A DNA stretch of 54,263 nucleotides from an uncultured Candidatus Saccharibacteria bacterium. GTDB lineage: Bacteria; Patescibacteriota; Dojkabacteria; SC72. Made by a program: the position numbers and the translations under genes. Within the stretch, counting starts at the first letter, position 1; the number at the start of each line of letters is the position of its first letter. The notes beneath the pieces were generated by a model. That model did no database searches, was not told the origin of the DNA, and was given only the letters and a program-made list of their open reading frames with translations. Of this stretch, positions 1 to 54,263 are shown one piece after another. Location: the NCBI GenBank assembly GCA_964585985.1, contig CAZPFV010000001.1, positions 29,199 through 83,461 of the forward strand, read 5' to 3'.

Positions 1-566
1 TTACAAATGGGAGTAGATCTACTGATATATCGTACAGTGGAACAACATTAACACTCAACGGATCAACATACTATTGGAGAATGAAGTTCTGGGATAACAA
101 TGGGAGTGAGAGTGACTGGTCAGCTACTGCTCAGTTTACTATGTCTGCACCTCCAACTGCACCAAGCAATCCCCAAATTGATGGAATGACCAATCCAACA
201 CAAATACCTTCTACTTTGCCGAAATTTTCTGCACTTCACTACGATGCCAATGGGGATAGTGCAATATATTTCCAAATTCAAGTTAACAGTAACAGCTCGT
301 TTACAGGGACAACTATGTGGGATACAAACAAAGTCTCGATGTCCTCAACCCCAAGTGGGCAATATATACCAGAGGTCACATATGCTGGGACAGCATTAAC
401 AGGAGAGTCAAATATTACATACTACTGGAGAGTAAGACTTTGGGATACTGATGATAATGTAAGTAATTGGTCAACAACCGCTACCTTTGTAGATTTTGTA
501 GATGAGGAGCAGTATTTACAAATGGAAGGGGTAAAATTTGAGGGAGTAAAAATCAATCCAACATAA
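1..566 (+). CDS. 3' part of a larger repeat-containing secreted/surface protein gene (5' end outside the window)
   Basis: The frame is open from the first full codon (pos 3) to TAA 564-566. Residues upstream of the first ATG (..GSTYYWRMKFWDNNGSESDWS) repeat a block seen again as ..ITYYWRVRLWDTDDNVSNWS, so the ATG at 81 is internal. Function unknown. Confidence 0.6.
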   Translation, partial: TNGSRSTDISYSGTTLTLNGSTYYWRMKFWDNNGSESDWSATAQFTMSAPPTAPSNPQIDGMTNPTQIPSTLPKFSALHYDANGDSAIYFQIQVNSNSSFTGTTMWDTNKVSMSSTPSGQYIPEVTYAGTALTGESNITYYWRVRLWDTDDNVSNWSTTATFVDFVDEEQYLQMEGVKFEGVKINPT

Positions 567-573
567 TGATGTT

Positions 574-602
574 TTGTAAAAACAACAATTTCTTAGTAAA
601 AT
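574..602 (+). promoter_or_regulatory. sigma70-like promoter for rsmD (TTGTAA-17 nt-TAAAAT); the -10 ends 7 nt before the ATG
   Basis: TTGTAA 574-579, 17-nt spacer, TAAAAT 597-602, ATG at 610. No purine-rich SD lies in between. Confidence 0.4.
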
Positions 603-609
603 ACACCCC

Positions 610-1341
610 ATGAGTTTAAAATTCGATTCAGCAAAAAAATTAAGAAAAGAAAAAAATAAATACCAAGTAGGGAGCTGGGAGGAGTATGACCAAAGAGAAC
701 AAGCTTTTCTGAGAGAGAAATTCTTAAACAAAGAGCCCACTATATCTACCTTTGTTAGGATAACGGCAGGGAAGGCTAAAAATTTTAAAATAGAGATACC
801 CCGAAATACCAGGCCACTCACTGATAGAATGAAAGTGAGGATCTTTGATGCTTTAGGAAAGGAGATCGCAAATAAGACAGTACTAGATCTTTACGCAGGA
901 GCAGGCTCTTTTGGTCTAGAAGCACTATCAAGGGGTGCAGAAGAAGCTACTTTTGTAGATGCTTCTAAGCAGGCCGATTTAGTTATCAAAAAAAATATTG
1001 CCCACACAGGGTTTCTCCCACAGGCAGAGGTAATTAAAAGCAAAGTTGAGGACTTCTTACTGAAAAACAAAAATAGTGATAAAACATGGGACATTATCTT
1101 TCTAGACCCCCCATACAAGCTGTATAACACAAAAAGGGTATACAAAATGCAAGAGATCATAAATGGGGTATCACAATTTCTACCAGGAGTAAAAGAGCCT
1201 AAAAAAACAAAATTCAAAGGAGCCCTCATTATTAAACATCCAAAAAGATATCCAATTGAGAGACTGGCTCTAGACCATATTAAAAAAGTCGATACCTATG
1301 AATTCGGTCTCAATTCAATATCCCTGTATATTGTTAAGTAA
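610..1341 (+). CDS. rsmD: 16S rRNA (guanine-N2)-methyltransferase RsmD family
   Basis: SAM motif I VLDLYAGAGSFGLEALSRGA and motif IV FLDPPY. N-terminal region ..GKAKNFKIEIPRNTRPLTDRMKVRIFD matches the RsmD N-terminus. About 45 aa of lysine-rich N-terminal extension, so the start is uncertain. Confidence 0.8.
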   Translation: MSLKFDSAKKLRKEKNKYQVGSWEEYDQREQAFLREKFLNKEPTISTFVRITAGKAKNFKIEIPRNTRPLTDRMKVRIFDALGKEIANKTVLDLYAGAGSFGLEALSRGAEEATFVDASKQADLVIKKNIAHTGFLPQAEVIKSKVEDFLLKNKNSDKTWDIIFLDPPYKLYNTKRVYKMQEIINGVSQFLPGVKEPKKTKFKGALIIKHPKRYPIERLALDHIKKVDTYEFGLNSISLYIVK

Positions 1342-1516
1342 AAATCCATTGTATATTTCTTTCAAAAGAGATAAAATAGGGAGAATGTATAAGAAGTTTG
1401 GTATAAACAAATCAAAAATTCATAAGGTTGTATTTCCGACATGTTTTTAATGTTCAAACTTTCATACAAATATTTTCCCAAATATCTGTTTTTTTAATTT
1501 TTAGAATATTAATGAT

Positions 1517-3277
1517 ATGGTAAACGAAAAAATAGAAAATTTAGAAAAGATGAGACATACAGCATCACATGTCTTAGCACACGCTGTCCTTAAGCTGTAT
1601 CCTGATGCAAAACTAGGTATAGGTCCTGCAATTGACGATGGATTCTATTATGATTTTGAATTTTCTCAGCCAATAGAAGAGAAAGATCTCAAAGTAATTG
1701 AAGAAGAAATGAAAAAAATCATAAAGAGGAAGTTGCAAGTTACACAAACCTTTATGAAAAGGAGTGATGCTATCAAATACCTAAAGGATATTGGACAGGA
1801 ATATAAATTGGAGCTTCTAAATGAAATTCCCGACAAGGAGATAAGTTTCTTTGTCACAGGAGACCATGAATTTGTAGACCTATGTAGAGGGCCTCATCTA
1901 GAGGATACTGGAGATGTTGGTGTTATCAAATTAATTAAGACTGCAGGAGCTTACTGGAGAGGTGACGAAACTAAAAAAATGTTAACTAGAATATACGGGA
2001 CAGCTTTTGAGACAAAAGATGAACTGAAGGAGTATTTAAAAAATTTAGAGGATGCAGAGAAATATAATCATAGGAAATTAGGGAAACAGCTTAAACTCTT
2101 TGCAATAATACCTGAAGTAGGACAAGGGCTCCCTATATGGCTACCTAGAGGATACACAATAAGAAGGATATTAGAAAATTACATGATAGATCTTGAAAGA
2201 AAGCATGGATATCAGCACATACTAACACCCCATATTGTTAGAGGCGAATTGTTTGAAATTTCAGGTCACTTAGATTTTTACAAAGATGCTATGTATGCAC
2301 CGATTAAGGTAGATGATGAAGATTACTACCTTAAACCGATGAACTGTCCTGCAGGAATGATGGCATACAAAACAGAAATCCGAAGTTACAGGGATCTACC
2401 TATCAAAATGGGGGAGCTTGGTACTGTATATAGGTTTGAAAAATCTGGAGAATTACAGGGTTTGCAAAGAGTGAGAGGTTTTACCCAAAACGATGCACAT
2501 CTTTACTGCACACCAGAACAGCTGGAGGTCCTGATAAATGAGACTTTGGATTTACTTGATATCTTTTACAAGGATGTCGGCTTTGATAAATATAAATTTA
2601 GACTCTCGACATCTGATAGAGAAAAAAATCCAACTAAATATGCAGGAGATATAGAAAAATGGACATTTGCAGAAGATACTCTTAGGAATGTTTTAATTAA
2701 AAAAGACATTGAATTTGAAGAGATGCCTGGAGATGCAGCTTTCTACGGTCCAAAAATTGATGTACAAGCGATTAATGTTTACGGAAAAGAGGATACAATA
2801 TCAACCATCCAGTTAGATTTTAATATGGCAGAACGATTTGATCTCAAGTACATAGATGCTGATGGTAAGGAGAAACAGCCGTTTGTGATTCACAGGGCAT
2901 TAATTGGATCATTCGAAAGATTCTTTGCCTTCCTAATTGAACAGCATGCAGGAGATTTTCCATTATGGCTAGCACCTGAGCAAGTAACAGTAATTCCAAT
3001 ATCTGAAAAACATAATAAATACTCTACTGACATATATACCTTACTAGACAGTAATGGTATCCGAGTAACCCTAGATGATAGAGCTAAAAGTATGCAATCA
3101 AAAATTCGAGATGCAGAGAAATTGAAAATCCCTTACATAGTAATAATGGGAGACAAAGAGGTGGAAACCGAGACTGTATCAATTAGATCAAGAATAAATA
3201 AAGAGATTGGATTAATGAAGAAACAGGAATTTTTAGACTATCTTTTAGAAGAGATACGTCTAAAAAAACATAAATAA
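1517..3277 (+). CDS. thrS: threonyl-tRNA synthetase, short form lacking the N-terminal TGS domain
   Basis: Editing-domain His pair HTASHVLAHAV sits at residue ~13. Class II core motifs are present: NCPAGMMAY, FTQNDAHLYC, HRALIGSFERFFAFLIEQ. A C-terminal anticodon-binding domain follows. Confidence 0.95.
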   Translation: MVNEKIENLEKMRHTASHVLAHAVLKLYPDAKLGIGPAIDDGFYYDFEFSQPIEEKDLKVIEEEMKKIIKRKLQVTQTFMKRSDAIKYLKDIGQEYKLELLNEIPDKEISFFVTGDHEFVDLCRGPHLEDTGDVGVIKLIKTAGAYWRGDETKKMLTRIYGTAFETKDELKEYLKNLEDAEKYNHRKLGKQLKLFAIIPEVGQGLPIWLPRGYTIRRILENYMIDLERKHGYQHILTPHIVRGELFEISGHLDFYKDAMYAPIKVDDEDYYLKPMNCPAGMMAYKTEIRSYRDLPIKMGELGTVYRFEKSGELQGLQRVRGFTQNDAHLYCTPEQLEVLINETLDLLDIFYKDVGFDKYKFRLSTSDREKNPTKYAGDIEKWTFAEDTLRNVLIKKDIEFEEMPGDAAFYGPKIDVQAINVYGKEDTISTIQLDFNMAERFDLKYIDADGKEKQPFVIHRALIGSFERFFAFLIEQHAGDFPLWLAPEQVTVIPISEKHNKYSTDIYTLLDSNGIRVTLDDRAKSMQSKIRDAEKLKIPYIVIMGDKEVETETVSIRSRINKEIGLMKKQEFLDYLLEEIRLKKHK

Positions 3278-3299
3278 TTTTATTTAATAAATATAATAA

Positions 3300-3947
3300 A
3301 TGGATTTTAGAGATCAAAGAGGTGGAAGAGACATTGATGTAAGAATAAATGATTGGATAAAGGCACCAAAAGTATTACTAATTGATGATAAGGGGGAAAA
3401 TTTAGGTGAGATTGATACATCAAAAGCGAAACAAATGGCAAGAGATGCAGGATTAGATTTAGTTGAAGTAGGAGCAACAAACAACCCTCCAGTATGTCGA
3501 ATAATGGACTATTCAAAGTATGTATATGACCAAAGAAAAAAGATAAAAAAGAATAAAGGAGGAAAAACAAAAGATATAAAAGAGTTTAGGTTTAGTGCAG
3601 TAATTGATGTTGGAGATATGAATACCAGAATAAGAAGAGCAAAGGAATTTTTAGAAAAAGGGCACCCTGTTAAGCTAACTGCAATAAAAAAGGGAAGACA
3701 ACCGTTTGAACAAATGAAAGAGGTTTTTGATGAGATATTGACTAATTTTACTGAATATTGTAGTATCGAACCCGAGCCGAAGAGTACTTTTAATAGCATA
3801 ACTATTACATTTAAAAAAGATGGCAAGACAAAAAACAAACAAAACAGCAATAAAGAGGATAAAGTTATCGAACCCGAAGGGAAACAGGAAAGCAAAGATG
3901 ATGTACAAACAGAGCCATCAGGGGCATCTGAAGACAAAGAGATCTAA
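3300..3947 (+). CDS. infC: translation initiation factor IF-3 with a ~40-aa K/E-rich C-terminal tail
   Basis: INDWIKAPKVLLIDDKGENLGEIDTSKAKQMARDAGLDLVEV..PVCRIMDYSKYVY. An in-frame TAA immediately precedes the ATG start, so the start is ATG rather than the AUU known from E. coli. Confidence 0.9.
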   Translation: MDFRDQRGGRDIDVRINDWIKAPKVLLIDDKGENLGEIDTSKAKQMARDAGLDLVEVGATNNPPVCRIMDYSKYVYDQRKKIKKNKGGKTKDIKEFRFSAVIDVGDMNTRIRRAKEFLEKGHPVKLTAIKKGRQPFEQMKEVFDEILTNFTEYCSIEPEPKSTFNSITITFKKDGKTKNKQNSNKEDKVIEPEGKQESKDDVQTEPSGASEDKEI

Positions 3948-4035
3948 GAAATCTAAGAGGAGACAACTTAATGACAGGGTTGTATATTCTGCTAATGAGA
4001 AAAAATTAAAAAGAAAAGTCATAAATTTAGGATAA
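3820..4035 (+). CDS. rpmI: 50S ribosomal protein L35
   Basis: MARQKTNKTAIKRIKLSNPKGNRKAK..HLKTKRSKKSKRRQL has the typical L35 basic pattern. It lies between infC and rplT as in the conserved operon and overlaps the infC tail out of frame. Confidence 0.85.
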   Translation: MARQKTNKTAIKRIKLSNPKGNRKAKMMYKQSHQGHLKTKRSKKSKRRQLNDRVVYSANEKKLKRKVINLG

Positions 4036-4041
4036 ACTGAG

Positions 4042-4380
4042 ATGAGAGTCAAAGGCGGAACAGTAAGAAAAAGAAGGCACAACAAAATCATAGCCAAGGC
4101 AAAAGGATACAGGATGACAAAGAGTAAATTGTATAAGGTTGCTAATGAGGCAGTAATGCACGCAGGCCAATATTCATATAATGATAGAAAAAAGAGAGCT
4201 GGCCAATTTAGAACCTTATGGATTTCACGATTAAATGCAGCATGCAAAAATAATAATATTCAGTATAAGGATTTAATAAGTAAGCTTAAAAAGAATAATA
4301 TTGAACTAAACAGAAAAGTATTAGCTGATATTGCACTAAATAATCCTGAAGTATTCTCCTTTATAATAAAGTCTCTGTAG
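4042..4380 (+). CDS. rplT: 50S ribosomal protein L20
   Basis: MRVKGGTVRKRRHNKIIAKAKGYR..YNDRKKRAGQFRTLWISRLNAA is a canonical L20 sequence. Confidence 0.95.
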   Translation: MRVKGGTVRKRRHNKIIAKAKGYRMTKSKLYKVANEAVMHAGQYSYNDRKKRAGQFRTLWISRLNAACKNNNIQYKDLISKLKKNNIELNRKVLADIALNNPEVFSFIIKSL

Positions 4381-4401
4381 AGTAATATATTCTTGCAATA
4401 T

Positions 4402-4429
4402 AAAGACTCTACAAAGGGTCTTTTTTTTT
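4402..4429 (+). terminator. rho-independent terminator after rplT
   Basis: AAAGACTCT-ACAA-AGGGTCTTT forms a 9-bp stem (one G-U pair) with a 4-nt loop and runs into a 9-T tract (4421-4429). It starts 22 nt after the rplT stop. Confidence 0.6.
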
Positions 4430-4490
4430 ATTAATTTAATCTTTAAAATATAATACTGTATACTTACAGGATAATATAATATGTGAATAT

Positions 4491-5519
4491 ATGCATAAAG
4501 ATTTAGATAGTATAAAAAAAGATTTACTAACAGACATCTCACAGCTCTCTGCACAGGAGCTAACAGGGAAGTACCTTTCCAAGAAAGGTATATTAACAGA
4601 ACTATTTAAAAATATTACCAATATTAAACCAGAAGAGAAGGCTACATATGGCAAGGAGTTAAATCAAATAAAGCAGGACTTAGAAAGGACTATCGAAACA
4701 AAAAAATATAATAATCAAACTTTAGTTGAAAGCAAAAAAATTGATCCAACAGCACCATTTGATATAAATACATCAAAAAATAGAAAACCGCATATATTAG
4801 ACCTTAAAGGCTCCTCTCACCCATTAATGCAAGAATTGGAAATAATGTTAGGTATATTTTCTAGAATGGGTTTCGATATATTAGAAAGTAGGCAGATAGA
4901 TGACGATTTTCATATGTTTGAGAGTTTGAATTTCTCTAAAGGACATCCTGCAAGAGATATGTATGATACATTTTGGACTGATGATAACTTTGTTCTACCT
5001 GCACACACCTCAACCATGCAAAACAGGGCATTAAGAATGTATGGACCTCCCCCAATTAGAGTTGTATTACCTGGGAGATGCTTTAGAAATGAAGCTACAG
5101 ATGCTAGTCATGAACATACCTTCTATCAAATAGAGGGCGTCTATGTTGATGAAGATGTTTCAATTGCAAATATGCAAGCCACCATCAAAGAGTATTTAGA
5201 GGCATACTTAGAAAAAGATTTAGAAATTAAAATGCAGCCTGCATATTTCCCCTTTACTGAACCAGATCTTGAATTTGTAATCAGCTGCCCATTTTGTAAT
5301 AAGGTTGGCTGTAGTAGCTGTGGTAATAGTGGATGGATAGAGCTCATGGGTTGTGGAATGATTCATCCTAATGTTTTAAACGCAGGTAACATTGACCCAC
5401 AGAAATACTCAGGTTTTGCATGGGGAGTAGGGCTAGATAGGTTAGTTGCGATTAAACGAGGCATCTCCGATATTCGCAAATTAAGAGATGGTGATATTAA
5501 TTTTCTAAGACAATTATAA
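4491..5519 (+). CDS. pheS: phenylalanyl-tRNA synthetase alpha subunit
   Basis: Class II motifs FRNEATDASHEHTFYQIEG and GFAWGVGLDRLV are present. It also contains a CPFC..CSSC four-Cys insert before GWIELMGCGM. Confidence 0.95.
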   Translation: MHKDLDSIKKDLLTDISQLSAQELTGKYLSKKGILTELFKNITNIKPEEKATYGKELNQIKQDLERTIETKKYNNQTLVESKKIDPTAPFDINTSKNRKPHILDLKGSSHPLMQELEIMLGIFSRMGFDILESRQIDDDFHMFESLNFSKGHPARDMYDTFWTDDNFVLPAHTSTMQNRALRMYGPPPIRVVLPGRCFRNEATDASHEHTFYQIEGVYVDEDVSIANMQATIKEYLEAYLEKDLEIKMQPAYFPFTEPDLEFVISCPFCNKVGCSSCGNSGWIELMGCGMIHPNVLNAGNIDPQKYSGFAWGVGLDRLVAIKRGISDIRKLRDGDINFLRQL

Positions 5520-5521
5520 CA

Positions 5522-8002
5522 ATGAAACTACCTATTAAAAATATATCTGAGTTTACACAGTGTGAATTGTCTCTAGAGGAATTACTCACTATTATTTCAA
5601 ACAAGATTGGAGAAGTTGAAGGATATACAGATTTTTCCGAAATGTACGAGGGTATAGTTGTTGCTCAAATAGTGGATAAAAAGGAGCATGCTAATGCAAA
5701 TAACCTATCAATATATATGGTAAATATCGGGGAGGGAGATAATATACAGGTAGTCGCAGGTGATAAGACATTAAATATTGGAGAAAAGGTCGCATACATT
5801 AAGCCAGGCCATACTGTCCCATTTACATATGGAACCTCTCAACCGTTACTAATTAAATCTGCAAATATGAGAGGTGTGCAGTCTAATGGAATGATGTGTT
5901 CTGAAAAGGAGCTAAATATTGGCTCTGATCATGAGAGGGTATTGGTACTAAATCCTGACGCTCAAGTGGGGGTGTCCTTTGCACAATACTATGAATTAAA
6001 TGATGTCATTATCGATATCGAAAACAAGGCATTAACAAATAGAGGAGATCTTTTTGGAATACTTGGACTAGCAAGAGAGATCTCTGCAGCTCAAAATATT
6101 CCTTTCACTAGTCCTAAATGGTACACAGAGATATCTTCTTGGGAAAATATTCCAGAAACATCTCCCATTGAAGTAGAGAATAGGGCAAAAAATCTATGCC
6201 CTAGATACTCATGCATAACAATGGATGGTATCACTGTAAAAGAGTCCCCAATTTGGTTAAAATCTATCCTTCTTAAATCTGGGATAAGACCAATTAACAA
6301 TGTTGTTGATATTACCAACTATATATCCATAATTACTGGACAGCCTCTTCATGCTTTCGACTACGACAAATTAGTAAATAATGATCCCAATAGCCAAAAT
6401 ATCGCACACATTATCGTTAGAGTAGCTGAAAATGGTGAGAAGATTCATACTCTAGATGGTAATCTTGTACATTTAAGTGAAAACAATTTAGTAATTGCAG
6501 ACAGTACAAATCCAATAGCCATAGCAGGTGTAATAGGGGGGAGCGATACCGAGATTGATTCTAATACAAAAAGAATAATAATAGAGAGTGCAAGCTTTGA
6601 TAGGTTTAGTATTAGAAAAAGTTCAATGAAGTTAGGAATATTTACTGAGGCTGTAACAAGATACACACGAGGCCAATCCCCAAACCTATGTATCTTACTC
6701 CTTCTTAGGAGCGTAGAGCTAATTAAAGAGCTTACAGGGGGCGAGGTAGCCACAAATATTGTAGATGTATATTCACAATCAACTGAGAGCAAAACAATCT
6801 CTCTCTCAATATCAAAATTAAATACATTATTAGGTACAAACCTTGAAAAGAGCGAAATACGTACAATACTTACGAATATGGAGTATGGAGTAGAGAGTGA
6901 AGATAGTGAATATATAACAGTTCAAACACCTAACTTTAGAACCGATTTATACATCCCAGAAGATGTGTATGAAGACATTGGAAGAATATATGGATATGAA
7001 AACATCTTACCTGAACTACCCTTAAGAAAATTAAGTGCAGGAAGAGTGAATAAGGGTATTCTCTTAAAAAGTAAGATTAGAAATATACTCTCATATTCAG
7101 GTTGTAACGAACTAGATACATACAGTTTCGTAAGTAAGAATAGCCTTTTATCGACAAAACAAGATCCTAACATTGCATACCATATTAAAAATGCTCTCTC
7201 TCCTGAACTAGAATTTATGAGGCCGACCTTACTAATATCCTTAATAGAGAAGGCTAGCTATAATATTCAGAAAAATATTTCCCCATTCTGTATCTATGAG
7301 TTTAATATCCCTCATCAGAAGGGATATCTGAATAACTTTCAACTACCTAAAGAGGATTGGCATCTATCACTACTTTTCAGTTCCAAAGAAAATATCTTTG
7401 ATGGTAGTGCCTTCTATCAAGTAAAACGATATTTTGAAAAAATATTAGATTCCACTAATTCTGCTAAGATTCAATATACTTTGCTATCTGAAAGTTCACA
7501 ATTGGATTTACCACTATGGATACAGAACTCATTAACTACTTTTAACAAAAACGAATGCGCTATTGTTAAATATTCTAAAGATGGCATAGATATTGTTTTA
7601 GGTATTATTGGTACACTGGATAGCCAAGTTTTAAACAATTATAAACTTCCTGATTACACCTCTGCTTTTGAAATTAATCTCGAGGCTTTAAGTAAGATAG
7701 TAGACAAAGATAAGGGAAACATAGATAGTTCAAAATACCCACCAATTACTCAAGATCTTACAATTACTGTCTCACCTACAACTAAATACGGGGATTTGGA
7801 AGAGCTAGTATTAAAGATTGTAAATGGAAATGAAAGAATAGGGCTGGTTGAGTGTGTAGATATCTATCAAAAAGATGAAAATAGTAGTAAAAATATTACT
7901 TTAAGGATTACAATTGAACATAAGCAGAAAACACTCTCTGACAAAGATTTCAACAAACTCAAGGAGAAGATAGAGGAGAAAAGCAAAGTTTTTAACTCGT
8001 AA
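5522..8002 (+). CDS. pheT: phenylalanyl-tRNA synthetase beta subunit
   Basis: Starts 2 nt after pheS. It has an N-terminal tRNA-binding fold, a B3/4 region (ITNYISIITGQPLHAFD), a B5 region and a C-terminal ferredoxin-like end (VDIYQKD..ITLRITIEH). Confidence 0.93.
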   Translation: MKLPIKNISEFTQCELSLEELLTIISNKIGEVEGYTDFSEMYEGIVVAQIVDKKEHANANNLSIYMVNIGEGDNIQVVAGDKTLNIGEKVAYIKPGHTVPFTYGTSQPLLIKSANMRGVQSNGMMCSEKELNIGSDHERVLVLNPDAQVGVSFAQYYELNDVIIDIENKALTNRGDLFGILGLAREISAAQNIPFTSPKWYTEISSWENIPETSPIEVENRAKNLCPRYSCITMDGITVKESPIWLKSILLKSGIRPINNVVDITNYISIITGQPLHAFDYDKLVNNDPNSQNIAHIIVRVAENGEKIHTLDGNLVHLSENNLVIADSTNPIAIAGVIGGSDTEIDSNTKRIIIESASFDRFSIRKSSMKLGIFTEAVTRYTRGQSPNLCILLLLRSVELIKELTGGEVATNIVDVYSQSTESKTISLSISKLNTLLGTNLEKSEIRTILTNMEYGVESEDSEYITVQTPNFRTDLYIPEDVYEDIGRIYGYENILPELPLRKLSAGRVNKGILLKSKIRNILSYSGCNELDTYSFVSKNSLLSTKQDPNIAYHIKNALSPELEFMRPTLLISLIEKASYNIQKNISPFCIYEFNIPHQKGYLNNFQLPKEDWHLSLLFSSKENIFDGSAFYQVKRYFEKILDSTNSAKIQYTLLSESSQLDLPLWIQNSLTTFNKNECAIVKYSKDGIDIVLGIIGTLDSQVLNNYKLPDYTSAFEINLEALSKIVDKDKGNIDSSKYPPITQDLTITVSPTTKYGDLEELVLKIVNGNERIGLVECVDIYQKDENSSKNITLRITIEHKQKTLSDKDFNKLKEKIEEKSKVFNS

Positions 8003-8016
8003 CAGTTACCATCTTC

Positions 8017-10719
8017 CTACTGGACTGGTGGATTGTCAGCTTCAACTTTAAATGTAATTGATTTTGTACCAACCTTCCCGTAGTTATCCTTTGCTGTAAT
8101 AAGGAGAGTATGATTCTTCAAGGAGAAGGAGGATAGTTTCTTTGTTACACTAAATTCACCCTTGGGGATTGATACTCCCTCTATCGGTACACCATCAATT
8201 GAAATTGTAAACTCTGTTAATGATTCTTGTTGACGGACACTACCTGAGATATTCATAGTATCACTTTGTTTGAAAATAGCTCCCTCAGATGGTGAAGATA
8301 GCTCAATAACTGGGGCATTATCTGGCCCAAATGGTAGGGGACACTCTCCGCTTGCAGGTACAGAAAATAGATACCCTCTACTATCTGCTAAATATTTTTC
8401 ATATGTACTTTGTTGTAGTTTGTTTTCTAATTGAAATGATAGTACAGTGCGTCCCTCTACTAATCCATACTGCTGTGCTAAACTTAAGTTTGTTGGTAGC
8501 AAACCATTTACCTTACATATAGATACAATCTCTCTACTATCAGCCTGTGGTCCTCTTCCTGCAATATGAACAGATGCCTCCTTCTCACATTCCATACCCT
8601 CTGCAGGAACACCGCCTGTGTCTCTACAAACTGTTGTTGATACAATACCCGCTGGTCTAACAAACGACTCAGGCTTGTATATATCAGCAAGCCTACTTGT
8701 AATACCGTACGCTATTGGTAAGGGTACTGTGGAACCGTATGCACCAGGTACTGGAGTATTATCATTGTTACCAGCCCATACACCAACTACTAGATTTTTG
8801 TGATACATCATTGTTGTCAAATCCTTAGGACCATCAGTGGTACCTGTTTTCAGACATACATTTACGCCTTTGACCCTCGAAGAACCTATTCCTAACCTAT
8901 CATTATGCCCACCCAAATCACAAAGTATGTAATTGAGAAGATATACCTCCTTCTCATCAACTACACGAGTGCCCTCTCCTAGTTTTGCTTCCTGTAAAAT
9001 ATTACCCTTGGAATCTTCTACTTTAAGAATGGAAACTGTAGGATTTTTTACTCCTTCATTTGCAAAAATTCCAAATGCAGCCGTATGCTCTAGCATTTTC
9101 ATCTCTCCTGCACCAAGTGCTAGCGAGAGTCCATAATCTGCCTTAGTTCGAAGTGTGGTGATACCTAACTTCTCTGTAAGCTGAAGCAAAGCATCTACAC
9201 CAGTAATCTGTAACATATATACAGCTGAAAGGTTTCTAGATCTCCCTAAATTCCTCCTTGCTGTTCCAAGCCCTTCAAATTGACTATCCCAGTTTTTAGG
9301 GGCATATTTACCAAAACTCATAGGAATATCAGGAGCTAAAGTGGCAGGAGAGTATCCCCGAGCAAAAGAAGCAAGATATGTATACGGCTTAGCAGAGGAG
9401 CCTACCTGTCTTTCGCTAGTGGTAATATTTACATTACCATCAACCTTTGGATTTTCAATATTCCAATAATCAACAGAACCTACCATCGCCAGTACCTCTC
9501 CCGTATTTGGATTCATCACAACAGCAGCACCGTTGTTTACTTTTTTAGGTAAGCCCCTTGTTGTAATACCTTTAACAACCTCATCCTCTGCAATCTCTTG
9601 CACAGAGTAATCTATAGAGGTAGTTACTTTCAGCCCACCTCTTTCCACTCTATCGACTCCATACTCCGCTTCAAGTTGTTGCTTAACATAGAAGACAAAG
9701 TGTGGAGCTTTAATATCAATTCTTTTTGTAGAGTATACTAATTCCTCTTCCTTTGCCTGTGCAATCTCTTCCTCTGTCACCCCAGTTAAATTCTTATGCT
9801 TTAACATCTGATTCAAAACATATGTTTGTCTTACCTTTGCTAGCTCTGGATTACTACCAAAAAGAGGTGAGTATACCCCTGGACTCTGTATCAATCCAGA
9901 AATTAATGCACTCTCAGCTAAAGTTAAGTCTTTGACACTTTTACCGAAATACGCTTTTGCTGCAGCTTGAAAACCGTAATTTACACCACCAAGAGGAATC
10001 TCATTCATGTACATTTGTAAAATCTCATCCTTAGTTAATGTTTGTTCAACCTGCATAGTGATTAAAATCTCCTTTACCTTTCTCGAATATTTCTGCTCAT
10101 ACGCAGCATCCCCTAAAATATCATAGAGAAGAGTTGTTTTTATCAGTTGCTGAGTAATTGTACTTGCCCCTCTAACAACCTCGCCATGAGTAAGATTCTG
10201 ATATGCAGCCTTGAGTATACTTGCATAATCTAACCCTTTATGTTGATAAAATTCTATATCCTCCGCAGCTAATACAGCCCATTTCGTATGCTCTGGAATA
10301 TCCTCTATCGATACGAACTCTCTATTTTGATTTCCATATACTGTATACAAAAGTAGGCCGTTTCTATCGTAAATTTTAGTGCTTTGATCTGATGTCCTCT
10401 CAACTAATTGGTCAGGTGCTGGTAGAGAGTTTTGAAGATTTTTAAGATATACACCCGCTACTATCAATCCCGCACAGAGGATAAAGAAACAGAAACCAAC
10501 AAATACATATAGATATTTTTTTACATTCTTACTTTTAAACCTATCCCCAAAGATTCCCTTCGAAGTTTTTTTACTTCTAGCCTTAGAAATATTCGATTTA
10601 CTATTCCTTCGGTTATACATTTTTATTCTATTGTAGTTACCCAACGAAGCAGACCTTTGAGTATATGTCTTTCTTTTACCTCTCTTCGCTGATTTTGTAT
10701 TTGATATCCTATATTTCAT
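8017..10719 (-). CDS. class A penicillin-binding protein (glycosyltransferase + transpeptidase) with basic cytoplasmic tail and C-terminal Ig-like extension
   Basis: GT51 motifs EDIEFYQHKG and GASTITQQL. Transpeptidase motifs SSAK (SxxK), SRN (SxN) and KTGTT. One TM helix follows a ~65-aa K/R/S-rich N-terminus. Confidence 0.9.
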   Translation of the reverse strand: MKYRISNTKSAKRGKRKTYTQRSASLGNYNRIKMYNRRNSKSNISKARSKKTSKGIFGDRFKSKNVKKYLYVFVGFCFFILCAGLIVAGVYLKNLQNSLPAPDQLVERTSDQSTKIYDRNGLLLYTVYGNQNREFVSIEDIPEHTKWAVLAAEDIEFYQHKGLDYASILKAAYQNLTHGEVVRGASTITQQLIKTTLLYDILGDAAYEQKYSRKVKEILITMQVEQTLTKDEILQMYMNEIPLGGVNYGFQAAAKAYFGKSVKDLTLAESALISGLIQSPGVYSPLFGSNPELAKVRQTYVLNQMLKHKNLTGVTEEEIAQAKEEELVYSTKRIDIKAPHFVFYVKQQLEAEYGVDRVERGGLKVTTSIDYSVQEIAEDEVVKGITTRGLPKKVNNGAAVVMNPNTGEVLAMVGSVDYWNIENPKVDGNVNITTSERQVGSSAKPYTYLASFARGYSPATLAPDIPMSFGKYAPKNWDSQFEGLGTARRNLGRSRNLSAVYMLQITGVDALLQLTEKLGITTLRTKADYGLSLALGAGEMKMLEHTAAFGIFANEGVKNPTVSILKVEDSKGNILQEAKLGEGTRVVDEKEVYLLNYILCDLGGHNDRLGIGSSRVKGVNVCLKTGTTDGPKDLTTMMYHKNLVVGVWAGNNDNTPVPGAYGSTVPLPIAYGITSRLADIYKPESFVRPAGIVSTTVCRDTGGVPAEGMECEKEASVHIAGRGPQADSREIVSICKVNGLLPTNLSLAQQYGLVEGRTVLSFQLENKLQQSTYEKYLADSRGYLFSVPASGECPLPFGPDNAPVIELSSPSEGAIFKQSDTMNISGSVRQQESLTEFTISIDGVPIEGVSIPKGEFSVTKKLSSFSLKNHTLLITAKDNYGKVGTKSITFKVEADNPPVQ

Positions 10720-10795
10720 TTATACTAATTCGTAAGATATTTTACTTCTCTAAATATATATTATATACCTTTAATATTCAACTAAACAGGGAAGA

Positions 10796-10804
10796 TGATA
10801 TAAT
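10796..10804 (+). promoter_or_regulatory. extended -10 element (TGaTATAAT) 5 nt upstream of the hisS ATG
   Basis: TGATATAAT at 10796-10804, ATG at 10810, no SD in between. Confidence 0.4.
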
Positions 10805-10809
10805 TGAGC

Positions 10810-12105
10810 ATGGAAAACAAATTACTATCAAAACAACCGTATAAGGGGACCAAGGATTGGTATCCTGCGGATATATATGTAAGAAATTACCTTTTTGAAA
10901 CATGGAGTAGAGTAGCTCAAAAATATGGTTACCAAGAGTATGATACATCTCAGATAGAGCAGGCAGAGCTTTATAGAAAAAAATCTGGAGAAGAGTTGGG
11001 ATCTCAACTATACAATTTCAAAGATAAAGGAGGAAGGGAAATAGCTCTACGACCAGAGATGACCCCTTCATTAGCAAGGATGATTGCATTAAAAAGGAAT
11101 CAGCTATCTCTTCCGATAAGGTGGTTTAATATCGGTAGGTACTACAGATATGAGAAGCCTCAAAAAGGGAGGACGAGGGAGTTTTTTCAACTAAATATTG
11201 ATATCTTGGGAGTCTCAACTATAAATGCTGAGGTAGAAATAATACAGTATGTGATTGATGTAATGAGAGAGTTAAAAGCTCCAGAGAACACATATGAGTT
11301 AAGAGTAAATAACAGGTACCTTTTGAACTATCTTTTTGACGAGATATTAGATTTAAATAGTGAGCTTAAACCTAAGTTGGCAAGAGCGTTAGATAACTAT
11401 CTTAAGATGGAACCTGATGATTTTAATAACTACCTCTTAGAGTTAGGGCTCTCCAAGGAGCAAATCGTAAAAATAGAAGAGTTCCTAAATTGGGATATTA
11501 CAGATTTAGAAAAAATAAAAGATAATTCCAAAGGTGCAGAGCAGTTGATTGAATTATTCAAAAAAATTAATACTTTAATGATACCAAATATAAAATTTAC
11601 TCCATATATTGTGAGGGGGCTAGCATACTATACAGGTACCGTGATTGAGCTTTACGATATAGGGCAAAAGGAAACCCCAAGAGCTCTTTTCGGAGGTGGA
11701 AGATATGACAACTTATTGGAAATTTTTAATGAGGAGCCTATTCCTGCCTTTGGATTAGGCTGGGGTGAGGTTACAACCTTAGATTATTTAGAAAAATATA
11801 ACCTTATACCACAGTACAGAAATTCAACTGAAGTCTTTGTATGCTTAATGGATGACGCCTCCTATTTAGAGAGCAGTAAAATAGCTTCATACTTACGTGA
11901 GAATGGATTTAACTGTTTAATGCAATTGACAGCAGGTAAACTCTCTAATCAATTAAAGTACGCTAGTAATAATGAAATACCTTGGGTTGTAATAGTAGGG
12001 GAAGATGAAATAAAGAAGGGAGTAGTACAATTAAAAAATATGCAAAGTAGGGAGTCTTTCTTAATTACGAAAGAAGAGGTCATACAAAAAATATCCGCAA
12101 AGTAA
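10810..12105 (+). CDS. hisS: histidyl-tRNA synthetase
   Basis: ALRPEMTPSLARM, FFQLNIDILG and GGGRYDNL are present, followed by a C-terminal anticodon-binding domain. The ORF track starts at TTG 10804. I prefer ATG 10810 because the TTG overlaps the -10 element. Confidence 0.93.
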   Translation: MENKLLSKQPYKGTKDWYPADIYVRNYLFETWSRVAQKYGYQEYDTSQIEQAELYRKKSGEELGSQLYNFKDKGGREIALRPEMTPSLARMIALKRNQLSLPIRWFNIGRYYRYEKPQKGRTREFFQLNIDILGVSTINAEVEIIQYVIDVMRELKAPENTYELRVNNRYLLNYLFDEILDLNSELKPKLARALDNYLKMEPDDFNNYLLELGLSKEQIVKIEEFLNWDITDLEKIKDNSKGAEQLIELFKKINTLMIPNIKFTPYIVRGLAYYTGTVIELYDIGQKETPRALFGGGRYDNLLEIFNEEPIPAFGLGWGEVTTLDYLEKYNLIPQYRNSTEVFVCLMDDASYLESSKIASYLRENGFNCLMQLTAGKLSNQLKYASNNEIPWVVIVGEDEIKKGVVQLKNMQSRESFLITKEEVIQKISAK

Positions 12106-12275
12106 TATCATTTTAAAATTAACTTTTACTTTAATATATAGTAGAGTACATACTCTTAATTGAAAATACCCCACTGCTATCGAAAATTTTAGACCGCTAC
12201 CCTCAGGAATTCTCATACCTCCACTACAGCCACTACCCAAATATAAATGAGCTTCTTTGTTCGCAGACATTTGAT

Positions 12276-12797
12276 ATGTTCTGTATTAACATGATTCCTT
12301 TTACAAAAGACTTCTTAATTAATCTTAATACATATAAAACAAAAAATATTAATACCTTTGCAGTACTACCCCCACACAGAGATGTCATTTTAGAGTGCAT
12401 TAAATGTGGTCTTAACGAATTTGTACTAAAAGATAACAGTACCCAAGAGATTGAATATAGAATATTAAAAGCATTAAATTGCATACCTATAACAAGTATA
12501 AATGTATACTCATACAAATATATTAGCTATATACAACAGAATAGGGAGATGTATATAAAACAGTACTGTGTTCACCTTACGCATTTCGAATCTGTTCTAC
12601 TAGATTTCACAATTAAAAATAATGGGTACTGCGACATTAAAAATTTTTGTAATTATCTTTCTGCTTTAAACGGTAAATGCATTTCCTCAAAGAGTGTTGT
12701 TGTAAGTATAAATAGATTTCGCAAAAAGGTTATACACCAAACAGGGTATAACATATTTCTATCAAGGTACGGATTCGGATATGTTCTAAATGCTTAG
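12276..12797 (+). CDS. OmpR/PhoB-type winged-helix regulator with a degenerate (pseudo-)receiver domain; the true start is probably upstream of the first ATG
   Basis: The C-terminus LTHFESVLLDF..SVVVSINRFRKKV..SRYGFGYVL is a trans_reg_C-like wHTH. The same frame is open back to 12135 and encodes ..YILLIENTPLLSKIL.., a beta1/alpha1 of a receiver domain, with no ATG/GTG/TTG. Confidence 0.6.
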   Translation: MFCINMIPFTKDFLINLNTYKTKNINTFAVLPPHRDVILECIKCGLNEFVLKDNSTQEIEYRILKALNCIPITSINVYSYKYISYIQQNREMYIKQYCVHLTHFESVLLDFTIKNNGYCDIKNFCNYLSALNGKCISSKSVVVSINRFRKKVIHQTGYNIFLSRYGFGYVLNA

Positions 12798-15409
12798 ATC
12801 TTTTTTTTCCATTGGGATATTTTATTCAAAGCCTCTAAAGGGGTTAAATTGTCCAAATCAATAGCTTGAATATCTCTTTCAATTTCAGAATTGGATGCAA
12901 CGAAGAGAGGCATTTGATATGAGTTTTTACTATTTTTTTGTTCATCATTATTGCGATCTGCTAACTCTAATTTCTTAATTTTGTCATCTTTAGAAAACAT
13001 CTGTTCCTGCTCAAAGCTCTCTAAGATTTCATTCGCTCTTACAATAATCTCATCTGGCAATCCAGCCATCTTTGCCACATATATTCCGTAACTCCTATCT
13101 GTGCCACCCTCTACAATTTTTCTTAAAAATATCACAGTACCGTGTGTTAAGTCTTCTTCTACTAAAACATTATAGTTTTTAACCCTATTGGGGATTTTCT
13201 CTGAGAGCTTTAGTAGCTCATGGTAGTGAGTAGCGAAAAGGGTTCTAGCTTTTACTTCATTAATTAAGTATTCGGCCAATGCCCATGCAATACTCACCCC
13301 GTCATATGTGCTTGTACCTCTTCCAACTTCATCTAATACTACCAAGCTATATTTAGAAGCATTATTTATAATATTTGCAGCCTCATCCATCTCAACCATA
13401 AAGGTACTACGACCTCTGCTTAAATCATCTGAAGCTCCAACCCTTGTAAAGATTCTATCTACTAGGGACAATTGCATTTTCTGTGCGGGGACCCAACAAC
13501 CAATTTGAGAAAGGAGGACTAAGGTAGCAACCTGCCTAATATATGTTGACTTCCCCGACATATTCGGACCCGTTAATATGGCCATCGAGGCAGAACTAAA
13601 GTCCAAATCAGTATCATTAGAAATAAAATCCTCCTCAATGAGCATTTCAACAATTGGATGCCTTCCTGAATTAATTGCTATCTTCCCATTCTCTTCTCCC
13701 ATATTATATATTTCAGGTTTACAGTAATCTCTATCTATTGCAATTTGTGCGAAGCCAAGGAGAATATCAATTCGGGCAATATATTCGGACAACTCTTGTA
13801 GCATGGGAATAAAAGTTATTAATGAGTCCCTAAATTCATTAAAGAGGGTGTATTCTAACTCATTCAATCTCCCTTGTGCATTTAAGATTATATCTTCTTT
13901 CTGCTTTAACTCCTCTGTAATATATCTTTCACTATTTACTAATGTCTGTTTTCTAATATATCTCTCAGGAACCTTCTCTTGATGTGTTCTTGTTACCTCT
14001 ATGTAATACCCAAATACTTTATTAAAACCTATTTTCAAACTACTAATTCCTGTGCTCTTTTTCTCTTGCTCCTCGAATTCTTTTATCCAACCTTTACTAT
14101 CACCACTCAAATCTCTTAACTCCTCGACCTCTTTGTTATAGCTGGATTTAACAATACCTCCCTCAAACAGTGTTGTGGGTGGAGAGTCAACTATGCAATC
14201 ATCAATTTTTTTAACAATGCTGTTAATAGTTTCATCAAATTTTTCAATCTCTTTTGATATTTGAGGAATACCACTTAGCTGTGATCTAATCTTGGAAATA
14301 TACTCCAAAGATATTTGTAAACCTTTTAGGTCTCTTCCATTTGCTCTAGCAAGTCCAATTTTGCCTGTAATTCGGCTAATATCATTTACATTAGAGAGTA
14401 ACTCTTTAACATTTTTTAACAACTCTCTATTCTCAACAAAGAGAGATACGGTATCTAACCTCTCATCAATATCTTTTTTCTCAATCAAAGGATTAAGTAT
14501 CCATGAGTAGAGTAAGCGTTTACCCATAGGGGTGGCTGTATCATCTATTACAGAAAAAAGTGAGCCTTCTCTCTCTGATGTATATGCATTAGATACTAAT
14601 TCAAGATTTCGTATTGTTGCCCTATCTAAAATCATTGTAGAGGTAAGATTTTTTCTCTTTGGTTTCTTAATATGGATAGGATCCATTAATTGAGTCTCTT
14701 GTATATGTGCAATTACCATAGCAACGGAGCAGAGAGCCGCATCTTTTTTCTCTAAATCCAACGATTGAATTGTTGAGATGTTGTAGAACTCCTTAATCAA
14801 TTCTTCGCAATATTTTATATTGCGTAACCCTTTCCCTAGAAATTGAACAGGTAATGTTGGGAAGCTCATATCTTTTTGATCTTCAAGTAGTAGTACCTCA
14901 ACAGGATCGAATGATGATATTATGTTTTCAATATTTTTTTCACTGTATTTAGTGAATATAGAGTACATCTCTCCAGTTGATATATCACATACTGTTGCTC
15001 CTAACTCTTCTTTTATATTACAAAAGGAACACATATAGCTCCCCTTAACGGATTGGACATCATCGATGGTGGCTGGTGTTACTATCCTTGTAACACCTCT
15101 TTTTACGATTCCTTTTGCTAATTTCGCATCTTCTAGCTGATCAACGATGACAACAGAGTAGCCTGCATTAACTAATTTAGGAAGATACTGATCAATGGCT
15201 TTATGAGGAAAGCCCGCCAATGGGGTAGGGTTGGTATTTTTATCTCTAGAGGTAAGTGTAATGTTTAGTATCTTAGAAGCAATCTTAGCATCCTGACCAA
15301 ATGTTTCAAAAAAGTCTCCCATTCTAAAAAGAAGTATCTTTTCTGGATACTGTTTTTTAAATCGAAGGTACTGCTCCATCATTGGAGTTTGTTTAATATC
15401 AATTTCCAT
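12794..15409 (-). CDS. mutS: DNA mismatch repair protein MutS
   Basis: N-terminal GDFFETFGQDA, Walker A TGPNMSGKSTY, VVLDEVGRGTSTYDG, FATHYHEL. A C-terminal QMPLF resembles a clamp-binding motif. Confidence 0.95.
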   Translation of the reverse strand: MEIDIKQTPMMEQYLRFKKQYPEKILLFRMGDFFETFGQDAKIASKILNITLTSRDKNTNPTPLAGFPHKAIDQYLPKLVNAGYSVVIVDQLEDAKLAKGIVKRGVTRIVTPATIDDVQSVKGSYMCSFCNIKEELGATVCDISTGEMYSIFTKYSEKNIENIISSFDPVEVLLLEDQKDMSFPTLPVQFLGKGLRNIKYCEELIKEFYNISTIQSLDLEKKDAALCSVAMVIAHIQETQLMDPIHIKKPKRKNLTSTMILDRATIRNLELVSNAYTSEREGSLFSVIDDTATPMGKRLLYSWILNPLIEKKDIDERLDTVSLFVENRELLKNVKELLSNVNDISRITGKIGLARANGRDLKGLQISLEYISKIRSQLSGIPQISKEIEKFDETINSIVKKIDDCIVDSPPTTLFEGGIVKSSYNKEVEELRDLSGDSKGWIKEFEEQEKKSTGISSLKIGFNKVFGYYIEVTRTHQEKVPERYIRKQTLVNSERYITEELKQKEDIILNAQGRLNELEYTLFNEFRDSLITFIPMLQELSEYIARIDILLGFAQIAIDRDYCKPEIYNMGEENGKIAINSGRHPIVEMLIEEDFISNDTDLDFSSASMAILTGPNMSGKSTYIRQVATLVLLSQIGCWVPAQKMQLSLVDRIFTRVGASDDLSRGRSTFMVEMDEAANIINNASKYSLVVLDEVGRGTSTYDGVSIAWALAEYLINEVKARTLFATHYHELLKLSEKIPNRVKNYNVLVEEDLTHGTVIFLRKIVEGGTDRSYGIYVAKMAGLPDEIIVRANEILESFEQEQMFSKDDKIKKLELADRNNDEQKNSKNSYQMPLFVASNSEIERDIQAIDLDNLTPLEALNKISQWKKKI

Positions 15410-15415
15410 ATCTGG

Positions 15416-15424
15416 ATTATACCA
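15416..15424 (-). promoter_or_regulatory. extended -10 element (TGgTATAAT on the minus strand) 6 nt upstream of the mutS ATG
   Basis: Minus-strand sequence is TGGTATAAT-CCAGAT-ATG, located in the 24-nt gap after the upstream gene. Confidence 0.4.
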
Positions 15425-15433
15425 AAAAGGGGA

Positions 15434-18010
15434 TTACTTGTTACTTAATATGATTTTTGCTTCTTCTTCTGAAACAGTTTTGCGAATATCTCTTACAGCA
15501 CTAGGTGACACGGATACTCCATATACTCCTTTCTGAACGCTATATTTAACTAATTCCTTGCTATCATTTGCAACAACAATAACCTCTTTTGATGGAGAGC
15601 CCGTTATATCACATATTGTATCTACAATCTTAAGAGAGCTATTGGCACTTAAATCATATTTTGCATCCTCATCAAACATATCCAAACCTTGCATATTTTT
15701 TACTATCCTAGGCATATCAAGTACTAAACCATCAATCTTTGTACCTAGAATGTCATCTGCCAATATTATATCTGTTGGATTATCCAAAATTGCATATACA
15801 CTAAAAGAAACACCTCTACGCAACCCTTCCGAGAGTAATGCCTTCTTAAACTGAGTCATTGATTTAGGATTCATTGGTGCGTATATTCCAATATCTACAT
15901 TTCTTCTTTTATTTACATTCCTTACTCTTCTTACAATCTTTATTACTCTATTTAGCAACTCCTTATTCGATAAATAGTGGGCAAGACCATGAGCATTATC
16001 TGCTATTTCAGAGCTCTCAAACTGTTTACCCTTCACTAACTCCTTGAAATCAGAGACTCGTGAAGAACCTATCGAAAGGATTACTTGATTACCTTCTGCC
16101 AAATCAATATATCTACATAATTTGTCTGTAATCTCTTTAGAGTATTCAACAAACTTCCTATCATCTACATACGCCAGTAAGTGTCTACCCTTTTCAATCA
16201 TAATTTTGTCTAAATCCAATGTAACAATACCGTGTGAATTTCCGACATAATCAAGCAACTCTTCTGGTGTACCTATAGGTTGCATAAAGACCTTAGTAGC
16301 ACAAGGGGGAAGTGTCATATCGTGGGGAATTTTTACCTGCTCACCCTTAGAGACAGGTACTTCCTGCTCTTTGGGCTCTTCCTTTTTCAGTAAATCAACT
16401 CCCGAGAGGGACTCCTGCTCGTATGCATCTACAACAGGATGTATTGCTGAAGTCATATCCTTCTGAATTTTCTCAACATATATACTACCCGTATTACCAT
16501 CTAGTCTTACTAGCTGCCCATCCTTAAAGATTGTAGTGGCTCCACTTGCACCTACAACGGCTGGTATATCAAACTCTCTACAAAGTATTGCAGTATCACT
16601 CGTTATACCACCACTCTCTAAAATTACACCCCCTGAATTAATAATGAGGGACTCCATTTCAGAAGAAAACTCTTTAATGACAAGAATGTCTCTCTTGTTA
16701 ACTTCTACTTTACTTCCTTTTGTAACTTTTTTAATCTTTCCTACCACTACTCCAAAACTAGCACCTAAACCTTGAAGTACAAATTCATCAATATCTGAAA
16801 TCTCTCTGTTTTCTGTATCTTTCTTTTTTTGAACACTATCCTTAGCAACATTAATTAACTTCTCAGTGAGGGGAGAGTATTCATGTTTGTTTCCCTCAAC
16901 CATCTTCTGAGCATTGGAAATGGCTTTACTTTCCAACATACCAACCCCCTGATATCTTTCATATATCCAATTTAATACCTCACCCAATGTATCAAAATTT
17001 TTTGCATTTTCGACTTTAATTTCATCTGGGAAATACTTCTCATACAAATCTTTACTCTGTAGAACCCATACCTTTCCTCCCGACATAACCCATTCGATGT
17101 TTTGGGGTTTTCGTAATTTGTTTTCTACAATTAATGATATTTTCGCAATTTCTTTTAGGTATTTGTCTTCTACTTTCTGCCTATGACTCCAACTATTTGA
17201 AATGGTGACTCGCTCAGTACTCTCTTTCTTACTAGTTTGCCCTGTTACACTCCGTATTTTCATCCACTCTTGAGGAGCAATCTTTTTCTCAAGTATCTCT
17301 AAGTCTTTTTTCTTCAAGAGGTAGGTATCAGGTGTTAACTCTCCCAAAGAGATTGTATCTCCTAAACCATATACCGCTTCAATACTTAACTTACCTAAAT
17401 CTTGAGTAATTGGATCTACCGTAAAGGAAACACCACTTACCTCAGCCTGTATCATCTTTTGTACGACTATCGCCAACTTAACATCTGCTAGATTCACTCC
17501 CTTTGATGATGCATATGCAACAACATCATCAGTGAAAAGAGATGCATATATCTTTTTTATAGATTCTAAGAGAGCTTTACCACCCCTAACATTTAATTCG
17601 GTAGAAAAAATCCCAGAGAAAGACACCTGAGGATTAGCTGGATACACAACAGATGATCTTACTGACACCCATGCCTCTGTAAAGCCTGATATTTTTGTAT
17701 ATGCAGAGAGTATCTCCTCAATATCTTTATCTTCAATCTCACTTTGGAGTAATGACTTTAAAACCTCAGACTCATCAGGGTTTTTAGATTTTTCAAAAAA
17801 GATCTTTGAATCTCTCAGTAATGATTGAGATACAACTTTGTCAAAGAGAGTAGGAGATATTACAAAAAAATCTGGAATAGGGATATCCATATCTTTAAGC
17901 TGAAAAAGTGAAAGCCCTTTTCTTCCTACAGTAGACTCTTTTAGCTTAGTATATACATGATCTTCCCAGAAATATACACTCTTCATATTTTTAACAAAGG
18001 TATCGGACAT
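15434..18010 (-). CDS. PEP synthase / pyruvate phosphate dikinase-family protein with the swivel-domain phospho-histidine replaced by Asp
   Basis: PPDK_N-like VSVRSS..FSGIFSTELNV and AIVVQKMIQAEVSGVSFTVDP. The mobile domain reads GGITSDTAILCREFDIPAVVG (consensus GGxTSHxAI). A diverged C-terminal TIM-barrel-like region follows. Confidence 0.75.
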   Translation of the reverse strand: MSDTFVKNMKSVYFWEDHVYTKLKESTVGRKGLSLFQLKDMDIPIPDFFVISPTLFDKVVSQSLLRDSKIFFEKSKNPDESEVLKSLLQSEIEDKDIEEILSAYTKISGFTEAWVSVRSSVVYPANPQVSFSGIFSTELNVRGGKALLESIKKIYASLFTDDVVAYASSKGVNLADVKLAIVVQKMIQAEVSGVSFTVDPITQDLGKLSIEAVYGLGDTISLGELTPDTYLLKKKDLEILEKKIAPQEWMKIRSVTGQTSKKESTERVTISNSWSHRQKVEDKYLKEIAKISLIVENKLRKPQNIEWVMSGGKVWVLQSKDLYEKYFPDEIKVENAKNFDTLGEVLNWIYERYQGVGMLESKAISNAQKMVEGNKHEYSPLTEKLINVAKDSVQKKKDTENREISDIDEFVLQGLGASFGVVVGKIKKVTKGSKVEVNKRDILVIKEFSSEMESLIINSGGVILESGGITSDTAILCREFDIPAVVGASGATTIFKDGQLVRLDGNTGSIYVEKIQKDMTSAIHPVVDAYEQESLSGVDLLKKEEPKEQEVPVSKGEQVKIPHDMTLPPCATKVFMQPIGTPEELLDYVGNSHGIVTLDLDKIMIEKGRHLLAYVDDRKFVEYSKEITDKLCRYIDLAEGNQVILSIGSSRVSDFKELVKGKQFESSEIADNAHGLAHYLSNKELLNRVIKIVRRVRNVNKRRNVDIGIYAPMNPKSMTQFKKALLSEGLRRGVSFSVYAILDNPTDIILADDILGTKIDGLVLDMPRIVKNMQGLDMFDEDAKYDLSANSSLKIVDTICDITGSPSKEVIVVANDSKELVKYSVQKGVYGVSVSPSAVRDIRKTVSEEEAKIILSNK

Positions 18011-18032
18011 AGATTAGGCAGTAATATTATTT

Positions 18033-19193
18033 CTAATTAATGCTACCTTTCGCATCAATTTTTTGCAAGTCAATGAAAAACTCATAGAGTATTCTTGTAA
18101 TGACGATAGCTGGTACGGAAAGCACAGCACCCCATACTCCAAAAAGTATCATAAAGGTCATTGCAAAGAAAAGAACCACTATTGGTTTAACACCAGCAGC
18201 GCTTCCCATAATTTTTGGAATCAGGTAGTTATTCTCAATCTGCTGATATATTAAAAATATTAATGTAAGGATAAAGGCAGAGAGGGGACCCTTCGTTATT
18301 AATGCTAGTAGAATAGGGGGGATGGAAGCAACAGTTGCTCCAAGGGTAGGTATTGCAGAAAGTAGAGCAATGAATACACCCATTGGAAGAGCAAATGGGA
18401 CTCTAAATAGTGCAACTATAGTACCTAAAGATATTCCTGCAATCGTACTGATAGAGGCTTGCCCTAAAAGCCATCTTCCTAATTTGCTTTCTAAATCTAA
18501 TACAAGTTTTTTTACTCTTACTCTTTTTTCATCTGAGGTAATTCTTAACAATCCAAAATCTAAAATCTTATTATGCTCTAATACTAAATATACGGAAAAC
18601 ACTATTGAGGCTAAAGTAAGAGATACCCATCCAACGACACCTCCAAGAGTAGATGCAATTGATTTAAAATTATCAGCAGATGCTAATTCACTGAACCACT
18701 TAGCAAATGCATCATTTACTGTCTCTGAATTAATCAATATATCTCCAATTTTAATCTCGGAGATGTTAGCTGTTATATTTTCAATCCAGACAGGGATGCT
18801 AGCTGCCAAATTATCGATCTGATTTATAAATGGAATAACAATTAGTGCAATAATAGCTAAAAGTAGTATTACACCAACAGAGTAAGCAATTACAATTGCT
18901 GTGTTTTTTGATATACCCTTTTTCCCAAGCCATCTAATTACTGGCAATATGGCGGACATAATTACGACACTTAGGAAAAGAAATACTGATACACTTAATA
19001 TCTGCTTCGCCCAAAAGATTAAAGCAACTATACCTAAAACAAAAAGTATGAACTTCCAAGAGAATTCTATTGTAAAAACGGGTTTTGCATCTTTATTAGC
19101 TCTTCTGCTTTTATGAAGTTGTGCTAATTCTTCAAAATGATTCTTGTCTTCCTCTTCGTTTTTCTTAGTACTAATATTTAATATTTTTGACAT
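18033..19193 (-). CDS. AI-2E (PerM/UPF0118) family transporter
   Basis: A polytopic membrane protein of about 8 TM helices with the family-typical ..LIYQQIENNYLIPKIMG.. segment. Confidence 0.75.
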   Translation of the reverse strand: MSKILNISTKKNEEEDKNHFEELAQLHKSRRANKDAKPVFTIEFSWKFILFVLGIVALIFWAKQILSVSVFLFLSVVIMSAILPVIRWLGKKGISKNTAIVIAYSVGVILLLAIIALIVIPFINQIDNLAASIPVWIENITANISEIKIGDILINSETVNDAFAKWFSELASADNFKSIASTLGGVVGWVSLTLASIVFSVYLVLEHNKILDFGLLRITSDEKRVRVKKLVLDLESKLGRWLLGQASISTIAGISLGTIVALFRVPFALPMGVFIALLSAIPTLGATVASIPPILLALITKGPLSAFILTLIFLIYQQIENNYLIPKIMGSAAGVKPIVVLFFAMTFMILFGVWGAVLSVPAIVITRILYEFFIDLQKIDAKGSIN

Positions 19194-19244
19194 CTTTTTG
19201 TATTATGGTATTGATATTATATCCAACTATATACTTAGTATACA

Positions 19245-20321
19245 TCACTTTTCCTTACTTGTTAAAGGTATTAATTTCGCTGCAAGAAATGATGTTATTG
19301 GTACTACTAGAAGAATTCCTATACTTGAAGTTATTGTCCTAACTATCTCTTCTGCTATGAAGTCAATTTTTATAATATTTCCAACACCACCACTACTAAA
19401 TGTGAGTAGCATCACGGTAGCAAGACTGGAACCAGCGTATGCAATAAAGAGAGTATTTACCATTGAAGAGATATGGTCTTTACCAATATTCATTGCCTGC
19501 TTGTATAGCTGCATAGTTGTAAGAGTACTATTGGCATTATACAGCTCCTGAATCGCAGATATCTGACTCATAACAACATCATCTAAAACACCCATTGCAC
19601 CGATCAGTATACTTATGAAGAAAACATCTGAGAGATTTATACTTCCACCTGTTTGACTTAGCAACAAAAATGCTTCTTCGCCCCCCAAACCATCTACCTT
19701 TATTGAGTTACTAAAAATTTTAGCCAAAATACCTACAATAATGATACCGACCAATGTAGAAAAGATGGCGATTGTACTTTTTTTATTAATCCCATGAGAT
19801 GCATACATTATTACTATTAATGAAACAACTATAGTGGCAATACCAATTCCTATAACATCACCACCAGCTAAGATTCTAGGAATTGCCCAAACATACAGAA
19901 TGAAGACCGTAAATGCCAAACTAATTAGAGAACCAAAACCCTGTCTCCTACCAATTACAATGGCTAAAACAGAAAAGACAACCACTAATAGTAAAATAGA
20001 GGCGTTCCTATCATAACCAGAGATATTCCACTGCTCATCTCCGAATTCATTACTCGAAAATGATATGTATATTTTATCTCCAACAGCAAACTTTGAATCA
20101 GCTGTTTCAGAGAGAACGGGGATTGTGGTCTTCTCTTCTCCCAATTCTGGGATATCCACTACATACTCAAAGCAGGTATAACCCTCCTGAAATACATCAG
20201 AGCAGGGAACCTCTTGGAAATCTGCAATCGTTCCTTTGTATGAAACCTCCTCTTGGGCATATATAACTGCTGGCATAGAAAGGTAAACAAAGGCTGTAAT
20301 AAGTGTTAATATTTTTTTCAT
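19245..20321 (-). CDS. YibE/F-like polytopic membrane protein
   Basis: Signal peptide, ~110-aa extracytoplasmic domain, then multiple TM helices with ..IGAMGVLDDVVMSQISAIQEL.. The family call rests on my recollection of the YibE/F pattern. Confidence 0.5.
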   Translation of the reverse strand: MKKILTLITAFVYLSMPAVIYAQEEVSYKGTIADFQEVPCSDVFQEGYTCFEYVVDIPELGEEKTTIPVLSETADSKFAVGDKIYISFSSNEFGDEQWNISGYDRNASILLLVVVFSVLAIVIGRRQGFGSLISLAFTVFILYVWAIPRILAGGDVIGIGIATIVVSLIVIMYASHGINKKSTIAIFSTLVGIIIVGILAKIFSNSIKVDGLGGEEAFLLLSQTGGSINLSDVFFISILIGAMGVLDDVVMSQISAIQELYNANSTLTTMQLYKQAMNIGKDHISSMVNTLFIAYAGSSLATVMLLTFSSGGVGNIIKIDFIAEEIVRTITSSIGILLVVPITSFLAAKLIPLTSKEK

Positions 20322-20335
20322 TTAAATCATTATAC

Positions 20336-20362
20336 AAAAAAAAGAGAGACCTTAGTCTCTCT
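20336..20362 (-). terminator. rho-independent terminator after the Ig-like surface protein gene
   Basis: On the minus strand AGAGAGAC-TAAG-GTCTCTCT is a perfect 8-bp stem followed by 8 T. It lies 22 nt after the stop at 20385. Confidence 0.75.
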
Positions 20363-20384
20363 TAATTCTATCACATATATTCTC

Positions 20385-21302
20385 TTACTTCCTATTCCTC
20401 TTATATACCATAGCCGAACTACCAATAAATGCGAGTAATGCTAATAGTCCAAACATCATCATTAAGTTGTTCCCAATTAATTCATCAAATGCCCCCGATG
20501 CTTGTGGAATATTTTCATCAACTACCGCATCTCCATTTACATCACCTGTCGGTGAGTAGGTTACCCTTACTTTCTCATCAAGCTGAATCTGATTACCTGC
20601 AACATCTTTAATATATATAGAGAAAACATTCTTTCCTTCATCTAATGAGATCTCCTCTATTCTAAATTCTCCCTCCTTGTTTGATAACCCATCAAAGCTC
20701 TCTGTTCCTCTCTTTACCTCAATAGTTGCATTTGGCTCTGTTGTTCCTACTAGTATAAAAGTATCTTTGTTTGTTTCTGACCCATACTTCATAGTTACTG
20801 TATTTTGATCTGGTGCAGTCCTATCTACAACAGATATTAATGGCTCAGATTGGGGAGATATATTTCTATTTGGAAATCCCTTAACACCTGCAATTGTAAT
20901 AGCATACTCTCCCTCTTCTTCAACAGGGTAGTCAAAAGTAAATTTGGAATCGTCTTTAACTTTTGTTTCTCCAATTTTTTCTTCTCCCTTGTATATAAAT
21001 ACACTCTCATATCCTTTGGCCATACCATTAATTTTTATGTTGTCTCCACTAGTTATCGTAGTACTTCCCTCAAATGTGGGGGCCTCAAATTCTGGATTTA
21101 ACAAAGGCTCCTCCCTAAATTTTATATATGAAAAGATACCGAAAGAAACTAAAAGAATACCTAATCCGATAAAGACAGACCCAACGATTCTAGAGACTCT
21201 TTCCTGATTTGGAGAGATGGGTTGCCTTATCTCAACCTTGTTCTTCATACTTTCATTTTCTGATATAGAGACAGTTTTTTTATTCTCTTTTTTCTTTGCC
21301 AC
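20385..21302 (-). CDS. surface protein with N-terminal signal anchor, Ig-like domains and a C-terminal hydrophobic helix plus KRNRK tail (possible sorting signal)
   Basis: GTG start. TM helix IVGSVFIGLGILLVSFGIF. Ig-like blocks (DRTAPD..VGTTEPNATIEV..NVFSIYIKDVAGN). C-terminus reads ..NIPQASGAFDELIGNNLMMMFGLLALLAFIGSSAMVYKRNRK. Confidence 0.7.
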   Translation of the reverse strand: MAKKKENKKTVSISENESMKNKVEIRQPISPNQERVSRIVGSVFIGLGILLVSFGIFSYIKFREEPLLNPEFEAPTFEGSTTITSGDNIKINGMAKGYESVFIYKGEEKIGETKVKDDSKFTFDYPVEEEGEYAITIAGVKGFPNRNISPQSEPLISVVDRTAPDQNTVTMKYGSETNKDTFILVGTTEPNATIEVKRGTESFDGLSNKEGEFRIEEISLDEGKNVFSIYIKDVAGNQIQLDEKVRVTYSPTGDVNGDAVVDENIPQASGAFDELIGNNLMMMFGLLALLAFIGSSAMVYKRNRK

Positions 21303-21383
21303 TCTAAACCTATATTATAATTTATATACTTATACCCAATAGCATAAAACAAATTTTATAATAGTGCAAGATGTATATTAAAT

Positions 21384-21392
21384 TGGTAAAAT
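21384..21392 (+). promoter_or_regulatory. extended -10 element (TGgTAAAAT) 6 nt upstream of the sortase ATG
   Basis: TGGTAAAAT at 21384-21392, then GCTCAT, then ATG at 21399. Confidence 0.4.
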
Positions 21393-21398
21393 GCTCAT

Positions 21399-22091
21399 AT
21401 GAAAAAACTTTTAAAAATTCTACTAACAACAATACTACTACTACTTGTAGTAGCTCCTGTCGCTTACTTAATAATATATCCTAATTACAATAAATTGGTT
21501 GCCCCAATTAAAAGATTTGATCTAGAAAGGAGTTCTCAAGAGATAACATTTCAGATATTTACACGATTAGCACCTACTAAAGATATGATTTTAGGCACCT
21601 CTATTCAAGATTCTAAATTCCAAAGTATTGAAGAGAGTGTTGATAATACTACCGTCCTTGATCAAAAGATACTTGAAGAGTTAAATACGAAAATTTTAAT
21701 AAACTCCATCGAGGTAGAGGGCGTAGTATATGAAGGATTAGATTCTCACACTATGAACAAAGGTTTCTGGCACTTCCCAGTATCTAGCCTACCTGGACAG
21801 AAGGGGAACAGTGTAATAATTGGGCATCGGTATGCAAAATTACCACCAAACAAAGATACTTTTTTTAATTTAGACAAGGTAAAAGTAGGGGATAGTGTAG
21901 AGGTTGTTCAAAGTAATAATCAATTCACATATATCGTTACCGATGTAAAAGTTGTTGATAAAAATGATATCTCAGTATTACAAGACTACTCTGATTATAG
22001 AATAACGTTAATAACCTGCTCTCCACTATGGACTTCTGAGCAAAGGTTAGTAATCATTGGTAAACTGGACAAATTGTACAAAAACACATAA
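21399..22091 (+). CDS. sortase family transpeptidase
   Basis: N-terminal TM anchor, catalytic His in SVIIGHRYA, Cys in RITLITCSP, and Arg in EQRLVIIGK. Confidence 0.85.
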   Translation: MKKLLKILLTTILLLLVVAPVAYLIIYPNYNKLVAPIKRFDLERSSQEITFQIFTRLAPTKDMILGTSIQDSKFQSIEESVDNTTVLDQKILEELNTKILINSIEVEGVVYEGLDSHTMNKGFWHFPVSSLPGQKGNSVIIGHRYAKLPPNKDTFFNLDKVKVGDSVEVVQSNNQFTYIVTDVKVVDKNDISVLQDYSDYRITLITCSPLWTSEQRLVIIGKLDKLYKNT

Positions 22092-22124
22092 AATACAATA
22101 CTTTTTATTTTAAATATATATGTA

Positions 22125-23168
22125 ATGGATATCAAATACACAAGAACAGATCTTAATGATTATACTCATGAATTAGAAATCACAATACCTGCTAAAAATT
22201 TTAAACATTCATACGATCTAATGCTAAAAGATTACTCTAAAGATTTGGATATTAAAGGCTTTAGAAAGGGAAAAGTACCTACAGATTTAGTTACACCAGA
22301 GATAAAGGAAATCGTTAAATATGAAACTTTTGAAAAGCTAGTCCCTATGTTTGTAAACACCGCCCTCGCAAAAGAGAAACTAAACCCTATTGCACCTCCA
22401 GAGCTTAAAGAAATTCCCAAATTCTTAGAAGAGCTTGATATTTCATTTACTGTAATAGTTACAAGTATGCCCTCTTTCAAATTAGGTGATATGAAAAAGG
22501 TTAAGGTCCAAAAAGAGAAAGTTACCATTGATCAGAAGGATATAGAGAGTGCGATAGAAGAGCTGAAGAATTCACAAAAAACAGAGGAAAAAGAAGTTAA
22601 TGACAAATGGGCGAAAGAGATTGGGAAGGCAATAGGGGAAGATGGAATTGAAACATTAGAGCAGTTAAAAAAGAAGATTAAAGATGCCTTAACTATACAA
22701 AAGGAGCATTATCAAATGCATCAGCTACAGGACGAGGCTTTACAAATGGCCATTAAGGAGTCAAAAATTGAAATACCACAAGCTGCAGTAGAGTATGAAG
22801 CAAGAGAAAGGGAGAATTCTTTTAATGAAGATATTAAATCCAAAAATATTAAAATTGAGGATTTCCTTAAAGCGAACAGTATAACAATAGAGAAAATGAG
22901 AGAATTATGGCAATTAGATTCAAAAGAGGCCATAGAATCAGATGTATTCCTAACAGTATACTCAGCAGCTAGAGATATTAAGGCAGAACCTAAAGAGGTG
23001 GAAGAGAAAATAGATGGTATAAAGGCACAGCAGCCTGATGCAGACCCAAGCATATTTTCTAATGTGGAATGGAGAGCATATATTGAGAGAGTCGTAACAA
23101 AGGAGAAGGCTTTTAGACAATTCATTGAAGAGGTATTGGGTAAAGAATTTTTAGATGAGCATAACTAA
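22125..23168 (+). CDS. tig: trigger factor, short form without the PPIase (FKBP) domain
   Basis: Ribosome-binding signature GFRKGKVP lies in the N-domain. The sequence passes from ..IESAIEELKNSQKTEEKEV directly into the C-domain (NDKWAKEIG..LEQLKKKIKDAL). Only 347 aa. Confidence 0.85.
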   Translation: MDIKYTRTDLNDYTHELEITIPAKNFKHSYDLMLKDYSKDLDIKGFRKGKVPTDLVTPEIKEIVKYETFEKLVPMFVNTALAKEKLNPIAPPELKEIPKFLEELDISFTVIVTSMPSFKLGDMKKVKVQKEKVTIDQKDIESAIEELKNSQKTEEKEVNDKWAKEIGKAIGEDGIETLEQLKKKIKDALTIQKEHYQMHQLQDEALQMAIKESKIEIPQAAVEYEARERENSFNEDIKSKNIKIEDFLKANSITIEKMRELWQLDSKEAIESDVFLTVYSAARDIKAEPKEVEEKIDGIKAQQPDADPSIFSNVEWRAYIERVVTKEKAFRQFIEEVLGKEFLDEHN

Positions 23169-23186
23169 AATATTAAGACAGTAATT

Positions 23187-23771
23187 ATGTCCTTTTTAAT
23201 ACCAACCGTTATTGAAAAAGAGAGAGAAGGGGACAGGGCATACGATATATACTCTAGACTCTTAAAAGATAGGATTATATTTCTAGGAGACCATATTGAA
23301 ACAAATATGGCCAACACGATAGTAGCTCAATTACTTTTCCTAGAGAAGGAGAATCCTGATGAAGACATCCAAATGTTTATCAACTCCCCTGGAGGGTTAA
23401 TCAATGCTGGTATGGCAATTTTAGACACAATGAACTATATAAAGTGCGATGTTTCTACTATTGCGGTAGGCCTTGCGGCATCAATGGGTTCTTTACTTTT
23501 AGCGCACGGTGCAAAAAACAAAAGATTTGCACTTCCAAATAGCAAAATACATATCCATCAACCCTTAGGTGGGGTTCAGGGTCAAGCGAGTGATATTGCC
23601 ATAGAGGCAGAAGAGATTCTTAAAACTAGAGAGCAACTATACAGAATGCTAGCTAAACAAACAGGTCAAACAGTAAAACAGATTGAAAAAGATGCAGATA
23701 GGGATAAGTACTTCACTGCATCAGAAGCAAGAGAGTACGGTTTAATTGATAAAGTAATTACTAAAAGATAA
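23187..23771 (+). CDS. clpP: ATP-dependent Clp protease proteolytic subunit
   Basis: [19 protein letters not shown], catalytic Ser in [11 protein letters not shown], His in HIHQP, Asp in DRDKYF. Confidence 0.95.
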
Positions 23772-23775
23772 TAAT

Positions 23776-24123
23776 ATGGAGCTTCTTCCTTATGAAAATA
23801 AAAATGATAGAGACAAGTTCTCTCAAGAGAGTTCAAACAATTTCCTTCAACAGATGATACTTAGACATGTAAATGTGATTGAAAAATCGAGAGAGAGTGG
23901 AAATACTGAAGACATAAAGCGATCAATAAATATATTAATCCACTTATTGCCCCAAAATGTTAACTCTCTTTCAATACCTATTTTTGATGGAGATGAAACA
24001 ACATATATTACAACCGAAAGAGGAATAGATATTCCTGAAGAGAAACAACTAGATTGGAATTTAGGTAACCTTATTGAATACGCAATAAATATAAAAGATG
24101 AGGGGATTGTATTAGAAGATTAG
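23776..24123 (+). CDS. hypothetical acidic 115-aa protein co-transcribed with clpP
   Basis: ORF starts 4 nt after the clpP stop. I recognise no motif. Confidence 0.5.
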   Translation: MELLPYENKNDRDKFSQESSNNFLQQMILRHVNVIEKSRESGNTEDIKRSINILIHLLPQNVNSLSIPIFDGDETTYITTERGIDIPEEKQLDWNLGNLIEYAINIKDEGIVLED

Positions 24124-24173
24124 GAATATATTGATAAAGATAGATATTCATTATAGAATGTTACACATATTAA

Positions 24174-24250
24174 GGGCGATTAGCTCAGCTGGCTAGAGCA
24201 TCACATTGACATTGTGGAGGTCACAGGTTCGAGTCCCGTATCGCCCACCA
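24174..24250 (+). tRNA. tRNA-Val (anticodon GAC) with genomically encoded CCA
   Basis: Hand-folded cloverleaf: acceptor GGGCGAT/ATCGCCC, D arm GCTC-AGCTGGCTA-GAGC, anticodon arm TCACA-TTGACAT-TGTGG, T arm ACAGG-TTCGAGT-CCCGT, discriminator A, then CCA. Confidence 0.9.
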
Positions 24251-24322
24251 AGCAAAGCACCGGCAGGTGAAAAGAAAAATACGACATTGTTCTTACATCA
24301 CATCTATATCATTTCCCTAAGG

Positions 24323-24341
24323 AGGAGTATCAGCTACTCCT
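24323..24341. terminator. hairpin between the convergent tRNA-Val and GNAT genes (possible bidirectional terminator)
   Basis: AGGAGTA-TCAGC-TACTCCT is a perfect 7-bp stem. Flanking U-tracts are weak on both strands. Confidence 0.3.
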
Positions 24342-24351
24342 ATCACAACTT

Positions 24352-24810
24352 TTATACTCCCTCCAAAGATTTTTTCATTGCCTTATCTACTACAACCCCT
24401 TTCTCATTTATCACATCTTCTATAAATTCATAACCCATATGAATATAGAAATCATAAGAAACTAAGCTAGACCATAACCAAATCTCTTTGTATCCAGCCT
24501 CTTTTGCACACCTCTCTGCGACCTCTACTAGTTCTCTTCCATAACCTTTACCACCAAAAGATGGTAATACATACAAAGATCTCATCTTACCCTCTTTAAC
24601 TAGCACACAACCAACAATCCTTTCATCTATTTCTAAAACAAAATAGTCATACGACTCAATATAATGAATAACTTTCTCTAAACGATAAATATTTAATATA
24701 TTCCCAATACTCTCTGAGGCGTATAGCTGTTGATGAGTACCCTGCACTGTTTCCTTTATAACATTTACAATAGCTTTTGCATCCTTTACTGTTGCTTTTC
24801 TAATACTCAT
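24352..24810 (-). CDS. GNAT family N-acetyltransferase
   Basis: Acetyl-CoA motif A LYVLPSFGGKGYGRELVEVAE and the typical ~150-aa size. Confidence 0.85.
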   Translation of the reverse strand: MSIRKATVKDAKAIVNVIKETVQGTHQQLYASESIGNILNIYRLEKVIHYIESYDYFVLEIDERIVGCVLVKEGKMRSLYVLPSFGGKGYGRELVEVAERCAKEAGYKEIWLWSSLVSYDFYIHMGYEFIEDVINEKGVVVDKAMKKSLEGV

Positions 24811-24878
24811 ATTAAAAGTATATTACAAAAAATAATAATATTCTAAACCCTCATTCTTAGCATACTGTATAATAGGGT

Positions 24879-26027
24879 ATGGAGCTTAAAGAAATAAATG
24901 AAAAGTTTGAACAGAGGGATATAGAGTATTTACAAAACGAGCTAGAGAAAATTCACTATGATTTATACAGAAATGTAAGTAAGGAAACACTTACAAATTC
25001 ACTTCAAAAAGCAGCTGAAGTTGACTCAAAACTCTTCATTGTAGCCGTAGAAGAGTCTTTAGCATTAATTGGGGATGCTCATACACATACCAATGGAATA
25101 CTAAATGATAACTATTTACCCCTAGAATTAAGAGAGATAGATGGAGGGTACTACATAGTTGGCTCTTCAAATAGGCATGAGAGCCTTTTAGGAAAAAAAG
25201 TAATTGCAATTAACGGATTTAGTATTGCTGAAATTGAAGAGAAGGTATCAAATCTATCATCAAAAGAGAATATTGAAGTACTTAAAAAAAATAATGCTGT
25301 AAATATCACCTCTAATCTAGTATTAAAATATTACGGTTTTAGTAATGACAATAAGCTTGAGATCTCTACAGAGCATGAGAGTAGTGTAGTAGAAATTAAT
25401 ACAAAAGATAGGGTTAAATTAATTCGGCCATTAAAATGGACCCCCAAAGTAGAGAATGATCCAACTTTTTACGGCAATGAGATCTACCGTTTGAGAATGA
25501 TAGGCGATACTCTACTATTTCAATACAACCAATGTACCAATGAAAACCATTCTGATGAAGAGCTTTCAAAGTTTAAAACGGAACTGCTTCAAAGAGCAGA
25601 ATCAGCAAAACGAATTATTGTGGATTTAAGACAAAACGGTGGTGGTAATACAGAGATAATGAAAGATGCTTTTCAGAAATTCCCTAATGAGAAAGAGCTG
25701 TATGTCGCTATGGGCAGAGAGACATTTTCTTCTGCAGTTCATCACCTACTATATTTAAAAAGAAACAAGAGTGCGGTATTAATAGGGGAGAATGCAGGGC
25801 AGAAACCTAACAGATTTGGAGACCATAAAAAAATAACTCTTCCAAATTCAAAATTGAGAATTAATTGCTCATATAAATATTTTGAATTACTCCCTGGGCA
25901 AAATATTGATGTAATTGAACCAGATATTGCAATTCCAGTTACAATTGAAGATTATAAAAATAGCAGGGATCCTCTTAATCAATGGATTAAGAATAATTTT
26001 TCAATAACCGAAAATGATGAACAGTAA
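24879..26027 (+). CDS. S41 (tail-specific protease)-like peptidase domain protein without a signal peptide
   Basis: IIVDLRQNGGGN resembles the S41 oxyanion region, followed by GRETFSSAVHH. The N-terminus is not hydrophobic. Confidence 0.5.
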   Translation: MELKEINEKFEQRDIEYLQNELEKIHYDLYRNVSKETLTNSLQKAAEVDSKLFIVAVEESLALIGDAHTHTNGILNDNYLPLELREIDGGYYIVGSSNRHESLLGKKVIAINGFSIAEIEEKVSNLSSKENIEVLKKNNAVNITSNLVLKYYGFSNDNKLEISTEHESSVVEINTKDRVKLIRPLKWTPKVENDPTFYGNEIYRLRMIGDTLLFQYNQCTNENHSDEELSKFKTELLQRAESAKRIIVDLRQNGGGNTEIMKDAFQKFPNEKELYVAMGRETFSSAVHHLLYLKRNKSAVLIGENAGQKPNRFGDHKKITLPNSKLRINCSYKYFELLPGQNIDVIEPDIAIPVTIEDYKNSRDPLNQWIKNNFSITENDEQ

Positions 26028-26280
26028 ATATAAGAATTTAAAAGAAAGTAATGAATGGTCTAATAAGTATTTCTGTAAATTAGCACTACTTGATCACATA
26101 AGAGAGTGCTTAGAAAAAGATAACTATTTAAAAGCTACAGATACACCTAAAACAGATAAAGGGTATGAGAATTTGGATAAAGAGCTAATGGATTTAAAAA
26201 TAATCTTAGATCTCTACTTTGAAGATAGTGACCTATACGAGGAAAGATTAGAGAAGTTTCTTAATAATTTGGAGAGGTAA
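26014..26280 (+). CDS. hypothetical 88-aa protein
   Basis: ORF overlaps the preceding gene by 14 nt. Helical, acidic, no recognisable motif. Confidence 0.45.
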   Translation: MMNSKYKNLKESNEWSNKYFCKLALLDHIRECLEKDNYLKATDTPKTDKGYENLDKELMDLKIILDLYFEDSDLYEERLEKFLNNLER

Positions 26281-26355
26281 ACTGTAATCATCATTTCTTT
26301 TGCCCGAAAGTAAAATGTCTCTGAAATAGAACCCCTTTAAGTAATTATCTCTTTC

Positions 26356-26364
26356 TGTTAAAAT
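26356..26364 (+). promoter_or_regulatory. extended -10 element (TGtTAAAAT) 6 nt upstream of the ATG at 26371
   Basis: TGTTAAAAT at 26356-26364, then ATCGCT, then ATG. Confidence 0.4.
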
Positions 26365-26370
26365 ATCGCT

Positions 26371-26928
26371 ATGAAAATATACTATGTAACCTCAAATCCC
26401 CACAAGCTAATTAAAGCAAAAAATCAAATGAGTGCTTTCGATATCGAGATAGAGGGAGTCTCAAACATTAGCATTGATGAAATACAATCGAATAGCGTGG
26501 AAGAAATTAGTATAGATAAAGCTAAGAAGGCATTCGAAATACTTCATAAACCGCTAATAGTTAGTGATTCTGGCTGGAGTATTCCTGCGTTAAATGATTT
26601 TCCAGGACCGTATATGGCATATATTGATAAGTGGTTTAGTAGCGAGGATTTCCTTAACCTAATGAAAGATAAAAAAGATAGAACTATTTTCCTACAAGAG
26701 TATGTTACATATATTAATAATGAAACAGTGAAAGTCTTCAGTCATAAAATAAGTGGAGAATTTCTGACTATGATAGAGGGAGAGGGTCGAAGTTTAGATA
26801 AAGTAATTACTTTTAGAGAAGATAGATTGAGTGTAGCTAAATGTCAAAACGATAACATTACAGCTATTGACCAAAACGAAATGTGGAATGAATTAGGGGA
26901 GTATTTATGCTCTGAAAATAAGCATTAA
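26371..26928 (+). CDS. HAM1/RdgB-like non-canonical purine NTP pyrophosphatase (diverged)
   Basis: N-terminal IYYVTSNPHKL (TxNxxK), VSDSGWSIPALNDFPGPY (compare DDSGLxVdALxGxPG), ~185 aa. Confidence 0.6.
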   Translation: MKIYYVTSNPHKLIKAKNQMSAFDIEIEGVSNISIDEIQSNSVEEISIDKAKKAFEILHKPLIVSDSGWSIPALNDFPGPYMAYIDKWFSSEDFLNLMKDKKDRTIFLQEYVTYINNETVKVFSHKISGEFLTMIEGEGRSLDKVITFREDRLSVAKCQNDNITAIDQNEMWNELGEYLCSENKH

Positions 26929-26933
26929 ATATT

Positions 26934-27449
26934 ATGGATCTAACAAGAATATGGTATCCAAATAATTCAATACTTCCAGCACATACTGGACTTGAGATTA
27001 GGCAAGTATATGTATGGATTATTTCAAAAGATAAAATGATCGCTATAGTTTCAAAAACGGAAGGAACCCCTCATTTTCCAGGAGGGCATCCTGAGGAGGG
27101 AGAAACAATAATTCGGACAGGCATAAGGGAGGTATATGAAGAGATTGGTTTAGATATTTCAAAATATTCCTCTGATTTAGAATTTTTTGGATACTATCTC
27201 ATTAAGACAAATGAGCAAGAGTATCTACAAGTAAGATATCTATTACAGCTGCCATTAACCTCTGATGCTTACCCTATTTTTAGCAATGAGAATAGCGATG
27301 AACTACGACCCGTTTCTTGGGCACAGTGGGTAAAATTAGAGATGCTGTCCGAATATATTCCATGGTGTAAAGGATTAGAAGAGTATGAGAATGTATTGGA
27401 ATTAGTTTCAACAAAAGAAGATGACAGAGAGCATTCTAAAAAAGATTAA
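26934..27449 (+). CDS. Nudix hydrolase
   Basis: Complete Nudix box GGHPEEGETIIRTGIREVYEEIGL (Gx5Ex7REUxEExGU). Confidence 0.85.
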   Translation: MDLTRIWYPNNSILPAHTGLEIRQVYVWIISKDKMIAIVSKTEGTPHFPGGHPEEGETIIRTGIREVYEEIGLDISKYSSDLEFFGYYLIKTNEQEYLQVRYLLQLPLTSDAYPIFSNENSDELRPVSWAQWVKLEMLSEYIPWCKGLEEYENVLELVSTKEDDREHSKKD

Positions 27450-27480
27450 TGATGCTAAAAATGGCTTTGAATATAGAATG

Positions 27481-28329
27481 CTATTTTCCCTTTCTTGTCC
27501 TATTTACTTTCTCTCTTTTTGAATGTTGCTGCAAATGTTTTAGATAGTAGCCCTTTACCCTGTTAATATACTTACCTCCATTTTCTTTGTACTTCTCAAA
27601 AATCATGAGATAGAAATCAGAAGGTACCTGGGTAGGTTTTGAATATCTATGCTCATTTAAATATTTCTTGACATACTTTACTTGATTGTATGTAAGAAGC
27701 TGTTTAAATATATCTAACACAAATCTATTCCTCTGATTAAAAATGTAGGTAACAAAATCCCTGTAGAGTCCAAAATCAGATTTATTAAAATCTTTTCTTT
27801 TGAAACTTAACAGCACTATTTCAACTTGAGGAGTAGGGGAGAAATCCTCTTTTTTAAATTTATCAAATATCTCAATGTCATACATAAAAGATAATATTGT
27901 AGAGATTTGGGTACTTCTAGGCTTACCCGTAAATCTCTCTGCTGATTCTCTCTGTACAAAAAGAAAAGCTTGGCTAAGATTAGAATTTACATCTGTAATT
28001 TTGTTAATAATATCTGAGGTAAGAGAAAAGGGAATATTAGAAAATATCTTGAAACTTTCTTTTGGTAACTGAGCATTTAGGAAATCATTATTTTCTAAAA
28101 CAATATTCGAAGTATTTAAAAATTTTTCTTCTAAAATTTCGAAGTATCTACTATCTAATTCATATGCAATTATTTTTTTTGCATACTTGGATAACTCCTC
28201 CGTTATTATCCCCTTTCCAGCTCCAATATCAATTACCATATCGTCACTATTAATACCTGACTTATTAAGAATCTCTTTTAATTTCCCTCTATTTTTATAG
28301 AAATTTTGTGAATATTTAATATCTACCAT
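27481..28329 (-). CDS. Erm/KsgA-family rRNA adenine N6-methyltransferase, Erm-like
   Basis: KYSQNF.., SAM motif VIDIGAGKGIITEEL, AYELD, and catalytic FKIFSNIPFSLTSDIINKI (compare ErmC YKIFGNIPYNISTDIIRKI). Basic C-terminal tail. Confidence 0.75.
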   Translation of the reverse strand: MVDIKYSQNFYKNRGKLKEILNKSGINSDDMVIDIGAGKGIITEELSKYAKKIIAYELDSRYFEILEEKFLNTSNIVLENNDFLNAQLPKESFKIFSNIPFSLTSDIINKITDVNSNLSQAFLFVQRESAERFTGKPRSTQISTILSFMYDIEIFDKFKKEDFSPTPQVEIVLLSFKRKDFNKSDFGLYRDFVTYIFNQRNRFVLDIFKQLLTYNQVKYVKKYLNEHRYSKPTQVPSDFYLMIFEKYKENGGKYINRVKGYYLKHLQQHSKREKVNRTRKGK

Positions 28330-28360
28330 ACCGTAGTTATATCATAATTATAGTAGATAT

Positions 28361-28389
28361 TTGAATATCACATTTCTCACATATATAAT
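28361..28389 (+). promoter_or_regulatory. sigma70-like promoter TTGAAT-17 nt-TATAAT; the -10 ends 5 nt before the ATG at 28395
   Basis: TTGAAT 28361-28366, 17-nt spacer, TATAAT 28384-28389, then GGAAT, then ATG. Confidence 0.5.
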
Positions 28390-28394
28390 GGAAT

Positions 28395-29141
28395 ATGAAA
28401 TACAAAAAAGCTAGCCAACTCCTATTAATCTCTACAACGATCCTACTCTTTTTCTCAAGTATCCCCGTACTAAACACATTTGCATATGAAGGGAGTAGTG
28501 AAACAAAAAGAATACAGTGGGGAAATCTAAATACCTTTTCAGACAAAAAGGAATCCGAATCTTACTACATGGTAGACACTGGAGGGCAGTTAGGTAATGA
28601 TGTATACATATCTGATAATTATAAAATAATGGCTGGATTCGGTTTCTACTACAGTCTCATACCATTTAATTTTACAATTGATTCAGAATTAAATTTTAAC
28701 TTTCTCCAACTCAAGCCAAATGTTCCACAGACAGCATCAACAATATTAACAGTAACATCTGGAGCAGCCCATGGCTATGTTGTAACAGCCCAACAAAATC
28801 ATCAACTAGAAAGATTCGGAGAGCCTGGAGTATATATTTTAGATATAGTGGGAGATAATTCGGACATTACCCATCAGCAAGAAGGTATGTGGGAACTAAA
28901 TACTACTCACGGATTTGGATATACAATGGAAAATTTAGTAGGAACAGATGCTGTGTTTACAACAGGCTACAGACAGTTCGCAGATGCTTCAAATTTTGAA
29001 CCTCCCCAGATAATAATTGAAAACTCTGGAGTAACTAGAACCTCAAGTGCTAGAGTAAAGTATAAAATAAATATTGGAGCAATGCAGAAAGCGGGCTTTT
29101 ATACATCAAAAATCGCATATAACTGTACAGGAACATTCTAA
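28395..29141 (+). CDS. secreted beta-rich protein, putative surface-structure subunit (module 1, subunit)
   Basis: Signal peptide MKYKKASQLLLISTTILLFFSSIPVLNTFA. It shares with the 30150 gene the block ..TVTSGAAHGYVVT.. and a terminal strand AGFYTSKIAYNCTGTF ending at the C-terminal Phe. Confidence 0.8.
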   Translation: MKYKKASQLLLISTTILLFFSSIPVLNTFAYEGSSETKRIQWGNLNTFSDKKESESYYMVDTGGQLGNDVYISDNYKIMAGFGFYYSLIPFNFTIDSELNFNFLQLKPNVPQTASTILTVTSGAAHGYVVTAQQNHQLERFGEPGVYILDIVGDNSDITHQQEGMWELNTTHGFGYTMENLVGTDAVFTTGYRQFADASNFEPPQIIIENSGVTRTSSARVKYKINIGAMQKAGFYTSKIAYNCTGTF

Positions 29142-29157
29142 TTAACAATATTAAAAA

Positions 29158-30084
29158 ATGAAACTTAAAAATATTCTTTTAATTACATTTGGAATAATCT
29201 TGTTAGGAGTAAGAGCAACCTTCGCCCAACAAATTGACTTTAATATATACCCAACCATTATTGAAATTGAGAGTGAACCAGGCCAAACCATTAAATATCC
29301 TATTACTATCAAAGGAACTGGAGGAGGACAATACAACCTTAAAGTGTACGGCTTAGAAGTTACAGACAATCAGGGACACTTTGTCTCCAGTAAGCAAGAG
29401 TTTGATCAACTACAATGGATATCCTTTAAACCTGAAAATTTAGAATTTGAAAATTATGAACAGAGAGAAGCCAATCTTTTTGTGACCATACCCAATGAAG
29501 CTTCGCTAGGGGACTACTATTTTACAATCTCCCTTGAAAGAGAGTTTCCAGAGACAGAAGAAGGTCCTGTACTAAGTGGTGCTTTAGAAATACCTTTGCT
29601 AATTACACTCTCTAAAGACGGGTTTCCTAAATTAGAAGCAGAAATTAAAAAATTTAAAACAAAGTATATAGATGTATTTAATCCAATAACCTTTGACATT
29701 GAAGTTAAAAATGCGGGAGCAAGAAAGCTTAAATCATACGGCGAAGTAGAAATAACAAATATTATTTCAAAAGACACATACACAAAAGAATTAATACCTC
29801 AAAATGTATTAGCAGAATCAACAAGAATAGTTGTTGATGAACAAGGTTTTGTACAGGGGAATGATTATGTTTCTTGGATATCTCCTAACCTGATTGGCAT
29901 ATTTAAAGCAAAAGTAAACCTCTATGACAAATACCATCAAGAGGATAATGCAAGTATATTAGCCTCAACTGAAGAGCTCACATTCATCTATTTTGACTTC
30001 TTTCTTCTGCTAGGAATTCTCTTTGCCATTATTCTCATATCTCTGCTTATTTATAATAGAAAGAGAGAAGAGAAAGAGATTTGA
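29158..30084 (+). CDS. signal peptide + two beta-sandwich-like halves + C-terminal TM anchor (module 1, anchor/partner); DUF916/DUF3324-like architecture
   Basis: Paralogue of the 31231 gene (FNIYPTIIEIESEPGQT, QWISF, FDIEVKNAG..GEVEITN, NVLAESTR). C-terminal helix FFLLLGILFAIILISLLIY followed by NRKREEKEI. Confidence 0.8.
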   Translation: MKLKNILLITFGIILLGVRATFAQQIDFNIYPTIIEIESEPGQTIKYPITIKGTGGGQYNLKVYGLEVTDNQGHFVSSKQEFDQLQWISFKPENLEFENYEQREANLFVTIPNEASLGDYYFTISLEREFPETEEGPVLSGALEIPLLITLSKDGFPKLEAEIKKFKTKYIDVFNPITFDIEVKNAGARKLKSYGEVEITNIISKDTYTKELIPQNVLAESTRIVVDEQGFVQGNDYVSWISPNLIGIFKAKVNLYDKYHQEDNASILASTEELTFIYFDFFLLLGILFAIILISLLIYNRKREEKEI

Positions 30085-30149
30085 CATCAGAAGATATTTC
30101 ATATAAATTTAATTTAGTTAAATCAAAAAAATTATTTTATAACAAGAAA

Positions 30150-31220
30150 ATGAAAAGCAAAAAAATCTTTTCCCTTTTGACTGCCACCCTTTTAATCACA
30201 GTACTCGCTTTCTCTAATTACTTTTTTGTAGAAAAGGCATCAGCTGGATTCCTTACCTCCATCTCTGATACTTTAAGCAGAATAGAGCATTATGAAAAAG
30301 CAAACCACACAATTAAATTTGTTACTCCAACAGGAGTAGATCAAAGTACAGATACAATAGTGATAGCATTCGATGATACAGGTGATGCTTATGACCTAGC
30401 AGGGGTTACTTTCTCAGATATTGACCTCGCTATAGATAATGATGGAAATTGTGATGGACCTTGGACAGAGAAAACCTTAGGTGCAACAGCTGCAGCTAAT
30501 ACTTGGGGGGTGAATATTAATACAACAAATGATCAAATTACCTTTACTGCACCAAGTAATGCAACAACAGGTGAGATTGCCGCAGGAAGATGTGTACAGA
30601 TTGAAATAGGTACAAATGCTACCCACGGTGGGACAGGAATAAATCAAATAACGAACCCAAATTCAGGAACATATATCACCTCTATTTCTGGAACTTTTGG
30701 TGATACAGGCAGATTTGCAGTAGCAATACTTGCCTCAGATCAAATTGATATCACAGCACAGGTAGATCCAACATTAACTGTCATTATTAGTGCAACAACA
30801 TGCCCATTAGGAACCTTAACTGAAACCTATATAGAAACATGCAAATATAATGTAACTGTATCTACAAACGCTTCTAATGGCTATGTGTCTACCATAGTTG
30901 CAGATGGTTTACTAAGAAATACAACTGACGATATTAACAATGCCGTAGGATCACTTGTGAGAAGAGGATATGAAGAGTATGGAATAGCTACCTCAAAATC
31001 AGGACAACCAATTCCACAAAACATTGCATGTACTGACCATGATGGAGGAACTTCACAAGCTGCTACCGCACTTCTTACTACACCACAACAGTTTGCAAAT
31101 GCAACCGCACCAATCAGTTCAGACCTAACAACCCTTTGTCACCTAGCTTCCGTTACTGGTGCAACTCCTGCAGGTAGTTATGCTCAAGTTGCAACCATAG
31201 TTGTTACCGCTAATTTTTAA
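30150..31220 (+). CDS. secreted beta-rich protein, putative surface-structure subunit (module 2, subunit)
   Basis: ATG 30150 gives a signal peptide MKSKKIFSLLTATLLITVLAFS (the track's TTG 30081 is unlikely). It contains ..NVTVSTNASNGYVST.. and ends AGSYAQVATIVVTANF. Confidence 0.8.
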   Translation: MKSKKIFSLLTATLLITVLAFSNYFFVEKASAGFLTSISDTLSRIEHYEKANHTIKFVTPTGVDQSTDTIVIAFDDTGDAYDLAGVTFSDIDLAIDNDGNCDGPWTEKTLGATAAANTWGVNINTTNDQITFTAPSNATTGEIAAGRCVQIEIGTNATHGGTGINQITNPNSGTYITSISGTFGDTGRFAVAILASDQIDITAQVDPTLTVIISATTCPLGTLTETYIETCKYNVTVSTNASNGYVSTIVADGLLRNTTDDINNAVGSLVRRGYEEYGIATSKSGQPIPQNIACTDHDGGTSQAATALLTTPQQFANATAPISSDLTTLCHLASVTGATPAGSYAQVATIVVTANF

Positions 31221-31230
31221 TTTAGGATAA

Positions 31231-32274
31231 ATGAAAAACAAAACGCCCCTTTTCATACTTACATTAATTTTTGCAGTTGCAATATCTTTCATCCTGAGTC
31301 CTAAAGAACTACTTGCACAGGCACCCTTAAGCCTCCAAGTTTCACCACCTATTCTTGAAATTGAGATAAATCCAGGGGATACTTACAGTGACTTTTTGAA
31401 ATTTGAGAATTTAAGTACTACAGAAACCCTTACTCTCTACCCCCAGATTCTCTCCTTTAAGGCTAAGGGATTAGAGGGTGCACAGGAATTTATTACTGAT
31501 ACTCAGGAGACTACAAACTTCTCTCTTGCACAGTGGGTAAATATATCAACAGACATAATAGTAATAAAGCCACTAGAAAGAATCGTTTTACCTTTTACAA
31601 TTACAGTGCCTGTAGATGCAGAGCCTGGAGGTAGATATGCAGCAGTCCTACTTGGTAACCAGCCTGTGGTACAAGAGGAAGGAAGTAATGTAGCATTGGG
31701 GGCCCAAACGGGAACCATTATACTTGCTAAAGTTTCTGGTGATGTAACCGAAAAAGCTACTTTAGAGAGCTTTAAAACAGGTAAAGATTCATATCAATAT
31801 CCACCTGTAGATTTTGAAATTACAATACAAAACAGTGGTAATATACATGTTAGACCGCTCGGTAAGATAGAGATAAGTAATATGTTTGGTAAAAGTGTAG
31901 GAGAAATTGATGTAAACGTAGCAAAGGGGAATGTATTACCAGAATCAAGTAGACTGTTTACCCCATCTTGGGAAACAGAGAAGTTTACCATTGGTAAGTT
32001 TACTGCAAAGTTAGATTTAGAGTATGGAGATGAGGAGGTAAGCACTCTCTCAGATACAATCTCTTTCTGGGTATTACCTGTAAGAGAGATTGCAATAGGG
32101 GCGGGTGTTCTACTATTAATTATACTACTTTTTTTCGTGCTTATAAAAATGTACAACAGGATGGTTATCAAAAAAGCCTTAAAAATGAAGGAAGAAGAGA
32201 GACAAAATAGTGTAATAAACAATACTCCTGTAGGGGCTCCTCCAAGCGGTCAAAATCCACCTACTCAAATATAG
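31231..32274 (+). CDS. signal peptide + two beta-sandwich-like halves + C-terminal TM anchor (module 2, anchor/partner)
   Basis: LQVSPPILEIEINPGDT, QWVNI, FEITIQNSG..GKIEISN, NVLPESSR. TM helix IAIGAGVLLLIILLFFVLI followed by a basic then Pro-rich cytoplasmic tail. Confidence 0.8.
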   Translation: MKNKTPLFILTLIFAVAISFILSPKELLAQAPLSLQVSPPILEIEINPGDTYSDFLKFENLSTTETLTLYPQILSFKAKGLEGAQEFITDTQETTNFSLAQWVNISTDIIVIKPLERIVLPFTITVPVDAEPGGRYAAVLLGNQPVVQEEGSNVALGAQTGTIILAKVSGDVTEKATLESFKTGKDSYQYPPVDFEITIQNSGNIHVRPLGKIEISNMFGKSVGEIDVNVAKGNVLPESSRLFTPSWETEKFTIGKFTAKLDLEYGDEEVSTLSDTISFWVLPVREIAIGAGVLLLIILLFFVLIKMYNRMVIKKALKMKEEERQNSVINNTPVGAPPSGQNPPTQI

Positions 32275-32292
32275 TAGAAATGCTCTAAAAAA

Positions 32293-32321
32293 TTGACATA
32301 TTTAGTGCTCCCCCATATACT
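32293..32321 (+). promoter_or_regulatory. sigma70-like promoter TTGACA-17 nt-TATACT for the giant fibre gene
   Basis: Consensus -35 TTGACA 32293-32298, 17-nt spacer, TATACT 32316-32321, in the 76-nt intergenic gap. Confidence 0.55.
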
Positions 32322-32345
32322 ATTAGCATAGGATATTATGCTAAT
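32322..32345 (+). promoter_or_regulatory. perfect 9-bp inverted repeat (ATTAGCATA-ggatat-TATGCTAAT) at the predicted transcription start / 5' UTR
   Basis: Read directly from the sequence. It sits immediately after the -10 and ends 5 nt before ATG 32351. It could be an operator or an mRNA hairpin. Confidence 0.5.
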
Positions 32346-32350
32346 TCTTT

Positions 32351-35300
32351 ATGCCCAAAATTAGAGTAGAAAACAAAAAAAAGATCAGTTTCAAACCGTT
32401 ACATTACTCAATCTTTTTAATTACTTTGGTATTCTCTTTTTGGGGAACATACTTTCTTAATGATTTTAACTGGTCAAAACTCTTAGAAGGGGATGTAATA
32501 AGAGACGACATCTTAGGTGTAACTGCACCCAATATGCTCTCATTCCAAGGTAGGTTAACTAACCGATCTGACACACCAATAACTACACCCACAAATGTAA
32601 CATTTAAGATATATAATGCGCCCGCTGGGGGCACAGAACTTTGGACAGGAAGCTGTACAATTACACCAGACCAAGATGGAATTTTTGATACGCTCTTAGG
32701 AGGTACATGTGGTAGCTCAATCCCGACATCTATTTTTAGTACATATGTCGATACATATTTAGGCATTACAGTCGGTACAGACTCAGAGATGATACCTCGC
32801 CAAAAGATAGTATCTAGTGCATATGCATTAAATGCAGATACACTAGATGGTTTTGATTCTTCACAAACACCTGGCATGAATAATGTTGTTGTCTTAGATC
32901 CCACAGGCAATCTTACATTTGGAACTACATCCCCAGTAATCTCTTCATCAGGCAATTTAATACTTTCTCCTTCGGGAAATGTAGGTATTAATATAAGTAA
33001 TCCAGCATCTTTACTCCATGTCAATGAAGGCAATGTCTTAATCACTGGGGCAGATAAAAAATTAATAGTAGAGCAAAGTAGAGGTTCAGATACAAATTTC
33101 ACCAGCCTTTGGGTTGGCACTACACTTGCTCTCTTTCAATACCCTGATGATATTAAGTTCGGTATTCAAGCAGCTTCTGGACAAAATGATTCAGGTGGGA
33201 GTGGTTATTCGTTAATGTCTTTTGGTAGTACTCGAAACACAATGTTTGGTGATATGTTAGCCTCCCAATCTGACCCAGGTCATAGGGTCACTATCAAAGG
33301 CTCTACTTCAAGTAATGGAAATGGTGCTTTAAGCGTATTGAATTCATCAGACAACAGTTTACTTTTTGTAAGAAATGACGGGAATGTTGGTATAGGAACA
33401 TCAACTCCATCAGCTGCACTTGATGTAGTAGGTGATATTAAGGCTTCTGGCACTATTAGAAATGTAACAGTACATGGAACAGTAGGAACTGCAGCAGCAA
33501 CGGCAGCAAAGGTCGTAAATATACCAAACTATACATTAACAACAGGTGATCTTCTTTCAATTACATTTACATTAGGAAATAGTGTGTCAGCAGCCACTTT
33601 AAATGTTAATTCAACAGGTCCTAACAATATTAGGTTAGGAAACACCAATGTAACAACTACTAATATGACTCTAGCTGCAGGCTCTACAGTACTGATGTAC
33701 TTTGATGGTACATATTTCCAAATAATGGGTTCACAAAGGGTATCAGATTCAAATACCTATGACAGAACATACTGGAATAACGCAATTACTGCCGGTACAG
33801 CCATATATGACTACAAATTAATAATGCAAGCCCCTGATGGTAAGTGGTATCCACTTACTTTAGAAGAGGGAACAAGCACTACTAAGACAGTATCAACTCA
33901 GCCTTTTACAATCAATTCACCTATACTTTACTATGCAACAACCACAAATGTAGCTGCTAATGGTACTTTCAGCAATGTATACAGTGAAATACCGATGGCA
34001 AATCTTAGATATACGGCAAATTCATCATCTTGGACGAATCAAAAACCCATATATCTTAAAGGAACAATAAATAGTAGCGGAAATTTTGTATTAGATAACA
34101 CAACATATGATAGTTTCATAACACAGACATTACCAACATCTGCAGATGGCTTTGTATACATCCTTTTAGGTCAAATGTATTCAACCACTGCAATGAGACT
34201 TTTCCAATATCATCCAATATATGAATACAAAGCAGGGAGAGTACAACCGTATGGAGCGGGATCAACAACATTTGCTGGGTTAACAGATACTCCTAATTCA
34301 TACTTTGGAAATGGCGGTTATCTAGTTAGAGTAAATGCTGGTGCAACTGGTTTAGAATTTGTTGAATCTTCCACCTTTATAGATACAAATGACTATGTAG
34401 ACTCTGTATCATTTAATTCTACAAATGGCGTATTAACCTTAGGTAGAACAGGAATACTACCAGACTTAACTACTAATTTAGATGGTAGATATCTACAATC
34501 CTTCACTGAAGCAGATACTCTGCAAACAGTTACTGACAGGGGTGCAACTACCACTATAGCGTCTACATTTAGTACTAGTATTAGGACTCCATTACTGATA
34601 GGGAACAATTCTTTAGGAATAAGGGCAGGGGCTAATTCAACAACTGCAATACAATTACAAAATGCGTCAGGTACAAGTATACTTAATGTAGATACAACAA
34701 ATAGTAGAGTGGGAATTGGCACTACCTCTCCAGTTACCAAACTACATATTGCTGATGATGGAGGTATCTTAGCCCAAGGTATTTATGAGAGTGGTTGGGA
34801 TGGAGGCTCTCTAGGGCAAGGAAGTAGACTAATGTGGATACCCAGTAAGAGTGCTTTTAGAGCTGGATATGTTTTTGGTACTCGATGGGATACTGCTAAT
34901 ATTGGTGATTTTTCAGTGGCAATGGGACATAGTACCACCGCCAGTGGACAGGCTTCCACCGCAATGGGAAATCAAACTTCCGCCAGTGGAGATAGTTCCA
35001 CAGCAATGGGGCTTGTAACCACCGCCAGTGGAAATTATTCTACAGCAATGGGAGAGGAGACCTTCGCTGGAGGAGAGAGTTCTGTAGCAATGGGGCTTGC
35101 TGCCAACACTAGTGGATATGCTTCCATAGCAATGGGAAATCAAACTTCCGCCAGTGGATATAGTTCCACAGCAATGGGATATGAAAGCACCGCCAGTGGA
35201 GATGCTTCCACAGCAATGGGGCGGAACACCACTGCTCAAGCCTATGCCTCTACAGTGATTGGTAGATACAATGTTATATCAGGCAATACTACTACTTGGA

Positions 35301-38299
35301 CCACTACCGATCCTATTTTTGTGATTGGGATAGGATCAGATCCCTCAAACAGAGCTAATGCTATGACAGTACTAAAAAATGGTAATGTGGGGATAGGGGC
35401 TACTAATCCTCAAGCTATGTTTACAGTTGGTGCTACATCTCAGTTTAGGGTAGATAGTAATGGAAATTTAACAAGAATAAATAATGTACCATATTCATGG
35501 CCTAGTAGTAACACTTCTGGAGTACTTGCAAATAACGGAAGTGGAACATTAACATGGTCCTCATTAGCAAGTTTAGGAGTAGTAACAGGAAGTGGTACAG
35601 GTGGTGGAACGGCAGGTCAGGTGACATGGTGGAATGGTACTTCTATGATAACAGGGAGTAATACTCTTTGGTGGAATGATTCGAGTGGTCGATTAGGAAT
35701 AGGTACTACTAACCCACAGGCATCTTTAGATATTGCAGGGGCAACTTCTACTATATCAAATGCTAGTGGGAATATAACGATTACTCCTGCAAGTAATTTA
35801 ATTGTAAGTCAGGGAAATGTAGGGATAGGTGTCTCTTCACCGACTAATAAATTACAGTTAGCTGCAGCTACAGCAACAACTGGGGGTATTGGATTTGGCA
35901 CAGATGTCATACTGTATCGTTCAGCTGCGAATATATTATCTCTTGGAACAGGTGATACTCTTAATTTAGTATCTGGAGCTCTTAGTATAGCTAGTACAAA
36001 TGTTATTACTTCTGGAAGACTAGTATTAGCAAATAATGGTACAGCTGCTGCTCCTTCTTTCTCATTTGCAAGTGATCCTGATAACGGAATGTATCGTGCA
36101 ACTACAGATGCCTTAGCCTTCTCAACAGCAGGAACAGAGAGAATGAGGATATTAGCAAATGGGAATGTGGGGATTGGTGTTTCTTCACCGACTAATAAAT
36201 TACAGTTAGCTGCAGCTACAACAACAACTGGGGGTATTGGATTTGGCACAGATGTAATACTGTATCGTTCAGCTGCGAATATATTATCTCTTGGAACAGG
36301 GGACACTCTTAATTTAGTATCCGGAGCTCTTAGTATAGCTAGTACAAATGTTATTACTTCCGGAAGACTAGTATTAGGAAATAATGGTACAGCTGCTGCC
36401 CCTTCTTTCTCATTCGCAAGTGATCCTGATAACGGAATGTATCGTGCAACTACAGATGCCTTAGCCTTCTCAACAGCCGCAACAGAGAGAATGAGGATAT
36501 TAGCTAATGGGAATATAAAGATGGGGGAGAATTTGGCTTTAGGAGGTGTACAGCCGACTACAAATGTTGCGCTTAGAGTAGGAGGGAACTCTGCTGTAAT
36601 CGCATTAATAGGCTCAAATAATCCTGCTCCTGCTTCAGGGGCAAATGAGATCTATTCACAAGGGATCGAAGTAGGAACTGGAGATGGAGCTTCAAAGACA
36701 GTCAATAATCTTGCAATAAAGAGTTGGTATGGAATCGGTTTTTGGAATACAGTTGCCGCTGGTGGTAGAACAGATGCTGCAACGATTTGGTTTGATGTGA
36801 GAACTGGCTCTGCATATGCTATGGGAAATTGGAATGCAAATCAGGGTGACTTGGCAGAGGTAATGACTAAGGATGCAAATGAAATTCTTCTCCCAGGTGA
36901 TATTGTTCAGATATCATCTCAACAAAGTAAAAATATTACTATTGCAGATGAATCATATTCTTCAAAAATTATAGGTGTAATTTCAACTGCTCCTGGATTT
37001 GCGATGTCTTCTGACAATGGGGATCCAACGAAAGGCATATTATCAGACGAAGACAATCCAGAGAAGGCATTTGTTGGATTAATAGGCAAAATCCCTGTAA
37101 AAGTTGTTTTAACAAACGGAAATATCAATCAAGGGGCTCCTGTTACAGCCTCTTCTTTACCAGGTTTTGGAATAAGAGCAACGAAAGAGGGAACTATTAT
37201 TGGAAAGGCTTTAGAGTCAACAGAAGAGTGGAATACACAGACTTGCTCTTCTGTGAGTAGTATTAATGTGATTGAATGGCCTGCAGATGATGGCTCTAAC
37301 CCAACTAAACCCTGCTTTAAGTTACCTGATGGTACTATTGTTGGAAAAATAATGGTCTTTGTTAATGTAAGTTGGTATAACCCCTCAGTAACATATACTA
37401 GTACAATAACAAATGATTCCTCTGATGAAAAACTTAAAAATATTACAGGAGAATATACAAGGGGACTAACAGAACTCTTAATGCTAAACCCTATCCTTTA
37501 CTCTTGGAATGAACTCTCCGGAATGGAAATGGAAAATACATACGCTGGCTTTAGTGCACAAAATGTACAACAAGCCATACCAGAAGCAGTAGGACTAGAT
37601 CAAAGAGGATACCTCTCTCTAAATGACAGACCTATACTAGCAGCAACAGTTAATGCAATAAAGGAACAACAAGAAATGATATCAACCCTTAATTCAAGTA
37701 TATCCACACTCTCTGGAACTACTCTTAATTCAACCTCCTCTATAGGGGAGAATATCCGCTTTAATGTAGAGAGTAAAACATTGCAATTTACCAATGACGG
37801 AGAGGTATGGTATGAGTTTGCAGAGAAACAATCAATGATGCTACTAACAAGTAGAGTAGAAAATCTTGAAACAAAAATAGCTAATATCGATACTACAAAC
37901 AGTATTAATACAGAAAACATACTTAAAGTGAAATTAAATAATGAGGGTAATATAGAATTACTAGGAGGAAATATATTAATGGAAGGAAATGGAACATTAA
38001 GCATAAAGAAACTAAAAATGGAAGAGGAATACAGTATAGGGAGTGCTAAATTAACTTCCAATCAATTAAGTATAACTATTAATACAAAAGGTGTTACAAA
38101 AGACTCCAAAGTATTTGTAAATCCAACCTCTGACACATACAACAAGGTGCTATATGTCACTGATATTAAAGAAGGTGAGTCATTCCGTGTAAATATTAAT
38201 GAGGCCATAGACAAAGATATTACCTTCGACTGGTTCATCATTGATAGTAAAAAATCTACAGAGGAAGTAATAGAAATAATTGAAGATGTAAAACCTTAG
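32351..38299 (+). CDS. 1982-aa membrane-anchored fibre/adhesin-like protein with tail-fibre-type modules and an S74-like intramolecular chaperone segment
   Basis: N-terminal TM IFLITLVFSFWGTYFL. Also present: LSFQGRLTN..LGITVG..IPRQKIVSSAYALNADTLDG, recurrent GNVGIG(T/V)xxP motifs, STAMGxxTxASGxx repeats, a 116-aa tandem duplication, and SSDEKLKNI..GFSAQNVQQAIPEAV..VNAIKEQQEMISTL. Confidence 0.85.
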   Translation: MPKIRVENKKKISFKPLHYSIFLITLVFSFWGTYFLNDFNWSKLLEGDVIRDDILGVTAPNMLSFQGRLTNRSDTPITTPTNVTFKIYNAPAGGTELWTGSCTITPDQDGIFDTLLGGTCGSSIPTSIFSTYVDTYLGITVGTDSEMIPRQKIVSSAYALNADTLDGFDSSQTPGMNNVVVLDPTGNLTFGTTSPVISSSGNLILSPSGNVGINISNPASLLHVNEGNVLITGADKKLIVEQSRGSDTNFTSLWVGTTLALFQYPDDIKFGIQAASGQNDSGGSGYSLMSFGSTRNTMFGDMLASQSDPGHRVTIKGSTSSNGNGALSVLNSSDNSLLFVRNDGNVGIGTSTPSAALDVVGDIKASGTIRNVTVHGTVGTAAATAAKVVNIPNYTLTTGDLLSITFTLGNSVSAATLNVNSTGPNNIRLGNTNVTTTNMTLAAGSTVLMYFDGTYFQIMGSQRVSDSNTYDRTYWNNAITAGTAIYDYKLIMQAPDGKWYPLTLEEGTSTTKTVSTQPFTINSPILYYATTTNVAANGTFSNVYSEIPMANLRYTANSSSWTNQKPIYLKGTINSSGNFVLDNTTYDSFITQTLPTSADGFVYILLGQMYSTTAMRLFQYHPIYEYKAGRVQPYGAGSTTFAGLTDTPNSYFGNGGYLVRVNAGATGLEFVESSTFIDTNDYVDSVSFNSTNGVLTLGRTGILPDLTTNLDGRYLQSFTEADTLQTVTDRGATTTIASTFSTSIRTPLLIGNNSLGIRAGANSTTAIQLQNASGTSILNVDTTNSRVGIGTTSPVTKLHIADDGGILAQGIYESGWDGGSLGQGSRLMWIPSKSAFRAGYVFGTRWDTANIGDFSVAMGHSTTASGQASTAMGNQTSASGDSSTAMGLVTTASGNYSTAMGEETFAGGESSVAMGLAANTSGYASIAMGNQTSASGYSSTAMGYESTASGDASTAMGRNTTAQAYASTVIGRYNVISGNTTTWTTTDPIFVIGIGSDPSNRANAMTVLKNGNVGIGATNPQAMFTVGATSQFRVDSNGNLTRINNVPYSWPSSNTSGVLANNGSGTLTWSSLASLGVVTGSGTGGGTAGQVTWWNGTSMITGSNTLWWNDSSGRLGIGTTNPQASLDIAGATSTISNASGNITITPASNLIVSQGNVGIGVSSPTNKLQLAAATATTGGIGFGTDVILYRSAANILSLGTGDTLNLVSGALSIASTNVITSGRLVLANNGTAAAPSFSFASDPDNGMYRATTDALAFSTAGTERMRILANGNVGIGVSSPTNKLQLAAATTTTGGIGFGTDVILYRSAANILSLGTGDTLNLVSGALSIASTNVITSGRLVLGNNGTAAAPSFSFASDPDNGMYRATTDALAFSTAATERMRILANGNIKMGENLALGGVQPTTNVALRVGGNSAVIALIGSNNPAPASGANEIYSQGIEVGTGDGASKTVNNLAIKSWYGIGFWNTVAAGGRTDAATIWFDVRTGSAYAMGNWNANQGDLAEVMTKDANEILLPGDIVQISSQQSKNITIADESYSSKIIGVISTAPGFAMSSDNGDPTKGILSDEDNPEKAFVGLIGKIPVKVVLTNGNINQGAPVTASSLPGFGIRATKEGTIIGKALESTEEWNTQTCSSVSSINVIEWPADDGSNPTKPCFKLPDGTIVGKIMVFVNVSWYNPSVTYTSTITNDSSDEKLKNITGEYTRGLTELLMLNPILYSWNELSGMEMENTYAGFSAQNVQQAIPEAVGLDQRGYLSLNDRPILAATVNAIKEQQEMISTLNSSISTLSGTTLNSTSSIGENIRFNVESKTLQFTNDGEVWYEFAEKQSMMLLTSRVENLETKIANIDTTNSINTENILKVKLNNEGNIELLGGNILMEGNGTLSIKKLKMEEEYSIGSAKLTSNQLSITINTKGVTKDSKVFVNPTSDTYNKVLYVTDIKEGESFRVNINEAIDKDITFDWFIIDSKKSTEEVIEIIEDVKP
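34913..35272 (+). repeat. about 8.5 tandem 42-nt (14-aa) repeats S(T/V/I)AMGxxTxASGxx, YadA-head/Hep_Hag-like
   Basis: SVAMGHSTTASGQA / STAMGNQTSASGDS / STAMGLVTTASGNY / STAMGEETFAGGES / SVAMGLAANTSGYA / SIAMGNQTSASGYS / STAMGYESTASGDA / STAMGRNTTAQAYA / STVIGRYN. Confidence 0.8.
35816..36511 (+). repeat. two tandem 348-nt (116-aa) copies, roughly 95% identical at DNA level, inside the fibre gene
   Basis: Copy 1 is 35816-36163 and copy 2 is 36164-36511 (NVGIGVSSPTNKLQLAAAT..ERMRILANG). I count about 15-17 mismatches by eye. Confidence 0.9.
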
Positions 38300-38300
38300 C

Positions 38301-38741
38301 CTATTCGGACAATGTATCCGTCTCTATATACACAGGAGCTATGTTCACGATTCTTTTCTCTTCTCTTCTGAAAATAATTGCCCTGTCCGAATATATAATC
38401 ATTATATCTCCCTCCTGTGCATCTTTATAAAAAATCTCATTTTCCTTTCTTAATTCAGAAATATCTACTAATTTGGCAACTGTGGGGTTCTCGCTCTCTG
38501 GCAATAATATAATCTCACTAAGTTCATCTAAAATATCCACTACCTCTCTCTGTTCAATATTACCCTGATTATCACCCTCCTTTTCAGTTAATCTGTTATA
38601 AACCAAATATCCTGCCCCAACACCAACTACGAAAATTATAATAATTAGGATTGTAAGCAGTAAAGATTTTACTTTACTATTATTAACAATAATCTCCTGT
38701 TTTTGATCTTGATTAATAATATTCAAATTACTTCTTATCAA
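38301..38741 (-). CDS. hypothetical single-pass membrane protein (146 aa)
   Basis: TM helix LLLTILIIIIFVVGVGAGYLVY. Convergent on the fibre gene, with 1 nt between the stops. Confidence 0.55.
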   Translation of the reverse strand: MIRSNLNIINQDQKQEIIVNNSKVKSLLLTILIIIIFVVGVGAGYLVYNRLTEKEGDNQGNIEQREVVDILDELSEIILLPESENPTVAKLVDISELRKENEIFYKDAQEGDIMIIYSDRAIIFRREEKRIVNIAPVYIETDTLSE

Positions 38742-39222
38742 ATTTAATAAACTTTATCTGATCAATACTTAATTTACCTAAATTCATATACATATCATAT
38801 ATCTTTTTAGGAGATATATCCCTATCTAGAAGCTCAATACATACATTTACAACACCAGGCTCTAATTGAATAGGTATAAGGACAACTGCATTAGAAGCTG
38901 TTTCTACAAAATACACCTTATGTTTTAACCTTTCATCATATGGGACATTTGAAACATTACAATGCTCAGAAAGCTCATTAAAAACCTCTTCATCTATAAT
39001 ATCTTTACTCCTAATTCTAACTAACTGAAAGGGGAGATCCTGATTGTGCAAAATATCTCTCATATGTTGATCAATTTCGATGAGAGTAATATCTTGAATA
39101 ATTTCCTCAACTCTTGGATTCCTTTCGTCACCATACATTAACACACTACTGAGTGGTGAAAGAATAATATCAGAGGGCTGTTGATTCTCACTTTTATCCT
39201 GATATTCTAAAGGTATTGGCAC
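38728..39222 (-). CDS. hypothetical protein (164 aa, GTG start uncertain)
   Basis: ORF overlaps the downstream gene by 14 nt. No recognisable motif. Confidence 0.45.
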   Translation of the reverse strand: MPIPLEYQDKSENQQPSDIILSPLSSVLMYGDERNPRVEEIIQDITLIEIDQHMRDILHNQDLPFQLVRIRSKDIIDEEVFNELSEHCNVSNVPYDERLKHKVYFVETASNAVVLIPIQLEPGVVNVCIELLDRDISPKKIYDMYMNLGKLSIDQIKFIKFDKK

Positions 39223-39234
39223 ATCTATATATAC

Positions 39235-40206
39235 TTAAATTAAATCCTCTACTTGATTAAGTAACTCTTTAAGAGAGCTTGTTGACATTAAACGAGCCCT
39301 AATTTCTTGCGAACCAGCAAAACTAGAAACATATGATTTAACAAATTTTTTCAACATACTGAAATTTTTTGTATCACCCCAAACCCTCTCAAACAGTAGA
39401 ATATGTTTTTTAAACATCTCATATGACTCTGAGATAGGGATATCCCTTCTATCAGCAAATAGCCAAGGATTATCCATTACAGCTCTACCAATCATTATGC
39501 CATCTACATCATATTTCTTTGCATGTTGGTGTGCATCTGAAAGAGATTGAATCCCACCATTACCAAATATCAAAGTATCTTTACCTAACTCATCTCTTAA
39601 CTTAATACAAGGCAAAATCTTACCCCAAGCCAACTCTTTTGATTTAAAACCAATAGCTGTTCTACAATGAAGAGTAAGAGCATCTAAATCTTGCTCAAGT
39701 AGAAATTTAATCCATTCTAAATCATAATCATCCCAACCCAATCTAGTTTTCACAGATACAGGTAACCCTTGTGCACCCTGCTTAACAGCCTCTATTATCT
39801 CCTTCACATACCCTCTATCTTCATTAATCATTCCACTACCATTACATTTTGAGATGACTTTTTTTACAGAACAACCCATATTGATATCTATACCATCAAA
39901 CCCCATACCCTTTATCATATGAGATACATAGTAGTAGTTGTTTGGATTACTTCCCCATAGCTGTGCAATCAATGGCTTTTCAGATTCATCATATTGCAAT
40001 CTCTGCATTACACTATCTCTTCCTTGTGAATTAATACCATCTACATTTACAAACTCTGTGTAAAAAAGATCTGGACTTTGTATAGAGGCAATAACCTGTC
40101 TAAAAACAGTATCTGTGACATCTTCCATTGGAGCTAGTGAAATGATAGGTTTTTTAAGTGTCTTATATACATTCATACCCTTGATTTTACCATAATAGTA
40201 GGGCAT
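39235..40206 (-). CDS. tRNA-dihydrouridine synthase
   Basis: LAPMEDVTDTVFRQV, IDINMGCS, PVSVKTRLGW and GIMIGRA are present, a typical Dus TIM-barrel pattern. Confidence 0.85.
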   Translation of the reverse strand: MPYYYGKIKGMNVYKTLKKPIISLAPMEDVTDTVFRQVIASIQSPDLFYTEFVNVDGINSQGRDSVMQRLQYDESEKPLIAQLWGSNPNNYYYVSHMIKGMGFDGIDINMGCSVKKVISKCNGSGMINEDRGYVKEIIEAVKQGAQGLPVSVKTRLGWDDYDLEWIKFLLEQDLDALTLHCRTAIGFKSKELAWGKILPCIKLRDELGKDTLIFGNGGIQSLSDAHQHAKKYDVDGIMIGRAVMDNPWLFADRRDIPISESYEMFKKHILLFERVWGDTKNFSMLKKFVKSYVSSFAGSQEIRARLMSTSSLKELLNQVEDLI

Positions 40207-40260
40207 CTTGAAAAAATCTACAATTTACAATAAACTTAGAGTGAAATTATTGCCCAAATT

Positions 40261-40665
40261 ATGACACAACAAAAAATATTAACAAATGGTGGAGGACAAC
40301 AGCTGTTAGATAGAAGTAAGGTAGATAATATCTTAAACATTGTTACACATATATTCAAAGAATTTCTTAACTGGTGGTACATTAAGATGAGTATCTGGCA
40401 TTTAAGAATGCTAGGGAGAATCTCTCTTGTACTAGATGACAACCTCTCCATATCTCTTCTCTTAAAGAATTTCTTCCTTCCTTGGCATAGGGATTTCTCT
40501 ATGATTGGATATGTATTTGGGATATTAATAAAAATACTGTACCTACCAATCGCAATATTTATATACCTACTGTTTACACTTCTTTACACCCTCCTAATTA
40601 TAACTTGGCTTGTATTACCCCCTGCAACCCTCCTATATATTTTAATATCTTTCTTTGGAATATAA
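40261..40665 (+). CDS. hypothetical membrane protein (134 aa), translationally coupled to the Clp ATPase gene
   Basis: C-terminal hydrophobic helices (IGYVFGILIKILYLPIAIFIYLLFTLLYTLLIITWLVL). Stop TAA 40663-40665 shares one base with ATG 40665-40667. Confidence 0.55.
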   Translation: MTQQKILTNGGGQQLLDRSKVDNILNIVTHIFKEFLNWWYIKMSIWHLRMLGRISLVLDDNLSISLLLKNFFLPWHRDFSMIGYVFGILIKILYLPIAIFIYLLFTLLYTLLIITWLVLPPATLLYILISFFGI

Positions 40666-43382
40666 TGGCAATAGATTACGGATGGCAAAATAGAACAGTA
40701 TTAGGTCACCACGAAAAAGACAGTAATAGAGTGGAATTAATTGAAAAAGAACTCCCCATACTTACTAGAGAATCCGATGCTCTTTTTTTGGTTTCTAGAG
40801 ATCAATTCTTTACAGTATCTACACTTCAAATATCAAATGTCTTAGCTAACTATCTTAAATACAAAAAAACAAATAACAAACTTAGATTGATATCTAACAT
40901 TGCACTAGTTCCGGGGCTTTTCATAGCATTAGGATATCTTCTTCGACAGTTAAATTTGCTAGAAAATTTTACTTTTCTTAACAGCTTTCTCTCCAGCAAT
41001 ATTGCAAACATACTCTTTGGAATATCAATCTTTAATGTCTTCTTTCTTTGGTATGACTACTTCAAAGATAAAAGTCATCCAGTGCGACTCCCTAAAGCTG
41101 AGAAAATCTCTCTAAATGACTTAGAGGAGATACGAAATAGTGGATTTAAGTTTGGGAGATATGCACATCTTGAAGCGATTACATTTGTAGATGAAGATAC
41201 ATTAGATATACTTTGTAATAATACAAAAAATTTTGAAATTGAGATTTCAAATGTATTTACAGATTTAATTGTACGACCTGAAATACAAGAGATATTTAAA
41301 AGGGCAAACATCTCTATAACGGAAGATATTTTTAAACAGAATGATGTTACTAAAGAGACCTTACCCAAATACTCCTACACCGCTATAAGGAGCTTAATAA
41401 TATATTCTCTAAATGAAGCACTTCTAACCTCATCAACTGAGATACAACCTAAACATCTACTTCTCGCTCTCTTTAATGTATTTCCTGTATTAAGACAGGT
41501 ATTACTTACTCAAAATTCATCAGTAGATGTACTTAGAGAGGTTGTAAGATATCAATCTTACGAGTATCAAAAGAGAAAGAAAGGGAATACATTTAATCTC
41601 ACTGTTCCATACTTTAAAAAGGGCGGAGTAGCTAAAAACTGGATTTATGGATATACATATATACTTAGTCATTTTACGAAAAATTTAAACGAAGAGATAA
41701 TATCTGATAGGGATATTTACGGCATCGGCCATGATGATGAAATAGAGGCATTAATATCAGTGCTAGGTAAGGTGTCTAACCGAAATGCCCTCTTCATCGG
41801 AGAGCCTGGAGTTGGGAAGTCCAGTATTGTTCTTGGGGTAGCACAAAAAATTAATAGTGGAGATGTACCTATTCAGATTAAAGATAAAAGGATCCTTAAA
41901 TTTGATATTAATGGTCTCATTGCACAATCTTCAAAAGAAAGGAATCTTGAATTACTAATATCTAAATCTATGAAAGAGCTAGAGAATGCACAAGACGTAA
42001 TTCTGTATATTGATGAAATGCAGGAATTAATACCCTCTAAGGCAAGTGAGAGTGGACACTCCCTTGCTGGTATCTTACTACCATATATATTAAACAGTAA
42101 ATTCCCAATACTGGGTACTGTCAATTACTCTGATTACAAAAAATATTTCTACAGTATGGAGTCACTAAGACAATCCTTTACAAATATTGAAATAAAGGAG
42201 ATCTCTGCTGCAGATGCTCTTAAAATTTTGGAAACCAAAGTGTCGCAGTTAGAGCGAAATTTTGGAATATATCTTACATTCCCTGCACTAATCAGTGCAG
42301 TTGAGTTAGCCCAAAGATACAACAGAGAGAGGAAACTACCAAGTAGTGCTGTACAGCTAATTGAAGAAGCATGCTCCTGGTCTCAAACTAGTGGGGTAAG
42401 GATTGTAACCGAAGAACATGTATCTAAGGTTCTCTCTAACCAAAAAGGTATCCCTATTGGTAATGTAAACGCACAGGAGAGTACCCGACTAATGAAGCTA
42501 GAGGAGAATATGAAAGTAAAGATTGTAGGGCAAGAGGAGCCCATTAACGCCCTTATAGAGGCTCTCAGAAGAGCCCATGTTGATATTAGAAACCCTAACA
42601 AGCCAATCGGTTCATTTCTCTTTTTGGGCCCCACTGGAGTCGGTAAAACACATATATCTAAAGTACTTGCAGAGGAGTATTTTGGCAGTGCCTCAAATAT
42701 GGTAAGAGTTGATATGTCTGAATACAAGGATATTAATAGTGTAGAGAAATTCTTAGGAGGAAGCTCAGATGGAAGTATTTTGAGCAAATCGTCAATATCT
42801 TTGATAGACAAGATAAAGAGTAACCCATACTCCGTTGTACTCTTTGATGAAATGGAGAAGGCACATCCCCAAATACTAGACCTCTTCTTACAAATCTTTG
42901 ATGAAGGCAGACTCACTAGTACTCTGGGTGAGACGGTTGATTTTACCCACAGCATAATAATATGTACAAGTAATATTGGTAGTAATATCTTGTTAGAGTC
43001 TCTTTCTGATTCTCAAACAACCTGGGAAGAGGCCAAGGACAGGGTACTAATTGAATTACGACAAGCTATAAAGCCGGAATTGCTAAATAGGTATGATAAG
43101 GTGATAGTATTCCATCCTCACGATGTAAAGAATCTATCTCAAATCTCTGAATTACTGCTAGGAGAGCTAGCTACTAGACTAAATGAAAAAAGTATTAAGC
43201 TTAAATGGAGTAGTGTAATACCTCAATTAATAGCAAGTAAAGCAAATGAACCTGGTTTAGGTGCAAGACCAATTAAAAGATATATACAGGACCATATAGA
43301 GGGTAATATCGCAAAAGAGATGGTGGAGGGAAAAATTATCGCTGGACAAGAGATAGAGGTCAAAGAGAGTTGGATAGTATAA
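40665..43382 (+). CDS. two-ring Hsp100/Clp AAA+ ATPase with an N-terminal double-TM membrane anchor
   Basis: TM helices ISNIALVPGLFIALGYLL and IANILFGISIFNVFFLW. Clp_N-like HLLLALFNVFPVLRQVL. Walker A GEPGVGKSS and GPTGVGKTH. Walker B ILYIDEMQ and VVLFDEMEKA. I prefer ATG 40665 over the track start 40605. Confidence 0.85.
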   Translation: MAIDYGWQNRTVLGHHEKDSNRVELIEKELPILTRESDALFLVSRDQFFTVSTLQISNVLANYLKYKKTNNKLRLISNIALVPGLFIALGYLLRQLNLLENFTFLNSFLSSNIANILFGISIFNVFFLWYDYFKDKSHPVRLPKAEKISLNDLEEIRNSGFKFGRYAHLEAITFVDEDTLDILCNNTKNFEIEISNVFTDLIVRPEIQEIFKRANISITEDIFKQNDVTKETLPKYSYTAIRSLIIYSLNEALLTSSTEIQPKHLLLALFNVFPVLRQVLLTQNSSVDVLREVVRYQSYEYQKRKKGNTFNLTVPYFKKGGVAKNWIYGYTYILSHFTKNLNEEIISDRDIYGIGHDDEIEALISVLGKVSNRNALFIGEPGVGKSSIVLGVAQKINSGDVPIQIKDKRILKFDINGLIAQSSKERNLELLISKSMKELENAQDVILYIDEMQELIPSKASESGHSLAGILLPYILNSKFPILGTVNYSDYKKYFYSMESLRQSFTNIEIKEISAADALKILETKVSQLERNFGIYLTFPALISAVELAQRYNRERKLPSSAVQLIEEACSWSQTSGVRIVTEEHVSKVLSNQKGIPIGNVNAQESTRLMKLEENMKVKIVGQEEPINALIEALRRAHVDIRNPNKPIGSFLFLGPTGVGKTHISKVLAEEYFGSASNMVRVDMSEYKDINSVEKFLGGSSDGSILSKSSISLIDKIKSNPYSVVLFDEMEKAHPQILDLFLQIFDEGRLTSTLGETVDFTHSIIICTSNIGSNILLESLSDSQTTWEEAKDRVLIELRQAIKPELLNRYDKVIVFHPHDVKNLSQISELLLGELATRLNEKSIKLKWSSVIPQLIASKANEPGLGARPIKRYIQDHIEGNIAKEMVEGKIIAGQEIEVKESWIV

Positions 43383-43388
43383 TTGCTG

Positions 43389-43417
43389 TTGCAAGAACTA
43401 GGATATTAAAATATAAT
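43389..43417 (+). promoter_or_regulatory. sigma70-like promoter TTGCAA-17 nt-TATAAT upstream of rpmF
   Basis: TTGCAA 43389-43394, 17-nt spacer, TATAAT 43412-43417. A second -10-like TATAAA (43434-43439) lies 5 nt before the ATG. Confidence 0.45.
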
Positions 43418-43444
43418 ACAAGGTTTAATATTGTATAAATCGTT

Positions 43445-43630
43445 ATGGGAGCATTACCAAAAAGAAAAATCTCAAAAGGTAGAAGAAACAGAAGAAGGTC
43501 ACAAGACTTCTTAAAAGAGCCAAGTATGTCTAAATGCCCAAAATGTGGTAAGACAAAAAGACCACACTTTGTATGCGAATTCTGTGGCTACTACGGAGAT
43601 GGTAAAAATCTTAAAAGTAATAAATCGTAA
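43445..43630 (+). CDS. rpmF: 50S ribosomal protein L32 (zinc-ribbon form)
   Basis: MGALPKRKISKGRRNRRRS.. with CPKC..CEFC. Confidence 0.9.
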   Translation: MGALPKRKISKGRRNRRRSQDFLKEPSMSKCPKCGKTKRPHFVCEFCGYYGDGKNLKSNKS

Positions 43631-43642
43631 TCTTTAATTTCT

Positions 43643-44074
43643 ATGAAGAAATCTACTGACCCAAGGCATCTTTCAAGAGAGTTAGCCTTACAGCATCTTT
43701 TTTCAGATGATTTTAATGTATCCAAAGATAACATTATTAATTTTGAGGTATCAGAGCTATCTGTTTTAGATGAAATTGAGGAGTACAATGAAGAGCTGTA
43801 TCTTAATTTGATCACAGGTGTTAAAGAGAAGAGAGAAGAGATAGACTCAATCATCACACAGTATGCACCCCAGTGGCCAATTTCACAAATGAAATTAGTA
43901 GATTTACAAATACTTAGAGTCGCTATATATGAGGGCTTCATCTCAAAGATTACTCCACCTAAGGTAGCAATTGATGAAGCAATTGAATTAGCAAAGGGGT
44001 TTGGTGGGCAGAGTAGTAGTAAATTTGTTAATGGAGTATTAGGAGCAATATATGAAAAACATAAAGATGAATAA
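43643..44074 (+). CDS. nusB: transcription antitermination factor NusB
   Basis: [14 protein letters not shown].., ..[11 protein letters not shown].., ..[24 protein letters not shown]. Confidence 0.88.
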
Positions 44075-44759
44075 AATCGAAGAAATAGAGAACAGAATTG
44101 GTATCACCTTTGTTGATAAGCAGCTTTTAATTGATGCGTTAACTCACAGATCATTCGTTAATGAGCATAAGGAGAGCAGGACACATAACGAGAGACTGGA
44201 GTTTTTAGGAGATGCTGTATTAGAGTTAATTGTTTCAGTATATCTTTATGAATCGTATCCATCTAGACCAGAGGGTGAATTAACGAGCTTTAGATCTGCA
44301 CTTGTTAAAACAGATAGCTTAGCGGAAACAAGTAAAGAGTTAGATCTAGGAGAAAGCCTTCTGCTTTCTAAAGGCGAAGAAGAAACAGGGGGGAGGACAA
44401 AAAATTTTCTCTTAGCCAATACCTTCGAAGCTATAATAGGAGCGATATATCTTGATCAAGGGTACGAAAAAAGTAAAGAGTTTGTACATATGCATCTGAT
44501 ACAGAAATTAGATAACATTATTAAAAACAGAACGGATATTGATAGTAAGACCAAGATACAAGAGATTGCTCAAGCTAAGTACAAAGTGACTCCTGTGTAT
44601 GAAGTAACTAAGGAAGAAGGGCCTGATCATAATAAAGAGTTTACAGTTGTAATCAAGATAAAAGGTAAGATAATAGGGGAGGGTAGTGGAACAAGTAAAC
44701 AGAGAGCGGAGGAAGATGCCGCCTCTAAAGGAATAATATATATCGACAATAATAAATAA
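44052..44759 (+). CDS. rnc: ribonuclease III
   Basis: Signature [16 protein letters not shown] plus a C-terminal dsRBD ([33 protein letters not shown]). The start may be ATG 44067 (8-nt overlap with nusB) rather than 44052. Confidence 0.92.
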
Positions 44760-44763
44760 GAGC

Positions 44764-44792
44764 TTGAATATTAATATCTCATCTGCTAAAAT
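44764..44792 (+). promoter_or_regulatory. sigma70-like promoter TTGAAT-17 nt-(TGc)TAAAAT upstream of rpsP
   Basis: TTGAAT 44764-44769, TG at 44784-44785, TAAAAT 44787-44792, ATG at 44802 (9-nt gap). Confidence 0.5.
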
Positions 44793-44801
44793 ACCTTTGC
44801 T

Positions 44802-45101
44802 ATGTTAAAAATAAGACTAAAAAGAACAGGAAGAAGAGGACAACCACATTACAGAATTGTGGTTATGGAATCAACCTCTCCTAGAGATGGGAAAAGTATC
44901 GAAGAGATTGGATACTACAATCCTAGAAATAAGCCTACAACATTTGAAGTAGATCAAGAAGCCGCAGCTAAGTGGCTTGCAAAGGGTGCACAGCCCTCTG
45001 ACACTGTAGCTCAATACTTCGTTAAGCTTGGGTTAATTAAGTCTCTAAAAAGAGGTTCTACAAAGCCAAGTACTGCTAAAAAAGAGAAGAAGGAAGCGTA
45101 A
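44802..45101 (+). CDS. rpsP: 30S ribosomal protein S16
   Basis: MLKIRLKRTGRRGQPHYRIVVMES..GYYNP. Confidence 0.95.
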   Translation: MLKIRLKRTGRRGQPHYRIVVMESTSPRDGKSIEEIGYYNPRNKPTTFEVDQEAAAKWLAKGAQPSDTVAQYFVKLGLIKSLKRGSTKPSTAKKEKKEA

Positions 45102-45187
45102 CTTCCTACCCCTTATAATTACTCCTAGTAAATTTTGATTAAGGAAGGTATAATTACCTGATAGACTTTAATTTATTTTTCTAAAAG

Positions 45188-45487
45188 ATGAAAGAACTAC
45201 TAGAGCATATTATTAAATCCATTGTCAATTATCCAGACGATGTCTCAATTGATGAAAGGGAAAGCATAGATTTTCCAGGGTTAACAATTCTTACTATTAA
45301 CGTAAATGAAAGTGACAAAGGAGTTATCATCGGAAGAAAAGGAAGAACAATAAATTCCATAAGAGACATTCTTACAATAAGTGCTATAAGAAGTGGCAAG
45401 AGAGTAAGAGTAATCCTTAAAGATGATAAAGTAGCACACGAAAGTGCAGACATTGCCGACGAGGATATGCTTCAAGATGAGATTTAA
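45188..45487 (+). CDS. KH-domain RNA-binding protein (YlqC/UPF0109-like)
   Basis: LLEHIIKSIVNYPDDVSI.. and the GxxG loop VIIGRKGRTINSIRDIL. Conserved position after rpsP. Confidence 0.85.
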   Translation: MKELLEHIIKSIVNYPDDVSIDERESIDFPGLTILTINVNESDKGVIIGRKGRTINSIRDILTISAIRSGKRVRVILKDDKVAHESADIADEDMLQDEI

Positions 45488-45489
45488 CT

Positions 45490-46176
45490 CTAGAGACGAT
45501 TCTCAGTTTTTACTTTAAATACCTCTACGATATCTTCATACTCTGTGTATGGCTGAAAAGGTGAGTAAATGTCAATTTTCTCTCCACTGCCATCTGCAAT
45601 ATAGTACCCACTTACAGTTAATTCAATTTCCCAAACATCGGAATTATCTTCTCGTTTCGAGCTACTAAGCTCTACATTCTCTAGTCTTAACATATAGGGG
45701 GATACATTTTGAGCCTCATCTAAGAAAGATATAATGTTGTTGTACTCCCCTTTATACGCAATAGGTCCAGAAACAGACTCTAGTGCGTCAGAAGATGCCA
45801 GTTTTGATATTTCCAAACTTAATGATTTAGCAAGATTATCAAGGTAGTATACTAAGTCAGAGACTAACAAGATATTTGGGACTACTTTTTTAGCAGTAAG
45901 CACATCATCTCTAAGCGCATCTTCATCTATCCTCTTTAACTGCTCATCTAATTTTTCTAACTGTTTAATCTTTCCCTCAACAACTTTCATCTCTCCACGA
46001 TATTCAAAAGCTGATCTTACCATTGGTATAAAAACAGCAAATGACAGAATAGCAAATGCTGCCGCAGATGCGAAAGGGATAATCAAATCACCAAGCGTCA
46101 ATTTTGTTTTCTTACTCTTGGCTATATCCCTTAGCTCCTCACTCTTTTTTCTATCTGTTCTGTTTAATAATGCCAT
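45490..46176 (-). CDS. pilO: type IV pilus assembly protein PilO-like
   Basis: Third gene after pilM-pilN. One TM helix, a coiled-coil (EGKIKQLEKLDEQLKRIDE), then an alpha/beta domain (..YKGEYNNIISFLDEAQN..LRLENVEL..). Confidence 0.6.
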   Translation of the reverse strand: MALLNRTDRKKSEELRDIAKSKKTKLTLGDLIIPFASAAAFAILSFAVFIPMVRSAFEYRGEMKVVEGKIKQLEKLDEQLKRIDEDALRDDVLTAKKVVPNILLVSDLVYYLDNLAKSLSLEISKLASSDALESVSGPIAYKGEYNNIISFLDEAQNVSPYMLRLENVELSSSKREDNSDVWEIELTVSGYYIADGSGEKIDIYSPFQPYTEYEDIVEVFKVKTENRL

Positions 46177-46178
46177 TA

Positions 46179-46871
46179 TTAATTATTCTTAAAATTGTCT
46201 AAAATAAGGACTCCACTAAAAGTAAATTTCGCGCCTTCATCCGATTTATTAAAAGATTCTAATTTAATACTTTTTATATTTTCATTTACACCAAACAGAT
46301 ACCATAGCCGAGAAAGCTGTTCTAAATCAGGTGCATTTCCTGTTAACTCAAATCCTAAATTTTCAGATATCTCTATAGTAGAGAAATTGATACCTTGTAC
46401 CTTCCTACCTATTTCTCTAAAGTACTCAATTATTCTTTTATGTGAGAAACTGTCCTCTTCGACTTTTTGATAAAGACGAATCCTTGTTAAGATAATATTA
46501 TTCAAAGATATTGTCTCTGATCTATCATTAATACTTTTCTCTATTTTTCTCAAAGAGTTCTGTTTGCTAGCTAGTTGTGTTTTGGAAATAATGTTAAATC
46601 CTACAATAGCGATTGTGATGGCTACAAATATGATAATCGTGAGAATAGACCCAATATTTAAAGTATTCTTTTTTTTGATTGTACTCTTCTGCTCCTTAGT
46701 TAGTGATGGTATAAGGTTAACACCCTCTGATGCTTGCACTTTTTGAGGCTCAGCAAGGGTTGCGCCCATTGTTGTAGGAGTTGGGGGAGGTGCAATAGGC
46801 CCAGGTGCAGCAGCTGGTTGCTGTTGTGGAGGGATACTATTTACTTGTTGTGGTTGTTGTTGATTATTCAT
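46179..46871 (-). CDS. pilN: type IV pilus assembly protein PilN-like with Q/P-rich N-terminal extension
   Basis: The GVNLIPS motif is followed by TM helix ILTIIIFVAITIAIVGFNII. 8-nt overlap with pilM. The N-terminus MNNQQQPQQVNSIPPQQQPAAAPGPIAPPPTP is low complexity. Confidence 0.7.
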   Translation of the reverse strand: MNNQQQPQQVNSIPPQQQPAAAPGPIAPPPTPTTMGATLAEPQKVQASEGVNLIPSLTKEQKSTIKKKNTLNIGSILTIIIFVAITIAIVGFNIISKTQLASKQNSLRKIEKSINDRSETISLNNIILTRIRLYQKVEEDSFSHKRIIEYFREIGRKVQGINFSTIEISENLGFELTGNAPDLEQLSRLWYLFGVNENIKSIKLESFNKSDEGAKFTFSGVLILDNFKNN

Positions 46872-47892
46872 CTTTTAATGCTAAACCTATTGCTACAGAG
46901 TACGACGCCCCTGTTTTAGCTAGTATACTTTTAAATCTATTATCCACTGCTATATTATTCCATGGATTTGCAATTTGTGCACTAACCCCTAGTGATTTAG
47001 ATACATACTCCGTTAAGCCCGGAAGTAGTGCACCGTCACCATTTAGTAGATATTCCATAGGAGGAGCACTCAAAGTTCTATTTTTATAAAATTCTACTCC
47101 TCGTCTTACTTCAATGATAATAGAGTCAATAATGGGTAGTAGGGCACCGTAAATTTTCCCCTCTACTACTGATGAGACTAGTCCGTAGCTCCTTTTAAAC
47201 TGTTCTGCTCTGTTATAATCAAAATTAAATTTGTTAACTACTGCCTGTGTTAGCGCATCAGAGCCTATCGGTATACTTTGCGAGAATACCAATGCTCCAT
47301 TTGTCATAATACTCATATCTGTACTGTTTGCACCAAAGTCTAACATAACTGCATCTTTTTTCTTCATTGATCTAAACATGGCTCTTCCCATTGCAACAGA
47401 CTCTGTTTCAATCGCAATTAAATCTAGACTTGCGAAATTAGCGACATTCATATAGATCTCTATTATCTTTTTAGGTGCTGCAACAAGTAATACCCTTGGA
47501 GCATTTCTCTCCTGATTAAACCCTATAACAACATAGCTCATTTGCACATCATCAATTGGTACTGGTATATACTGTTTTGCTTCATAATATACTGCCTGTT
47601 TGAGTTCCTCTTGTTTCACTCCAGGAAATTCTAAAAATCTCGTAAATACTGAGAACTCGGGTAGAGCCATCACAACATTTACATTCTTCATTTTAGTGTT
47701 GGCGTAGAGAGTCTTGAGTGCATCCCCCAATTTTTTTTGATCCTGTCTTTCCTCACTGTTGATAACTCCTTTTGGAGTTAATTGCATACCCAAATTTGTC
47801 AATTGTGGGGTATTAAGAATGTTCTTTAGTTCGACAGCTTTCACTGTATGTGTTCCGAAATCTATGCCTACATGATCTGGCAATTTCGCCAT
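46864..47892 (-). CDS. pilM: type IV pilus assembly ATPase-fold protein PilM
   Basis: Actin-like fold motifs VGIDFGTHTVKAVEL, MLDFGANSTDMSI and LNGDGALLPGL. Confidence 0.88.
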   Translation of the reverse strand: MAKLPDHVGIDFGTHTVKAVELKNILNTPQLTNLGMQLTPKGVINSEERQDQKKLGDALKTLYANTKMKNVNVVMALPEFSVFTRFLEFPGVKQEELKQAVYYEAKQYIPVPIDDVQMSYVVIGFNQERNAPRVLLVAAPKKIIEIYMNVANFASLDLIAIETESVAMGRAMFRSMKKKDAVMLDFGANSTDMSIMTNGALVFSQSIPIGSDALTQAVVNKFNFDYNRAEQFKRSYGLVSSVVEGKIYGALLPIIDSIIIEVRRGVEFYKNRTLSAPPMEYLLNGDGALLPGLTEYVSKSLGVSAQIANPWNNIAVDNRFKSILAKTGASYSVAIGLALKDE

Positions 47893-47965
47893 ACTTACTG
47901 GACAGTTAATTTATGACTACTAATATGATAGCAGAAATGATTCAATCTTTGAAATTAGTTAAATA

Positions 47966-50900
47966 CTATGGCTTGATTCCAGCCTCAGCAGAGTGCACTA
48001 CAGTAGTTTTAGCAAAAAATTGCTCTACTAGATACCCATACTTAGGATGTAAATCAATAGCTACAACAGGATATACTAATCTCTCTTCTAGTCTAAGATA
48101 CCTATTTACTACAATGCTTGTACTACTTCCTTTAGATATTAACCCTCCATTAATATATACACCATCTACAATATTTGGAGGTGGGACATTATCAGCTCCA
48201 ACTGTAATTACCCCATCTGCAACTATGAAAGCATTTACTTTCTCATATTCGAAAACATTTGGTCTTTCATGGGTTCCTGCATTTATGACTACACTGCCAC
48301 TTACAACAAAAATACAGCCATTTTGATTACTTAAGGTCGTTGCATTTTGGCTATGTATTGGAGGACTAATTGATAGGTTTCCATCAACAAATATTACAGC
48401 TTTCTTGTCACAACGCAAATTACTATTAACAGTAAGATTTCCTAAGCGATGGAAAGCACAGTAAGTTCTACTGCATGTATTTAAATTTGCTAAAGAGGAG
48501 GAGGTCAAGGTTATCTCCTGTAAAGCATCCCCTAAATTGGTTATCTGATATTCATACTTTTCTTTTAGATCTTTGTACAATGATTCTGTTTGAGAAATTA
48601 CTTGATTTCCATGTCCCGCTAGAGAGTATGAATTTGTCGCTGGAGCATTTACCAAAGCATTACTTCTGTTTGCAAGCATTTCACTCGTTAATCCTCCATT
48701 TTTGCGGAGCATACCATCACTTGCTGATAAAGGATAGGGAGGAAGGGTGCCTTGCCATAATGAGTCGTTTGCTAATGTTAATTCTGCAAAGGAAGGGTTT
48801 CCACTAGAGTAGAGTAAGCCTCCACCAGTTAAGAATCTGTCTGAGAGATTTTCACCCACAGAGAAAGTGGTCATATTACCTGCATAATCAAATACATGTA
48901 AATATATGTTGATGGCTCCTTGAGTATTTTGTCCTACATCTATACTTACAGTTCCACTATTTGTTGAGGAGTTCAGGTGTGCTGGCTGAACTTGAAATGA
49001 CCAATCCCCATTTAGCTTTCCTACTAAATCACCGCTACCACTACTTGGCTCTGGTTGAAAAATACCGTCTCCATTCCTTAATGAAATCGTATGAGAGGGA
49101 GTACCAACTAGATCAATATCTATCTCCTTCCTATTTATATCCGTAGCAGAGGAGTATACATTTCCTACAATTGCATAAAGATTTCTATCATCTCCCGCTT
49201 CCCATTCTACAATTATTTTATTTTCCTGAATTTCTGTGTTTACATTAATTGTTGGACTGACTGAGTCTATTACCCAATTCTTTCCTGAGTCTGTCCAATT
49301 TCTAGCATATGTTTGGTTTTGTGACGGCTTATATCTTAAAGTATTAGCATCTGGCCAGTAGTAAGACAGGTCTGTATAGCCATGTCTTAAGAAGTTGGAC
49401 TGCCAATATCCTCCGTAATTTATTCCTGGATAGTTGTCGTACGGGGTAAAACTAAATTTGTCTAAACCAAGAAGGAAAATATCGTAATTTCCGTCTTGCA
49501 CCTGTCCACCGTAACGAGTTCCAGCACTACTTGAGAATTGCAAACTAAATTCCATATTTAACTCATTATTATTACCTGCTGATACAGAAGGTGGGGCTAG
49601 TACTGACACTCGTACCATTTGTTGGTTATTAGGACTCGCGATATCAAATACTTTGTAGAACGCTGTTGTTGACAAGGTCGCTACTGTCCAATATGAAGTT
49701 GCCCCAGCGTAAGAGGGTACATACGGGATCCAATCAGTTCCGTTTCTTCTTAGCATGAATCCCCAACTATCACGTGCAGAGGATTGAGGAGTAGCACTCG
49801 TTGATAGATTTACTGGAGTGTTGGGCACTCCAGTGTAGTGACTCTCTCTAAACCATACAAACATGCCTTCAATATCGTTTGCGCCATCATTGTCGGTATA
49901 GGTGGCTTTCATCTTTATCGGGAGAAGGGGATCATTTAAGCTTCCAATTCTAGAGTTAGTACTACTACTCCCTGTGTGAGTATGGCTTACAAAATCATAA
50001 CCGTTAGCGGTTGGAGCTGGGTCGTTCACAACTATACTTAATTTGGTTGTAGGCTGGGGTGAAGATGGTTCATAGCAGTCATCTTCACTTTCTAGGGGTT
50101 TCACACCACAATCATTTGTACACTCTCTAAAATCATTTAGAATTAAATTAGCATTCCCTGTATTTGTTAATGGAGATGGACATGATTTCAGGCAAGAACT
50201 ACAGTAGCAACTTCTGTATGTTAAATCACAAAGGGTTGTCCTGTTTGGAGTAGAAGAGCTTCCTCTTCTACAACTGGCTGTACTTGAGTCTGCGACTTTT
50301 CCTTGGTAAACACCTGATTGGTACTGGGCAGATTCGAAATATCCTAGGGTTGAGCATAGTGGAGGAGTACAGGCATTGCAGTAACAATTTATAGAGGTAC
50401 TATTTCTCTTTGGGTTACAATTATTCGTTGAGACACCATTTGTCCTATCACAATACTCTGTTTGAGTAGAATGGAAATCAGAGGTTTTAGGGTACAGTGG
50501 GTCTGTAGGGATACTATTTGTTGTTGATGTTCCACTAGGACAAACTGGAGTAGGAGGGGTACAGTTAATACAACGACACCAACAGTCTTCACTGGAGGTC
50601 CCACAACAGGAATTAGTATGTGTTCTAGATCCACAAGCATATGAGTCTGTTGAATTGGTGTCTCCATTAGAACAACTTCCCCAACCAGCAGAGCAAGTAG
50701 AATTACAAGAACCACCACTACAACCGCAGGAACAAGAGGTATACGAATATGTCCCACCCCAACAACATCCTGAGCCTTGATACATCTTACCGGGACCACA
50801 CAACGCGGATGATGCATAACATGTACCATTCTCCAAGCAATCACTGCTACACGCACTTCTACAACCAGTAGGCCAACATCCACCTGGTGTAAGTTCGCAA

Positions 50901-51028
50901 ACCTTTGTAGAACCACTACACCAACATGCCGATAATGGAGTAGGCGTTGAGAAATAAGCAAAGCTAAAAGCTATTAAAAACGTAATTAGAATAATGAGTG
51001 TTCTTGGATTAATTATTTTTCTGTCCAA
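47966..51028 (-). CDS. 1020-aa secreted protein: signal peptide, ~290-aa Cys-rich module (about 40 Cys), Ig-like/beta-rich middle, beta-helix-like C-terminus; paralogue of the gene at 52378
   Basis: Signal/anchor LIILITFLIAFSFAYF. Motifs CWCRCINCTPPTPVCPSG, NCYCNACTPPLCS, SCYCSSCLKSCPSP, and HVFDYAGN. The C-terminus reads AVIFVDGNLSI..GCIFVVSGSVVINAG..GVYINGGLIS. Confidence 0.85.
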   Translation of the reverse strand: MDRKIINPRTLIILITFLIAFSFAYFSTPTPLSACWCSGSTKVCELTPGGCWPTGCRSACSSDCLENGTCYASSALCGPGKMYQGSGCCWGGTYSYTSCSCGCSGGSCNSTCSAGWGSCSNGDTNSTDSYACGSRTHTNSCCGTSSEDCWCRCINCTPPTPVCPSGTSTTNSIPTDPLYPKTSDFHSTQTEYCDRTNGVSTNNCNPKRNSTSINCYCNACTPPLCSTLGYFESAQYQSGVYQGKVADSSTASCRRGSSSTPNRTTLCDLTYRSCYCSSCLKSCPSPLTNTGNANLILNDFRECTNDCGVKPLESEDDCYEPSSPQPTTKLSIVVNDPAPTANGYDFVSHTHTGSSSTNSRIGSLNDPLLPIKMKATYTDNDGANDIEGMFVWFRESHYTGVPNTPVNLSTSATPQSSARDSWGFMLRRNGTDWIPYVPSYAGATSYWTVATLSTTAFYKVFDIASPNNQQMVRVSVLAPPSVSAGNNNELNMEFSLQFSSSAGTRYGGQVQDGNYDIFLLGLDKFSFTPYDNYPGINYGGYWQSNFLRHGYTDLSYYWPDANTLRYKPSQNQTYARNWTDSGKNWVIDSVSPTINVNTEIQENKIIVEWEAGDDRNLYAIVGNVYSSATDINRKEIDIDLVGTPSHTISLRNGDGIFQPEPSSGSGDLVGKLNGDWSFQVQPAHLNSSTNSGTVSIDVGQNTQGAINIYLHVFDYAGNMTTFSVGENLSDRFLTGGGLLYSSGNPSFAELTLANDSLWQGTLPPYPLSASDGMLRKNGGLTSEMLANRSNALVNAPATNSYSLAGHGNQVISQTESLYKDLKEKYEYQITNLGDALQEITLTSSSLANLNTCSRTYCAFHRLGNLTVNSNLRCDKKAVIFVDGNLSISPPIHSQNATTLSNQNGCIFVVSGSVVINAGTHERPNVFEYEKVNAFIVADGVITVGADNVPPPNIVDGVYINGGLISKGSSTSIVVNRYLRLEERLVYPVVAIDLHPKYGYLVEQFFAKTTVVHSAEAGIKP

Positions 51029-52320
51029 TACAATAAATATATCAAATTATCTCTCAATTGATAGCTCATTAATTTCAATTCTGAGTCTTCCAAACTTACA
51101 GAACTAACAATAAAAGCCCCTGATTCATTAGTAACTGTAGTATGTCTGATGAGCTCCTTTACGGTATCCTCCAAAGACTCAATTGGAGAATTAAACAGTT
51201 GACTTGCAAGAAAACAATTATTTAATTCTACGAAATTTCTTGTAATCGCAGTATCTATCTCATTCTTTATCACTTCCTCTATCTTCGGTTTTAGAAATTT
51301 ATATATCTCTTCATTCTCTGTTGTATATGCAATAGTACAGAGACCATTTAAAAGTAAATCGGATTCATTATATGTCTCAATCATCATATTCTGATGAGAT
51401 TTAGAGTATCCTTTATCCATACCGATTTCATCAAAAAGTTTTGAATTATTCGAGTATTGAACAATGTCACGATACTCTATAGAAAAGGACTCACTCTCTA
51501 GGCTTAGATTTGTAAAATCTTTATTTAATTTAATTTCAGCAAAATCCATAAATTGTAGTGAGTCGGCATCAAAGGCATCGTAACCCTCAGTGAAGCTTTC
51601 ATCTAACCCTATCTCTACTAATTTTAATAGATAAGCATTCGGTTTATACTCAACTCTTAAATCTTCCTTTGAATAGTTATTATTAATATATTCTATCTCC
51701 CTATTTACATACTCATACAACTCTTTGTCATCATATTTCTTAGCAACTTGGTAAGTAAGGTATGTTAACTGAAGGTACTCTTCTGTAAGATCTTTAGAAT
51801 CATTACATCCCCAAATAATTTTATCCCTTGTAACTCCCCCCGTAATACAACCCACATTCTCTTGGATGGAGTATTGACTAAGCATATGCTTTACTCCATT
51901 AAAGTACTCCGAATATACAGGTGAGGAGATTGTCTGATTGTTGGAAATAATTTGCATCTCATCAATAGTATATCCCTTACCCGGGAAGAGATTATATTTT
52001 TTGAATGTGATATCAATTTTATATATCCCACTACTGTTAAATTCATTCTTCACTATTTTTGTACAAGGAACTTTAAGAACATCTTTAATAGCAAGATTAT
52101 TATATTTGATTTCACAAGTATCTTTATCAAATTTTTCAATATACAGTTCAATTACAAGCTGATTTTCTTCAATATGTTGAGTTACAGTTTCAAATCTTTG
52201 CTTATATATGTCCTTCTCATCTTTTAGTGTATTTAAAAAATAGAGATATACCCCTGACGCTATTAGAAGTGCGAGGAGAAATATAAGGATAATCTTTTTA
52301 ATTGTATTATTTTTAGTCAT
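51013..52320 (-). CDS. hypothetical N-terminally anchored extracytoplasmic protein (435 aa)
   Basis: TM helix IILIFLLALLIASGVYLYF. Mostly helical, D/E/N-rich ectodomain. It overlaps the downstream gene by 16 nt. Confidence 0.7.
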   Translation of the reverse strand: MTKNNTIKKIILIFLLALLIASGVYLYFLNTLKDEKDIYKQRFETVTQHIEENQLVIELYIEKFDKDTCEIKYNNLAIKDVLKVPCTKIVKNEFNSSGIYKIDITFKKYNLFPGKGYTIDEMQIISNNQTISSPVYSEYFNGVKHMLSQYSIQENVGCITGGVTRDKIIWGCNDSKDLTEEYLQLTYLTYQVAKKYDDKELYEYVNREIEYINNNYSKEDLRVEYKPNAYLLKLVEIGLDESFTEGYDAFDADSLQFMDFAEIKLNKDFTNLSLESESFSIEYRDIVQYSNNSKLFDEIGMDKGYSKSHQNMMIETYNESDLLLNGLCTIAYTTENEEIYKFLKPKIEEVIKNEIDTAITRNFVELNNCFLASQLFNSPIESLEDTVKELIRHTTVTNESGAFIVSSVSLEDSELKLMSYQLRDNLIYLLYWTEK

Positions 52321-52377
52321 AATCGATTAGTAGTTATATACACATAATATTAATTGAACCGTAATTTTATATCACTT

Positions 52378-54263
52378 TTAATAGGGAGTAATACCCACCT
52401 CTGTCTCTTGCATATTTACTAGGATACCAAATAGGGATCTAGCTAATACTCCATACTTAGAATGATGATTTACAACTACTGCGGGATACCTTAATCTATC
52501 CGCAACCCTTAATGTCCTTTCCATTCTAATTGCATCCGTGGCCTCCTTAATAGTATGAATACCACCACTAATGTAAAGGCCATCTCCTTCAGCATCTTTT
52601 TTAATAGATATCTGTCCATCAGATAATAGATACATATTTATTTCATCATACTGCAATTGCGAAGTACTCATTTTATTCCCAGCCTTAATTGTTACATTAC
52701 CAGATGCTATAAATATGCAGGCATCCTTCTGTGCATTCGCATTAGTAATTCTCCCATCAATAATTAAATCACCATCAACGAAAAATACCCCCTGTCTATC
52801 ACACTTAAATGATGAGCTTACAGTTAGAGTACCTACAGTATCACCAACAGCTATTTGATTAGGTTCCACCCCTTCGCCCAGATTAGATAGATTTCCTGAT
52901 AAGGAGGTAACACTGCCCAAATTTTTTAAAGTATGTGCTATTGTATCTTTCCTTCTGTTAAATGAATTTTTAAGCGAATTGTAATATCCATTAGGCGGAT
53001 TAGAAGATAAAAACGGTTGTATCATGTATGACTCTGTTGCTCCACTTCTAGAGGGTGCAACAGGGGTAGCTCCACTTTTACCAATTAGCTCGGTTGATAT
53101 ATCTGCATGAGCTCGTGCTATCTCTTTAAGTAAATTCTTTGAATCGAGCCAATCAGTCAAATCCCCTCGATTATCGACATTAATCTTTATTTCATCAGAA
53201 TACAGTAAACCTCCTTGAGTAATTAACCAATCTCTTAAATCCAGTTTAAGATCATTATGGCTTCCGATATTTCCCCCTTTATCAAAGGCTGTGAGATAGA
53301 AGTGTAGACTACCTTGACCGACATTATTCAAAGTAAGAAGGGCTGAGCCATTACCATTACCTCCATGAATTTTTAATAGATATTCATTTACACTTGCTTC
53401 TAGTGATCCAACGAGATCATCATGATTCCCCTCTTCTTTAAGCTTTAGACCATTGTTGAGATCCATAGAACTAGCTCCTCCATTATTAATATTTGATAAA
53501 GAAATTGGATCAATAGCTAACCCCTTGCTTTTGTATATATTAAGTACCAAATCACTGAATTCATCTGGTAGACCACCGCCCGAATGATTAAACTTCCAAT
53601 CTAACTCTATTCCAGATGAGGAGCTGCTACTAGGTTTTACTGTCAGAACAATTGTTGGGAGATAGAAATTTAAATTCCATACGACTGATGTTTTTTGCCA
53701 TTGGTCATAATATCGTATCCTTTCGTTAGTTATCCATCTGTTTTTAATTGCATTCTTAACGACATTTTCCCTATCCTCATAATTATCATATGGTGTAAAA
53801 CCAAATGTATCATTTGCCATTAACCATATTTTATATTCTCCTTCTTCAGCAACATTAGCAAGAAAATTATTGTCATTAGCTTTGAAACTTAAACTGAATT
53901 TTAACTTTACTGTTTTACCATTATTAGAAGGGGTTATAGAGTAGAGTAGTACTTTTGCAATAATACCTGTTGGTCCAGGTATGGAAATTACAGTCTTACC
54001 ATCAACTGTTTCAGAGTATTCATTTAGGGCTTGTTTCCAAAGATCGGATGAGCCTTCTCCTGTTCCTGCTATAGCTGGGATGTAGGGTGTCCATATACCA
54101 GCCTTGTTATGTAGCATAAAACCGAATTCTCCCTTACTTCTACTGCCATATTTTTGAGGTGTAGAGTCATTGTTTAGATCAATACTCATGGGAGTAATAG
54201 GCTTACTCCCACTCTTATTAAACCATACATACACCGCCTCTATTGGTAAATCCTGATCTATAA
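52378..54263 (-). CDS. large secreted protein, paralogue of 47966-51028 (5' end outside the window)
   Basis: The frame stays open beyond the track's GTG (54234) to the window edge (..IDQDLPIEAVYVWF, compare DIEGMFVWF in the paralogue). Shared blocks include FGFTPYDNY, FDKGGN, QGGLLYS, VFFVDGDLII and RYPAVVV. Confidence 0.8.
   Translation of the reverse strand, partial: IDQDLPIEAVYVWFNKSGSKPITPMSIDLNNDSTPQKYGSRSKGEFGFMLHNKAGIWTPYIPAIAGTGEGSSDLWKQALNEYSETVDGKTVISIPGPTGIIAKVLLYSITPSNNGKTVKLKFSLSFKANDNNFLANVAEEGEYKIWLMANDTFGFTPYDNYEDRENVVKNAIKNRWITNERIRYYDQWQKTSVVWNLNFYLPTIVLTVKPSSSSSSGIELDWKFNHSGGGLPDEFSDLVLNIYKSKGLAIDPISLSNINNGGASSMDLNNGLKLKEEGNHDDLVGSLEASVNEYLLKIHGGNGNGSALLTLNNVGQGSLHFYLTAFDKGGNIGSHNDLKLDLRDWLITQGGLLYSDEIKINVDNRGDLTDWLDSKNLLKEIARAHADISTELIGKSGATPVAPSRSGATESYMIQPFLSSNPPNGYYNSLKNSFNRRKDTIAHTLKNLGSVTSLSGNLSNLGEGVEPNQIAVGDTVGTLTVSSSFKCDRQGVFFVDGDLIIDGRITNANAQKDACIFIASGNVTIKAGNKMSTSQLQYDEINMYLLSDGQISIKKDAEGDGLYISGGIHTIKEATDAIRMERTLRVADRLRYPAVVVNHHSKYGVLARSLFGILVNMQETEVGITPY

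Follow-up and report, generated by a model that had tools for sequence, protein, structure and literature searches.

Pam pili, described in 2026 in the ultrasmall parasitic (CPR) bacteria, in Ca. Mycosynbacter amalyticus, are built from a pilin family that assembles by donor-strand exchange and whose filaments were seen by cryo-EM (Troman et al., bioRxiv 10.64898/2026.03.03.709456). [quoted passage not shown] In the WxL/Csc clusters of Firmicutes, WxLIP combines DUF916, DUF3324 and a TM segment (PDB 9i1y, 9i25; Hassan et al. 2023, PMC10599100).

Here, within the 54,263-nucleotide window (the whole stretch of DNA that was analysed), we consider a string of five genes, P1 to P5, which is likely to represent a minimal, divergent Pam-type pilus operon with an attached gene for a large tail-fibre-like adhesin, in a Dojkabacteria-like CPR genome. 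Homology, domain architecture, gene order and conserved linkage support this assignment. A first-pass annotation had proposed an undescribed cell-surface assembly or attachment system: its observation was confirmed and its interpretation partly supported. A dedicated surface locus of this kind in a CPR-type genome is supported, and the word "undescribed" is outdated, as the Pam pilus is already described and has its own NCBIfam models (NF058579, NF058581).

Layout of the locus and its surroundings

The five ORFs are co-directional and span 28395–38299 (see the table), with gaps of 16 (P1–P2), 65 (P2–P3), 10 (P3–P4) and 76 nt (P4–P5), in line with the 10–76 nt first reported. The mechanical ORF of P3 begins at a TTG at 30081, its length being counted from the ATG. 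As had been claimed, P1, P2, P3 and P4 carry N-terminal hydrophobic signal-like segments, and each of the C-terminal TM segments of P2 and P4 is followed by a basic tail. ORF and motif checks likewise upheld that there is no usher-sized gene among the cluster ORFs, no LPXTG sorting signal in P1–P5 and no conserved WxL motif in the cluster proteins. No PamR-like gene was found at the locus, and no ATP synthase genes adjoin the cluster.

The flanks hold housekeeping genes (rRNA methyltransferase, Dus, aminoacyl-tRNA synthetases, MutS) and a ClpB/ClpC-type AAA+ ATPase (AAA_2 and ClpB_D2-small domains), and the composition of the cluster resembles that of the remainder of the window. A sortase gene (21399–22091), lying about 6 kb upstream of the cluster, adjoins a Big_6 protein. 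Both promoter-like sites of the table are pattern matches only; since such sites are no more frequent in the region than in shuffles, the one preceding P1 is weak evidence. From the site in the P4–P5 gap, P5 may additionally be transcribed by itself.

Table. Features of the P1–P5 locus (nucleotide positions in the window)
Feature	Position (nt)	Strand	Residues (aa)	Description
Promoter-like site	28361..28389	+		TTGAAT-17-TATAAT; directly 5' of P1; 10/12 positions
P1	28395..29141	+	248	Short single-domain pilin, PamT-like; signal peptide; Pam pilin domain aa 101-248
P2	29158..30084	+	308	PamC/D-like chaperone-like protein; signal peptide; TM segment aa 281-299
P3	30150..31220	+	356 (from ATG)	Two-domain major pilin, PamB-sized; signal peptide
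P3 N-terminal beta-sandwich		+	~33-195	AF2 model
P3 linker	30738..30773	+	197-208	Most conserved 12-mer of the P3 family
P3 C-terminal domain		+	215-356	Incomplete-Ig type; NF058581 match
P4	31231..32274	+	347	PamC/D-like chaperone-like protein; signal peptide; two beta-sandwich domains; TM segment aa 287-305
Promoter-like site	32293..32321	+		TTGACA-17-TATACT; P4–P5 gap; 11/12; best consensus match of the region
P5	32351..38299	+	1982	Membrane-anchored tail-fibre-like adhesin, presumably trimeric
P5 hydrophobic segment	32402..32464	+	~18-38	N-terminal; candidate signal-anchor; K/R-rich stretch before it
P5 conserved N-domain	32483..32860	+	~45-170	LSFQGRLT...PRQ.I.S..YALN.DTLDG
42/84-bp repeat array	34919..35220	+		Codes YadA-head-type repeats of P5
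348-bp tandem duplication	35816..36514	+		2.0 copies, 95% identical, inside P5
P5 Peptidase_S74	37421..37591	+	1691-1747	Endosialidase-type intramolecular chaperone domain; E 9e-7, 29.5 bits (cut-off 22)

Pilins, chaperone-like proteins and fibre

Both putative subunits match the NCBIfam model NF058581 (CPR_Pam_pilin_C) almost throughout its 148 positions, P1 over positions 6–148 (E 8.8e-8) and P3 over positions 3–148 (E 2.2e-9), at 32 and 37.5 bits, under the curated cut-off of 55. P1 also gives a full-length match to PamT (NF058579, E 1.1e-3), for which P1 and P3 score 18 and 26 bits against a cut-off of 240. Among homologues of P3, 47 of 55 match CPR_Pam_pilin_C (best 2.4e-45), and short pilins occupying the position of P1 at other CPR loci yield full-length PamT matches of up to 162 bits; P1 is in this regard a candidate PamT-like tip or initiator subunit. 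BLASTP found no similarity between P1 and P3; their families nonetheless align by hhalign (Prob 98.6%, E 1.2e-15; P1 91–248 on P3 209–356), and the motif pairs TVTSGAAHGYVVT/TVSTNASNGYVST and AGFYTSKIAYNCTGTF/AGSYAQVATIVVTANF (P1/P3), quoted earlier as a shared central block and terminal strand, fall in aligned columns of this profile–profile alignment. In 139 pilin homologues the match extends as far as the last profile position; the terminal residue is F in 104 of these and Y in 25, and a C-terminal aromatic residue is, judging from these sequences, a hallmark of the family. The AF2 model of P3 (pLDDT 94.7) consists of two beta domains and a connecting linker, and the protein has six Cys; Foldseek matched this model to generic two-Ig adhesins only, and no WxL domain is detectable in P1 or P3.

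The paralogy of P2 and P4 was recovered by BLASTP (E 5e-12, 24% identity over 281 aa), and P2 matches the chaperone profile A1, of which it is itself a member, at 2e-70. The AlphaFold model of P4 (pLDDT 87.9) contains the two beta-sandwich halves that had been expected and a helix at 284–330. Its best fold matches in Foldseek are WxLIP of E. faecium (9i1y_A, 6e-11; 9i25_C, 2e-10), followed by YadV, CsuC, DraB, CfaA, Caf1M, PapD and FimC, the chaperone-usher chaperones giving E 1e-8 to 1e-6 and TM-scores on target of 0.5–0.56. At the family level, the P4 profile finds EfmWxLIP1 among PDB sequences (E 4.3e-7), aligns with Firmicutes WxLIP by hhalign (99.0%, E 2.1e-18), and 16 of 32 members match Pfam PF06030. 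P2 and P4 are true homologues of WxLIP (DUF916/DUF3324) over both beta-sandwich domains, a homology that is not in the Pam preprint (bioRxiv 10.64898/2026.03.03.709456). The resemblance to WxL loci put forward at the outset thus holds for P2 and P4, but does not extend to P1 and P3, where no WxL domain can be detected; the suggested chaperone-usher likeness is apt as well, P4 having a PapD/CsuC/Caf1M-like fold. The strand donated in the solved Pam pili is, however, the linker and not the C-terminal strand ending in F. Besides, P2 and P4, at first called anchors, fit the part of assembly chaperones tethered to the membrane better than a passive one.

The fibre-like nature of P5 was corroborated by YadA_head repeats (Pfam, E 1.2e-18), by the Peptidase_S74 domain and by matches to phage tail-fibre PHROG families, aa 1720–1785 corresponding to phrog_33119 (long tail fiber distal subunit). 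P5 is a mosaic: set against the same-position fibre of another Dojkabacteria genome, it shows 56% identity in its N-terminal ~200 aa and 40% in its C-terminal ~290 aa, around a divergent centre. Within P5, the tandem duplication is recent and shows in translation as a 116-aa block present twice. The N-domain shares 44–56% identity with fibres of other CPR lineages and weakly matches NCBIfam Bdello_MAT_N (E 0.02). In other lineages, the fibre starts with an additional, apparently cytoplasmic, domain and then a TM segment; in P5, the signal-anchor assignment is tentative because the hydrophobic segment lies below KD 1.6 over 19 residues.

Conserved linkage and readings of the locus

The pairing of a subunit gene with the following chaperone gene, noticed in the first-pass annotation, is conserved at 62 of 70 related loci (87 pairs). 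The family counts 5,530 representatives. When the P5 N-domain was used as query, pilin or chaperone genes were found upstream on the same strand at 42 of the 47 informative loci (those with at least 4 kb upstream), which supports the fibre gene as a conserved neighbour; seen from the pilin side, a P5 homologue is present at only 12 of 70 loci. The order P1–P5 recurs in other Dojkabacteria genomes, with the fibre gene directly after the P4 counterpart, and many CPR genomes carry this arrangement on the chromosome; some Dojkabacteria have a lone pilin–chaperone pair.

Could P2 and P4 be anchors of the WxLIP type, in membrane or wall, that each keep one subunit (the small P1, the large P3) permanently on the cell surface by strand insertion, in a non-filamentous complex with no polymer? 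Their homology to WxLIP, their best structural match, the 1:1 ratio of pilin to chaperone genes, and a make-up of small subunit, large subunit and anchor that mirrors Firmicutes WxL clusters speak for it. We nevertheless deem it unlikely: P1 and P3 fall in a pilin family that forms filaments by cryo-EM, the linker corresponding to the Pam donor strand is the most conserved segment, WxL domains and motifs are undetectable, and a 1:1 holdfast leaves unexplained why a linker-less short subunit accompanies a linker-bearing long one. Somewhat less probable still is a composite organelle, in which the pilin–chaperone module would be a stalk or base carrying or positioning P5. The tight same-strand linkage seen from the fibre side, the place of the fibre gene straight after P1–P4 in Dojkabacteria, and the conservation of the fibre N-domain when the remainder varies are compatible with it, but the scarcity of P5 homologues at pilin-centred loci, the lone pairs, the tentative anchor of P5, the apparently cytoplasmic domain and TM segment of other lineages' fibres, the strong promoter-like site before P5 and the absence of any pilin-profile match in P5 all argue against one organelle rather than two appendages.

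The tail-fibre matches and S74 domain of P5 might also evoke a prophage or phage-derived module, with P1–P4 as phage accessory or unrelated genes; with housekeeping flanks, no other phage genes, window-like composition and a chromosomal arrangement in many CPR genomes, this reading is very improbable and effectively refuted already. As for a sortase-assembled Gram-positive-type pilus, the upstream sortase gene beside a Big_6 protein would be its asset, but P1–P5 lack an LPXTG-type signal with TM segment and basic tail, the pilins finish in a free aromatic residue and unrelated housekeeping genes separate sortase and cluster, making it the most implausible explanation.

Under the Pam-type reading, polymerisation, subunit order, anchoring and host attachment would follow the homologous system of Ca. 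Mycosynbacter amalyticus. P1–P4 would be exported by Sec, the C-terminal helix keeping P2 and P4 tethered in the cytoplasmic membrane. Their PapD/WxLIP-like two-domain ectodomain would then cap the newly exported cognate pilin at its C-terminal domain, an incomplete Ig-like fold, by donor-strand complementation, until the conserved linker of an incoming P3 displaces the chaperone strand (donor-strand exchange). Assembly, with neither usher nor sortase, would give a linear filament of P3 that bears the linker-less, PamT-like P1 at its distal tip; as the locus has no PamR-like terminator or anchor gene, the proximal subunit may remain held by its own membrane-anchored chaperone. P5 would form a separate membrane-anchored fibre, with a conserved N-terminal module, a fast-varying centre that would be shaft or receptor-binding region and, at the C-terminus, the S74 domain as folding chaperone; pilus and fibre together would probably be the means by which an episymbiont contacts its host. 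As a probable stripped-down, divergent copy of the Pam system, P1–P5 are a real system that is probably used for host attachment. Counted against the Pam reading were the sub-cut-off scores, the generic Foldseek result of P3, the missing PamR, the lack of an adjoining ATP synthase and the fact that, to our knowledge, nobody has yet observed filaments on Dojkabacteria.

Comparison with described systems

With Pam, the locus shares a homologous pilin C-terminal domain, the NTD–linker–CTD layout of P3 with its conserved linker and paired Cys, a single-domain PamT-like subunit, PapD-like chaperones with a C-terminal TM helix, the lack of an usher, a tail-fibre-like neighbour and a restriction to CPR. 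It is strongly reduced, with a single major pilin where Pam has PamA, PamB and PamE, and differs further in having a chaperone for each pilin, no PamR-like anchor gene, no adjoining ATP synthase, CorB or MFS genes, a fibre gene directly within the gene string, divergent sequences under the NCBIfam cut-offs, and a host in Dojkabacteria rather than Saccharimonadia or Microgenomatia.

WxL/Csc clusters resemble it in the two-domain homology and C-terminal TM helix of WxLIP and P2/P4, in the set of small subunit, large subunit and anchor, in subunit genes preceding the anchor gene (WxL-WxL-WxL-WxLIP in B. tropicus) and, presumably, in an anchor strand completing the subunit beta-sandwich; here, however, the subunits are Pam pilins with no detectable WxL-domain similarity or dual WxL motif, the small LPXTG protein is missing, and WxL proteins are described as peptidoglycan-bound rather than filamentous. 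Chaperone-usher pili (Pap/Fim; archaic Csu; Caf1) have in common with it the two-domain chaperone fold, the incomplete Ig-type subunit domain, the conserved C-terminal strand (Gly, alternating hydrophobics, terminal aromatic) and, by analogy, a donor-strand assembly logic; in contrast, the present locus has neither usher nor outer membrane, its chaperones are membrane-tethered instead of soluble and periplasmic, and Pam pili use an internal linker rather than an N-terminal extension, with an additional N-terminal subunit domain and an extended, uncoiled filament. Finally, P5 recalls phage tail fibres and tailspikes of the endosialidase S74 type by its S74 domain, PHROG matches and conserved ends around a mosaic variable centre, and the mosaic adhesive trimer (MAT) fibres of Bdellovibrio by its weak Bdello_MAT_N match; unlike these, it is chromosomal and cellular, apparently anchored by an N-terminal hydrophobic segment, and it also carries YadA-head repeats and has its gene coupled to a pilus operon.

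A five-gene string among housekeeping genes

Five co-directional, closely spaced ORFs had been noted in the first-pass annotation, and all of them are indeed present on the + strand (see the table), with gaps of 16, 65, 10, and 76 nt between P1–P2, P2–P3, P3–P4, and P4–P5, respectively. The pilin-like P1 and P3 and the chaperone-like P2 and P4 all begin with basic residues, after which comes a hydrophobic segment resembling a signal peptide. P1–P4 are without any Pfam match, and the only Pfam domains above cut-off in the string, YadA_head and Peptidase_S74, lie in the fibre P5. A search of all ORFs with HMMs of the P3 pilin family (A2) and of the chaperone family (A1) revealed no further pilin or chaperone gene in the window. 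The nearest named relatives of P3 and P4 belong to Candidatus Dojkabacteria.

The flanks consist of housekeeping genes (rRNA adenine dimethylase, Ham1, Dus, a ClpB/ClpC-type AAA+ ATPase, NusB, RNase III, aminoacyl-tRNA synthetases, MutS, a class A PBP, trigger factor, and ClpP). GC content stays low throughout the window (32–40%), and neither ATP synthase genes nor, apart from P5, phage genes were found in it. Because promoter and terminator scans of the region did not exceed shuffle expectation, an operon structure is only suggested; the best sigma-70-like match of the region (TTGACA-17-TATACT) falls within the P4–P5 gap, and judging from this motif the fibre may have its own promoter. Two other surface-related loci were observed in the window. 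About 6 kb upstream of the cluster, a sortase gene is divergent from a gene for a Big_6/Big_13 Ig-domain protein, and this pair may represent a separate sortase-anchored surface protein, unlinked to the P1–P5 cluster. About 8.5 kb downstream lies the gene for the type IV pilus protein PilM, preceded on the – strand by three large ORFs (1020, 435, and 618 aa) without Pfam match, and this region may be a second, unrelated filament locus.

Coordinates of the features discussed, in window numbering or, for loci of other genomes and metagenome contigs, after the locus handle (L)
Feature	Position	Strand	Description
P1	28395-29141	+	pilin-like, 248 aa ORF
P2	29158-30084	+	chaperone-like, 308 aa ORF
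P3	30150-31220	+	pilin-like, 356 aa counted from ATG; mechanical ORF start is TTG at 30081
P4	31231-32274	+	chaperone-like, 347 aa ORF
P5	32351-38299	+	fibre, 1982 aa ORF
Sigma-70-like match	32293-32321		TTGACA-17-TATACT
Tandem duplication in P5	35816-36514		348 bp, 2.0 copies
Big_6/Big_13 protein gene	20385-21302	-	Ig-domain protein
Sortase gene	21399-22091	+	
PilM gene	46864-47892	-	type IV pilus
PilM and three large ORFs	46864-54234	-	
~300-aa gene	L089:6850-7773	+	candidate PamR-like
~300-aa gene	L147:7573-8523	-	candidate PamR-like
Other-lineage fibre	L147:9434-16816		extra N-terminal ~190 aa
Other-lineage fibre	L089:9386-18550		extra N-terminal ~190 aa
Lone gene pair	L160:6925-9002		long pilin and chaperone, Dojkabacteria
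Lone gene pair	L012:5992-8069		long pilin and chaperone, Dojkabacteria
Extended pilin	L030:5435-8776		1113 aa
Extended pilin	L044:1-2844		947 aa
Extended pilin	L024:1-2412		803 aa
Giant ORF	L015:3821-9931		
Giant ORF	L018:1866-7892		
Giant ORF	L019:963-9878		
Giant ORF	L022:1-9921		
Giant ORF	L033:1-7731		
Giant ORF	L041:4043-10405		
Giant ORF	L043:2-8674		
WxL cluster	L078:2735-5936		Bacillus tropicus plasmid

Pilin-like subunits and tethered chaperone-like proteins

The Pam system of CPR bacteria was described from Ca. Mycosynbacter amalyticus, two filaments of which were solved by cryo-EM. Its pilins polymerise as each donates its linker strand to the subunit that follows, with the single-domain PamT as the putative tip. 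PamC and PamD, chaperones of the PapD/FimC type, each end in a TM helix, and PamR resembles RbmA and serves as membrane anchor. The system has no usher, and its conserved neighbours encode a tail-fibre-like protein and ATP synthase (bioRxiv 10.64898/2026.03.03.709456). Two models named for this "Pam pilus system" are found in NCBIfam release 20 (June 2026) and go back to this preprint; of these, NF058581 (CPR_Pam_pilin_C) aligns essentially end to end with P1 aa 101–248 (E 8.8e-8, 32.4 bits) and P3 aa 215–356 (E 2.2e-9, 37.5 bits), and NF058579 (PamT) matches both weakly (P1 18.4 bits, E 1.1e-3, with the whole protein aligned; P3 26.4 bits). These scores lie below the curated cut-offs of 55 bits (Pam_pilin_C) and 240 bits (PamT equivalog), and by such profile evidence P1 and P3 are divergent Pam family members that the NCBI pipeline would leave unnamed. 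Their homology to Pam pilins is nonetheless settled by transitivity: 47 of the 55 P3 homologues, from many CPR lineages, match NF058581 (best 2.4e-45), and short pilins of other loci, whose genes directly precede that of the long pilin, align with PamT along their full length (best 162 bits, 1.6e-47), the best of them also scoring above cut-off on NF058581 (135.9 bits). The system had been proposed as undescribed, a claim that thus gives way to the 2026 description.

No similarity between P1 and P3 was detected by BLASTP, but hhalign of P1 and its nine positional equivalents (A4) against the P3 family returned a probability of 98.6% (E 1.2e-15) and paired P1 91–248 with P3 209–356; the central block and the terminal strand that had been proposed by eye to be shared both fall in aligned columns. 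Among the 139 pilin homologues whose matches reach the end of the profile, the last residue is F in 104 and Y in 25, so that a terminal aromatic residue is, as far as these alignments tell, a trait of the pilin family.

The AlphaFold2 model of P3, built from 55 sequences (pLDDT 94.7), comprises a signal helix, strands at 36–194, a short isolated strand at 209–213, and a second beta domain at 228–354. The interdomain linker 197–208 (DQIDITAQVDPT) is the most conserved 12-residue window of the family, other well-conserved windows being 237–248, which is the central block of the first-pass annotation, and 333–344, where the C-terminal strand starts. The same conservation pattern has been reported for PamA and PamB (bioRxiv 10.64898/2026.03.03.709456); P3 has six cysteines and PamB three Cys pairs. 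Searches of PDB sequences with P1, P3, and the P3-family profile, in a PDB copy without the Pam pilin structures, gave chance matches only. When the full P3 model was submitted to Foldseek, the matches were confined to generic two-Ig adhesins (MSCRAMMs, integrins, PapG, and CfaE) with low TM-scores; inter-domain geometry dominates this comparison, which is therefore uninformative.

An exhaustive HMMER search shows the pilin family to be large: clustered at 50% identity, it counts 5,530 representatives at E<=1e-3, of which 3,232 also pass E<=1e-10. In some members the Pam pilin unit is C-terminal to a long extension (three loci in the table, and proteins P0204 of 1115 aa, P0228 of 1098 aa, and P0172 of 3077 aa), the 3077-aa protein carrying nine pilin-NTD-like stretches.

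With regard to P2 and P4, their proposed paralogy is confirmed by BLASTP (E 5e-12, 24% identity over 281 aa). The signal peptide, C-terminal TM segment, and basic tail ascribed to them can be seen in the sequence, the last hydrophobic segment spanning aa 281–299 in P2 and 287–305 in P4, and the two beta-sandwich halves are borne out for P4 by its AlphaFold2 model (pLDDT 87.9), which comprises a signal helix, sandwiches at 35–168 and 176–281, and a long C-terminal helix at 284–330. The top Foldseek match of P4 in the PDB is an E. faecium WxLIP, the DUF916 + DUF3324 + C-terminal TM protein of Firmicutes WxL clusters (9i1y_A, E 5.8e-11), and another is a WxLIP bound to a long WxL protein (9i25_C, E 1.8e-10). 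Chaperone-usher chaperones are also prominent (YadV, CsuC, DraB, CfaA, Caf1M, PapD, FimC, and CupB2), with E-values from ~1e-8 (best 8e-9) to 1e-6 and TM-scores on target of 0.5–0.56; the list includes RbmA as well, and unrelated two-Ig-domain proteins (CEP192 SPD-2, ciliary central-apparatus proteins, and Vpr) are interspersed at lower TM-scores. At the fold level only, the modelled P4 is a PapD-like two-domain chaperone, here membrane-anchored.

The resemblance to WxLIP goes further. Pfam PF06030 (WxLIP_PGBD, formerly DUF916) is matched by 16 of 32 P4-family members (best 1.2e-10), though not by P4 itself, the P4-family profile matches the EfmWxLIP1 sequence (E 4.3e-7), and hhalign of the family against four Firmicutes WxLIPs from plasmids spans both domains (probability 99.0%, E 2.1e-18, 246 columns). 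Because of these three lines of profile evidence, we regard the relation of P2 and P4 to WxLIP as homology beyond a common fold, and the DUF916/DUF3324 (csc/WxL) loci that the first reading had invoked were the right parallel for these two proteins.

The fibre and the conservation of the arrangement

P5, rightly singled out beforehand as a giant fibre-like gene ending the cluster, combines YadA_head repeats, a Peptidase_S74 domain at aa 1691–1747 (29.5 bits vs. a cut-off of 22), and matches to phage tail-fibre PHROGs. Its N-terminus is rich in K/R and then moderately hydrophobic (aa ~18–38), and is followed by a conserved N-domain (aa ~45–170) that is 56% identical to that of a Dojkabacteria orthologue and 44% identical to that of the fibre of a differently labelled CPR-type genome. 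The centre is long and divergent and contains the YadA-head repeats, and the C-terminal ~290 aa are again conserved and contain the S74 intramolecular-chaperone domain. The 348-bp tandem duplication encodes a 116-aa block twice (95% identical), which suggests that the fibre shaft has recently varied in length; same-position orthologues measure 1371 aa (L001) and at least 2927 aa (L008), and fibres in other lineages reach ~3,000–3,660 aa. We read such conserved ends around a variable centre as the probable signature of a receptor-binding fibre. Fibres of other lineages (L147 and L089) carry an extra ~190 aa ahead of the hydrophobic segment, which implies that they are anchored in the membrane in an N-in, C-out orientation and speaks for a fibre fixed to the cell directly rather than borne by the pilus. 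This extra domain, presumably cytoplasmic, resembles by eye a phage-integrase SAM-like (core-binding) domain.

The arrangement recurs in relatives. In the Dojkabacteria MAG GCA_050950165.1, the five genes occur in unchanged order (253, 316, 351, 335, and 1371 aa), the last one encoding Gp34_trimer and Peptidase_S74 domains. From the pilin side, an alignment of 21 closer P3-family sequences scanned against GTDB species genomes yielded 68 loci across many CPR groups (Dojka-, Woyke-, Berkel-, Nomura-, Uhr-, Colwell-, Kerfeld-, Roizman-, and Moranii-bacteria, WWE3, Parcubacteria, and Saccharibacteria). When all ORFs of 70 non-duplicate loci were searched with the A2 and A1 HMMs and with P5, pilin and chaperone genes were both present in 64, a pilin gene was directly followed by a chaperone gene in 62 (87 pairs among 156 pilin genes), and a P5 homologue was present in 12. 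From the fibre side, a word-index search with the fibre N-domain returned 6 relatives, and the N-domain family (A7) searched against metagenome contigs returned 492, of which the best 80 were kept; among these, in 42 of the 47 fibre loci with >=4 kb upstream (89%), the fibre gene is preceded on the same strand by pilin or chaperone genes, usually in the order short pilin, chaperone, long pilin, chaperone, ~2 kb, fibre. A lack of co-occurrence in relatives had been named in advance as grounds for abandoning the idea of a common system, and co-occurrence is on the contrary clearly conserved. The five-gene form is not universal even within Dojkabacteria, since some genomes have a lone long-pilin and chaperone pair without short pilin or fibre (L160 and L012).

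In most fibre-side loci, the ~2-kb gap between chaperone and fibre is filled by a conserved ~300-aa gene whose product has a signal peptide, two beta domains, and a C-terminal TM helix. This gene, present in 54 fibre-side loci (among the best 80 of 492 relatives) and 9 genome-side loci, matches no NCBIfam model and is a candidate PamR-like anchor; no homologue was found in the window or in the Dojkabacteria loci.

Several side observations came with the surveys. Typical CPR pilin–chaperone clusters occur in MAGs titled "uncultured Gammaproteobacteria", "Pseudomonadales", "Nanoarchaeia archaeon", and "Bacteroidia" (L014, L017, L021, L022, L024–L027, L032, and others), titles that are probably placeholder or wrong taxonomic labels. 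In many CPR lineages, giant ORFs of 2,000–3,300 aa abut the clusters on the same strand; with essentially no Pfam domains and no phmmer homology to P5, they are possible alternative adhesins. Finally, locus L004, where a chaperone homologue lies beside an ATP synthase operon, was considered as a canonical pam operon and rejected, as its proteins fail the NCBIfam Pam models.

Readings of the locus and comparison with known systems

Homology, architecture, and linkage of P1–P5 are established, and we consider it likely that the locus encodes a minimal Pam-type pilus, whose polymerisation, subunit order, and anchoring we infer as follows. P1 and P3 would be exported by Sec and capped by their cognate membrane-tethered chaperones P2 and P4; linker-mediated donor-strand exchange would polymerise P3 into a shaft with P1 at the tip, without usher or sortase; and, as no PamR-like gene is present, the base of the pilus may remain on the chaperone. 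The main rival, a WxL-like holdfast complex that does not polymerise, would suit the WxLIP-type P2 and P4, and seems unlikely to us next to the homology of P1 and P3 to polymerising pilins. It is quite improbable that a pilus exists here only to carry P5: the fibre gene is genetically linked to the module, but the fibres of other lineages imply a membrane anchor of their own. Despite the phage-like P5, a prophage is effectively excluded by the housekeeping flanks and the lack of other phage genes in the window, and so is a sortase pilus, P1–P5 bearing no LPXTG signal and the sortase gene of the window being ~6 kb away and unlinked.

Beyond a minimal Pam-type pilus at this locus, we tentatively raise a wider idea, itself rather doubtful at present: Pam pili of CPR bacteria and WxL/Csc clusters of Firmicutes could be two branches of one ancient usher-less, chaperone-only system of single-membrane cells, at the core of which a membrane-tethered PapD-like chaperone (PamC/D = WxLIP) completes an incomplete beta-sandwich subunit. 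The logic of small and large subunits would then be ancestral, and the CPR module would also have been coupled genetically to a fast-evolving, tail-fibre-like host-recognition protein. If this were true, strand exchange and the assembly of short fibres may extend to WxL proteins, and the chaperone-usher chaperone fold would be deep in origin, stemming from monoderm bacteria.

CPR bacteria, which possibly account for much of bacterial diversity, live attached to hosts, and to our knowledge little is known of how they do so. The Pam pilus has so far been known from one cultivated Saccharimonadia parasite; the present locus is a new, unusually reduced example of the system, from a lineage that the preprint does not name. 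This pared-down Dojkabacteria form, comprising a putative tip subunit, a shaft subunit, and two chaperones but lacking a dedicated anchor, would be a ready-made minimal gene set for reconstitution. Pilin and chaperone genes occur as cognate pairs. Among informative fibre-centred loci, ~90% show linkage of the mosaic, tail-fibre-like adhesin to the module, which points to a two-part host-recognition apparatus. The near-universal pilin–chaperone pairing, the linkage measured from the fibre side, and the homology of Pam-type chaperones to WxLIP (DUF916/DUF3324) appear to go beyond the preprint, where DUF916, DUF3324, and WxL are unmentioned (bioRxiv 10.64898/2026.03.03.709456). We found no report of the last link in the searchable literature, although the paper accompanying PDB 9i1y and 9i25 may address it. 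This homology connects the new CPR system with a surface-protein cluster of lactic acid bacteria and enterococci that has long been puzzling, and suggests concrete experiments in genetically tractable organisms.

Compared with the Pam system, the locus has a homologous pilin domain in P1 and P3, two beta domains in P3, and paralogous TM-tethered chaperone-like proteins, P2 and P4, in the manner of PamC and PamD. Of the Pam neighbours, the fibre is present with conserved linkage, whereas ATP synthase is absent from the window, and no counterpart of the RbmA-like TM-anchored terminator PamR was found at the window locus. With chaperone-usher pili, it shares the two-domain chaperone fold and lacks the outer-membrane usher, no usher-sized gene lying between or beside P1–P5. 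As in S74 tail-fibre-type proteins, Peptidase_S74 sits near the C-terminus of P5.

WxL clusters combine a small WxL protein, a large WxL protein, and a WxLIP (Hassan et al., PMC10599100). The locus differs from them in having no protein with a C-terminal WxL domain (dual W-x-L motif) and no small LPXTG-anchored protein, neither such an ORF nor such a motif being present; the claim that usher, LPXTG, and WxL motif are all missing therefore holds under ORF scan, motif search, Pfam, and hhalign. Pilins as WxL-domain homologues were considered and, at the sequence and profile level, rejected: the Pfam WxL domain matches none of 55 P3-family members, hhalign of five small WxL proteins from Firmicutes plasmids against the two pilin families gives probabilities of 0.5% and 1.6%, the conserved WxL motif is absent from P1–P5 apart from a single incidental WEL in P1, and the WxL profile matches no PDB sequence. 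The likeness lies in the WxLIP-type P2 and P4, and in gene order, since the Bacillus tropicus plasmid cluster (LPXTG protein, WxL, WxL, WxL, WxLIP) places subunit genes ahead of the anchor gene, as CPR clusters do. Likewise, the extended Pam pilins parallel the "large WxL" proteins, which carry N-terminal binding domains before a C-terminal WxL domain. [quoted passage not shown]

Follow-up and report, generated by a model that had tools for sequence, protein, structure and literature searches.

A single gene in the 54,263-nucleotide stretch of DNA analysed here (the window) encodes a fibre whose end consists of three phage-tailspike assembly modules in tandem, two of the three probably self-cleaving. 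The open reading frame, at 32351..38299 on the + strand, is uninterrupted and 1982 aa long, as the original prediction had it, and it is the last gene of a Pam-type pilus-like cluster on a CPR (Dojkabacteria-like) chromosome. On balance, we think it likely that the product is a trimeric, phage-fibre-like fibre of the CPR cell surface, in which a C-terminal stack of modules brings the exported chains together as trimers before being cleaved away. A cellular fibre that carries both a peptidase G2-type and a peptidase S74 chaperone is rare, while a chaperone followed by the C-terminal domain described below (CTD) is already the norm of the family. An identical protein is also present on ENA metagenome contig ERZ15185900 NODE_141.

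The C-terminal modules and their family

The S74 intramolecular chaperone that had been proposed near the end of the protein was recovered by an HMM search, in which Pfam PF13884 matches aa 1691-1747 with 29.5 bits (gathering score, 22) over model positions 1-57 of 58. Supported by Pfam, profile and motif evidence, the module spans aa 1691-~1795 (37421..37735, + strand), and it alone of the three C-terminal modules exceeds its Pfam threshold in this protein. Its catalytic dyad is intact: Ser1691 (37421-37423) and Lys1696 (37436-37438) align to the SDxRxK of solved chaperones. The S-D-x-x-x-K motif is invariant in 17 homologues (alignment A1) and kept in 26 of 27 S74 modules upstream of a CTD. 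Searched against the PDB, the family profile matched 6f45 (E = 6e-15), 8jov, MYRF (7dc3, 6e-9) and GA-1 (3gud, 0.009). From sequence, the predicted cut lies at Ser1690|Ser1691.

Sequence does continue beyond S74, as had been noted, with 292 residues from Ser1691 to the C-terminus and 187 past the module, compared with ~90-130 residues from the Ser to the end in homologues with a terminal S74. The accompanying statement that S74 forms the extreme C-terminus in characterised proteins does not hold throughout, since the domain is internal in MYRF (PMC8326128, PMC3742440) and a chaperone is followed by the CTD in 53 of 66 relatives of at least 400 aa.

The stretch immediately upstream, aa 1500-1689 (36848..37417, + strand), had been taken as fibre. 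Pfam, profile-versus-PDB and motif evidence instead identify it as a phi29 gp12/peptidase G2-like autochaperone with a conserved D-x-A-E. PF11962 matches from GDLAE on with 21.3-22.2 bits against a gathering score of 25 (E = 1-2e-4), and it matches 9 of 25 members of the G2 family at E<=0.01, the best at 8.8e-11. In the PDB, G2-family profile A4 matched the gp12 autochaperone 3gqh (E = 3e-7) along with 6qz9 and 3suc, and a G2-family profile matched domain D4 of Dpo31 (28nb, E = 2.5e-5). The invariant Asp1500 (36848-36850) and Glu1503 (36857-36859) align to the DFAE with which the released gp12 fragment starts (3gqh, residue 1), where the uncleavable gp12 construct 3suc reads DFAQ, and D-x-[AGS]-E is kept in all 29 of the G2 modules found upstream of a CTD. 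The predicted cut is Gly1499|Asp1500, and it would free ~483 aa instead of the ~292 aa first envisaged. The domain is not C-terminal, with 293 residues downstream, and it carries an insertion loop (Cys1632...Cys1655) that is lineage-specific and common to 5 homologues.

In work by Xiang et al. from 2009, ATP was reportedly involved in processing of the gp12 chaperone. Since ATP is not available extracellularly, cleavage by the G2 module may fail in this fibre. The Dpo31 paper (PMC13317679) mentions a reported ATP-binding site of gp12. Domains of the gp12 and K1F types are cleaved auto-chaperones, and the gp12-type domain is trimeric and absent from the mature spike (PMC3357383; PMC13317679).

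Past S74 lies a poorly conserved linker of short strand and helix segments (aa ~1796-1849; 37736..37897, + strand), which is matched by 2 relatives only and has low pLDDT at the start of the AF2 model. The coiled-coil-like stretch proposed here comes down to short helical segments. The small beta domain proposed after it is present, but it is not an extension of unknown type: its core is a beta-sandwich like the K1-lyase_C cap at the C-terminus of tailspikes (CTD, aa ~1850-1969, ending DITFDWFII; 37898..38257, + strand), by AF2, Pfam and Foldseek. The core is modelled with a pLDDT of ~97. Pfam PF24146 is matched over positions 3-69 of 70 (E = 5e-5, 24.0 bits; gathering score, 27), and relatives score 19-26 bits against the same model. 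Foldseek placed it with the C-terminal domains of PDB tailspikes (9k4a, 7eea, 7w1c/d and 2vbm; rmsd, 2.7 A over 72 columns) and with 23 BFVD entries at E<=1e-3, many of them named K1-lyase C-terminal domain, and weakly with CBM3b carbohydrate-binding modules too. The beta-sandwich thus matches the trimer-locking tailspike CTD by sequence and predicted fold, and the extra tail is a recognisable, widespread cap domain. By translation, a short acidic tail (aa 1970-1982) and the stop codon follow at 38258..38299 (+ strand); most CTD homologues have 2-5 residues beyond the FDWWIV strand.

At E<=1e-3 the CTD is recovered in at least 807 cluster representatives, in nearly all of them as the extreme C-terminus, and its conservation is highest in the buried terminal strand (DITFDWWIV) and not in the loops. 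The dome formed by the C-terminal sandwiches of K1 lyase holds the trimer locked (PMC8822698), and tailspike CTDs are required for trimerisation (PMC11652154); conservation as strong as that of the CTD might just as well stem from a shared binding partner. The genome scan, made with a narrower alignment, gave 10 loci, so that the taxonomic spread of the domain is only a sample; a profile search in a word-indexed database gave 14 matches with little taxonomy. A PDB sequence search with the single C-terminal 333 aa returned nothing useful.

Among 66 CTD-bearing representatives of at least 400 aa, a G2 module occurs in 26, S74 in 25, both in 2 (this fibre and one other) and neither in 13. With an upstream chaperone in 53 of 66 and both types in only 2, a chaperone followed by the CTD is the usual arrangement in the family, and two chaperones in one protein are a rare exception; 80% of the long members have a catalytically intact self-cleaving module upstream of the CTD. 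The near-exclusive use of G2 or S74 suggests that their roles are equivalent. Chaperones are also swapped among fibres that share the N-terminal module: P0034, the orthologue from Dojkabacteria locus L005, has S74 and CTD, whereas P0036 and P0037 have G2 and CTD. In the literature searched, no paper turned up that brings S74 or intramolecular chaperones together with CPR or that mentions Peptidase_G2 alongside Peptidase_S74, and we found no tandem of two autoproteolytic chaperone types in one protein.

From the membrane helix to the shaft

At the other end, a Lys/Arg-rich N-terminus leads into one hydrophobic helix at aa ~18-37 (32351..32461, + strand), which by hydropathy would be a signal anchor or an uncleaved signal peptide. 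It is the only such segment in the protein, in agreement with the single N-terminal TM helix described earlier, and orthologues P0034, P0036, P0037 and P0190 share the arrangement. The helix could alternatively be a cleaved signal peptide.

A conserved N-terminal module follows (aa 38-235; 32462..33055, + strand), with a [YF]QGxLT motif and 56% conservation in the L005 orthologue. Its core, aa ~61-155, is an Ig-like beta-sandwich in the AF2 model (pLDDT above 90), and its homologues, from CPR and a few non-CPR bacteria, are placed directly after signal peptides. The LSFQGRL motif from which a YQGRL-type tail-fibre module had been named is indeed present at aa 63. The tail-fibre label was rejected, as it has neither Pfam nor PHROG support and the modelled fold is generically Ig-like, with viral fold matches that are weak and generic only.

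Roughly 600 aa of beta-rich sequence (33056..34876, + strand), with two GNVGI[GN] loops (aa 209 and 344), has no family assignment, no Pfam match at E up to 10 and few homologues among related proteins. YadA-head (Hep_Hag) repeats of 14 residues occupy aa ~843-1032 (34877..35446, + strand). These had been proposed as Hep_Hag-like, and the Pfam YadA_head search bears this out with 67.4 bits against a gathering score of 25 in four stretches at ~aa 850-1030; PDB sequence matches include BpaC, a Hep_Hag protein and EibD, and the DNA shows seven 42-nt repeat units at 34870-35262. Next comes a beta-helix-type shaft with GN(V/L)GIGxxxPxxxL loops (35381..36520, + strand), assigned from repeats, motif and a match to the Bdellovibrio fibre Bd2133 (PDB 8ond, E = 1.4e-8), in which three stretches align on GNxGxGxxxPxxxL; it also matches PHROG tail fibre family phrog_9942. 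All five G(N/R)(V/L)GIG motifs reported earlier were found again, at aa 344, 1011, 1113, 1155 and 1271, with an additional GNVGIN loop at aa 209. The duplicated 116-aa unit is likewise real: two copies lie in tandem at a spacing of 348 nt, with 300 nt 96% identical (35813-36112 versus 36161-36460). After the shaft comes a segment like T4 tail-fibre gp36 (aa ~1429-1499; 36635..36847, + strand), the predicted mature tip if the G2 site is cut; PF03903 matches it with 32.3 bits (gathering score, 26; E = 1.2e-7).

A pilus-like gene cluster and the prophage question

Four genes on the same strand precede the fibre gene, which starts 77 nt past the last of them; this pilus-like setting had gone unnoticed in the original prediction. 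Pilin-like gene 1 (28395..29141, +; 248 aa, with a signal peptide by eye and hydropathy) matches the NCBIfam model CPR_Pam_pilin_C (NF058581) over 6-148 of 148 at E = 8.8e-8 and 32 bits, where the cutoff is 55. Pilin-like gene 2 (30081..31220, +; 379 aa) matches it at E = 2.6e-9, and its L005 orthologue at E = 2.1e-12 and 47 bits (cutoff, 55) over 2-148 of 148. These matches span the whole domain but all score under NCBI's curated cutoff. By hydropathy, chaperone-like gene 1 (29158..30084, +; 308 aa) has an N-terminal signal peptide and, at aa 272-302, a C-terminal TM helix, and chaperone-like gene 2 (31231..32274, +; 347 aa), its paralogue at 24-27% identity, has a signal peptide and a C-terminal TM helix. 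The same architecture is described for PamC/PamD (bioRxiv 10.64898/2026.03.03.709456, section 8). The two chaperone-like frames gave no family match and no PDB sequence match, and PDB sequence searches with the pilin-like frames returned nothing useful.

The order pilin, chaperone, pilin, chaperone, fibre is kept in Dojkabacteria locus L005, on a 724-kb contig, with orthologues of 60% (pilin-like gene 1, in the same position), 46% (chaperone-like gene 1), 56% (pilin-like gene 2) and 54% (chaperone-like gene 2) identity. Co-localisation of a "tail fibre-like protein" with pam operons has been reported across CPR (bioRxiv 10.64898/2026.03.03.709456). On the far side, a convergent 146-aa protein with a single TM helix by hydropathy (38301..38741, - strand) adjoins the 3' end of the fibre gene in loci L002-L005. 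We found no terminator-like site between the pilus-like genes and the fibre. The best promoter-like site, TTGACA-17-TATACT (32293..32321, + strand; 11/12 matches), lies 30 nt upstream of the fibre ATG and is a lead only, since the number of sites in the region does not exceed that of shuffled controls; promoter and terminator scans of the region were not above chance.

Given that nearly every recognisable module of the protein has phage relatives (PHROG tail fibre families, T4 gp36, the gp12 type, S74 and K1-lyase_C), the gene might be supposed to encode the tail fibre or tailspike of a prophage or phage remnant. We consider this very improbable and reject it, as gene content, PHROG scans, composition and the synteny conserved along the chromosome all speak against it. 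Around the fibre gene lie KsgA, Dus, ClpB, RNase III, trigger factor, aminoacyl-tRNA synthetases and the pilus genes, so that housekeeping genes flank it to either side; no structural, lysis or integration genes of a phage, which would have pointed to a prophage, were found nearby. The unassigned neighbours have no PHROG match, there is no GC shift, the identical chromosomal position recurs in several CPR genomes, and the N-terminal membrane helix is not a virion-attachment domain.

Proposed assembly of the fibre and its place among known systems

In the reading that we favour, the chain would leave the cell through Sec and stay anchored in the membrane by the one helix at its N-terminus. The last ~480 residues (G2-type module, S74, linker and K1-lyase_C-like cap) would serve as an assembly stack and not as the working tip. 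These three C-terminal modules would fold and trimerise first, setting three chains in register so that the shaft could fold back towards the membrane. Autoproteolysis at Gly1499|Asp1500, Ser1690|Ser1691 or both would then remove them, so that the mature fibre would end distally in the gp36-like segment or, should S74 alone cut, in the G2 domain. The fibre may have a part in attachment to a host cell. The CTD is probably discarded, as one or two self-cleaving modules separate it from the fibre. An S74 chaperone normally wraps around the triple beta-helix or prism that comes before it, and the position of S74 here, directly after the G2 domain, counts against such a stack.

A somewhat unlikely alternative is that only one module cuts, most likely S74, so that the G2-like domain stays as the mature and possibly receptor-binding tip while the 292-aa S74, linker and CTD segment is released as a trimer. 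That S74 alone passes its Pfam threshold in this protein points this way, as does the cofactor-free self-cleavage of S74 at S782 in a cellular fibre, Bdellovibrio MAT Bd3182 (PMC10769870); the gp12 ATP-binding site argues against G2 cleavage outside the cell, and the disulfide-type Cys1632/Cys1655 loop, lineage-specific and shared by 5 homologues, fits a surface-exposed tip. An Asp/Glu pair invariant in 29 of 29 modules, many in proteins without S74, argues instead for a G2 module that cuts, as does the near-exclusive alternation of the two chaperones, with the equivalent roles that it suggests. The CTD might also be a functional end-piece, on the fibre or after release, acting as a lectin-like binder of some widely shared glycan, as a tether to the envelope or pilus of its own cell, or as a sorting tag that is cut away once the protein has arrived. 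Its place at the extreme C-terminus of at least 807 clusters of very different architectures is typical of sorting or anchoring domains, and the weak CBM3b matches and the 13 of 66 long proteins with a CTD but no chaperone module would fit. We nevertheless judge it quite unlikely: the best sequence and fold matches are trimer-locking tailspike domains, conservation peaks in the buried terminal strand and not in the loops, an intact self-cleaving module lies upstream in 80% of long members, and the CTD does not match the Pam pilin models. A related proposal, that the CTD is a Pam-pilin-like donor-strand acceptor mounting the fibre on the pilus, was rejected, as the fibre has no NCBIfam Pam match and the fold is K1-lyase_C-like.

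Among known systems, the mosaic adhesive trimer (MAT) S74 fibres of Bdellovibrio bacteriovorus, an organism that likewise lives on other bacteria, are similarly cellular, long and non-viral (e.g., Bd3182). They share the GNxGxGxxxPxxxL capping loops (Bd2133; motif as in PMC10769870) and an S74 with SDxxxK, whose self-cleavage is proven in Bd3182. MAT fibres have an export signal followed by a conserved beta-rich N-domain of ~130 aa; here an Ig-like beta-sandwich comes directly after the hydrophobic helix and may be comparable. In MAT fibres, however, S74 is terminal, whereas here it is internal, with a G2-type chaperone before it and a linker and CTD after it, and the terminal CTD differs from any described MAT tip. 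MAT fibres have a signal peptide and a Gram-negative cell, in place of the hydrophobic-helix anchor and probably single-membrane CPR cell here; the YadA-head repeats and the pilus-like gene cluster further set this fibre apart.

The closest parallels to the C-terminal modules are found in phages. The G2-type module resembles the gp12 pre-neck appendage of Bacillus phage phi29 and Dpo31 domain D4, and its D-x-A-E aligns with Asp692, residue 1 of the released gp12 autochaperone; the module here differs in being non-terminal, extracellular without ATP, and interrupted by a ~35-aa Cys-containing insertion. K1F endosialidase, T5 pb1 and GA-1 gp12 share an S74 in which Ser and Lys are spaced by five residues, together with GFxAQ and a helix at the end, but there S74 forms the last ~100-155 residues after a triple beta-helix or prism, whereas here a G2-type module precedes it and 187 more residues follow. 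Tailspikes of Klebsiella phage (K1 lyase), Sf6, cyanophage Pam1 and K64-1 (S2-4) share the fold of the CTD; theirs is retained directly after the catalytic beta-helix, while the CTD here is parted from the fibre by self-cleaving modules and, unlike its tailspike counterpart, has spread across hundreds of cellular protein families.

Outside phages, the eukaryotic membrane-bound transcription factor MYRF also has an internal S74/ICA domain with more sequence downstream, and its cleavage separates the trimer from the membrane-bound remainder (PMC8326128, PMC3742440). Its topology is reversed, with the membrane helix downstream and the N-terminal part released, whereas here the helix is N-terminal and C-terminal release is predicted; its downstream domain is unrelated to the CTD. 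The YadA-head/Hep_Hag repeats, with their 14-residue period, are shared with trimeric autotransporter adhesins (YadA, BpaC and EibD). That reading was rejected because the anchor domain is absent: a C-terminal YadA-type beta-barrel gave no YadA_anchor Pfam match at E<=1, leaving head repeats only, and the anchor of this fibre would lie at its other end, in an organism that probably lacks an outer membrane.

CPR (Patescibacteria) live attached to other microbes, and to our knowledge their means of host recognition and attachment are little understood. The locus connects a phage-like fibre of previously unanalysed architecture with the Pam pilus genes, themselves described only recently. It also links hundreds of large CPR surface proteins through a common C-terminal cassette in which a tailspike-type cap comes after a self-cleaving chaperone and whose terminal …DITFDWWIV offers a simple signature for candidate host-interaction fibres in CPR genomes. 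Asp1500/Glu1503 and Ser1691/Lys1696 provide mutable residues for studying fibre maturation outside the cell, and the tandem protein lends itself to asking whether the two types of chaperone back each other up, act one after the other or have specialised tasks. A broader proposal, which we rate as rather unlikely, is that chaperone (G2 or S74) plus CTD is a general self-removing C-terminal pro-domain with which CPR assemble giant trimeric fibres extracellularly without ATP or helper chaperones, the double version working in two steps and freeing a soluble trimeric CTD fragment. If so, that fragment could mask the adhesive tip until assembly or host contact, or be a shed glycan binder, and the fibre and pilus, given the place of the fibre gene in the Pam cluster, would be one host-capture apparatus.

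The C-terminal quarter of the fibre protein

The 1982-aa fibre protein is encoded by an ORF at positions 32351 to 38299 (+), the reading frame of which is open over its whole length. The original prediction placed a peptidase S74 intramolecular chaperone in its C-terminal part, and this assignment was borne out. Peptidase_S74 matches aa 1691 to 1747 with 29.5 bits (Pfam threshold, 22), and the Ser/Lys dyad is intact, at the predicted position, as Ser1691 and Lys1696 (nt 37421 to 37423 and 37436 to 37438). Aligning the chaperone regions of 17 homologues shows no variation at the Ser, Asp, or Lys of S-D-x-x-x-K. When compared with solved structures, a profile of this family matched a phage long-tail-fibre tip (6f45, at 6e-15), 8jov, the ICA domain of MYRF (7dc3, at 6e-9), and the neck appendage chaperone of GA-1 (3gud, at 0.009). 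On sequence grounds, the S74 domain of the fibre is genuine. In one homologue, P0004, the S74 core is followed by an incomplete repeat of itself ('...GLIVQDVEKIYPEV...AIKEQQ...'), which suggests an internal duplication inside the chaperone module.

As the prediction had also noted, the protein continues beyond S74: 292 residues run from Ser1691 to the C-terminus, compared with ~90 to 130 in homologues with a terminal S74. An exhaustive search using aa 1795 to 1982 as a query returned 807 cluster representatives at an E value of ≤1e-3. Their shared core, corresponding to aa ~1850 to 1969 (here, the CTD), almost always ends, with the motif DI.FDWWIV, 2 to 5 residues from the C-terminus, and occurs in proteins of 80 to 6179 aa. 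An AF2 model of the CTD, built from a 36-sequence alignment, is a six-strand beta-sandwich (pLDDT ~97). Among PDB structures, it is closest in fold to the sandwiches that terminate tailspikes and depolymerases (K64-1 S2-4, cyanophage Pam1, Klebsiella K1 lyase, and Sf6). A viral structure library yielded 23 matches at an E value of ≤1e-3, many of them labelled 'K1 capsule-specific polysaccharide lyase C-terminal domain', and 67 of 70 positions of Pfam PF24146 (K1-lyase_C) are matched at E = 5e-5, slightly below threshold. In the K1 lyase, the trimer is locked by a dome that the C-terminal sandwiches form together (PMC8822698). On these grounds, the residues after S74, which the prediction expected in a released fragment of unknown role, constitute a recognisable tailspike cap by fold and are not an orphan domain.

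The region preceding S74 (aa ~1490 to 1689) recurs in many CTD-bearing proteins without S74. In the fibre, it scores 21 to 22 bits against Pfam Peptidase_G2 ('IMC autoproteolytic cleavage domain'; threshold, 25), with the match starting at GDLAE; 9 of 25 members of this G2-like family match the model, the best at 8.8e-11. A profile of the family matched the phi29 gp12 autochaperone (3gqh, at 3e-7; also 6qz9 and 3suc) and the gp12-like D4 chaperone of Dpo31 (28nb, at 2.5e-5). Asp1500 and Glu1503 do not vary among the aligned family members, and in the match of the profile to gp12, the Asp lines up with the first residue of the fragment that gp12 releases (DFAEY); the uncleavable gp12 construct, 3suc, reads DFAQY at the aligned site. 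An ATP site has been reported for gp12 (PMC13317679). Directly upstream of the G2-like domain is a T4 gp36-like tail-fibre segment with a Pfam score over threshold.

Inside the G2-like domain, an insertion of ~35 aa (37241 to 37315; aa ~1631 to 1655) contains Cys1632 and Cys1655 and the motif W-P-x-D-D-G-x-N-x-x-K-P-C-[FY]-x-L-P-D-G-T. The insertion is present in five homologues, is missing from the rest, and may form a disulfide-bonded surface loop.

From the module matches before and after S74, we read the C-terminal quarter of the fibre as a series consisting of a gp36-like segment, a G2-type chaperone, an S74 chaperone, a linker, and a K1-lyase_C-like cap. Three flavours of tailspike C-terminal auto-chaperone have been described: one is retained (P22-type), and two are cleaved (gp12-type and K1F-type) (PMC3357383). 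The fibre has one of each kind, serially.

Chaperone and cap combinations across the CTD family

Local profiles of the four modules were run on all fetched proteins, and the CTD-bearing representatives of at least 400 aa were scored (n = 66). Upstream of the CTD, 26/66 have G2 only, 25/66 have S74 only, 2/66 have both, and 13/66 have neither. The fibre is one of the two proteins with both chaperones; the other, P0104, has the reverse module order, and a search of it for SDxxxK found none. Catalytic motifs are kept in 26/27 S74 modules and 29/29 G2 modules upstream of the CTD. This census indicates that the normal layout in the family is a self-cleaving chaperone in an internal position with the CTD behind it, and the retained catalytic residues argue for the CTD being removed as a rule. 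Among fibres that share the N-terminal module (aa 38 to 235), the type of chaperone varies: P0034, the orthologue on the 724-kb Dojkabacteria contig L005, has S74 and the CTD, while P0036 and P0037 have G2 and the CTD. Judging by their distribution, G2 and S74 behave as interchangeable cassettes.

Nine giant CTD-bearing proteins (P0046, P0047, P0071, P0090, P0104, P0108, P0145, P0153, and P0168; 1687 to 6179 aa) have a helix-turn-helix-like motif, LSISEAAxxLGVSxxTLRRWEKxG, at the N-terminus. It is odd to find such an N-terminus, apparently cytoplasmic and of DNA-binding type, in proteins with the C-terminus of a surface fibre. Three CTD-encoding contigs, L008, L009, and L010, come from MAGs labelled 'Gammaproteobacteria' and 'Nanoarchaeia', which could reflect either mis-binning or a true spread of the CTD beyond CPR. 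In L009, S74 is absent and just ~56 aa lie between the G2-like domain and the CTD.

The shaft and N-terminal half

Several features predicted for the remainder of the protein were recovered. A single hydrophobic segment (aa ~18 to 37) follows a Lys/Arg-rich N-terminus, consistent with one TM helix; LSFQGRL is present at aa 63; and all five G(N/R)(V/L)GIG loops were found, together with one GNVGIN. The Hep_Hag-like repeats score 67 bits as YadA_head (Pfam threshold, 25), have PDB sequence matches that include BpaC, a Hep_Hag protein, and EibD, and are encoded by seven 42-nt units. The duplicated 116-aa unit is a tandem 348-nt duplication (35813 to 36460), and the 96% DNA identity of its copies points to a very recent event or, possibly, an assembly artefact. 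Only one other assembly carries the exact fibre protein, with a coverage there of 2.3x.

The label 'tail-fibre N-terminal module' could not be established, as the core of the N-terminal module is an Ig-like sandwich whose viral fold matches are generic only. The module is conserved among fibre orthologues and, in other bacteria, is positioned directly behind signal peptides. For the following ~600 aa, which are beta-rich (aa 236 to 842; 33056 to 34876, +), a Pfam search gave no match, and none of 149 related proteins contains a homologue of the second half. This stretch could be a lineage-specific binding or enzymatic part.

Chromosomal setting and a model for assembly

The window is cellular chromosome. 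It encodes ThrRS, PheRS, HisRS, PBP1, MutS, PPDK, trigger factor, ClpP, KsgA, Dus, ClpB, RNase III, NusB, ribosomal proteins, and PilM, and its GC content is uniform at ~35%. A PHROG search with those neighbours of the fibre gene that lack an assigned function gave no matches. A prophage origin of the gene, evidence for which the original prediction had named as refuting it, is rejected on the cellular gene content, the uniform GC, and these PHROG-negative neighbours. Among genomes encoding the terminal domain of the fibre, the nearest are MAGs of Candidatus Dojkabacteria and Saccharibacteria; the named homologues are from Kaiserbacteria, Shapirobacteria, and 'Patescibacteria group'.

Elsewhere in the window, a type IV pilus-related block (45490 to 54234, −) contains PilM (46864 to 47892), with two PilN/O-like single-TM ORFs downstream of it and three large ORFs (1020, 435, and 618 aa) without family matches upstream, the first having a Cys-rich N-terminus. 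A Big-domain surface protein (20385 to 21302, −) has hydrophobic segments at its N- and C-terminus; its gene adjoins an ORF (21399 to 22091, +) with a sortase-like 'TLITC' motif, recognised by eye only.

Directly upstream of the fibre gene is a cluster (28395 to 32274, +) resembling that of the CPR pilus system Pam, in the order pilin, chaperone-like, pilin, chaperone-like. Both pilin-like ORFs have signal peptides and match the full length of the Pam-pilin C-terminal domain of CPR in NCBIfam, with E values of 8.8e-8 and 2.6e-9 (2.1e-12 for the Dojkabacteria orthologue), all under the curated cutoff. The chaperone-like ORFs are paralogues, each with a signal peptide and a C-terminal TM helix, an architecture shared with the PamC and PamD chaperones (bioRxiv 10.64898/2026.03.03.709456). 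Genes resembling PamR or PamE were not recognised in the cluster. The gene for a small single-TM protein (38301 to 38741, −) runs toward the fibre gene, so that the two stop codons abut, and keeps this place at the fibre 3' end in the CTD-encoding loci L002 to L005. In L005, the whole order pilin-chaperone-pilin-chaperone-fibre-small TM protein recurs, and the four upstream genes are 46 to 60% identical to their counterparts in the window. A 'tail fibre-like protein', itself left unanalysed, is reported to co-localise consistently with pam operons (bioRxiv 10.64898/2026.03.03.709456), and the fibre most likely belongs to this class.

Cellular S74 fibres are already known from the Bdellovibrio mosaic adhesive trimer (MAT) family (PMC10769870), and internal S74 is known from MYRF (PMC8326128, PMC3742440). 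In the literature searched, we found no description of the tandem G2 and S74 arrangement, of a family-wide cassette of chaperone and K1-lyase_C-like CTD in CPR surface proteins, or of how the pam-associated fibre is built.

Of the analogues studied by experiment, the closest to the fibre is the MAT family, whose member Bd3182 cuts itself at its terminal S74 (PMC10769870). For the fibre, we propose that the chain would be exported by Sec, with the N-terminal helix as a tether. The C-terminal stack would be the first part to fold and trimerise, fixing the chain register, and the shaft (YadA-head repeats and a beta-helix with Bd2133-type loops) would fold back toward the membrane. Autoproteolysis between Gly1499 and Asp1500 and/or between Ser1690 and Ser1691 would then remove up to 483 residues, and the mature tip would thereby be exposed.

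Follow-up and report, generated by a model that had tools for sequence, protein, structure and literature searches.

What do two large secreted proteins, neither of them recognisable as a pilin or an enzyme, contribute to the type IV pilus (T4P) whose operon encodes them? The question is raised by the last part of the window (the whole stretch of DNA analysed, 54,263 nucleotides), where a T4P operon of Candidatus Dojkabacteria, an ultra-small and uncultured bacterium, has its 3' end.

Gene order at the end of the pilus operon

Six genes were found between positions 45490 and 54263, all of them on the minus strand, as are all features given below. In order of transcription these are a distal large-protein gene (52378..54263), a gene for a 435-aa membrane protein (51013..52320), a pilM-proximal large-protein gene of 1020 codons with a TTG start (47966..51028), pilM (46864..47892, 342 aa), a pilN-like gene (46179..46871, 230 aa) and a pilO-like gene (45490..46176, 228 aa). 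The originally reported spacing, namely a 16-nt overlap of the 435-aa gene's stop with the start of the large-protein gene downstream and gaps of 57 and 73 nt, was confirmed on the ORFs. The pilM and pilN genes overlap by 8 nt, with pilN and pilO lying 2 nt apart. Only the pilM-proximal large-protein gene is complete in the window. The distal ORF is open to the window edge with no stop upstream and encodes at least 627 aa, the C-terminal 627 aa lying inside the window and the N-terminus beyond its end. Its product is 91.4% identical to that of a close relative (L003:5998-8649), where the complete protein has about 883 aa. Sizes of 1020 and about 883 aa make both proteins large, and the description of them as "giant" was an overstatement.

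In close relatives the full operon begins with pilC, the major pilin gene, pilD and four minor pilin genes of the H/I/J/K kind, followed by a response regulator gene, two successive pairs of membrane partner and large protein, and pilM, pilN and pilO. The four pilin-like genes encode class III leaders and show sub-threshold similarity to ComGD/GspH and ComGF/GspJ/PilV.

The original prediction had named the last three genes pilM-pilN-pilO, and these assignments differ in firmness. The first product is certainly PilM, judging by its matches to Pfam PilM_2 (3e-51) and TIGR01175 (2.6e-58). Identification of the third as PilO is supported at the profile level: the protein alone has no Pfam match, and a profile built from it and its orthologues (10 sequences) matches Myxococcus xanthus PilO (3jc8, E 2.5e-4), with an orthologue from a distant locus (L036) also giving a weak match to Pfam PilO. 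For the second product no match was found in Pfam, NCBIfam or PDB; its assignment as PilN is supported by position, by bitopic topology and by an invariant N-L-x-P motif (N52-L53-x-P55) ahead of the transmembrane helix.

Family, export and architecture of the large proteins

The two large proteins are paralogous, as had been proposed, with a BLASTP alignment of aa 386-1020 against aa 7-626 (E 2e-54, 27% identity) that contains every one of the motif blocks previously quoted. It had also been stated that they belong to no named family, and this agrees with the searches: no match was found in Pfam or NCBIfam, the best match of a sequence profile in the PDB had an E-value of 1, and neither an enzyme nor a named family was returned by Pfam, NCBIfam, PDB sequences or Foldseek. 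Among 60 close homologues, all those with a source name are from Ca. Dojkabacteria, and a profile search yielded 622 representatives (E<1e-3). The family to which both proteins belong has no name and is confined to CPR/Patescibacteria. A further large ORF of the window, lying outside the pilus operon, encodes a candidate surface protein of 1982 aa with YadA_head and Peptidase_S74 domains.

The earlier statement that neither protein has a prepilin signal stands for the 1020-aa protein, which has no G/FTLIE motif; the N-terminus of the paralogue lies outside the window, and its 91% identical orthologue in L003 has a Sec-type leader. In the 1020-aa protein a Sec-type signal peptide occupies aa 1-34 (50927..51028), with a hydrophobic core at aa 10-28 followed by L-S-A, after which cleavage probably occurs; relatives carry classic A-x-A cleavage sites. 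The large proteins thus appear to be exported by Sec and not as prepilins. Neither Pfam nor sequence inspection revealed an LPXTG signal, SLH domain, lipobox or C-terminal transmembrane segment in them. With Sec leaders and no LPXTG or transmembrane anchor, a large protein must be held by protein-protein contact.

Family members start with a Sec signal and an N-terminus that is rich in Cys and evolves fast; Ig-like sandwiches follow, and then a conserved C-terminal beta-solenoid with E-x-G-F-K-P-Y at its end. An AF2 model of the 1020-aa protein had a mean pLDDT of 74.7. Confidence was low in the variable N-terminal region (aa 35-320; 50069..50926), which is rich in Ser/Thr and in Cys (40 residues, 13%), and pLDDT was mostly 80-95 in the tandem Ig-like region (aa 321-740; 48809..50068), within which a D-x-F-x-F-T-P-x-D-N-Y motif (aa 523-533) is invariant. 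With the whole protein, Foldseek found only generic tandem Ig-like adhesin stalks. The best matches of the Ig-like region (E about 1e-5 to 1e-3) were integrin alpha "leg" domains, AgI/II C-domains, MSCRAMMs (ClfA/FnBPA/UafA), Als and SiiE. The resemblance to Gram-positive adhesins and integrin legs is one of generic fold (query-normalised TM-scores 0.08-0.15, identity 7-11%), and the large proteins lack an LPXTG sortase signal and differ from those adhesins in their C-terminal domain.

The C-terminal part (aa 741-1020; 47969..48808) belongs to the family-defining module of ~440 aa. It opens with a disordered loop and a long helix. A beta-solenoid of ~6 turns follows, which contains a conserved pair of Cys residues (C873, C905), and after a short helix the chain finishes in a floppy strand, here with E-A-G-I-K-P at its end. 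The domain model was of good quality (pLDDT 83.5, pTM 0.84), with low confidence in the conserved extreme C-terminal strand. Residues invariant in this part across distant members are C, C, G, Y-D, D-G, G, R, P, (K)Y and G-x-K. Foldseek found no significant structural neighbour of the domain. The nearest geometry is the DUF3494/ice-binding-protein solenoid, in which a helix is packed on a short right-handed solenoid (5uyt and 5b5h; TM 0.37-0.41, probability 0.80-0.84, E 0.3-1, not significant). In contrast to DUF3494 proteins, the domain has no Pfam DUF3494 match, and the conserved Cys pair and the terminal motif set the large-protein family apart.

Membrane partners, divergence and linkage to pilus genes

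The 435-aa protein had been described as anchored, and hydropathy bears this out, with one strong N-terminal hydrophobic helix (aa 10-28, Kyte-Doolittle 2.65). It is predicted to be bitopic, with this single transmembrane helix and the remainder outside the cell. Its gene is the dedicated partner of the pilM-proximal large-protein gene; a gene with an N-terminal transmembrane helix precedes almost every family member, usually overlapping it by 1-20 nt. The 435-aa protein has no Pfam or NCBIfam family and evolves fast, and a homologue search returned its own cluster only. It is remotely similar to a partner family of ~330 aa (hhalign probability 81%, E 1.2e-5), which hints weakly at a common origin of these divergent partners.

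A comparison of two close strains showed the large protein to evolve faster than every other gene product of the locus. Its identity is 85.6% over the full length and 60-72% in aa 1-120, against 98.8% for PilM of these two genomes (the L003 orthologue) and 95-99% for PilM and housekeeping genes. The C-terminal ~440 aa are common to the 622 representatives, with N-termini varying also in length. Added modules in 40 distant members were Flg_new (InlB B-repeat), VWA (2 of the 40), CBM60, Laminin_G_3, Pentaxin and DUF2341; GH130, Polysacc_lyase or CBM60 modules are present in some relatives.

Whether homologues are consistently syntenic with pilMNO was examined in Dojkabacteria loci with sequence continuing downstream, and the large gene was directly upstream in all 26, with the second paralogue upstream of the first in most Dojkabacteria loci. 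Copy number per locus ranges from 1 to 3. Distant family members have only the C-terminal module in common with the large proteins, at 22-30% identity, and yet all nine examined sit in T4P contexts. The family gene lies immediately before pilM in L032, L034 and L036, and within pilin/pilB/pilC clusters with no pilMNO nearby in L033 and L038. In L031, L035 and L037 it is directly followed by a gene for a K-type (GspK/PilX-type) minor pilin (Y-x-G-Q-A-L-A-I..., no Glu5), in L035 the only annotated pilus gene of the locus. This linkage (26/26 and 9/9) supports the original prediction of an uncharacterised accessory set of the T4P machinery; neither of the outcomes named as speaking against it was found: the homologues examined were not scattered away from pilus genes, and the searches gave no clear match to an unrelated enzyme family.

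Proposed role and alternatives

It is proposed, with a probability of about 0.45, that the large proteins are a non-homologous functional analogue of the non-pilin tip adhesin PilY1/PilC. They would be pilus-associated, non-pilin adhesins performing the PilY1/PilC job of diderm type IVa pili. The C-terminal module (Ig-like sandwich and beta-solenoid with an exposed E-x-G-F-K-P-Y strand) would dock onto the minor-pilin priming/tip complex, probably onto the K-type subunit, and the variable, disulfide-rich N-terminal part, in relatives the site of lectin, CBM, VWA or InlB-repeat modules, would project outward and bind a host or another surface. The translationally coupled upstream bitopic protein (here 435 aa) may serve as a membrane-tethered chaperone or hand-over factor, keeping the secreted protein at the machine until loading takes place. 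An adhesin role would fit the modelled Ig-like stalk, which resembles adhesin stalks and has no enzyme-like match, and the added modules of distant members, which by sequence appear to be binding modules. The polarity of conservation, with a C-terminal module common to the family and N-termini that vary, also speaks for it.

PilY1/PilC of Pseudomonas, Myxococcus and Neisseria is the tip-located non-pilin effector of diderm type IVa pili, large and modular, which caps the H/I/J/K minor pilins (PMC10191384, PMC7541494). The likeness extends to size (about 1000 aa), Sec export without a prepilin signal, a conserved C-terminal domain with a variable modular N-terminal part, and paralogous copies (Neisseria PilC1/PilC2, several sets in Myxococcus). 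The proteins are also encoded in the pilus operon after four H/I/J/K-type minor pilins, an order of pilin-like genes followed by large Sec-secreted non-pilins that appears to match the fimU-pilVWXY1 logic. No sequence or fold similarity to PilY1/PilC was found, and membership in the PilY1 family was rejected because the models contain no beta-propeller; there was also no PF05567 match. Where PilY1/PilC has a seven-bladed beta-propeller, these proteins have an Ig-like sandwich and a short C-terminal beta-solenoid; their N-terminus is extremely Cys-rich, and upstream of every copy, overlapping it, lies a dedicated gene for a bitopic membrane protein. A pair of paralogues in one locus, with a separate partner for each, is not a feature of PilY1, although Neisseria does have PilC1 and PilC2. 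Unlike the PilY1/PilC hosts, Dojkabacteria belong to a lineage without outer membrane or secretin, and tip location is here a proposal only. A PilY1-like role nevertheless seems the best functional analogy. Against docking, Y-D, D-G, R and K-Y, the strongly conserved polar residues of the solenoid, might instead form a site for catalysis or for a ligand.

Also against a tip adhesin is the fact that the Dojkabacteria genes abut pilMNO and are separated from the minor pilins by the response regulator, an arrangement which a machine component fits equally well. Held in place by the membrane partners, the large proteins might form an extracytoplasmic collar or conduit above PilMNO that guides the fibre through the cell wall/S-layer of a bacterium without outer membrane and PilQ/PilP. 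The operon has no gene for a secretin or a PilP-like protein in Dojkabacteria loci, and PilQ is absent from CPR (PMC6744442); the large gene invariably adjoins pilM there, the C-terminal module is strongly conserved and every copy has an anchored, translationally coupled partner. Such a role is nonetheless considered unlikely, as the large genes diverge faster than all machine parts, their copy number varies, and added lectin/CBM/VWA modules and highly variable N-termini are typical of exposed binding proteins and not of core parts. Moreover, three distant loci pair the gene with a K-type minor pilin and not with pilMNO, two have no pilMNO nearby, and Foldseek found no ring-forming or secretin-like fold.

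Rather more doubtful is that the proteins are free-standing surface adhesins or an S-layer-like coat, co-transcribed with pilus genes for joint expression of attachment functions with no physical link to the pilus. The Ig-like stalk does resemble Gram-positive surface adhesins and an S-layer protein in Foldseek, CPR in general have large Cys-rich extracellular proteins, for which a role in attachment was proposed (PMC4736985), and the YadA_head/Peptidase_S74 ORF lies outside the pilus operon. The large proteins lack an anchoring device, and across deep divergence their genes never leave T4P neighbourhoods, which mere co-regulation does not explain. In L035 three genes, for the partner, the large protein and the K-type minor pilin, stand together apart from other pilus genes, which likewise argues for a physical link.

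A secreted cargo or effector is improbable. The pilus would here act as a type II secretion piston or tip-delivery device, as for the non-pilin effectors of T2SS and T4bP such as PulA and TcpF (PMC10191384, Table 1), and the solenoid C-terminus would bind or cleave host cell-wall polysaccharide. Its invariant Asp, Arg, Lys and Tyr, a sub-threshold resemblance to carbohydrate-binding/lyase-like solenoids (Cthe_2159, E 0.035), non-significant Foldseek matches including a family 3 pectate lyase and DUF3494, and the GH130, Polysacc_lyase or CBM60 modules of some relatives point in this direction. Against it, no enzyme family or structure matched significantly, the solenoid is short (about 6 turns) and the conserved portion is the C-terminus, not the putative cargo part. 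T2SS-type secretion is needed only for an outer membrane, which CPR lack (PMC6744442), and a Sec-exported CPR protein is already outside.

A separate fibre self-polymerising by strand exchange, with the terminal E-x-G-F-K-P-Y strand as donor as in chaperone-usher or CPR Pam pili, can hardly be credited: the conserved strand does have low model confidence on its own, Ig-like domains are present and Pam pilins are Sec-exported Ig-like proteins assembled by donor-strand exchange (bioRxiv 10.64898/2026.03.03.709456), but those are two-domain proteins of 38-55 kDa from an ATP-synthase neighbourhood and not T4P operons, proteins of 90-160 kDa with hypervariable N-termini suit a repeating subunit poorly, and no chaperone- or usher-like genes lie near the large-protein genes in Dojkabacteria loci.

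The reading as pilus-associated tip adhesins has further parallels. PilX1 and PilX2 of the Saccharibacteria strain Nanosynbacter lyticus TM7x (T4P-1 and T4P-2) are likewise large CPR proteins of T4P loci without PilD-type signals and with accessory beta-rich domains; both were proposed as tip adhesins, and efficient binding to the host depends on PilX2 (PMC11623550). By description they are set apart by a jelly-roll (L-type lectin-like) domain in PilX1 and an RCC1-type beta-propeller in PilX2, and no membrane-partner gene was reported for them (PMC11623550). PilB and PilC of the monoderm type IVa pili of Streptococcus sanguinis also place adhesive VWA/lectin modules on the pilus, by the logic of a "grafted binding module" (PMC8179133). 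These are true pilins with a class III leader and N-terminal pilin helix that polymerise into the fibre, whereas the large proteins carry a normal Sec leader and lack a pilin domain.

Gene cluster and linkage to pilus genes

The window is a bacterial chromosome segment of low GC content (about 0.34) in which housekeeping genes for ThrRS, PheRS-beta, HisRS, MutS, a PBP1A-type enzyme, ClpB, RNase III, NusB, S16 and Dus were identified. Its final 8.8 kb are occupied by six co-directional ORFs on the minus strand, namely a distal large paralogue (52378..54263, open at the window edge, with only the C-terminal 627 aa present), a 435-aa protein (51013..52320), a 1020-aa large protein with a TTG start (47966..51028), pilM (46864..47892, 342 aa), a pilN-like gene (46179..46871, 230 aa) and a pilO-like gene (45490..46176, 228 aa). 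The spacings first reported for this cluster (a 16-nt overlap, then gaps of 57 and 73 nt) were reproduced, and pilM and pilN were found to overlap by 8 nt, with pilN and pilO separated by 2 nt. A scan of the cluster detected no terminator-like sites between its genes and promoter-like sites at chance frequency, which is compatible with a single transcript while providing no evidence for one.

The 342-aa protein is identified unambiguously by its sequence as PilM, with matches to the PilM actin-like ATPase family (PF11104, PilM_2, 3e-51; TIGR01175, 2.6e-58) that both pass the curated cut-offs. The PilN-like protein has no match to Pfam, NCBIfam or PDB and was assigned on position, bitopic topology and an N-L-x-P motif; this motif, of (I)NLLP type, is located ahead of a single transmembrane helix, and among 10 orthologues N52 and L53 of this motif are invariant and P55 is >90% conserved. 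We take this N-L-x-P to correspond to the PilM-binding motif of PilN; in Thermus, the (I)NLLP-type motif of PilN reportedly binds PilM. In the window the motif reads E-G-V-N-L-I-P (aa 50-56) and lies behind a long, Gln/Pro-rich N-terminal extension (aa 1-45), the length of which varies among orthologues. The last gene of the cluster is PilO-like on the basis of profile comparison: the single sequence has no match in Pfam, a profile of 10 orthologues matches M. xanthus PilO (3jc8, E 2.5e-4), and the orthologue in the related locus L036 has a weak PF04350 match.

In a close relative (locus L003, 83-86% identical) the contig runs past the point corresponding to the window end and the complete operon is visible. 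It consists of pilC, the major pilin (MNRKYSG/FTLVEML...), pilD, four pilin-like genes (307, 172, 236 and 302 aa), a single-domain response regulator, a 185-aa bitopic membrane protein, an 883-aa orthologue of the window's truncated paralogue with a Sec-type leader, the 435-aa protein, a 1021-aa protein, and pilM, pilN and pilO. The first and third pilin-like genes show sub-threshold similarity to ComGD/GspH and ComGF/GspJ/PilV, and the fourth has a leader without Glu5 (G/QAIAI...), typical of K-type (GspK/PilX kind) minor pilins. This gene order identifies the window cluster as the distal third of a type IV pilus (T4P) operon with an H/I/J/K-like minor-pilin set, the minor pilins themselves being beyond the window limits.

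The question of whether homologues are syntenic with pilMNO was addressed with 25 loci from one-genome-per-species GTDB contigs and 5 metagenome loci. The proximal large gene is positioned directly before pilM-pilN-pilO in 26 of the 26 loci with downstream sequence (about 24 non-redundant), and in these pilMNO is followed by a convergent KH-S16-RNase III-NusB block. A second paralogue is found upstream in most loci, with three copies in L015 and the two paralogues directly adjacent in four loci (L008, L011, L012 and L020). Scattered homologues, which would speak against the original prediction, were not seen, as all nine distant members examined, which resemble the family in the C-terminal ~440 residues only, are in pilus contexts. 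Three of these family representatives (P0120, P0157 and P0190) have pilM directly downstream, P0157 and P0190 in operons arranged like that of the window; P0146 and P0165 are in clusters with pilin, pilC, minor pilins and two large-gene copies each (and pilB too in L033, the locus of P0146); and P0188, P0171 and P0129 have a K-type minor pilin (...Y-x-G-Q-A-L-A-[IV]...) as the next gene. In L003, L005, L001, L034 and L036 the large genes come after four pilin-like genes within a single co-directional cluster. The immediate neighbour of the large gene is a K-type minor pilin in L031, L035 and L037, and in L035 the three-gene unit of partner, large protein and K-type pilin is set apart from every other annotated pilus gene. 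This degree of linkage to pilus genes excludes coincidence.

Some loci depart from the common arrangement. In the distant relative L037 (12693-16558) the large-protein/K-pilin pair is separated from pilMNO by five inserted genes, which encode Fic/RhuM, a response regulator, a methyltransferase and the toxin and antitoxin BrnT/BrnA, so the operon can be split while this pair stays together. L033 and L038, also distant relatives, possess two tandem pairs of partner and large protein in a pilus cluster that adjoins a RuBisCO large-subunit gene and has no adjacent pilMNO. Genes for a DsbA/thioredoxin-like protein and an S8 peptidase are located near this cluster, as is a VKOR gene in L038 only; the DsbA/thioredoxin-like and VKOR products may be oxidants of the Cys-rich large proteins.

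Protein family, domain anatomy and membrane partners

The two large proteins had been described as paralogous, and BLASTP bears this out (E 2e-54, 27% identity over about 635 aa), with every motif block quoted in that description present in the alignment. Sixty close homologues of the 1020-aa protein were found (32-83% identity), none of them annotated, and those that are named are all labelled Candidatus Dojkabacteria (WS6), a lineage of the CPR/Patescibacteria. Among 1.84 billion representative proteins, a profile search detected 622 members at E<1e-3 (219 at E<1e-30), many of which match in the C-terminal ~440 residues only, and a word-indexed homologue search with the C-terminal alignment returned 9 fragments. 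The NCBI labels of distant members are inconsistent, one 90% cluster being named both Nomurabacteria and Dojkabacteria. The GTDB locus survey made use of the closer family alignment (A2), the divergent one (A3) lacking a well-conserved stretch, and it is therefore biased towards Dojkabacteria. Pfam and NCBIfam yielded no family for the large proteins or the 435-aa protein, in agreement with the absence of a named family reported before; the hits of the latter to phi29 scaffolding protein (E 0.009) and BslB (E 0.0035) are noise far below the cut-offs. One member of 1526 aa (P0050, L017:10461-15041) has a ~200-aa non-family insertion inside its C-terminal region, where no more than the last ~70 residues match the family; it also contains a Gly_rich_2 domain in another part. 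The solenoid can accommodate sizeable insertions if the C-terminal module of this protein is still able to fold.

The anatomy of the 1020-aa protein was deduced from its sequence and two AF2 models. A Sec-type leader (aa 1-34; a hydrophobic core, then L-S-A, by eye and hydropathy, with A-x-A sites in relatives) is followed by a Ser/Thr- and Cys-rich region of low model confidence (aa 35-320) containing 40 Cys (13%), beta-sandwich domains (aa 321-740) with pLDDT mostly 80-95 and an invariant D-x-F-x-F-T-P-x-D-N-Y, and a disordered loop (aa 741-815). The C-terminal domain (aa 816-1020; pLDDT 83.5, pTM 0.84) is modelled as a long helix lying against a beta-solenoid of ~6 turns that includes a conserved Cys pair; a short helix and a terminal strand of low confidence come last. 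Family-wide invariants are C, C, G, Y-D, D-G, G, R, P and (K)Y, with a terminus of the form E-x-G-[FWI]-K-[PASV]-[YFL]-COOH. As originally stated, a prepilin (class III) signal is absent, with no G/FTLIE motif and no N_methyl (PF07963) match in the large proteins or the 435-aa protein; the true pilins of the operon do carry a class III leader. The large proteins also have no LPXTG, SLH, lipobox or C-terminal transmembrane segment, and their ends (...E-A-G-I-K-P and ...E-V-G-I-T-P-Y) are without a hydrophobic segment.

Foldseek searches with the full model gave generic tandem Ig-like stalks only (integrin alpha legs, AgI/II C-domains, MSCRAMMs, Als and SiiE) at E 1e-5 to 1e-3 and a query-normalised TM of 0.08-0.15. 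The C-terminal domain alone found nothing significant in PDB (best E 0.16) or BFVD, its nearest geometry being that of DUF3494 ice-binding solenoids (E 0.3-1, TM 0.37-0.41), for which there is no Pfam match. Homology of this domain to PilY1, secretins, lyases, tailspikes or bactofilin was ruled out, as none is a significant PDB or BFVD neighbour. A clear match to an unrelated enzyme family would have weighed against a pilus role; the domain matches no Pfam or NCBIfam model. The best hit of the sequence profile against PDB is the Tie2 FN3 domain at E 1, and the protein may include an FN3/Ig-like stretch.

Conservation is uneven along the operon. Between the window and L003 identity is 98.8% for PilM, 95–98% for housekeeping proteins, 96.5% for PilO, 92.6% for PilN, 91.7% for the 435-aa partner, 91.4% for the distal paralogue and 85.6% for the 1020-aa protein, falling to 60–72% in its first 120 residues. 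In a set of 40 distant members, most of the added Pfam domains are binding modules (Flg_new/InlB B-repeats, VWA, CBM60, the ConA-like Laminin_G_3, Pentaxin, DUF2341 and Gly_rich_2), and a few are glycan-active (GH130 and Polysacc_lyase). A conserved C-terminus combined with a variable, module-swapping N-terminus is typical of binding proteins that are exposed and dock through a conserved end.

Almost every large gene, whether proximal or distal paralogue and in close or distant members, has an upstream gene for a protein of 180-570 aa with a single N-terminal transmembrane helix, usually overlapping it by 1-20 nt. This partner-gene rule is previously unnoticed. The partners form several sequence families, which comprise the window's 435-aa type, ~330-355-aa types and a type of ~185 or ~555 aa that accompanies the distal paralogue on its upstream side and has the motif W-[LF]-G-[YF]-S-F-F-S-M. 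BLAST of the 435-aa protein against its positional equivalents in L005 and L001 gave no match and a database search found its own cluster only. Evolution of the partners is so fast that the 435-aa and ~330-aa types are linked, weakly, by profile-profile comparison alone (hhalign, 81% probability and E 1.2e-5 for aa 9-142). The 435-aa protein is the dedicated partner of the pilM-proximal large protein. The motif of the distal partner is N-terminal in both its short (~185 aa) and long (~555-570 aa) forms (L001:5015-6679, L013 and L027), and the extra ~370 aa of the long form have no family match.

Relation to known systems and alternative readings

In diderm T4aP, four H/I/J/K minor pilins prime assembly and end at the tip. 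The large proteins are like PilY1/PilC in being large, in having a Sec-type and not a class III signal peptide, and in being encoded with core minor pilins in a T4aP-type cluster (in the loci of relatives), and in both context and architecture they have the features that go with the role of PilY1. However, PilY1/PilC is defined by a C-terminal seven-bladed beta-propeller (PF05567), whereas the large proteins have no Pfam match at E<=1, their AF2 models consist of beta-sandwiches and a beta-solenoid with no propeller, and no PilY1 structure was among the Foldseek PDB matches. Type IV pilins have a class III leader and a hydrophobic N-terminal pilin helix, and the large proteins lack this leader. 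Having neither PF05567 or a propeller nor a class III leader, they should be annotated as neither PilY1/PilC nor pilin. Sortase-anchored adhesins (MSCRAMM, AgI/II) differ in their C-terminal LPXTG motif with a transmembrane helix and a basic tail behind it; the large proteins have neither LPXTG nor a C-terminal hydrophobic segment. For monoderm T4aP no non-pilin effector of the PilY1/PilC kind is listed, and S. sanguinis uses modular pilins (PMC10191384; PMC8179133). In Saccharibacteria, PilX1 and PilX2 are large proteins of T4P loci without PilD signals; a tip-adhesin role has been proposed for both, and efficient binding to the host requires PilX2 (PMC11623550).

The large proteins are very probably associated with the pilus system, and the cautious original reading of an accessory set of the T4P machinery is supported. 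The specific tip-adhesin mechanism is put at slightly less than even odds. The large proteins would be non-homologous functional analogues of PilY1/PilC, with the C-terminal module as a docking element and the upstream membrane protein as a tethered chaperone or loader; this is proposed because they are Sec-exported and unanchored, are always in a pilus operon, have a K-type minor pilin adjacent in three lineages, and combine a conserved C-terminal with a variable N-terminal end. In a further reading (at a probability of about 0.35), the cassette would be a CPR-specific, non-homologous PilY1 replacement of two genes, for a membrane-tethered loader and a Sec-secreted, disulfide-rich adhesin. 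The beta-solenoid of this adhesin and its terminal E-x-G-F-K-P-Y strand would insert into the tip's K-type minor pilin, the hypervariable N-terminus and swapped-in lectin/CBM/VWA modules would determine the host cell to which a Dojkabacterium can attach, and the presence of two paralogues would provide each pilus system with two specificities, for hosts or for surfaces. The finding is that of a candidate non-pilin pilus accessory adhesin on an unrelated fold, plus a partner-gene rule, and is no new type of system.

The strict adjacency to pilM and the membrane partners could also suit a part of the machine that is extracytoplasmic and positioned above PilMNO, in bacteria that lack PilQ; no Secretin (PilQ/GspD) match was found and the fold search returned no secretin. 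This is unlikely, however, given that the large proteins diverge fast, vary in copy number and have accreted binding modules, and that some loci are without pilMNO. An independent surface adhesin or coat protein, merely co-expressed with the pilus, is rather less likely again, since the large proteins have no anchor of any sort and their linkage to pilus genes is never broken. That they are secreted effectors with a carbohydrate-active solenoid is improbable, the hints in that direction being sub-threshold only and there being no outer membrane to cross. A donor-strand fibre like the Pam pili of CPR is barely credible: judged from their published description, Pam pilins (38-55 kDa, two domains, a linker donor strand, and a pam operon beside ATP synthase genes) differ in size, architecture and context, and this identity was rejected.

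Significance and other features of the window

Attachment to other microbes is the presumed way of life of CPR/Patescibacteria, and T4P are their best-supported attachment device. To our knowledge, host-recognising molecules of CPR are known, tentatively, for one cultivated Saccharibacterium only. The large-protein family, with its logic of docking by a conserved end and binding by a variable one, provides a specific candidate, encoded within the operon, for the part of the pilus that binds the host in Dojkabacteria, an uncultured major CPR lineage, and in related lineages. The previously unnamed C-terminal domain and the partner-gene rule could be used to annotate hundreds of "hypothetical proteins", and the fast-evolving N-termini could mark host range in metagenomes. 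If the PilY1-like role is true, tip effectors that are not pilins would extend beyond diderm bacteria and would have arisen more than once from unrelated folds.

Elsewhere in the window, where GC rises to 0.37-0.405 (vs about 0.33), an ORF of 1982 aa (32351..38299, plus strand) contains YadA_head repeats (E 1.2e-18) together with an intramolecular-chaperone domain of the Peptidase_S74 type (E 9e-7). This makes it another candidate for a giant surface fibre or adhesin, one that has no relation to the pilus-linked family. A ClpB-like ORF (40605..43382, plus strand) has 925 aa when read from a TTG start and its orthologues in five relatives have 904-905 aa, so that the true start is probably about 20 codons downstream of the listed TTG. 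With the start so moved, a 134-aa ORF (40261..40665), kept in all relatives and of unassigned function, would abut the ClpB-like gene and not overlap it. A tRNA-Val(GAC) gene (24174..24250, plus strand) is the sole RNA gene detected in the 54-kb window.

Follow-up and report, generated by a model that had tools for sequence, protein, structure and literature searches.

What is the function of a secreted bacterial protein that packs some 40 cysteines into its N-terminal part, and why should it be encoded in a type IV pilus (T4P) locus? This question was raised by a 54,263-nucleotide stretch of Dojkabacteria DNA (the window), in which a single 1020-aa protein (protein A, encoded by paralogue A) contains 44 Cys residues, 40 of them at residues 35-318 (nt 50054-50926). 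These values bear out an earlier sequence-only reading, which had counted about 40 Cys within residues ~35-325 and placed them at matching coordinates. At the genome-wide Cys frequency of 1.04% (ORFs >=100 aa), the probability of encountering at least 40 Cys per 291 residues is 1e-31. Three sub-repeat strings listed in that reading were recovered as exact matches at residues 150-166, 214-226 and 273-286. The presence of three C.C..C motifs departs just mildly from expectation for a protein of this composition (shuffle P=0.028); three copies of the extended signature C.C..C[TL][PK][PS], by contrast, did not occur in any of 20000 shuffles. The suggestion that such a density is unusual is correct for bacteria in general, but fails for the organism's own lineage, because other Cys-rich secreted proteins are common both in this genome and in the CPR (PMC4736985).

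We considered whether the Cys-rich stretch might be an artefact, i.e., the product of a frameshift, a mis-assembly or the translation of non-coding G+C-rich DNA. Its composition is locally odd: as the sequence-only reading had remarked, G+C content is higher than in the flanks (0.45-0.47 at 50500-50950 vs 0.30-0.36), and a long ORF of 190 aa is present in an alternative frame. The raised G+C is, however, fully explained by the encoded amino acids, with an observed value of 0.457 for residues 35-155 matching the 0.461 expected from amino-acid composition and ordinary codon usage; a foreign origin of the stretch was rejected on the same grounds. The alternative frame is open for just 75-128 codons in four orthologues, and this lack of conservation in length identifies the 190-aa ORF as a by-product of composition and not a gene. 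The frame, the Cys pattern and the unit boundaries are shared by >50 homologues that were assembled independently and derive from several sources, units U1-U3 (Table 1) exhibit a dN/dS of 0.12, and no sign of a frameshift was seen. An artefactual origin is thereby effectively refuted.

Table 1. Coordinates of protein A, its parts and the neighboring genes in the window.
Feature	Position (nt)	Strand	Description or basis
pilO-like	45490-46176	-	Directly downstream block 45490..47892
pilN-like	46179-46871	-	Directly downstream block 45490..47892
pilM	46864-47892	-	PilM_2 Pfam match, 3e-51
Paralogue A gene (1020-aa secreted protein)	47966..51028	-	ORF list; TTG start; 16-nt overlap with upstream gene
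C-terminal domain, residues 813-1020, 4 conserved Cys	47969..48592	-	AF2 pLDDT ~90: a single helix followed by short repeated strands
Body, residues 321-742, beta-sandwich (Ig-like) domains	48803..50068	-	AF2 pLDDT mostly 80-95
Base unit U3, residues 279-320, 42 aa, 5 Cys	50069..50194	-	CLKSCPSPLTNTG...NDFRECTNDC...DDCYE
Unit U2, residues 220-278, 59 aa, 6 Cys	50195..50371	-	CTPPLCSTLGY...SCYCSS; segmentation
Unit U1, residues 156-219, 64 aa, 6 Cys	50372..50563	-	CTPPTPVCPSGT...INCYCNA; segmentation and alignment with canonical and intermediate units
Degenerate unit U0, residues 112-155, 8 Cys	50564..50695	-	Alignable with the canonical units (six Cys) of relatives; ends C-W-C-R-C-I-N
Hypervariable head, residues 35-111, 15 Cys	50696..50926	-	Cys positions; ends in C-x-C-G-C-S-G-G-x-C-N
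Replaced cassette in head, residues ~40-92	50753..50911	-	blastn HSPs end at 50752 and resume at 50912
190-aa alternative-frame ORF (non-gene)	50389..50961	-	Inside G+C-enriched, stop-poor Cys/Gly/Ser/Thr-coding stretch
Signal peptide, residues 1-34	50927..51028	-	MDRKIINPR, 17-residue hydrophobic core, STPTPLSA
435-aa N-terminally anchored protein between paralogues	51013..52320	-	ORF list
Paralogue B, partial, C-terminal 627 aa	52378..54263	-	28% identical to A over body and C-terminus

The N-terminus of protein A carries a predicted signal peptide, with a helix at residues 8-23 in the AlphaFold2 (AF2) model and a cleavage site, read from the sequence, after L-S-A and directly before Cys35. 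An SPase-I-type site ([VILA]-x-A) directly before the first Cys cluster is conserved in all homologues. The prepilin motif (G-F-T-L-x-E / G-[FM]-[ST]-L-x-E) is absent from this N-terminus (MDRKIINPRTLIILITFLIAFSFAYFSTPTPLSA), which gave no N_methyl match and does not resemble the class III signal peptide of type IV pilins, including modular ones such as S. sanguinis PilB. The Cys-packed stretch forms the N-terminal ectodomain of a protein that is secreted via Sec and has a mature length of ~985 residues, encoded in a T4P locus of a member of the Dojkabacteria (CPR). Neither a sortase motif nor a C-terminal anchor was found on reading the 1020-aa sequence, and no membrane or wall anchor remains after signal-peptide cleavage, so that a partner would be needed to retain protein A on the cell.

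Comparison with relatives established that the three C-x-C-x2-C signatures mark the seams in a six-Cys repeat with variable copy number. The canonical unit in relatives spans 40-41 aa and reads C-x4-C-x17-C-x3-C-x7-C-x-C, a spacing (4-17-3-7-1) found in 29 of 36 distinct units; internal units always possess 6 or 8 Cys, and both unit number and loop length vary. In protein A itself, the module consists of a 77-aa head followed by one degenerate unit and three further units. The head is the least conserved part of the protein (30% identity, 60% coverage) and exists in two types among relatives, with a conserved motif at its end. Unit U1 is a loop-expanded version of the canonical 40-aa unit, the Cys columns of U2 are 81-94% conserved in the family, and U3 constitutes a family-wide junction to the Ig-like body (coverage 96%, Cys columns 87-98%), such that conservation climbs from the head to a mean identity of 72% in this base unit. 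Structure prediction, as the sequence-only reading had recommended, yielded a stack of beta-hairpins, one long hairpin per repeat unit (pLDDT 72, locally up to 94), including hairpins 129-138/144-152 in U0 and 185-194/208-217 in U1 (pLDDT <=93); values were 72-93 for U2 and just 50-86 for the head. No six-frame ORF of the genome, the query included, was matched by an HMM built from the canonical 40-aa unit. As the query units are loop-expanded, their homology to the canonical unit rests on positional alignment.

Approximately 75 homologues of 800-1630 aa have an N-terminus like that of protein A, and 241 cluster representatives were retrieved at E<1e-3. Distant members sharing the C-terminal domain alone also start with a Cys-rich module, and minor pilins are nearby in 3 of 5 of their loci. 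Pfam and NCBIfam scans at E<=1 assigned no family to protein A or to paralogue B, with no match to the EGF, laminin-EGF, TNFR, furin-like, GCC2_GCC3, Myxococcus Cys-rich repeat or VSP profiles. PDB sequence searches returned nothing useful, whether the query was the protein by itself, a profile of the full family or a profile of the repeat unit; the last of these, built from 14 canonical units in line with the Cys-pattern search that had been proposed, gave an antibody CDR as its best match (E 0.42). For the isolated module, Foldseek detected no neighbor (best E 4.7 in PDB and 1.7 in BFVD). The known Cys-rich repeat family that the sequence-only reading had envisaged as a competing identity was thus not encountered in Pfam, NCBIfam, PDB sequences or Foldseek, and literature searches for a described family matching protein A produced general CPR papers alone. 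The Listeria-Bacteroides repeat (PF09479, Flg_new) is absent from protein A and is inserted between Cys units in some homologues, e.g., P0016, P0018, P0171 and P0172.

Two roles had been suggested for the cysteines, a disulfide-knotted adhesive module or a metal-binding surface, and the data favor disulfides over metal. In addition to the SPase-I-type site before the first Cys, this assessment draws on Cys parity, with an even mature count in 41 of 48 full-length relatives whose totals range from 16 to 100, and on the occurrence of extra Cys in pairs. The module is 14% Cys and contains 14 Tyr, 5 Trp and 3 Phe (22 aromatics) next to 2 His. Furthermore, the genome encodes a membrane-anchored DsbA/MdbA-like oxidoreductase on contig C8 (Thioredoxin_4, CSYC, 91.7 bits), a member of a CPR-enriched family linked earlier to pili (PMC6744442). 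Protein A therefore has the attributes of a disulfide substrate, i.e., a signal peptide, 40 + 4 Cys and an oxidase in the same genome. The search for a disulfide-formation system was successful in part only: the anchored enzyme was found, but VKOR, DsbB and DsbD (PF07884, PF02600, PF02683) were not detected in this 96.7% complete genome, with controls positive in 3, 6 and 10 genomes, respectively, leaving it with neither a recognizable re-oxidant (DsbB/VKOR) nor an isomerase pathway (DsbD/CcdA).

These missing enzymes for sustained oxidative folding are one argument for metal binding, whereby reduced Cys would coordinate extracellular Zn, Fe, Cu or Fe-S clusters to scavenge metals, carry out redox chemistry or stabilise the fold. 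Such a function would suit an anoxic habitat with unstable disulfides, and several relatives are indeed MAGs from anaerobic digesters or bioreactors, settings in which disulfides outside the cell may be difficult to maintain. The module is also rich in CxC, CC and CxxC spacings, and even Cys counts would fit Cys4 sites equally well. Nevertheless, metallothioneins and metal clusters, for which we took ~25-33% Cys, few or no aromatics and Cys clusters in metal-thiolate multiples as diagnostic, differ from this exported module in its lower Cys content, its many aromatics and its six-Cys units, and ferredoxin-like sites are similarly unlike it. Units of 6 Cys with variants of 8 indicate gain in steps of two, not four; the Cys sit on predicted paired beta-hairpin strands; an oxidase is present in the genome; and no metal-binding family was matched in Pfam or NCBIfam. 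Metal coordination is consequently an improbable explanation for the module.

With the full model, Foldseek retrieved tandem Ig-like adhesin stalks (AspA 4ofq, UafA, ClfA, Als and BcpA) at E ~1e-4 and with low TM-scores. In the same model, the C-terminal domain looks solenoid-like in its strand periodicity. This domain is the part most widespread across the phylum, and profile matches in other families and classes cover it alone.

In a comparison with an otherwise 93-94%-identical strain (L010), a 159-nt piece of the head was the sole part that could not be aligned. Since the alignment fails over just this interval (Table 1), the piece is a cassette that has been replaced wholesale between strains of ~94% identity. 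Head identity to L010 is 33%, vs 91% and 85% for the rest of the protein, and the cassette exhibits a dN of 0.89 with saturated dS, compared with a dS of 0.1-0.24 elsewhere. Between the two close strains, dN/dS was 0.37 for protein A and 0.03 for PilM, with the highest value (0.76) in the C-terminal domain; in a genome of the same genus, PilM is 90% identical and protein A 42%. No silent head cassettes of the other type, as expected for a pilS-like variation system, were found in the organism's own genome, with the search giving one weak match to another Cys-rich protein on C34.

The gene for protein A is separated by 73 nt from pilM and the pilN- and pilO-like genes, which are collinear in every relative examined, and in these relatives it is located between the minor pilins and pilMNO. 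The order in L004-L007 is prepilin-type minor pilins, anchored protein, paralogue B, anchored protein, paralogue A and pilMNO; the close strain L010 displays this order from the fourth minor pilin onward, and in L008 both paralogues precede pilMNO as broken copies. The upstream part of the locus in L004-L007 and L009 contains four prepilin-like genes, two of which exceed the N_methyl cut-off, with the fourth judged by reading to be without Glu5, as in PilX/GspK. The genome under study has the first three minor pilins at the beginning of contig C12, where pilB and a pilT-like gene are also encoded.

Each genome has two paralogues, each preceded by a small anchored protein. The one between the paralogues is conserved in position (338-352 aa in relatives, 435 aa in L010), had no significant family match in Pfam or NCBIfam, and may be a helper. 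Paralogue B is truncated because contig C1 stops at the window end. A search of the genome for its missing N-terminus showed it to be unassembled, with C1 ending there and C12 beginning inside the third minor-pilin gene. Complete orthologues of paralogue B measure 836-903 aa and also contain the U3-type base unit. The sequence-only reading had asked whether paralogue B possesses the same module: in a ~93%-identical strain its N-terminal part holds just 12 Cys and shares the last (base) unit but no other.

This arrangement recalls PilY1/PilC, the tip-associated adhesins of type IVa pili in Pseudomonas, Myxococcus and Neisseria (PF05567; PMC7541494). Like protein A, they are non-pilin proteins of ~1000 aa with a Sec signal, are encoded directly after four core minor pilins, combine a variable N-terminal part with a more widely shared C-terminal part, and occur in multiple paralogous sets per genome. 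Both the core minor-pilin set upstream and the Sec-type, non-prepilin signal of that type are found here. In contrast, no sequence or fold relation to PilY1 was detected: protein A has no vWA domain, N-terminally it consists of a repeat rod of the disulfide type, and in place of the C-terminal beta-propeller of PilY1 the AF2 model has a helix and short repeated strands with a solenoid-like appearance. PF05567 gave no match for protein A (Pfam E<=1) and was absent from the genome search, in which control genomes were likewise silent.

Based on this likeness and on the gene neighborhood, we lean towards protein A being analogous, though not homologous, to pilus adhesins of the PilY1/PilC type, with a head that is variable and stapled by disulfides, and infer a role on the pilus or its tip. 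Following export and signal-peptide cleavage, its Cys would be oxidised to intramolecular disulfides by the anchored DsbA/MdbA-like enzyme, converting the module into a rod that is rigid and resists proteases. Through its widely shared C-terminal domain, protein A would dock on the pilus machinery, most likely on a priming/tip complex of the four minor pilins encoded just upstream, as PilY1/PilC are held, so that the rod would point outward and the exchangeable head would touch the host or partner cell surface. The C-terminal dN/dS given above speaks against docking, being unlike that of a strictly conserved docking domain.

Alternatively, protein A might be a fixed envelope component with the Cys-rich rod as a rigid spacer, either in the stationary T4P machine or cell-wall passage (a PilP/PilQ/TsaP-like role where there is no outer membrane), or as an independent surface fibre co-transcribed with pilMNO. 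Its position directly upstream of pilMNO would fit such a component, as would the paralogues that each follow a small anchored protein, the resemblance of the body to wall-anchored Gram-positive adhesin stalks, and the lack of PilQ in CPR (PMC6744442). A machine part would, however, be expected to evolve as PilM does, whereas protein A has diverged far more within the genus and between close strains and has a swapped head. The protein also keeps no anchor after cleavage, and it occupies the slot behind four minor pilins that is classical for PilY1. For these reasons, we regard a fixed component as rather unlikely.

Other systems provide partial parallels to the pilus-adhesin role proposed here. 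In the Saccharibacterium Nanosynbacter lyticus TM7x, PilX1 and PilX2 (of T4P-1 and T4P-2) were proposed to be PilY1-like adhesin components, and PilX2 is needed for host binding (PMC12206443). Like protein A, these are CPR proteins in minor-pilin clusters without a PilD-type signal and with extra globular domains; unlike it, they possess a beta-jelly roll and a seven-bladed propeller, with no Cys-rich module mentioned (PMC12206443). Large Cys-rich extracellular proteins were also described in Peribacteria and Peregrinibacteria (Anantharaman et al., 2016; PMC4736985), where a role in attachment was proposed and the genomes had one disulfide-forming enzyme. Those proteins are likewise large, very Cys-rich, strain-variable and equipped with a signal peptide, but belong to another lineage and were described collectively, as weakly similar to Cys-rich repeats of Myxococcus, with neither a pilus-locus link nor a repeat definition given (PMC4736985); protein A did not match the models concerned. 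The EGF/laminin-EGF, TNFR and furin-like domains and the Giardia VSP CXXC repeats, with 40-aa units of 6-8 Cys, provide a functional analogy alone. These eukaryotic disulfide-rich rods serve as rigid stalks outside the cell or as variable coats on its surface, and no relation to the module was found by Pfam (E<=1) or Foldseek. The 4-17-3-7-1 spacing appears unlike that of the EGF, laminin-EGF, TNFR, furin-like and VSP families.

More tentatively, the Cys-rich rod may be an undescribed fold and the receptor-binding organ of an episymbiont T4P, with its outermost 50-60 residues forming a host-specificity cassette. In this scenario, co-occurring strains would swap the cassette by homologous recombination at conserved flanks, i.e., the signal peptide on one side and C-x-C-G-C-S-G-G on the other, by analogy with swaps of phage receptor-binding tips. 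If true, each molecule would contain at least 20 extracellular disulfides with no known re-oxidant for DsbA, which would imply a so far unknown route of oxidation in CPR bacteria that are free of quinones. The coexistence of so many extracellular Cys and a DsbA with no DsbB or VKOR found is in itself a biochemical puzzle. Much of bacterial diversity belongs to the CPR/Patescibacteria, whose members live attached to other cells, yet what is known of their host recognition comes largely from a few cultured Saccharibacteria. Judged by its genomic context, the protein A family is a concrete candidate for the pilus contact part in Dojkabacteria. Its C-x4-C-x17-C-x3-C-x7-C-x-C repeat could seed a family model, and the sharply bounded cassette can be tracked in metagenomes, where it may serve as a host-range marker.

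The Cys-rich module of protein A, a secreted protein of 1020 residues, is real, with 40 of the protein's 44 Cys within residues 35-318 (nt 50054-50926), in agreement with the estimate of the sequence-only reading. At the genome mean of 1.04% Cys (ORFs >=100 aa), a stretch of 291 residues would contain 40 Cys with a probability of ~1e-31. The three signature strings quoted in that reading were found letter for letter. Three bare C.C..C motifs are only mildly unusual for the module's composition (P=0.028 by shuffling); three copies of the longer C.C..C-[TL]-[PK]-[PS] were reached in 0 of 20000 shuffles. The reported local G+C enrichment was also present (0.45-0.47 at 50500-50950 vs ~0.30-0.36 nearby). 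It does not point to foreign DNA, since the encoded amino acids, with the window's ordinary codon usage, predict the G+C of residues 35-155 (observed 0.457, expected 0.461) and 35-320 (0.423 and 0.424). The 190-aa alternative-frame ORF noticed in this stretch exists; four orthologues keep this frame free of stops over no more than 75-128 codons, and the ORF is therefore a by-product of stop-poor Cys/Gly/Ser/Thr coding. Two antisense ORFs within the protein A gene, which are without support, are probably due to chance.

For the query and 18 homologues, the N-terminal regions were cut at C-x-C-x2-C seams, before the last Cys, which always gave units of six Cys, or eight in some variants. The spacing C-x4-C-x17-C-x3-C-x7-C-x-C occurs in 29 of 36 distinct 40-41-aa units of relatives, the canonical consensus being CTPxSCPSGTSExNTGDxYxTYSCTNxCxxSxxRxCYCxI. 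The three sub-repeats described earlier are the U0/U1, U1/U2 and U2/U3 seams. Because the canonical-unit HMM did not score the query's own units, these were equated with it by aligning their positions to canonical and intermediate forms. Across homologues, unit copy number varies from ~2 to >6, with Listeria-Bacteroides (PF09479) repeats between units in some. Identity in the head is 30%, with an alignment coverage of 60%; conservation then rises steadily towards U3, where the values are 72% and 96%.

Features of protein A and related loci (L008 and L009, loci of relatives; L010, ~94%-identical strain; L003, own-genome locus); residue numbers refer to protein A
Feature	Location	Size	Cys	dN/dS vs L010
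Protein A	47966..51028 (-)	1020 aa	44	0.37
Signal peptide	residues 1-34
Head	residues 35-111	77 residues	15	dN 0.89, dS saturated
U0, degenerate unit	residues 112-155		8
U1, loop-expanded unit	residues 156-219		6
U2, loop-expanded unit	residues 220-278		6
U3, base unit, ends DDCYE	residues 279-320		5
U1-U3				0.12
Beta-sandwich domains (full-length model)	residues 321-742
Disordered linker (full-length model)	residues 743-812
C-terminal domain	47969-48592, residues 813-1020			0.76
Helix (full-length model)	residues 817-835
Short repeated strands, well-predicted domain (full-length model)	residues 836-1000
pilM				0.03
Antisense ORF	47913-48326 (+)	137 aa
Antisense ORF	48475-48807 (+)	110 aa
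Anchored proteins	window 51013-52320; L009 4387-4944, 7500-8516; L010 1539-1985, 4709-6016
Response regulator (PF00072)	L009 3979-4362; L010 1021-1404
Split paralogues	L008 (JAXGOY010000013.1) 364-7140
Cys-rich surface protein, DsbA/MdbA-like protein	L003 (G000:C8:13096-16611), ORFs 1-1179 and 1255-2031	DsbA/MdbA-like: 258 aa

Pfam and NCBIfam scans gave no match to the module at E<=1, and protein, family-profile and unit-profile queries found no relative of it among PDB sequences. The Cys-pattern profile search proposed earlier, run with the unit profile, matched no known Cys-rich family among those PDB sequences. AlphaFold2 modelled residues 28-345 (40 sequences; mean pLDDT 72, blocks up to 94) as a series of long two-stranded beta-hairpins, for which Foldseek returned no neighbour (best E 4.7 in PDB, 1.7 in BFVD); no relative of the module was found in any of the profile and structure libraries searched. 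With the full-length model (pLDDT 74), Foldseek recovered generic tandem Ig-like adhesin stalks (AspA, UafA, ClfA, Als, BcpA) at low TM-scores.

Protein A begins with a classical Sec signal, and [VILA]-x-A directly precedes the first Cys in every homologue. The module is therefore extracytoplasmic and starts the mature protein, which favours disulfides; a disulfide-knotted adhesive module and a metal-binding surface were the two possibilities raised by the sequence-only reading. Even mature Cys counts in 41 of 48 full-length relatives (range 16 to 100 Cys; binomial p=3e-7, uncorrected for relatedness) and the gain of extra unit Cys in twos also favour disulfides, although even counts would suit Cys4 metal sites too. 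The 22 aromatic residues and 2 His of the module point away from metal as well. A disulfide-formation system was found in part: the genome encodes a membrane-anchored CSYC Thioredoxin_4 (DsbA/MdbA-like) protein of the MdbA-like family, which is reported to be enriched in CPR and to have a link with pilus proteins (PMC6744442), but VKOR, DsbB and DsbD were not found at 96.7% completeness. This negative result counts against disulfides, and the anaerobic reactors that yielded several relatives likewise lean towards metal. We consider it quite probable that the module is disulfide-stapled, and improbable that it binds metal. Immediately upstream of the sole DsbA/MdbA-like gene is a gene for another Cys-rich surface protein. 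Contigs C34, C46, C39 and C8 of the own genome carry at least five further long ORFs with a strong enrichment in Cys (17-45 Cys), and most of these have a hydrophobic segment at the N-terminus. One of them, a 546-aa ORF on C34 that the contig end truncates, shows weak similarity in its head to the "type II" head (34% over 71 aa, E=0.003); behind this head come a Listeria-Bacteroides-type repeat and then FN3-like repeats.

Compared with a same-genus genome, PilM, PilN and PilO are 90%, 61% and 66% identical, protein A only 42% and its paralogue B 46%. Against strain L010 (Logan ERR13731073), DNA identity is 94.3% over window positions 41966-50752 and 92.6% over 50912-54263; at 50753-50911 (residues ~40-92) nothing aligns. 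In protein the heads are 33% identical where the rest of the module and the body reach 91% and 85%, and dS in the head is saturated; the head is thus a replaced cassette and did not diverge gradually. The query head is 53% identical to that of homologue P0002, whose body is only 45% identical, and in homologue P0165 the two head types stand one after the other. The assembled genome contains no silent copy of the alternative head type; as far as the assembly shows, the head is therefore exchanged between strains and not by an intragenomic switch. Taken together, the module is most likely a repeat rod stapled by disulfides and tipped with an exchangeable head, and belongs to a secreted protein encoded in a type IV pilus (T4P) locus. 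Among the parts that align between these two ~94%-identical strains, dN/dS peaks in the C-terminal domain, despite this being the only part detectable across the phylum.

The earlier reading proposed to check whether paralogue B begins with the same module; the N-terminus of our own copy is unassembled, and the L010 orthologue (883 aa, 92.6% DNA identity over the shared part) gave a negative answer. It has 12 Cys in its first 300 residues, lacks the thrice-repeated C-x-C-x2-C, and shares with the module only a U3-like base unit (C-x2-C-x3-C-P-x-P-L ... C-Y-E-x-x-S-P-Q-P); in that region, 18-25 Cys were counted in other orthologues.

In this genome (0.82 Mb, 69 contigs, 35% G+C), protein A is followed directly by pilM (PilM_2, 3e-51) and pilN- and pilO-like genes, and preceded by a 435-aa anchored protein and paralogue B, cut by the contig end. 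Five related loci share the order four prepilin-type genes, small anchored protein, B, anchored protein, A, pilM, pilN, pilO. Two of the prepilin-type set exceed the N_methyl cut-off, and the fourth lacks Glu5, like PilX/GspK. A small N-terminally anchored protein precedes each large paralogue (148-185 aa in front of B, 338-435 aa in front of A), so that a "helper + large secreted protein" cassette may have been duplicated; no similarity between the two helpers was detectable. In L009 and L010, a single-domain response regulator follows the fourth minor pilin and comes before the first helper. Contig C12 probably adjoins the window's end, because pilB, a pilT-like gene and then the first three minor pilins run off its start; the PilD gene is on C35. 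The window's contig ends inside paralogue B and C12 starts inside the third minor-pilin gene, and the gap should hold the fourth minor pilin, response regulator, helper gene and first ~260 codons of B. This break falls in the most variable part of the locus. In L008, a Dojkabacteria MAG, both paralogues are split into several ORFs, and a third copy of the family is found upstream of pilM; frameshifts, assembly errors or decay could account for this. The relatives' records mostly read Candidatus Dojkabacteria; L005 and L006/L009 were deposited as "uncultured Candidatus Saccharibacteria", labels that look wrong, and one of them shares the window's GTDB genus.

Of 14 genomes sampled from the same GTDB family, the family profile matched 12, in most cases with two hits each, and gave weak matches, to the C-terminal domain only, in 7 of ~286 other genomes of the phylum. 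In five such distant members, too, the signal peptide leads directly into a Cys-rich module, and three of the five loci have prepilin-like genes nearby. Large Cys-rich extracellular proteins were noted in CPR in 2016 (PMC4736985); new here are the definition of the repeat, the evidence from Cys parity, the lack of a re-oxidant among the genes found, and a head replacement with sharp boundaries. By its place after four minor pilins, its Sec signal, its size and its paralogous sets, protein A matches the PilY1/PilC slot of type IVa pili, although no homology to PilY1 was found; the same features echo PilX1/PilX2 of Nanosynbacter lyticus (PMC12206443). The mechanism with the best support is a role as an adhesin borne on the pilus in the manner of PilY1, which we infer only from synteny, architecture and the pattern of evolution.
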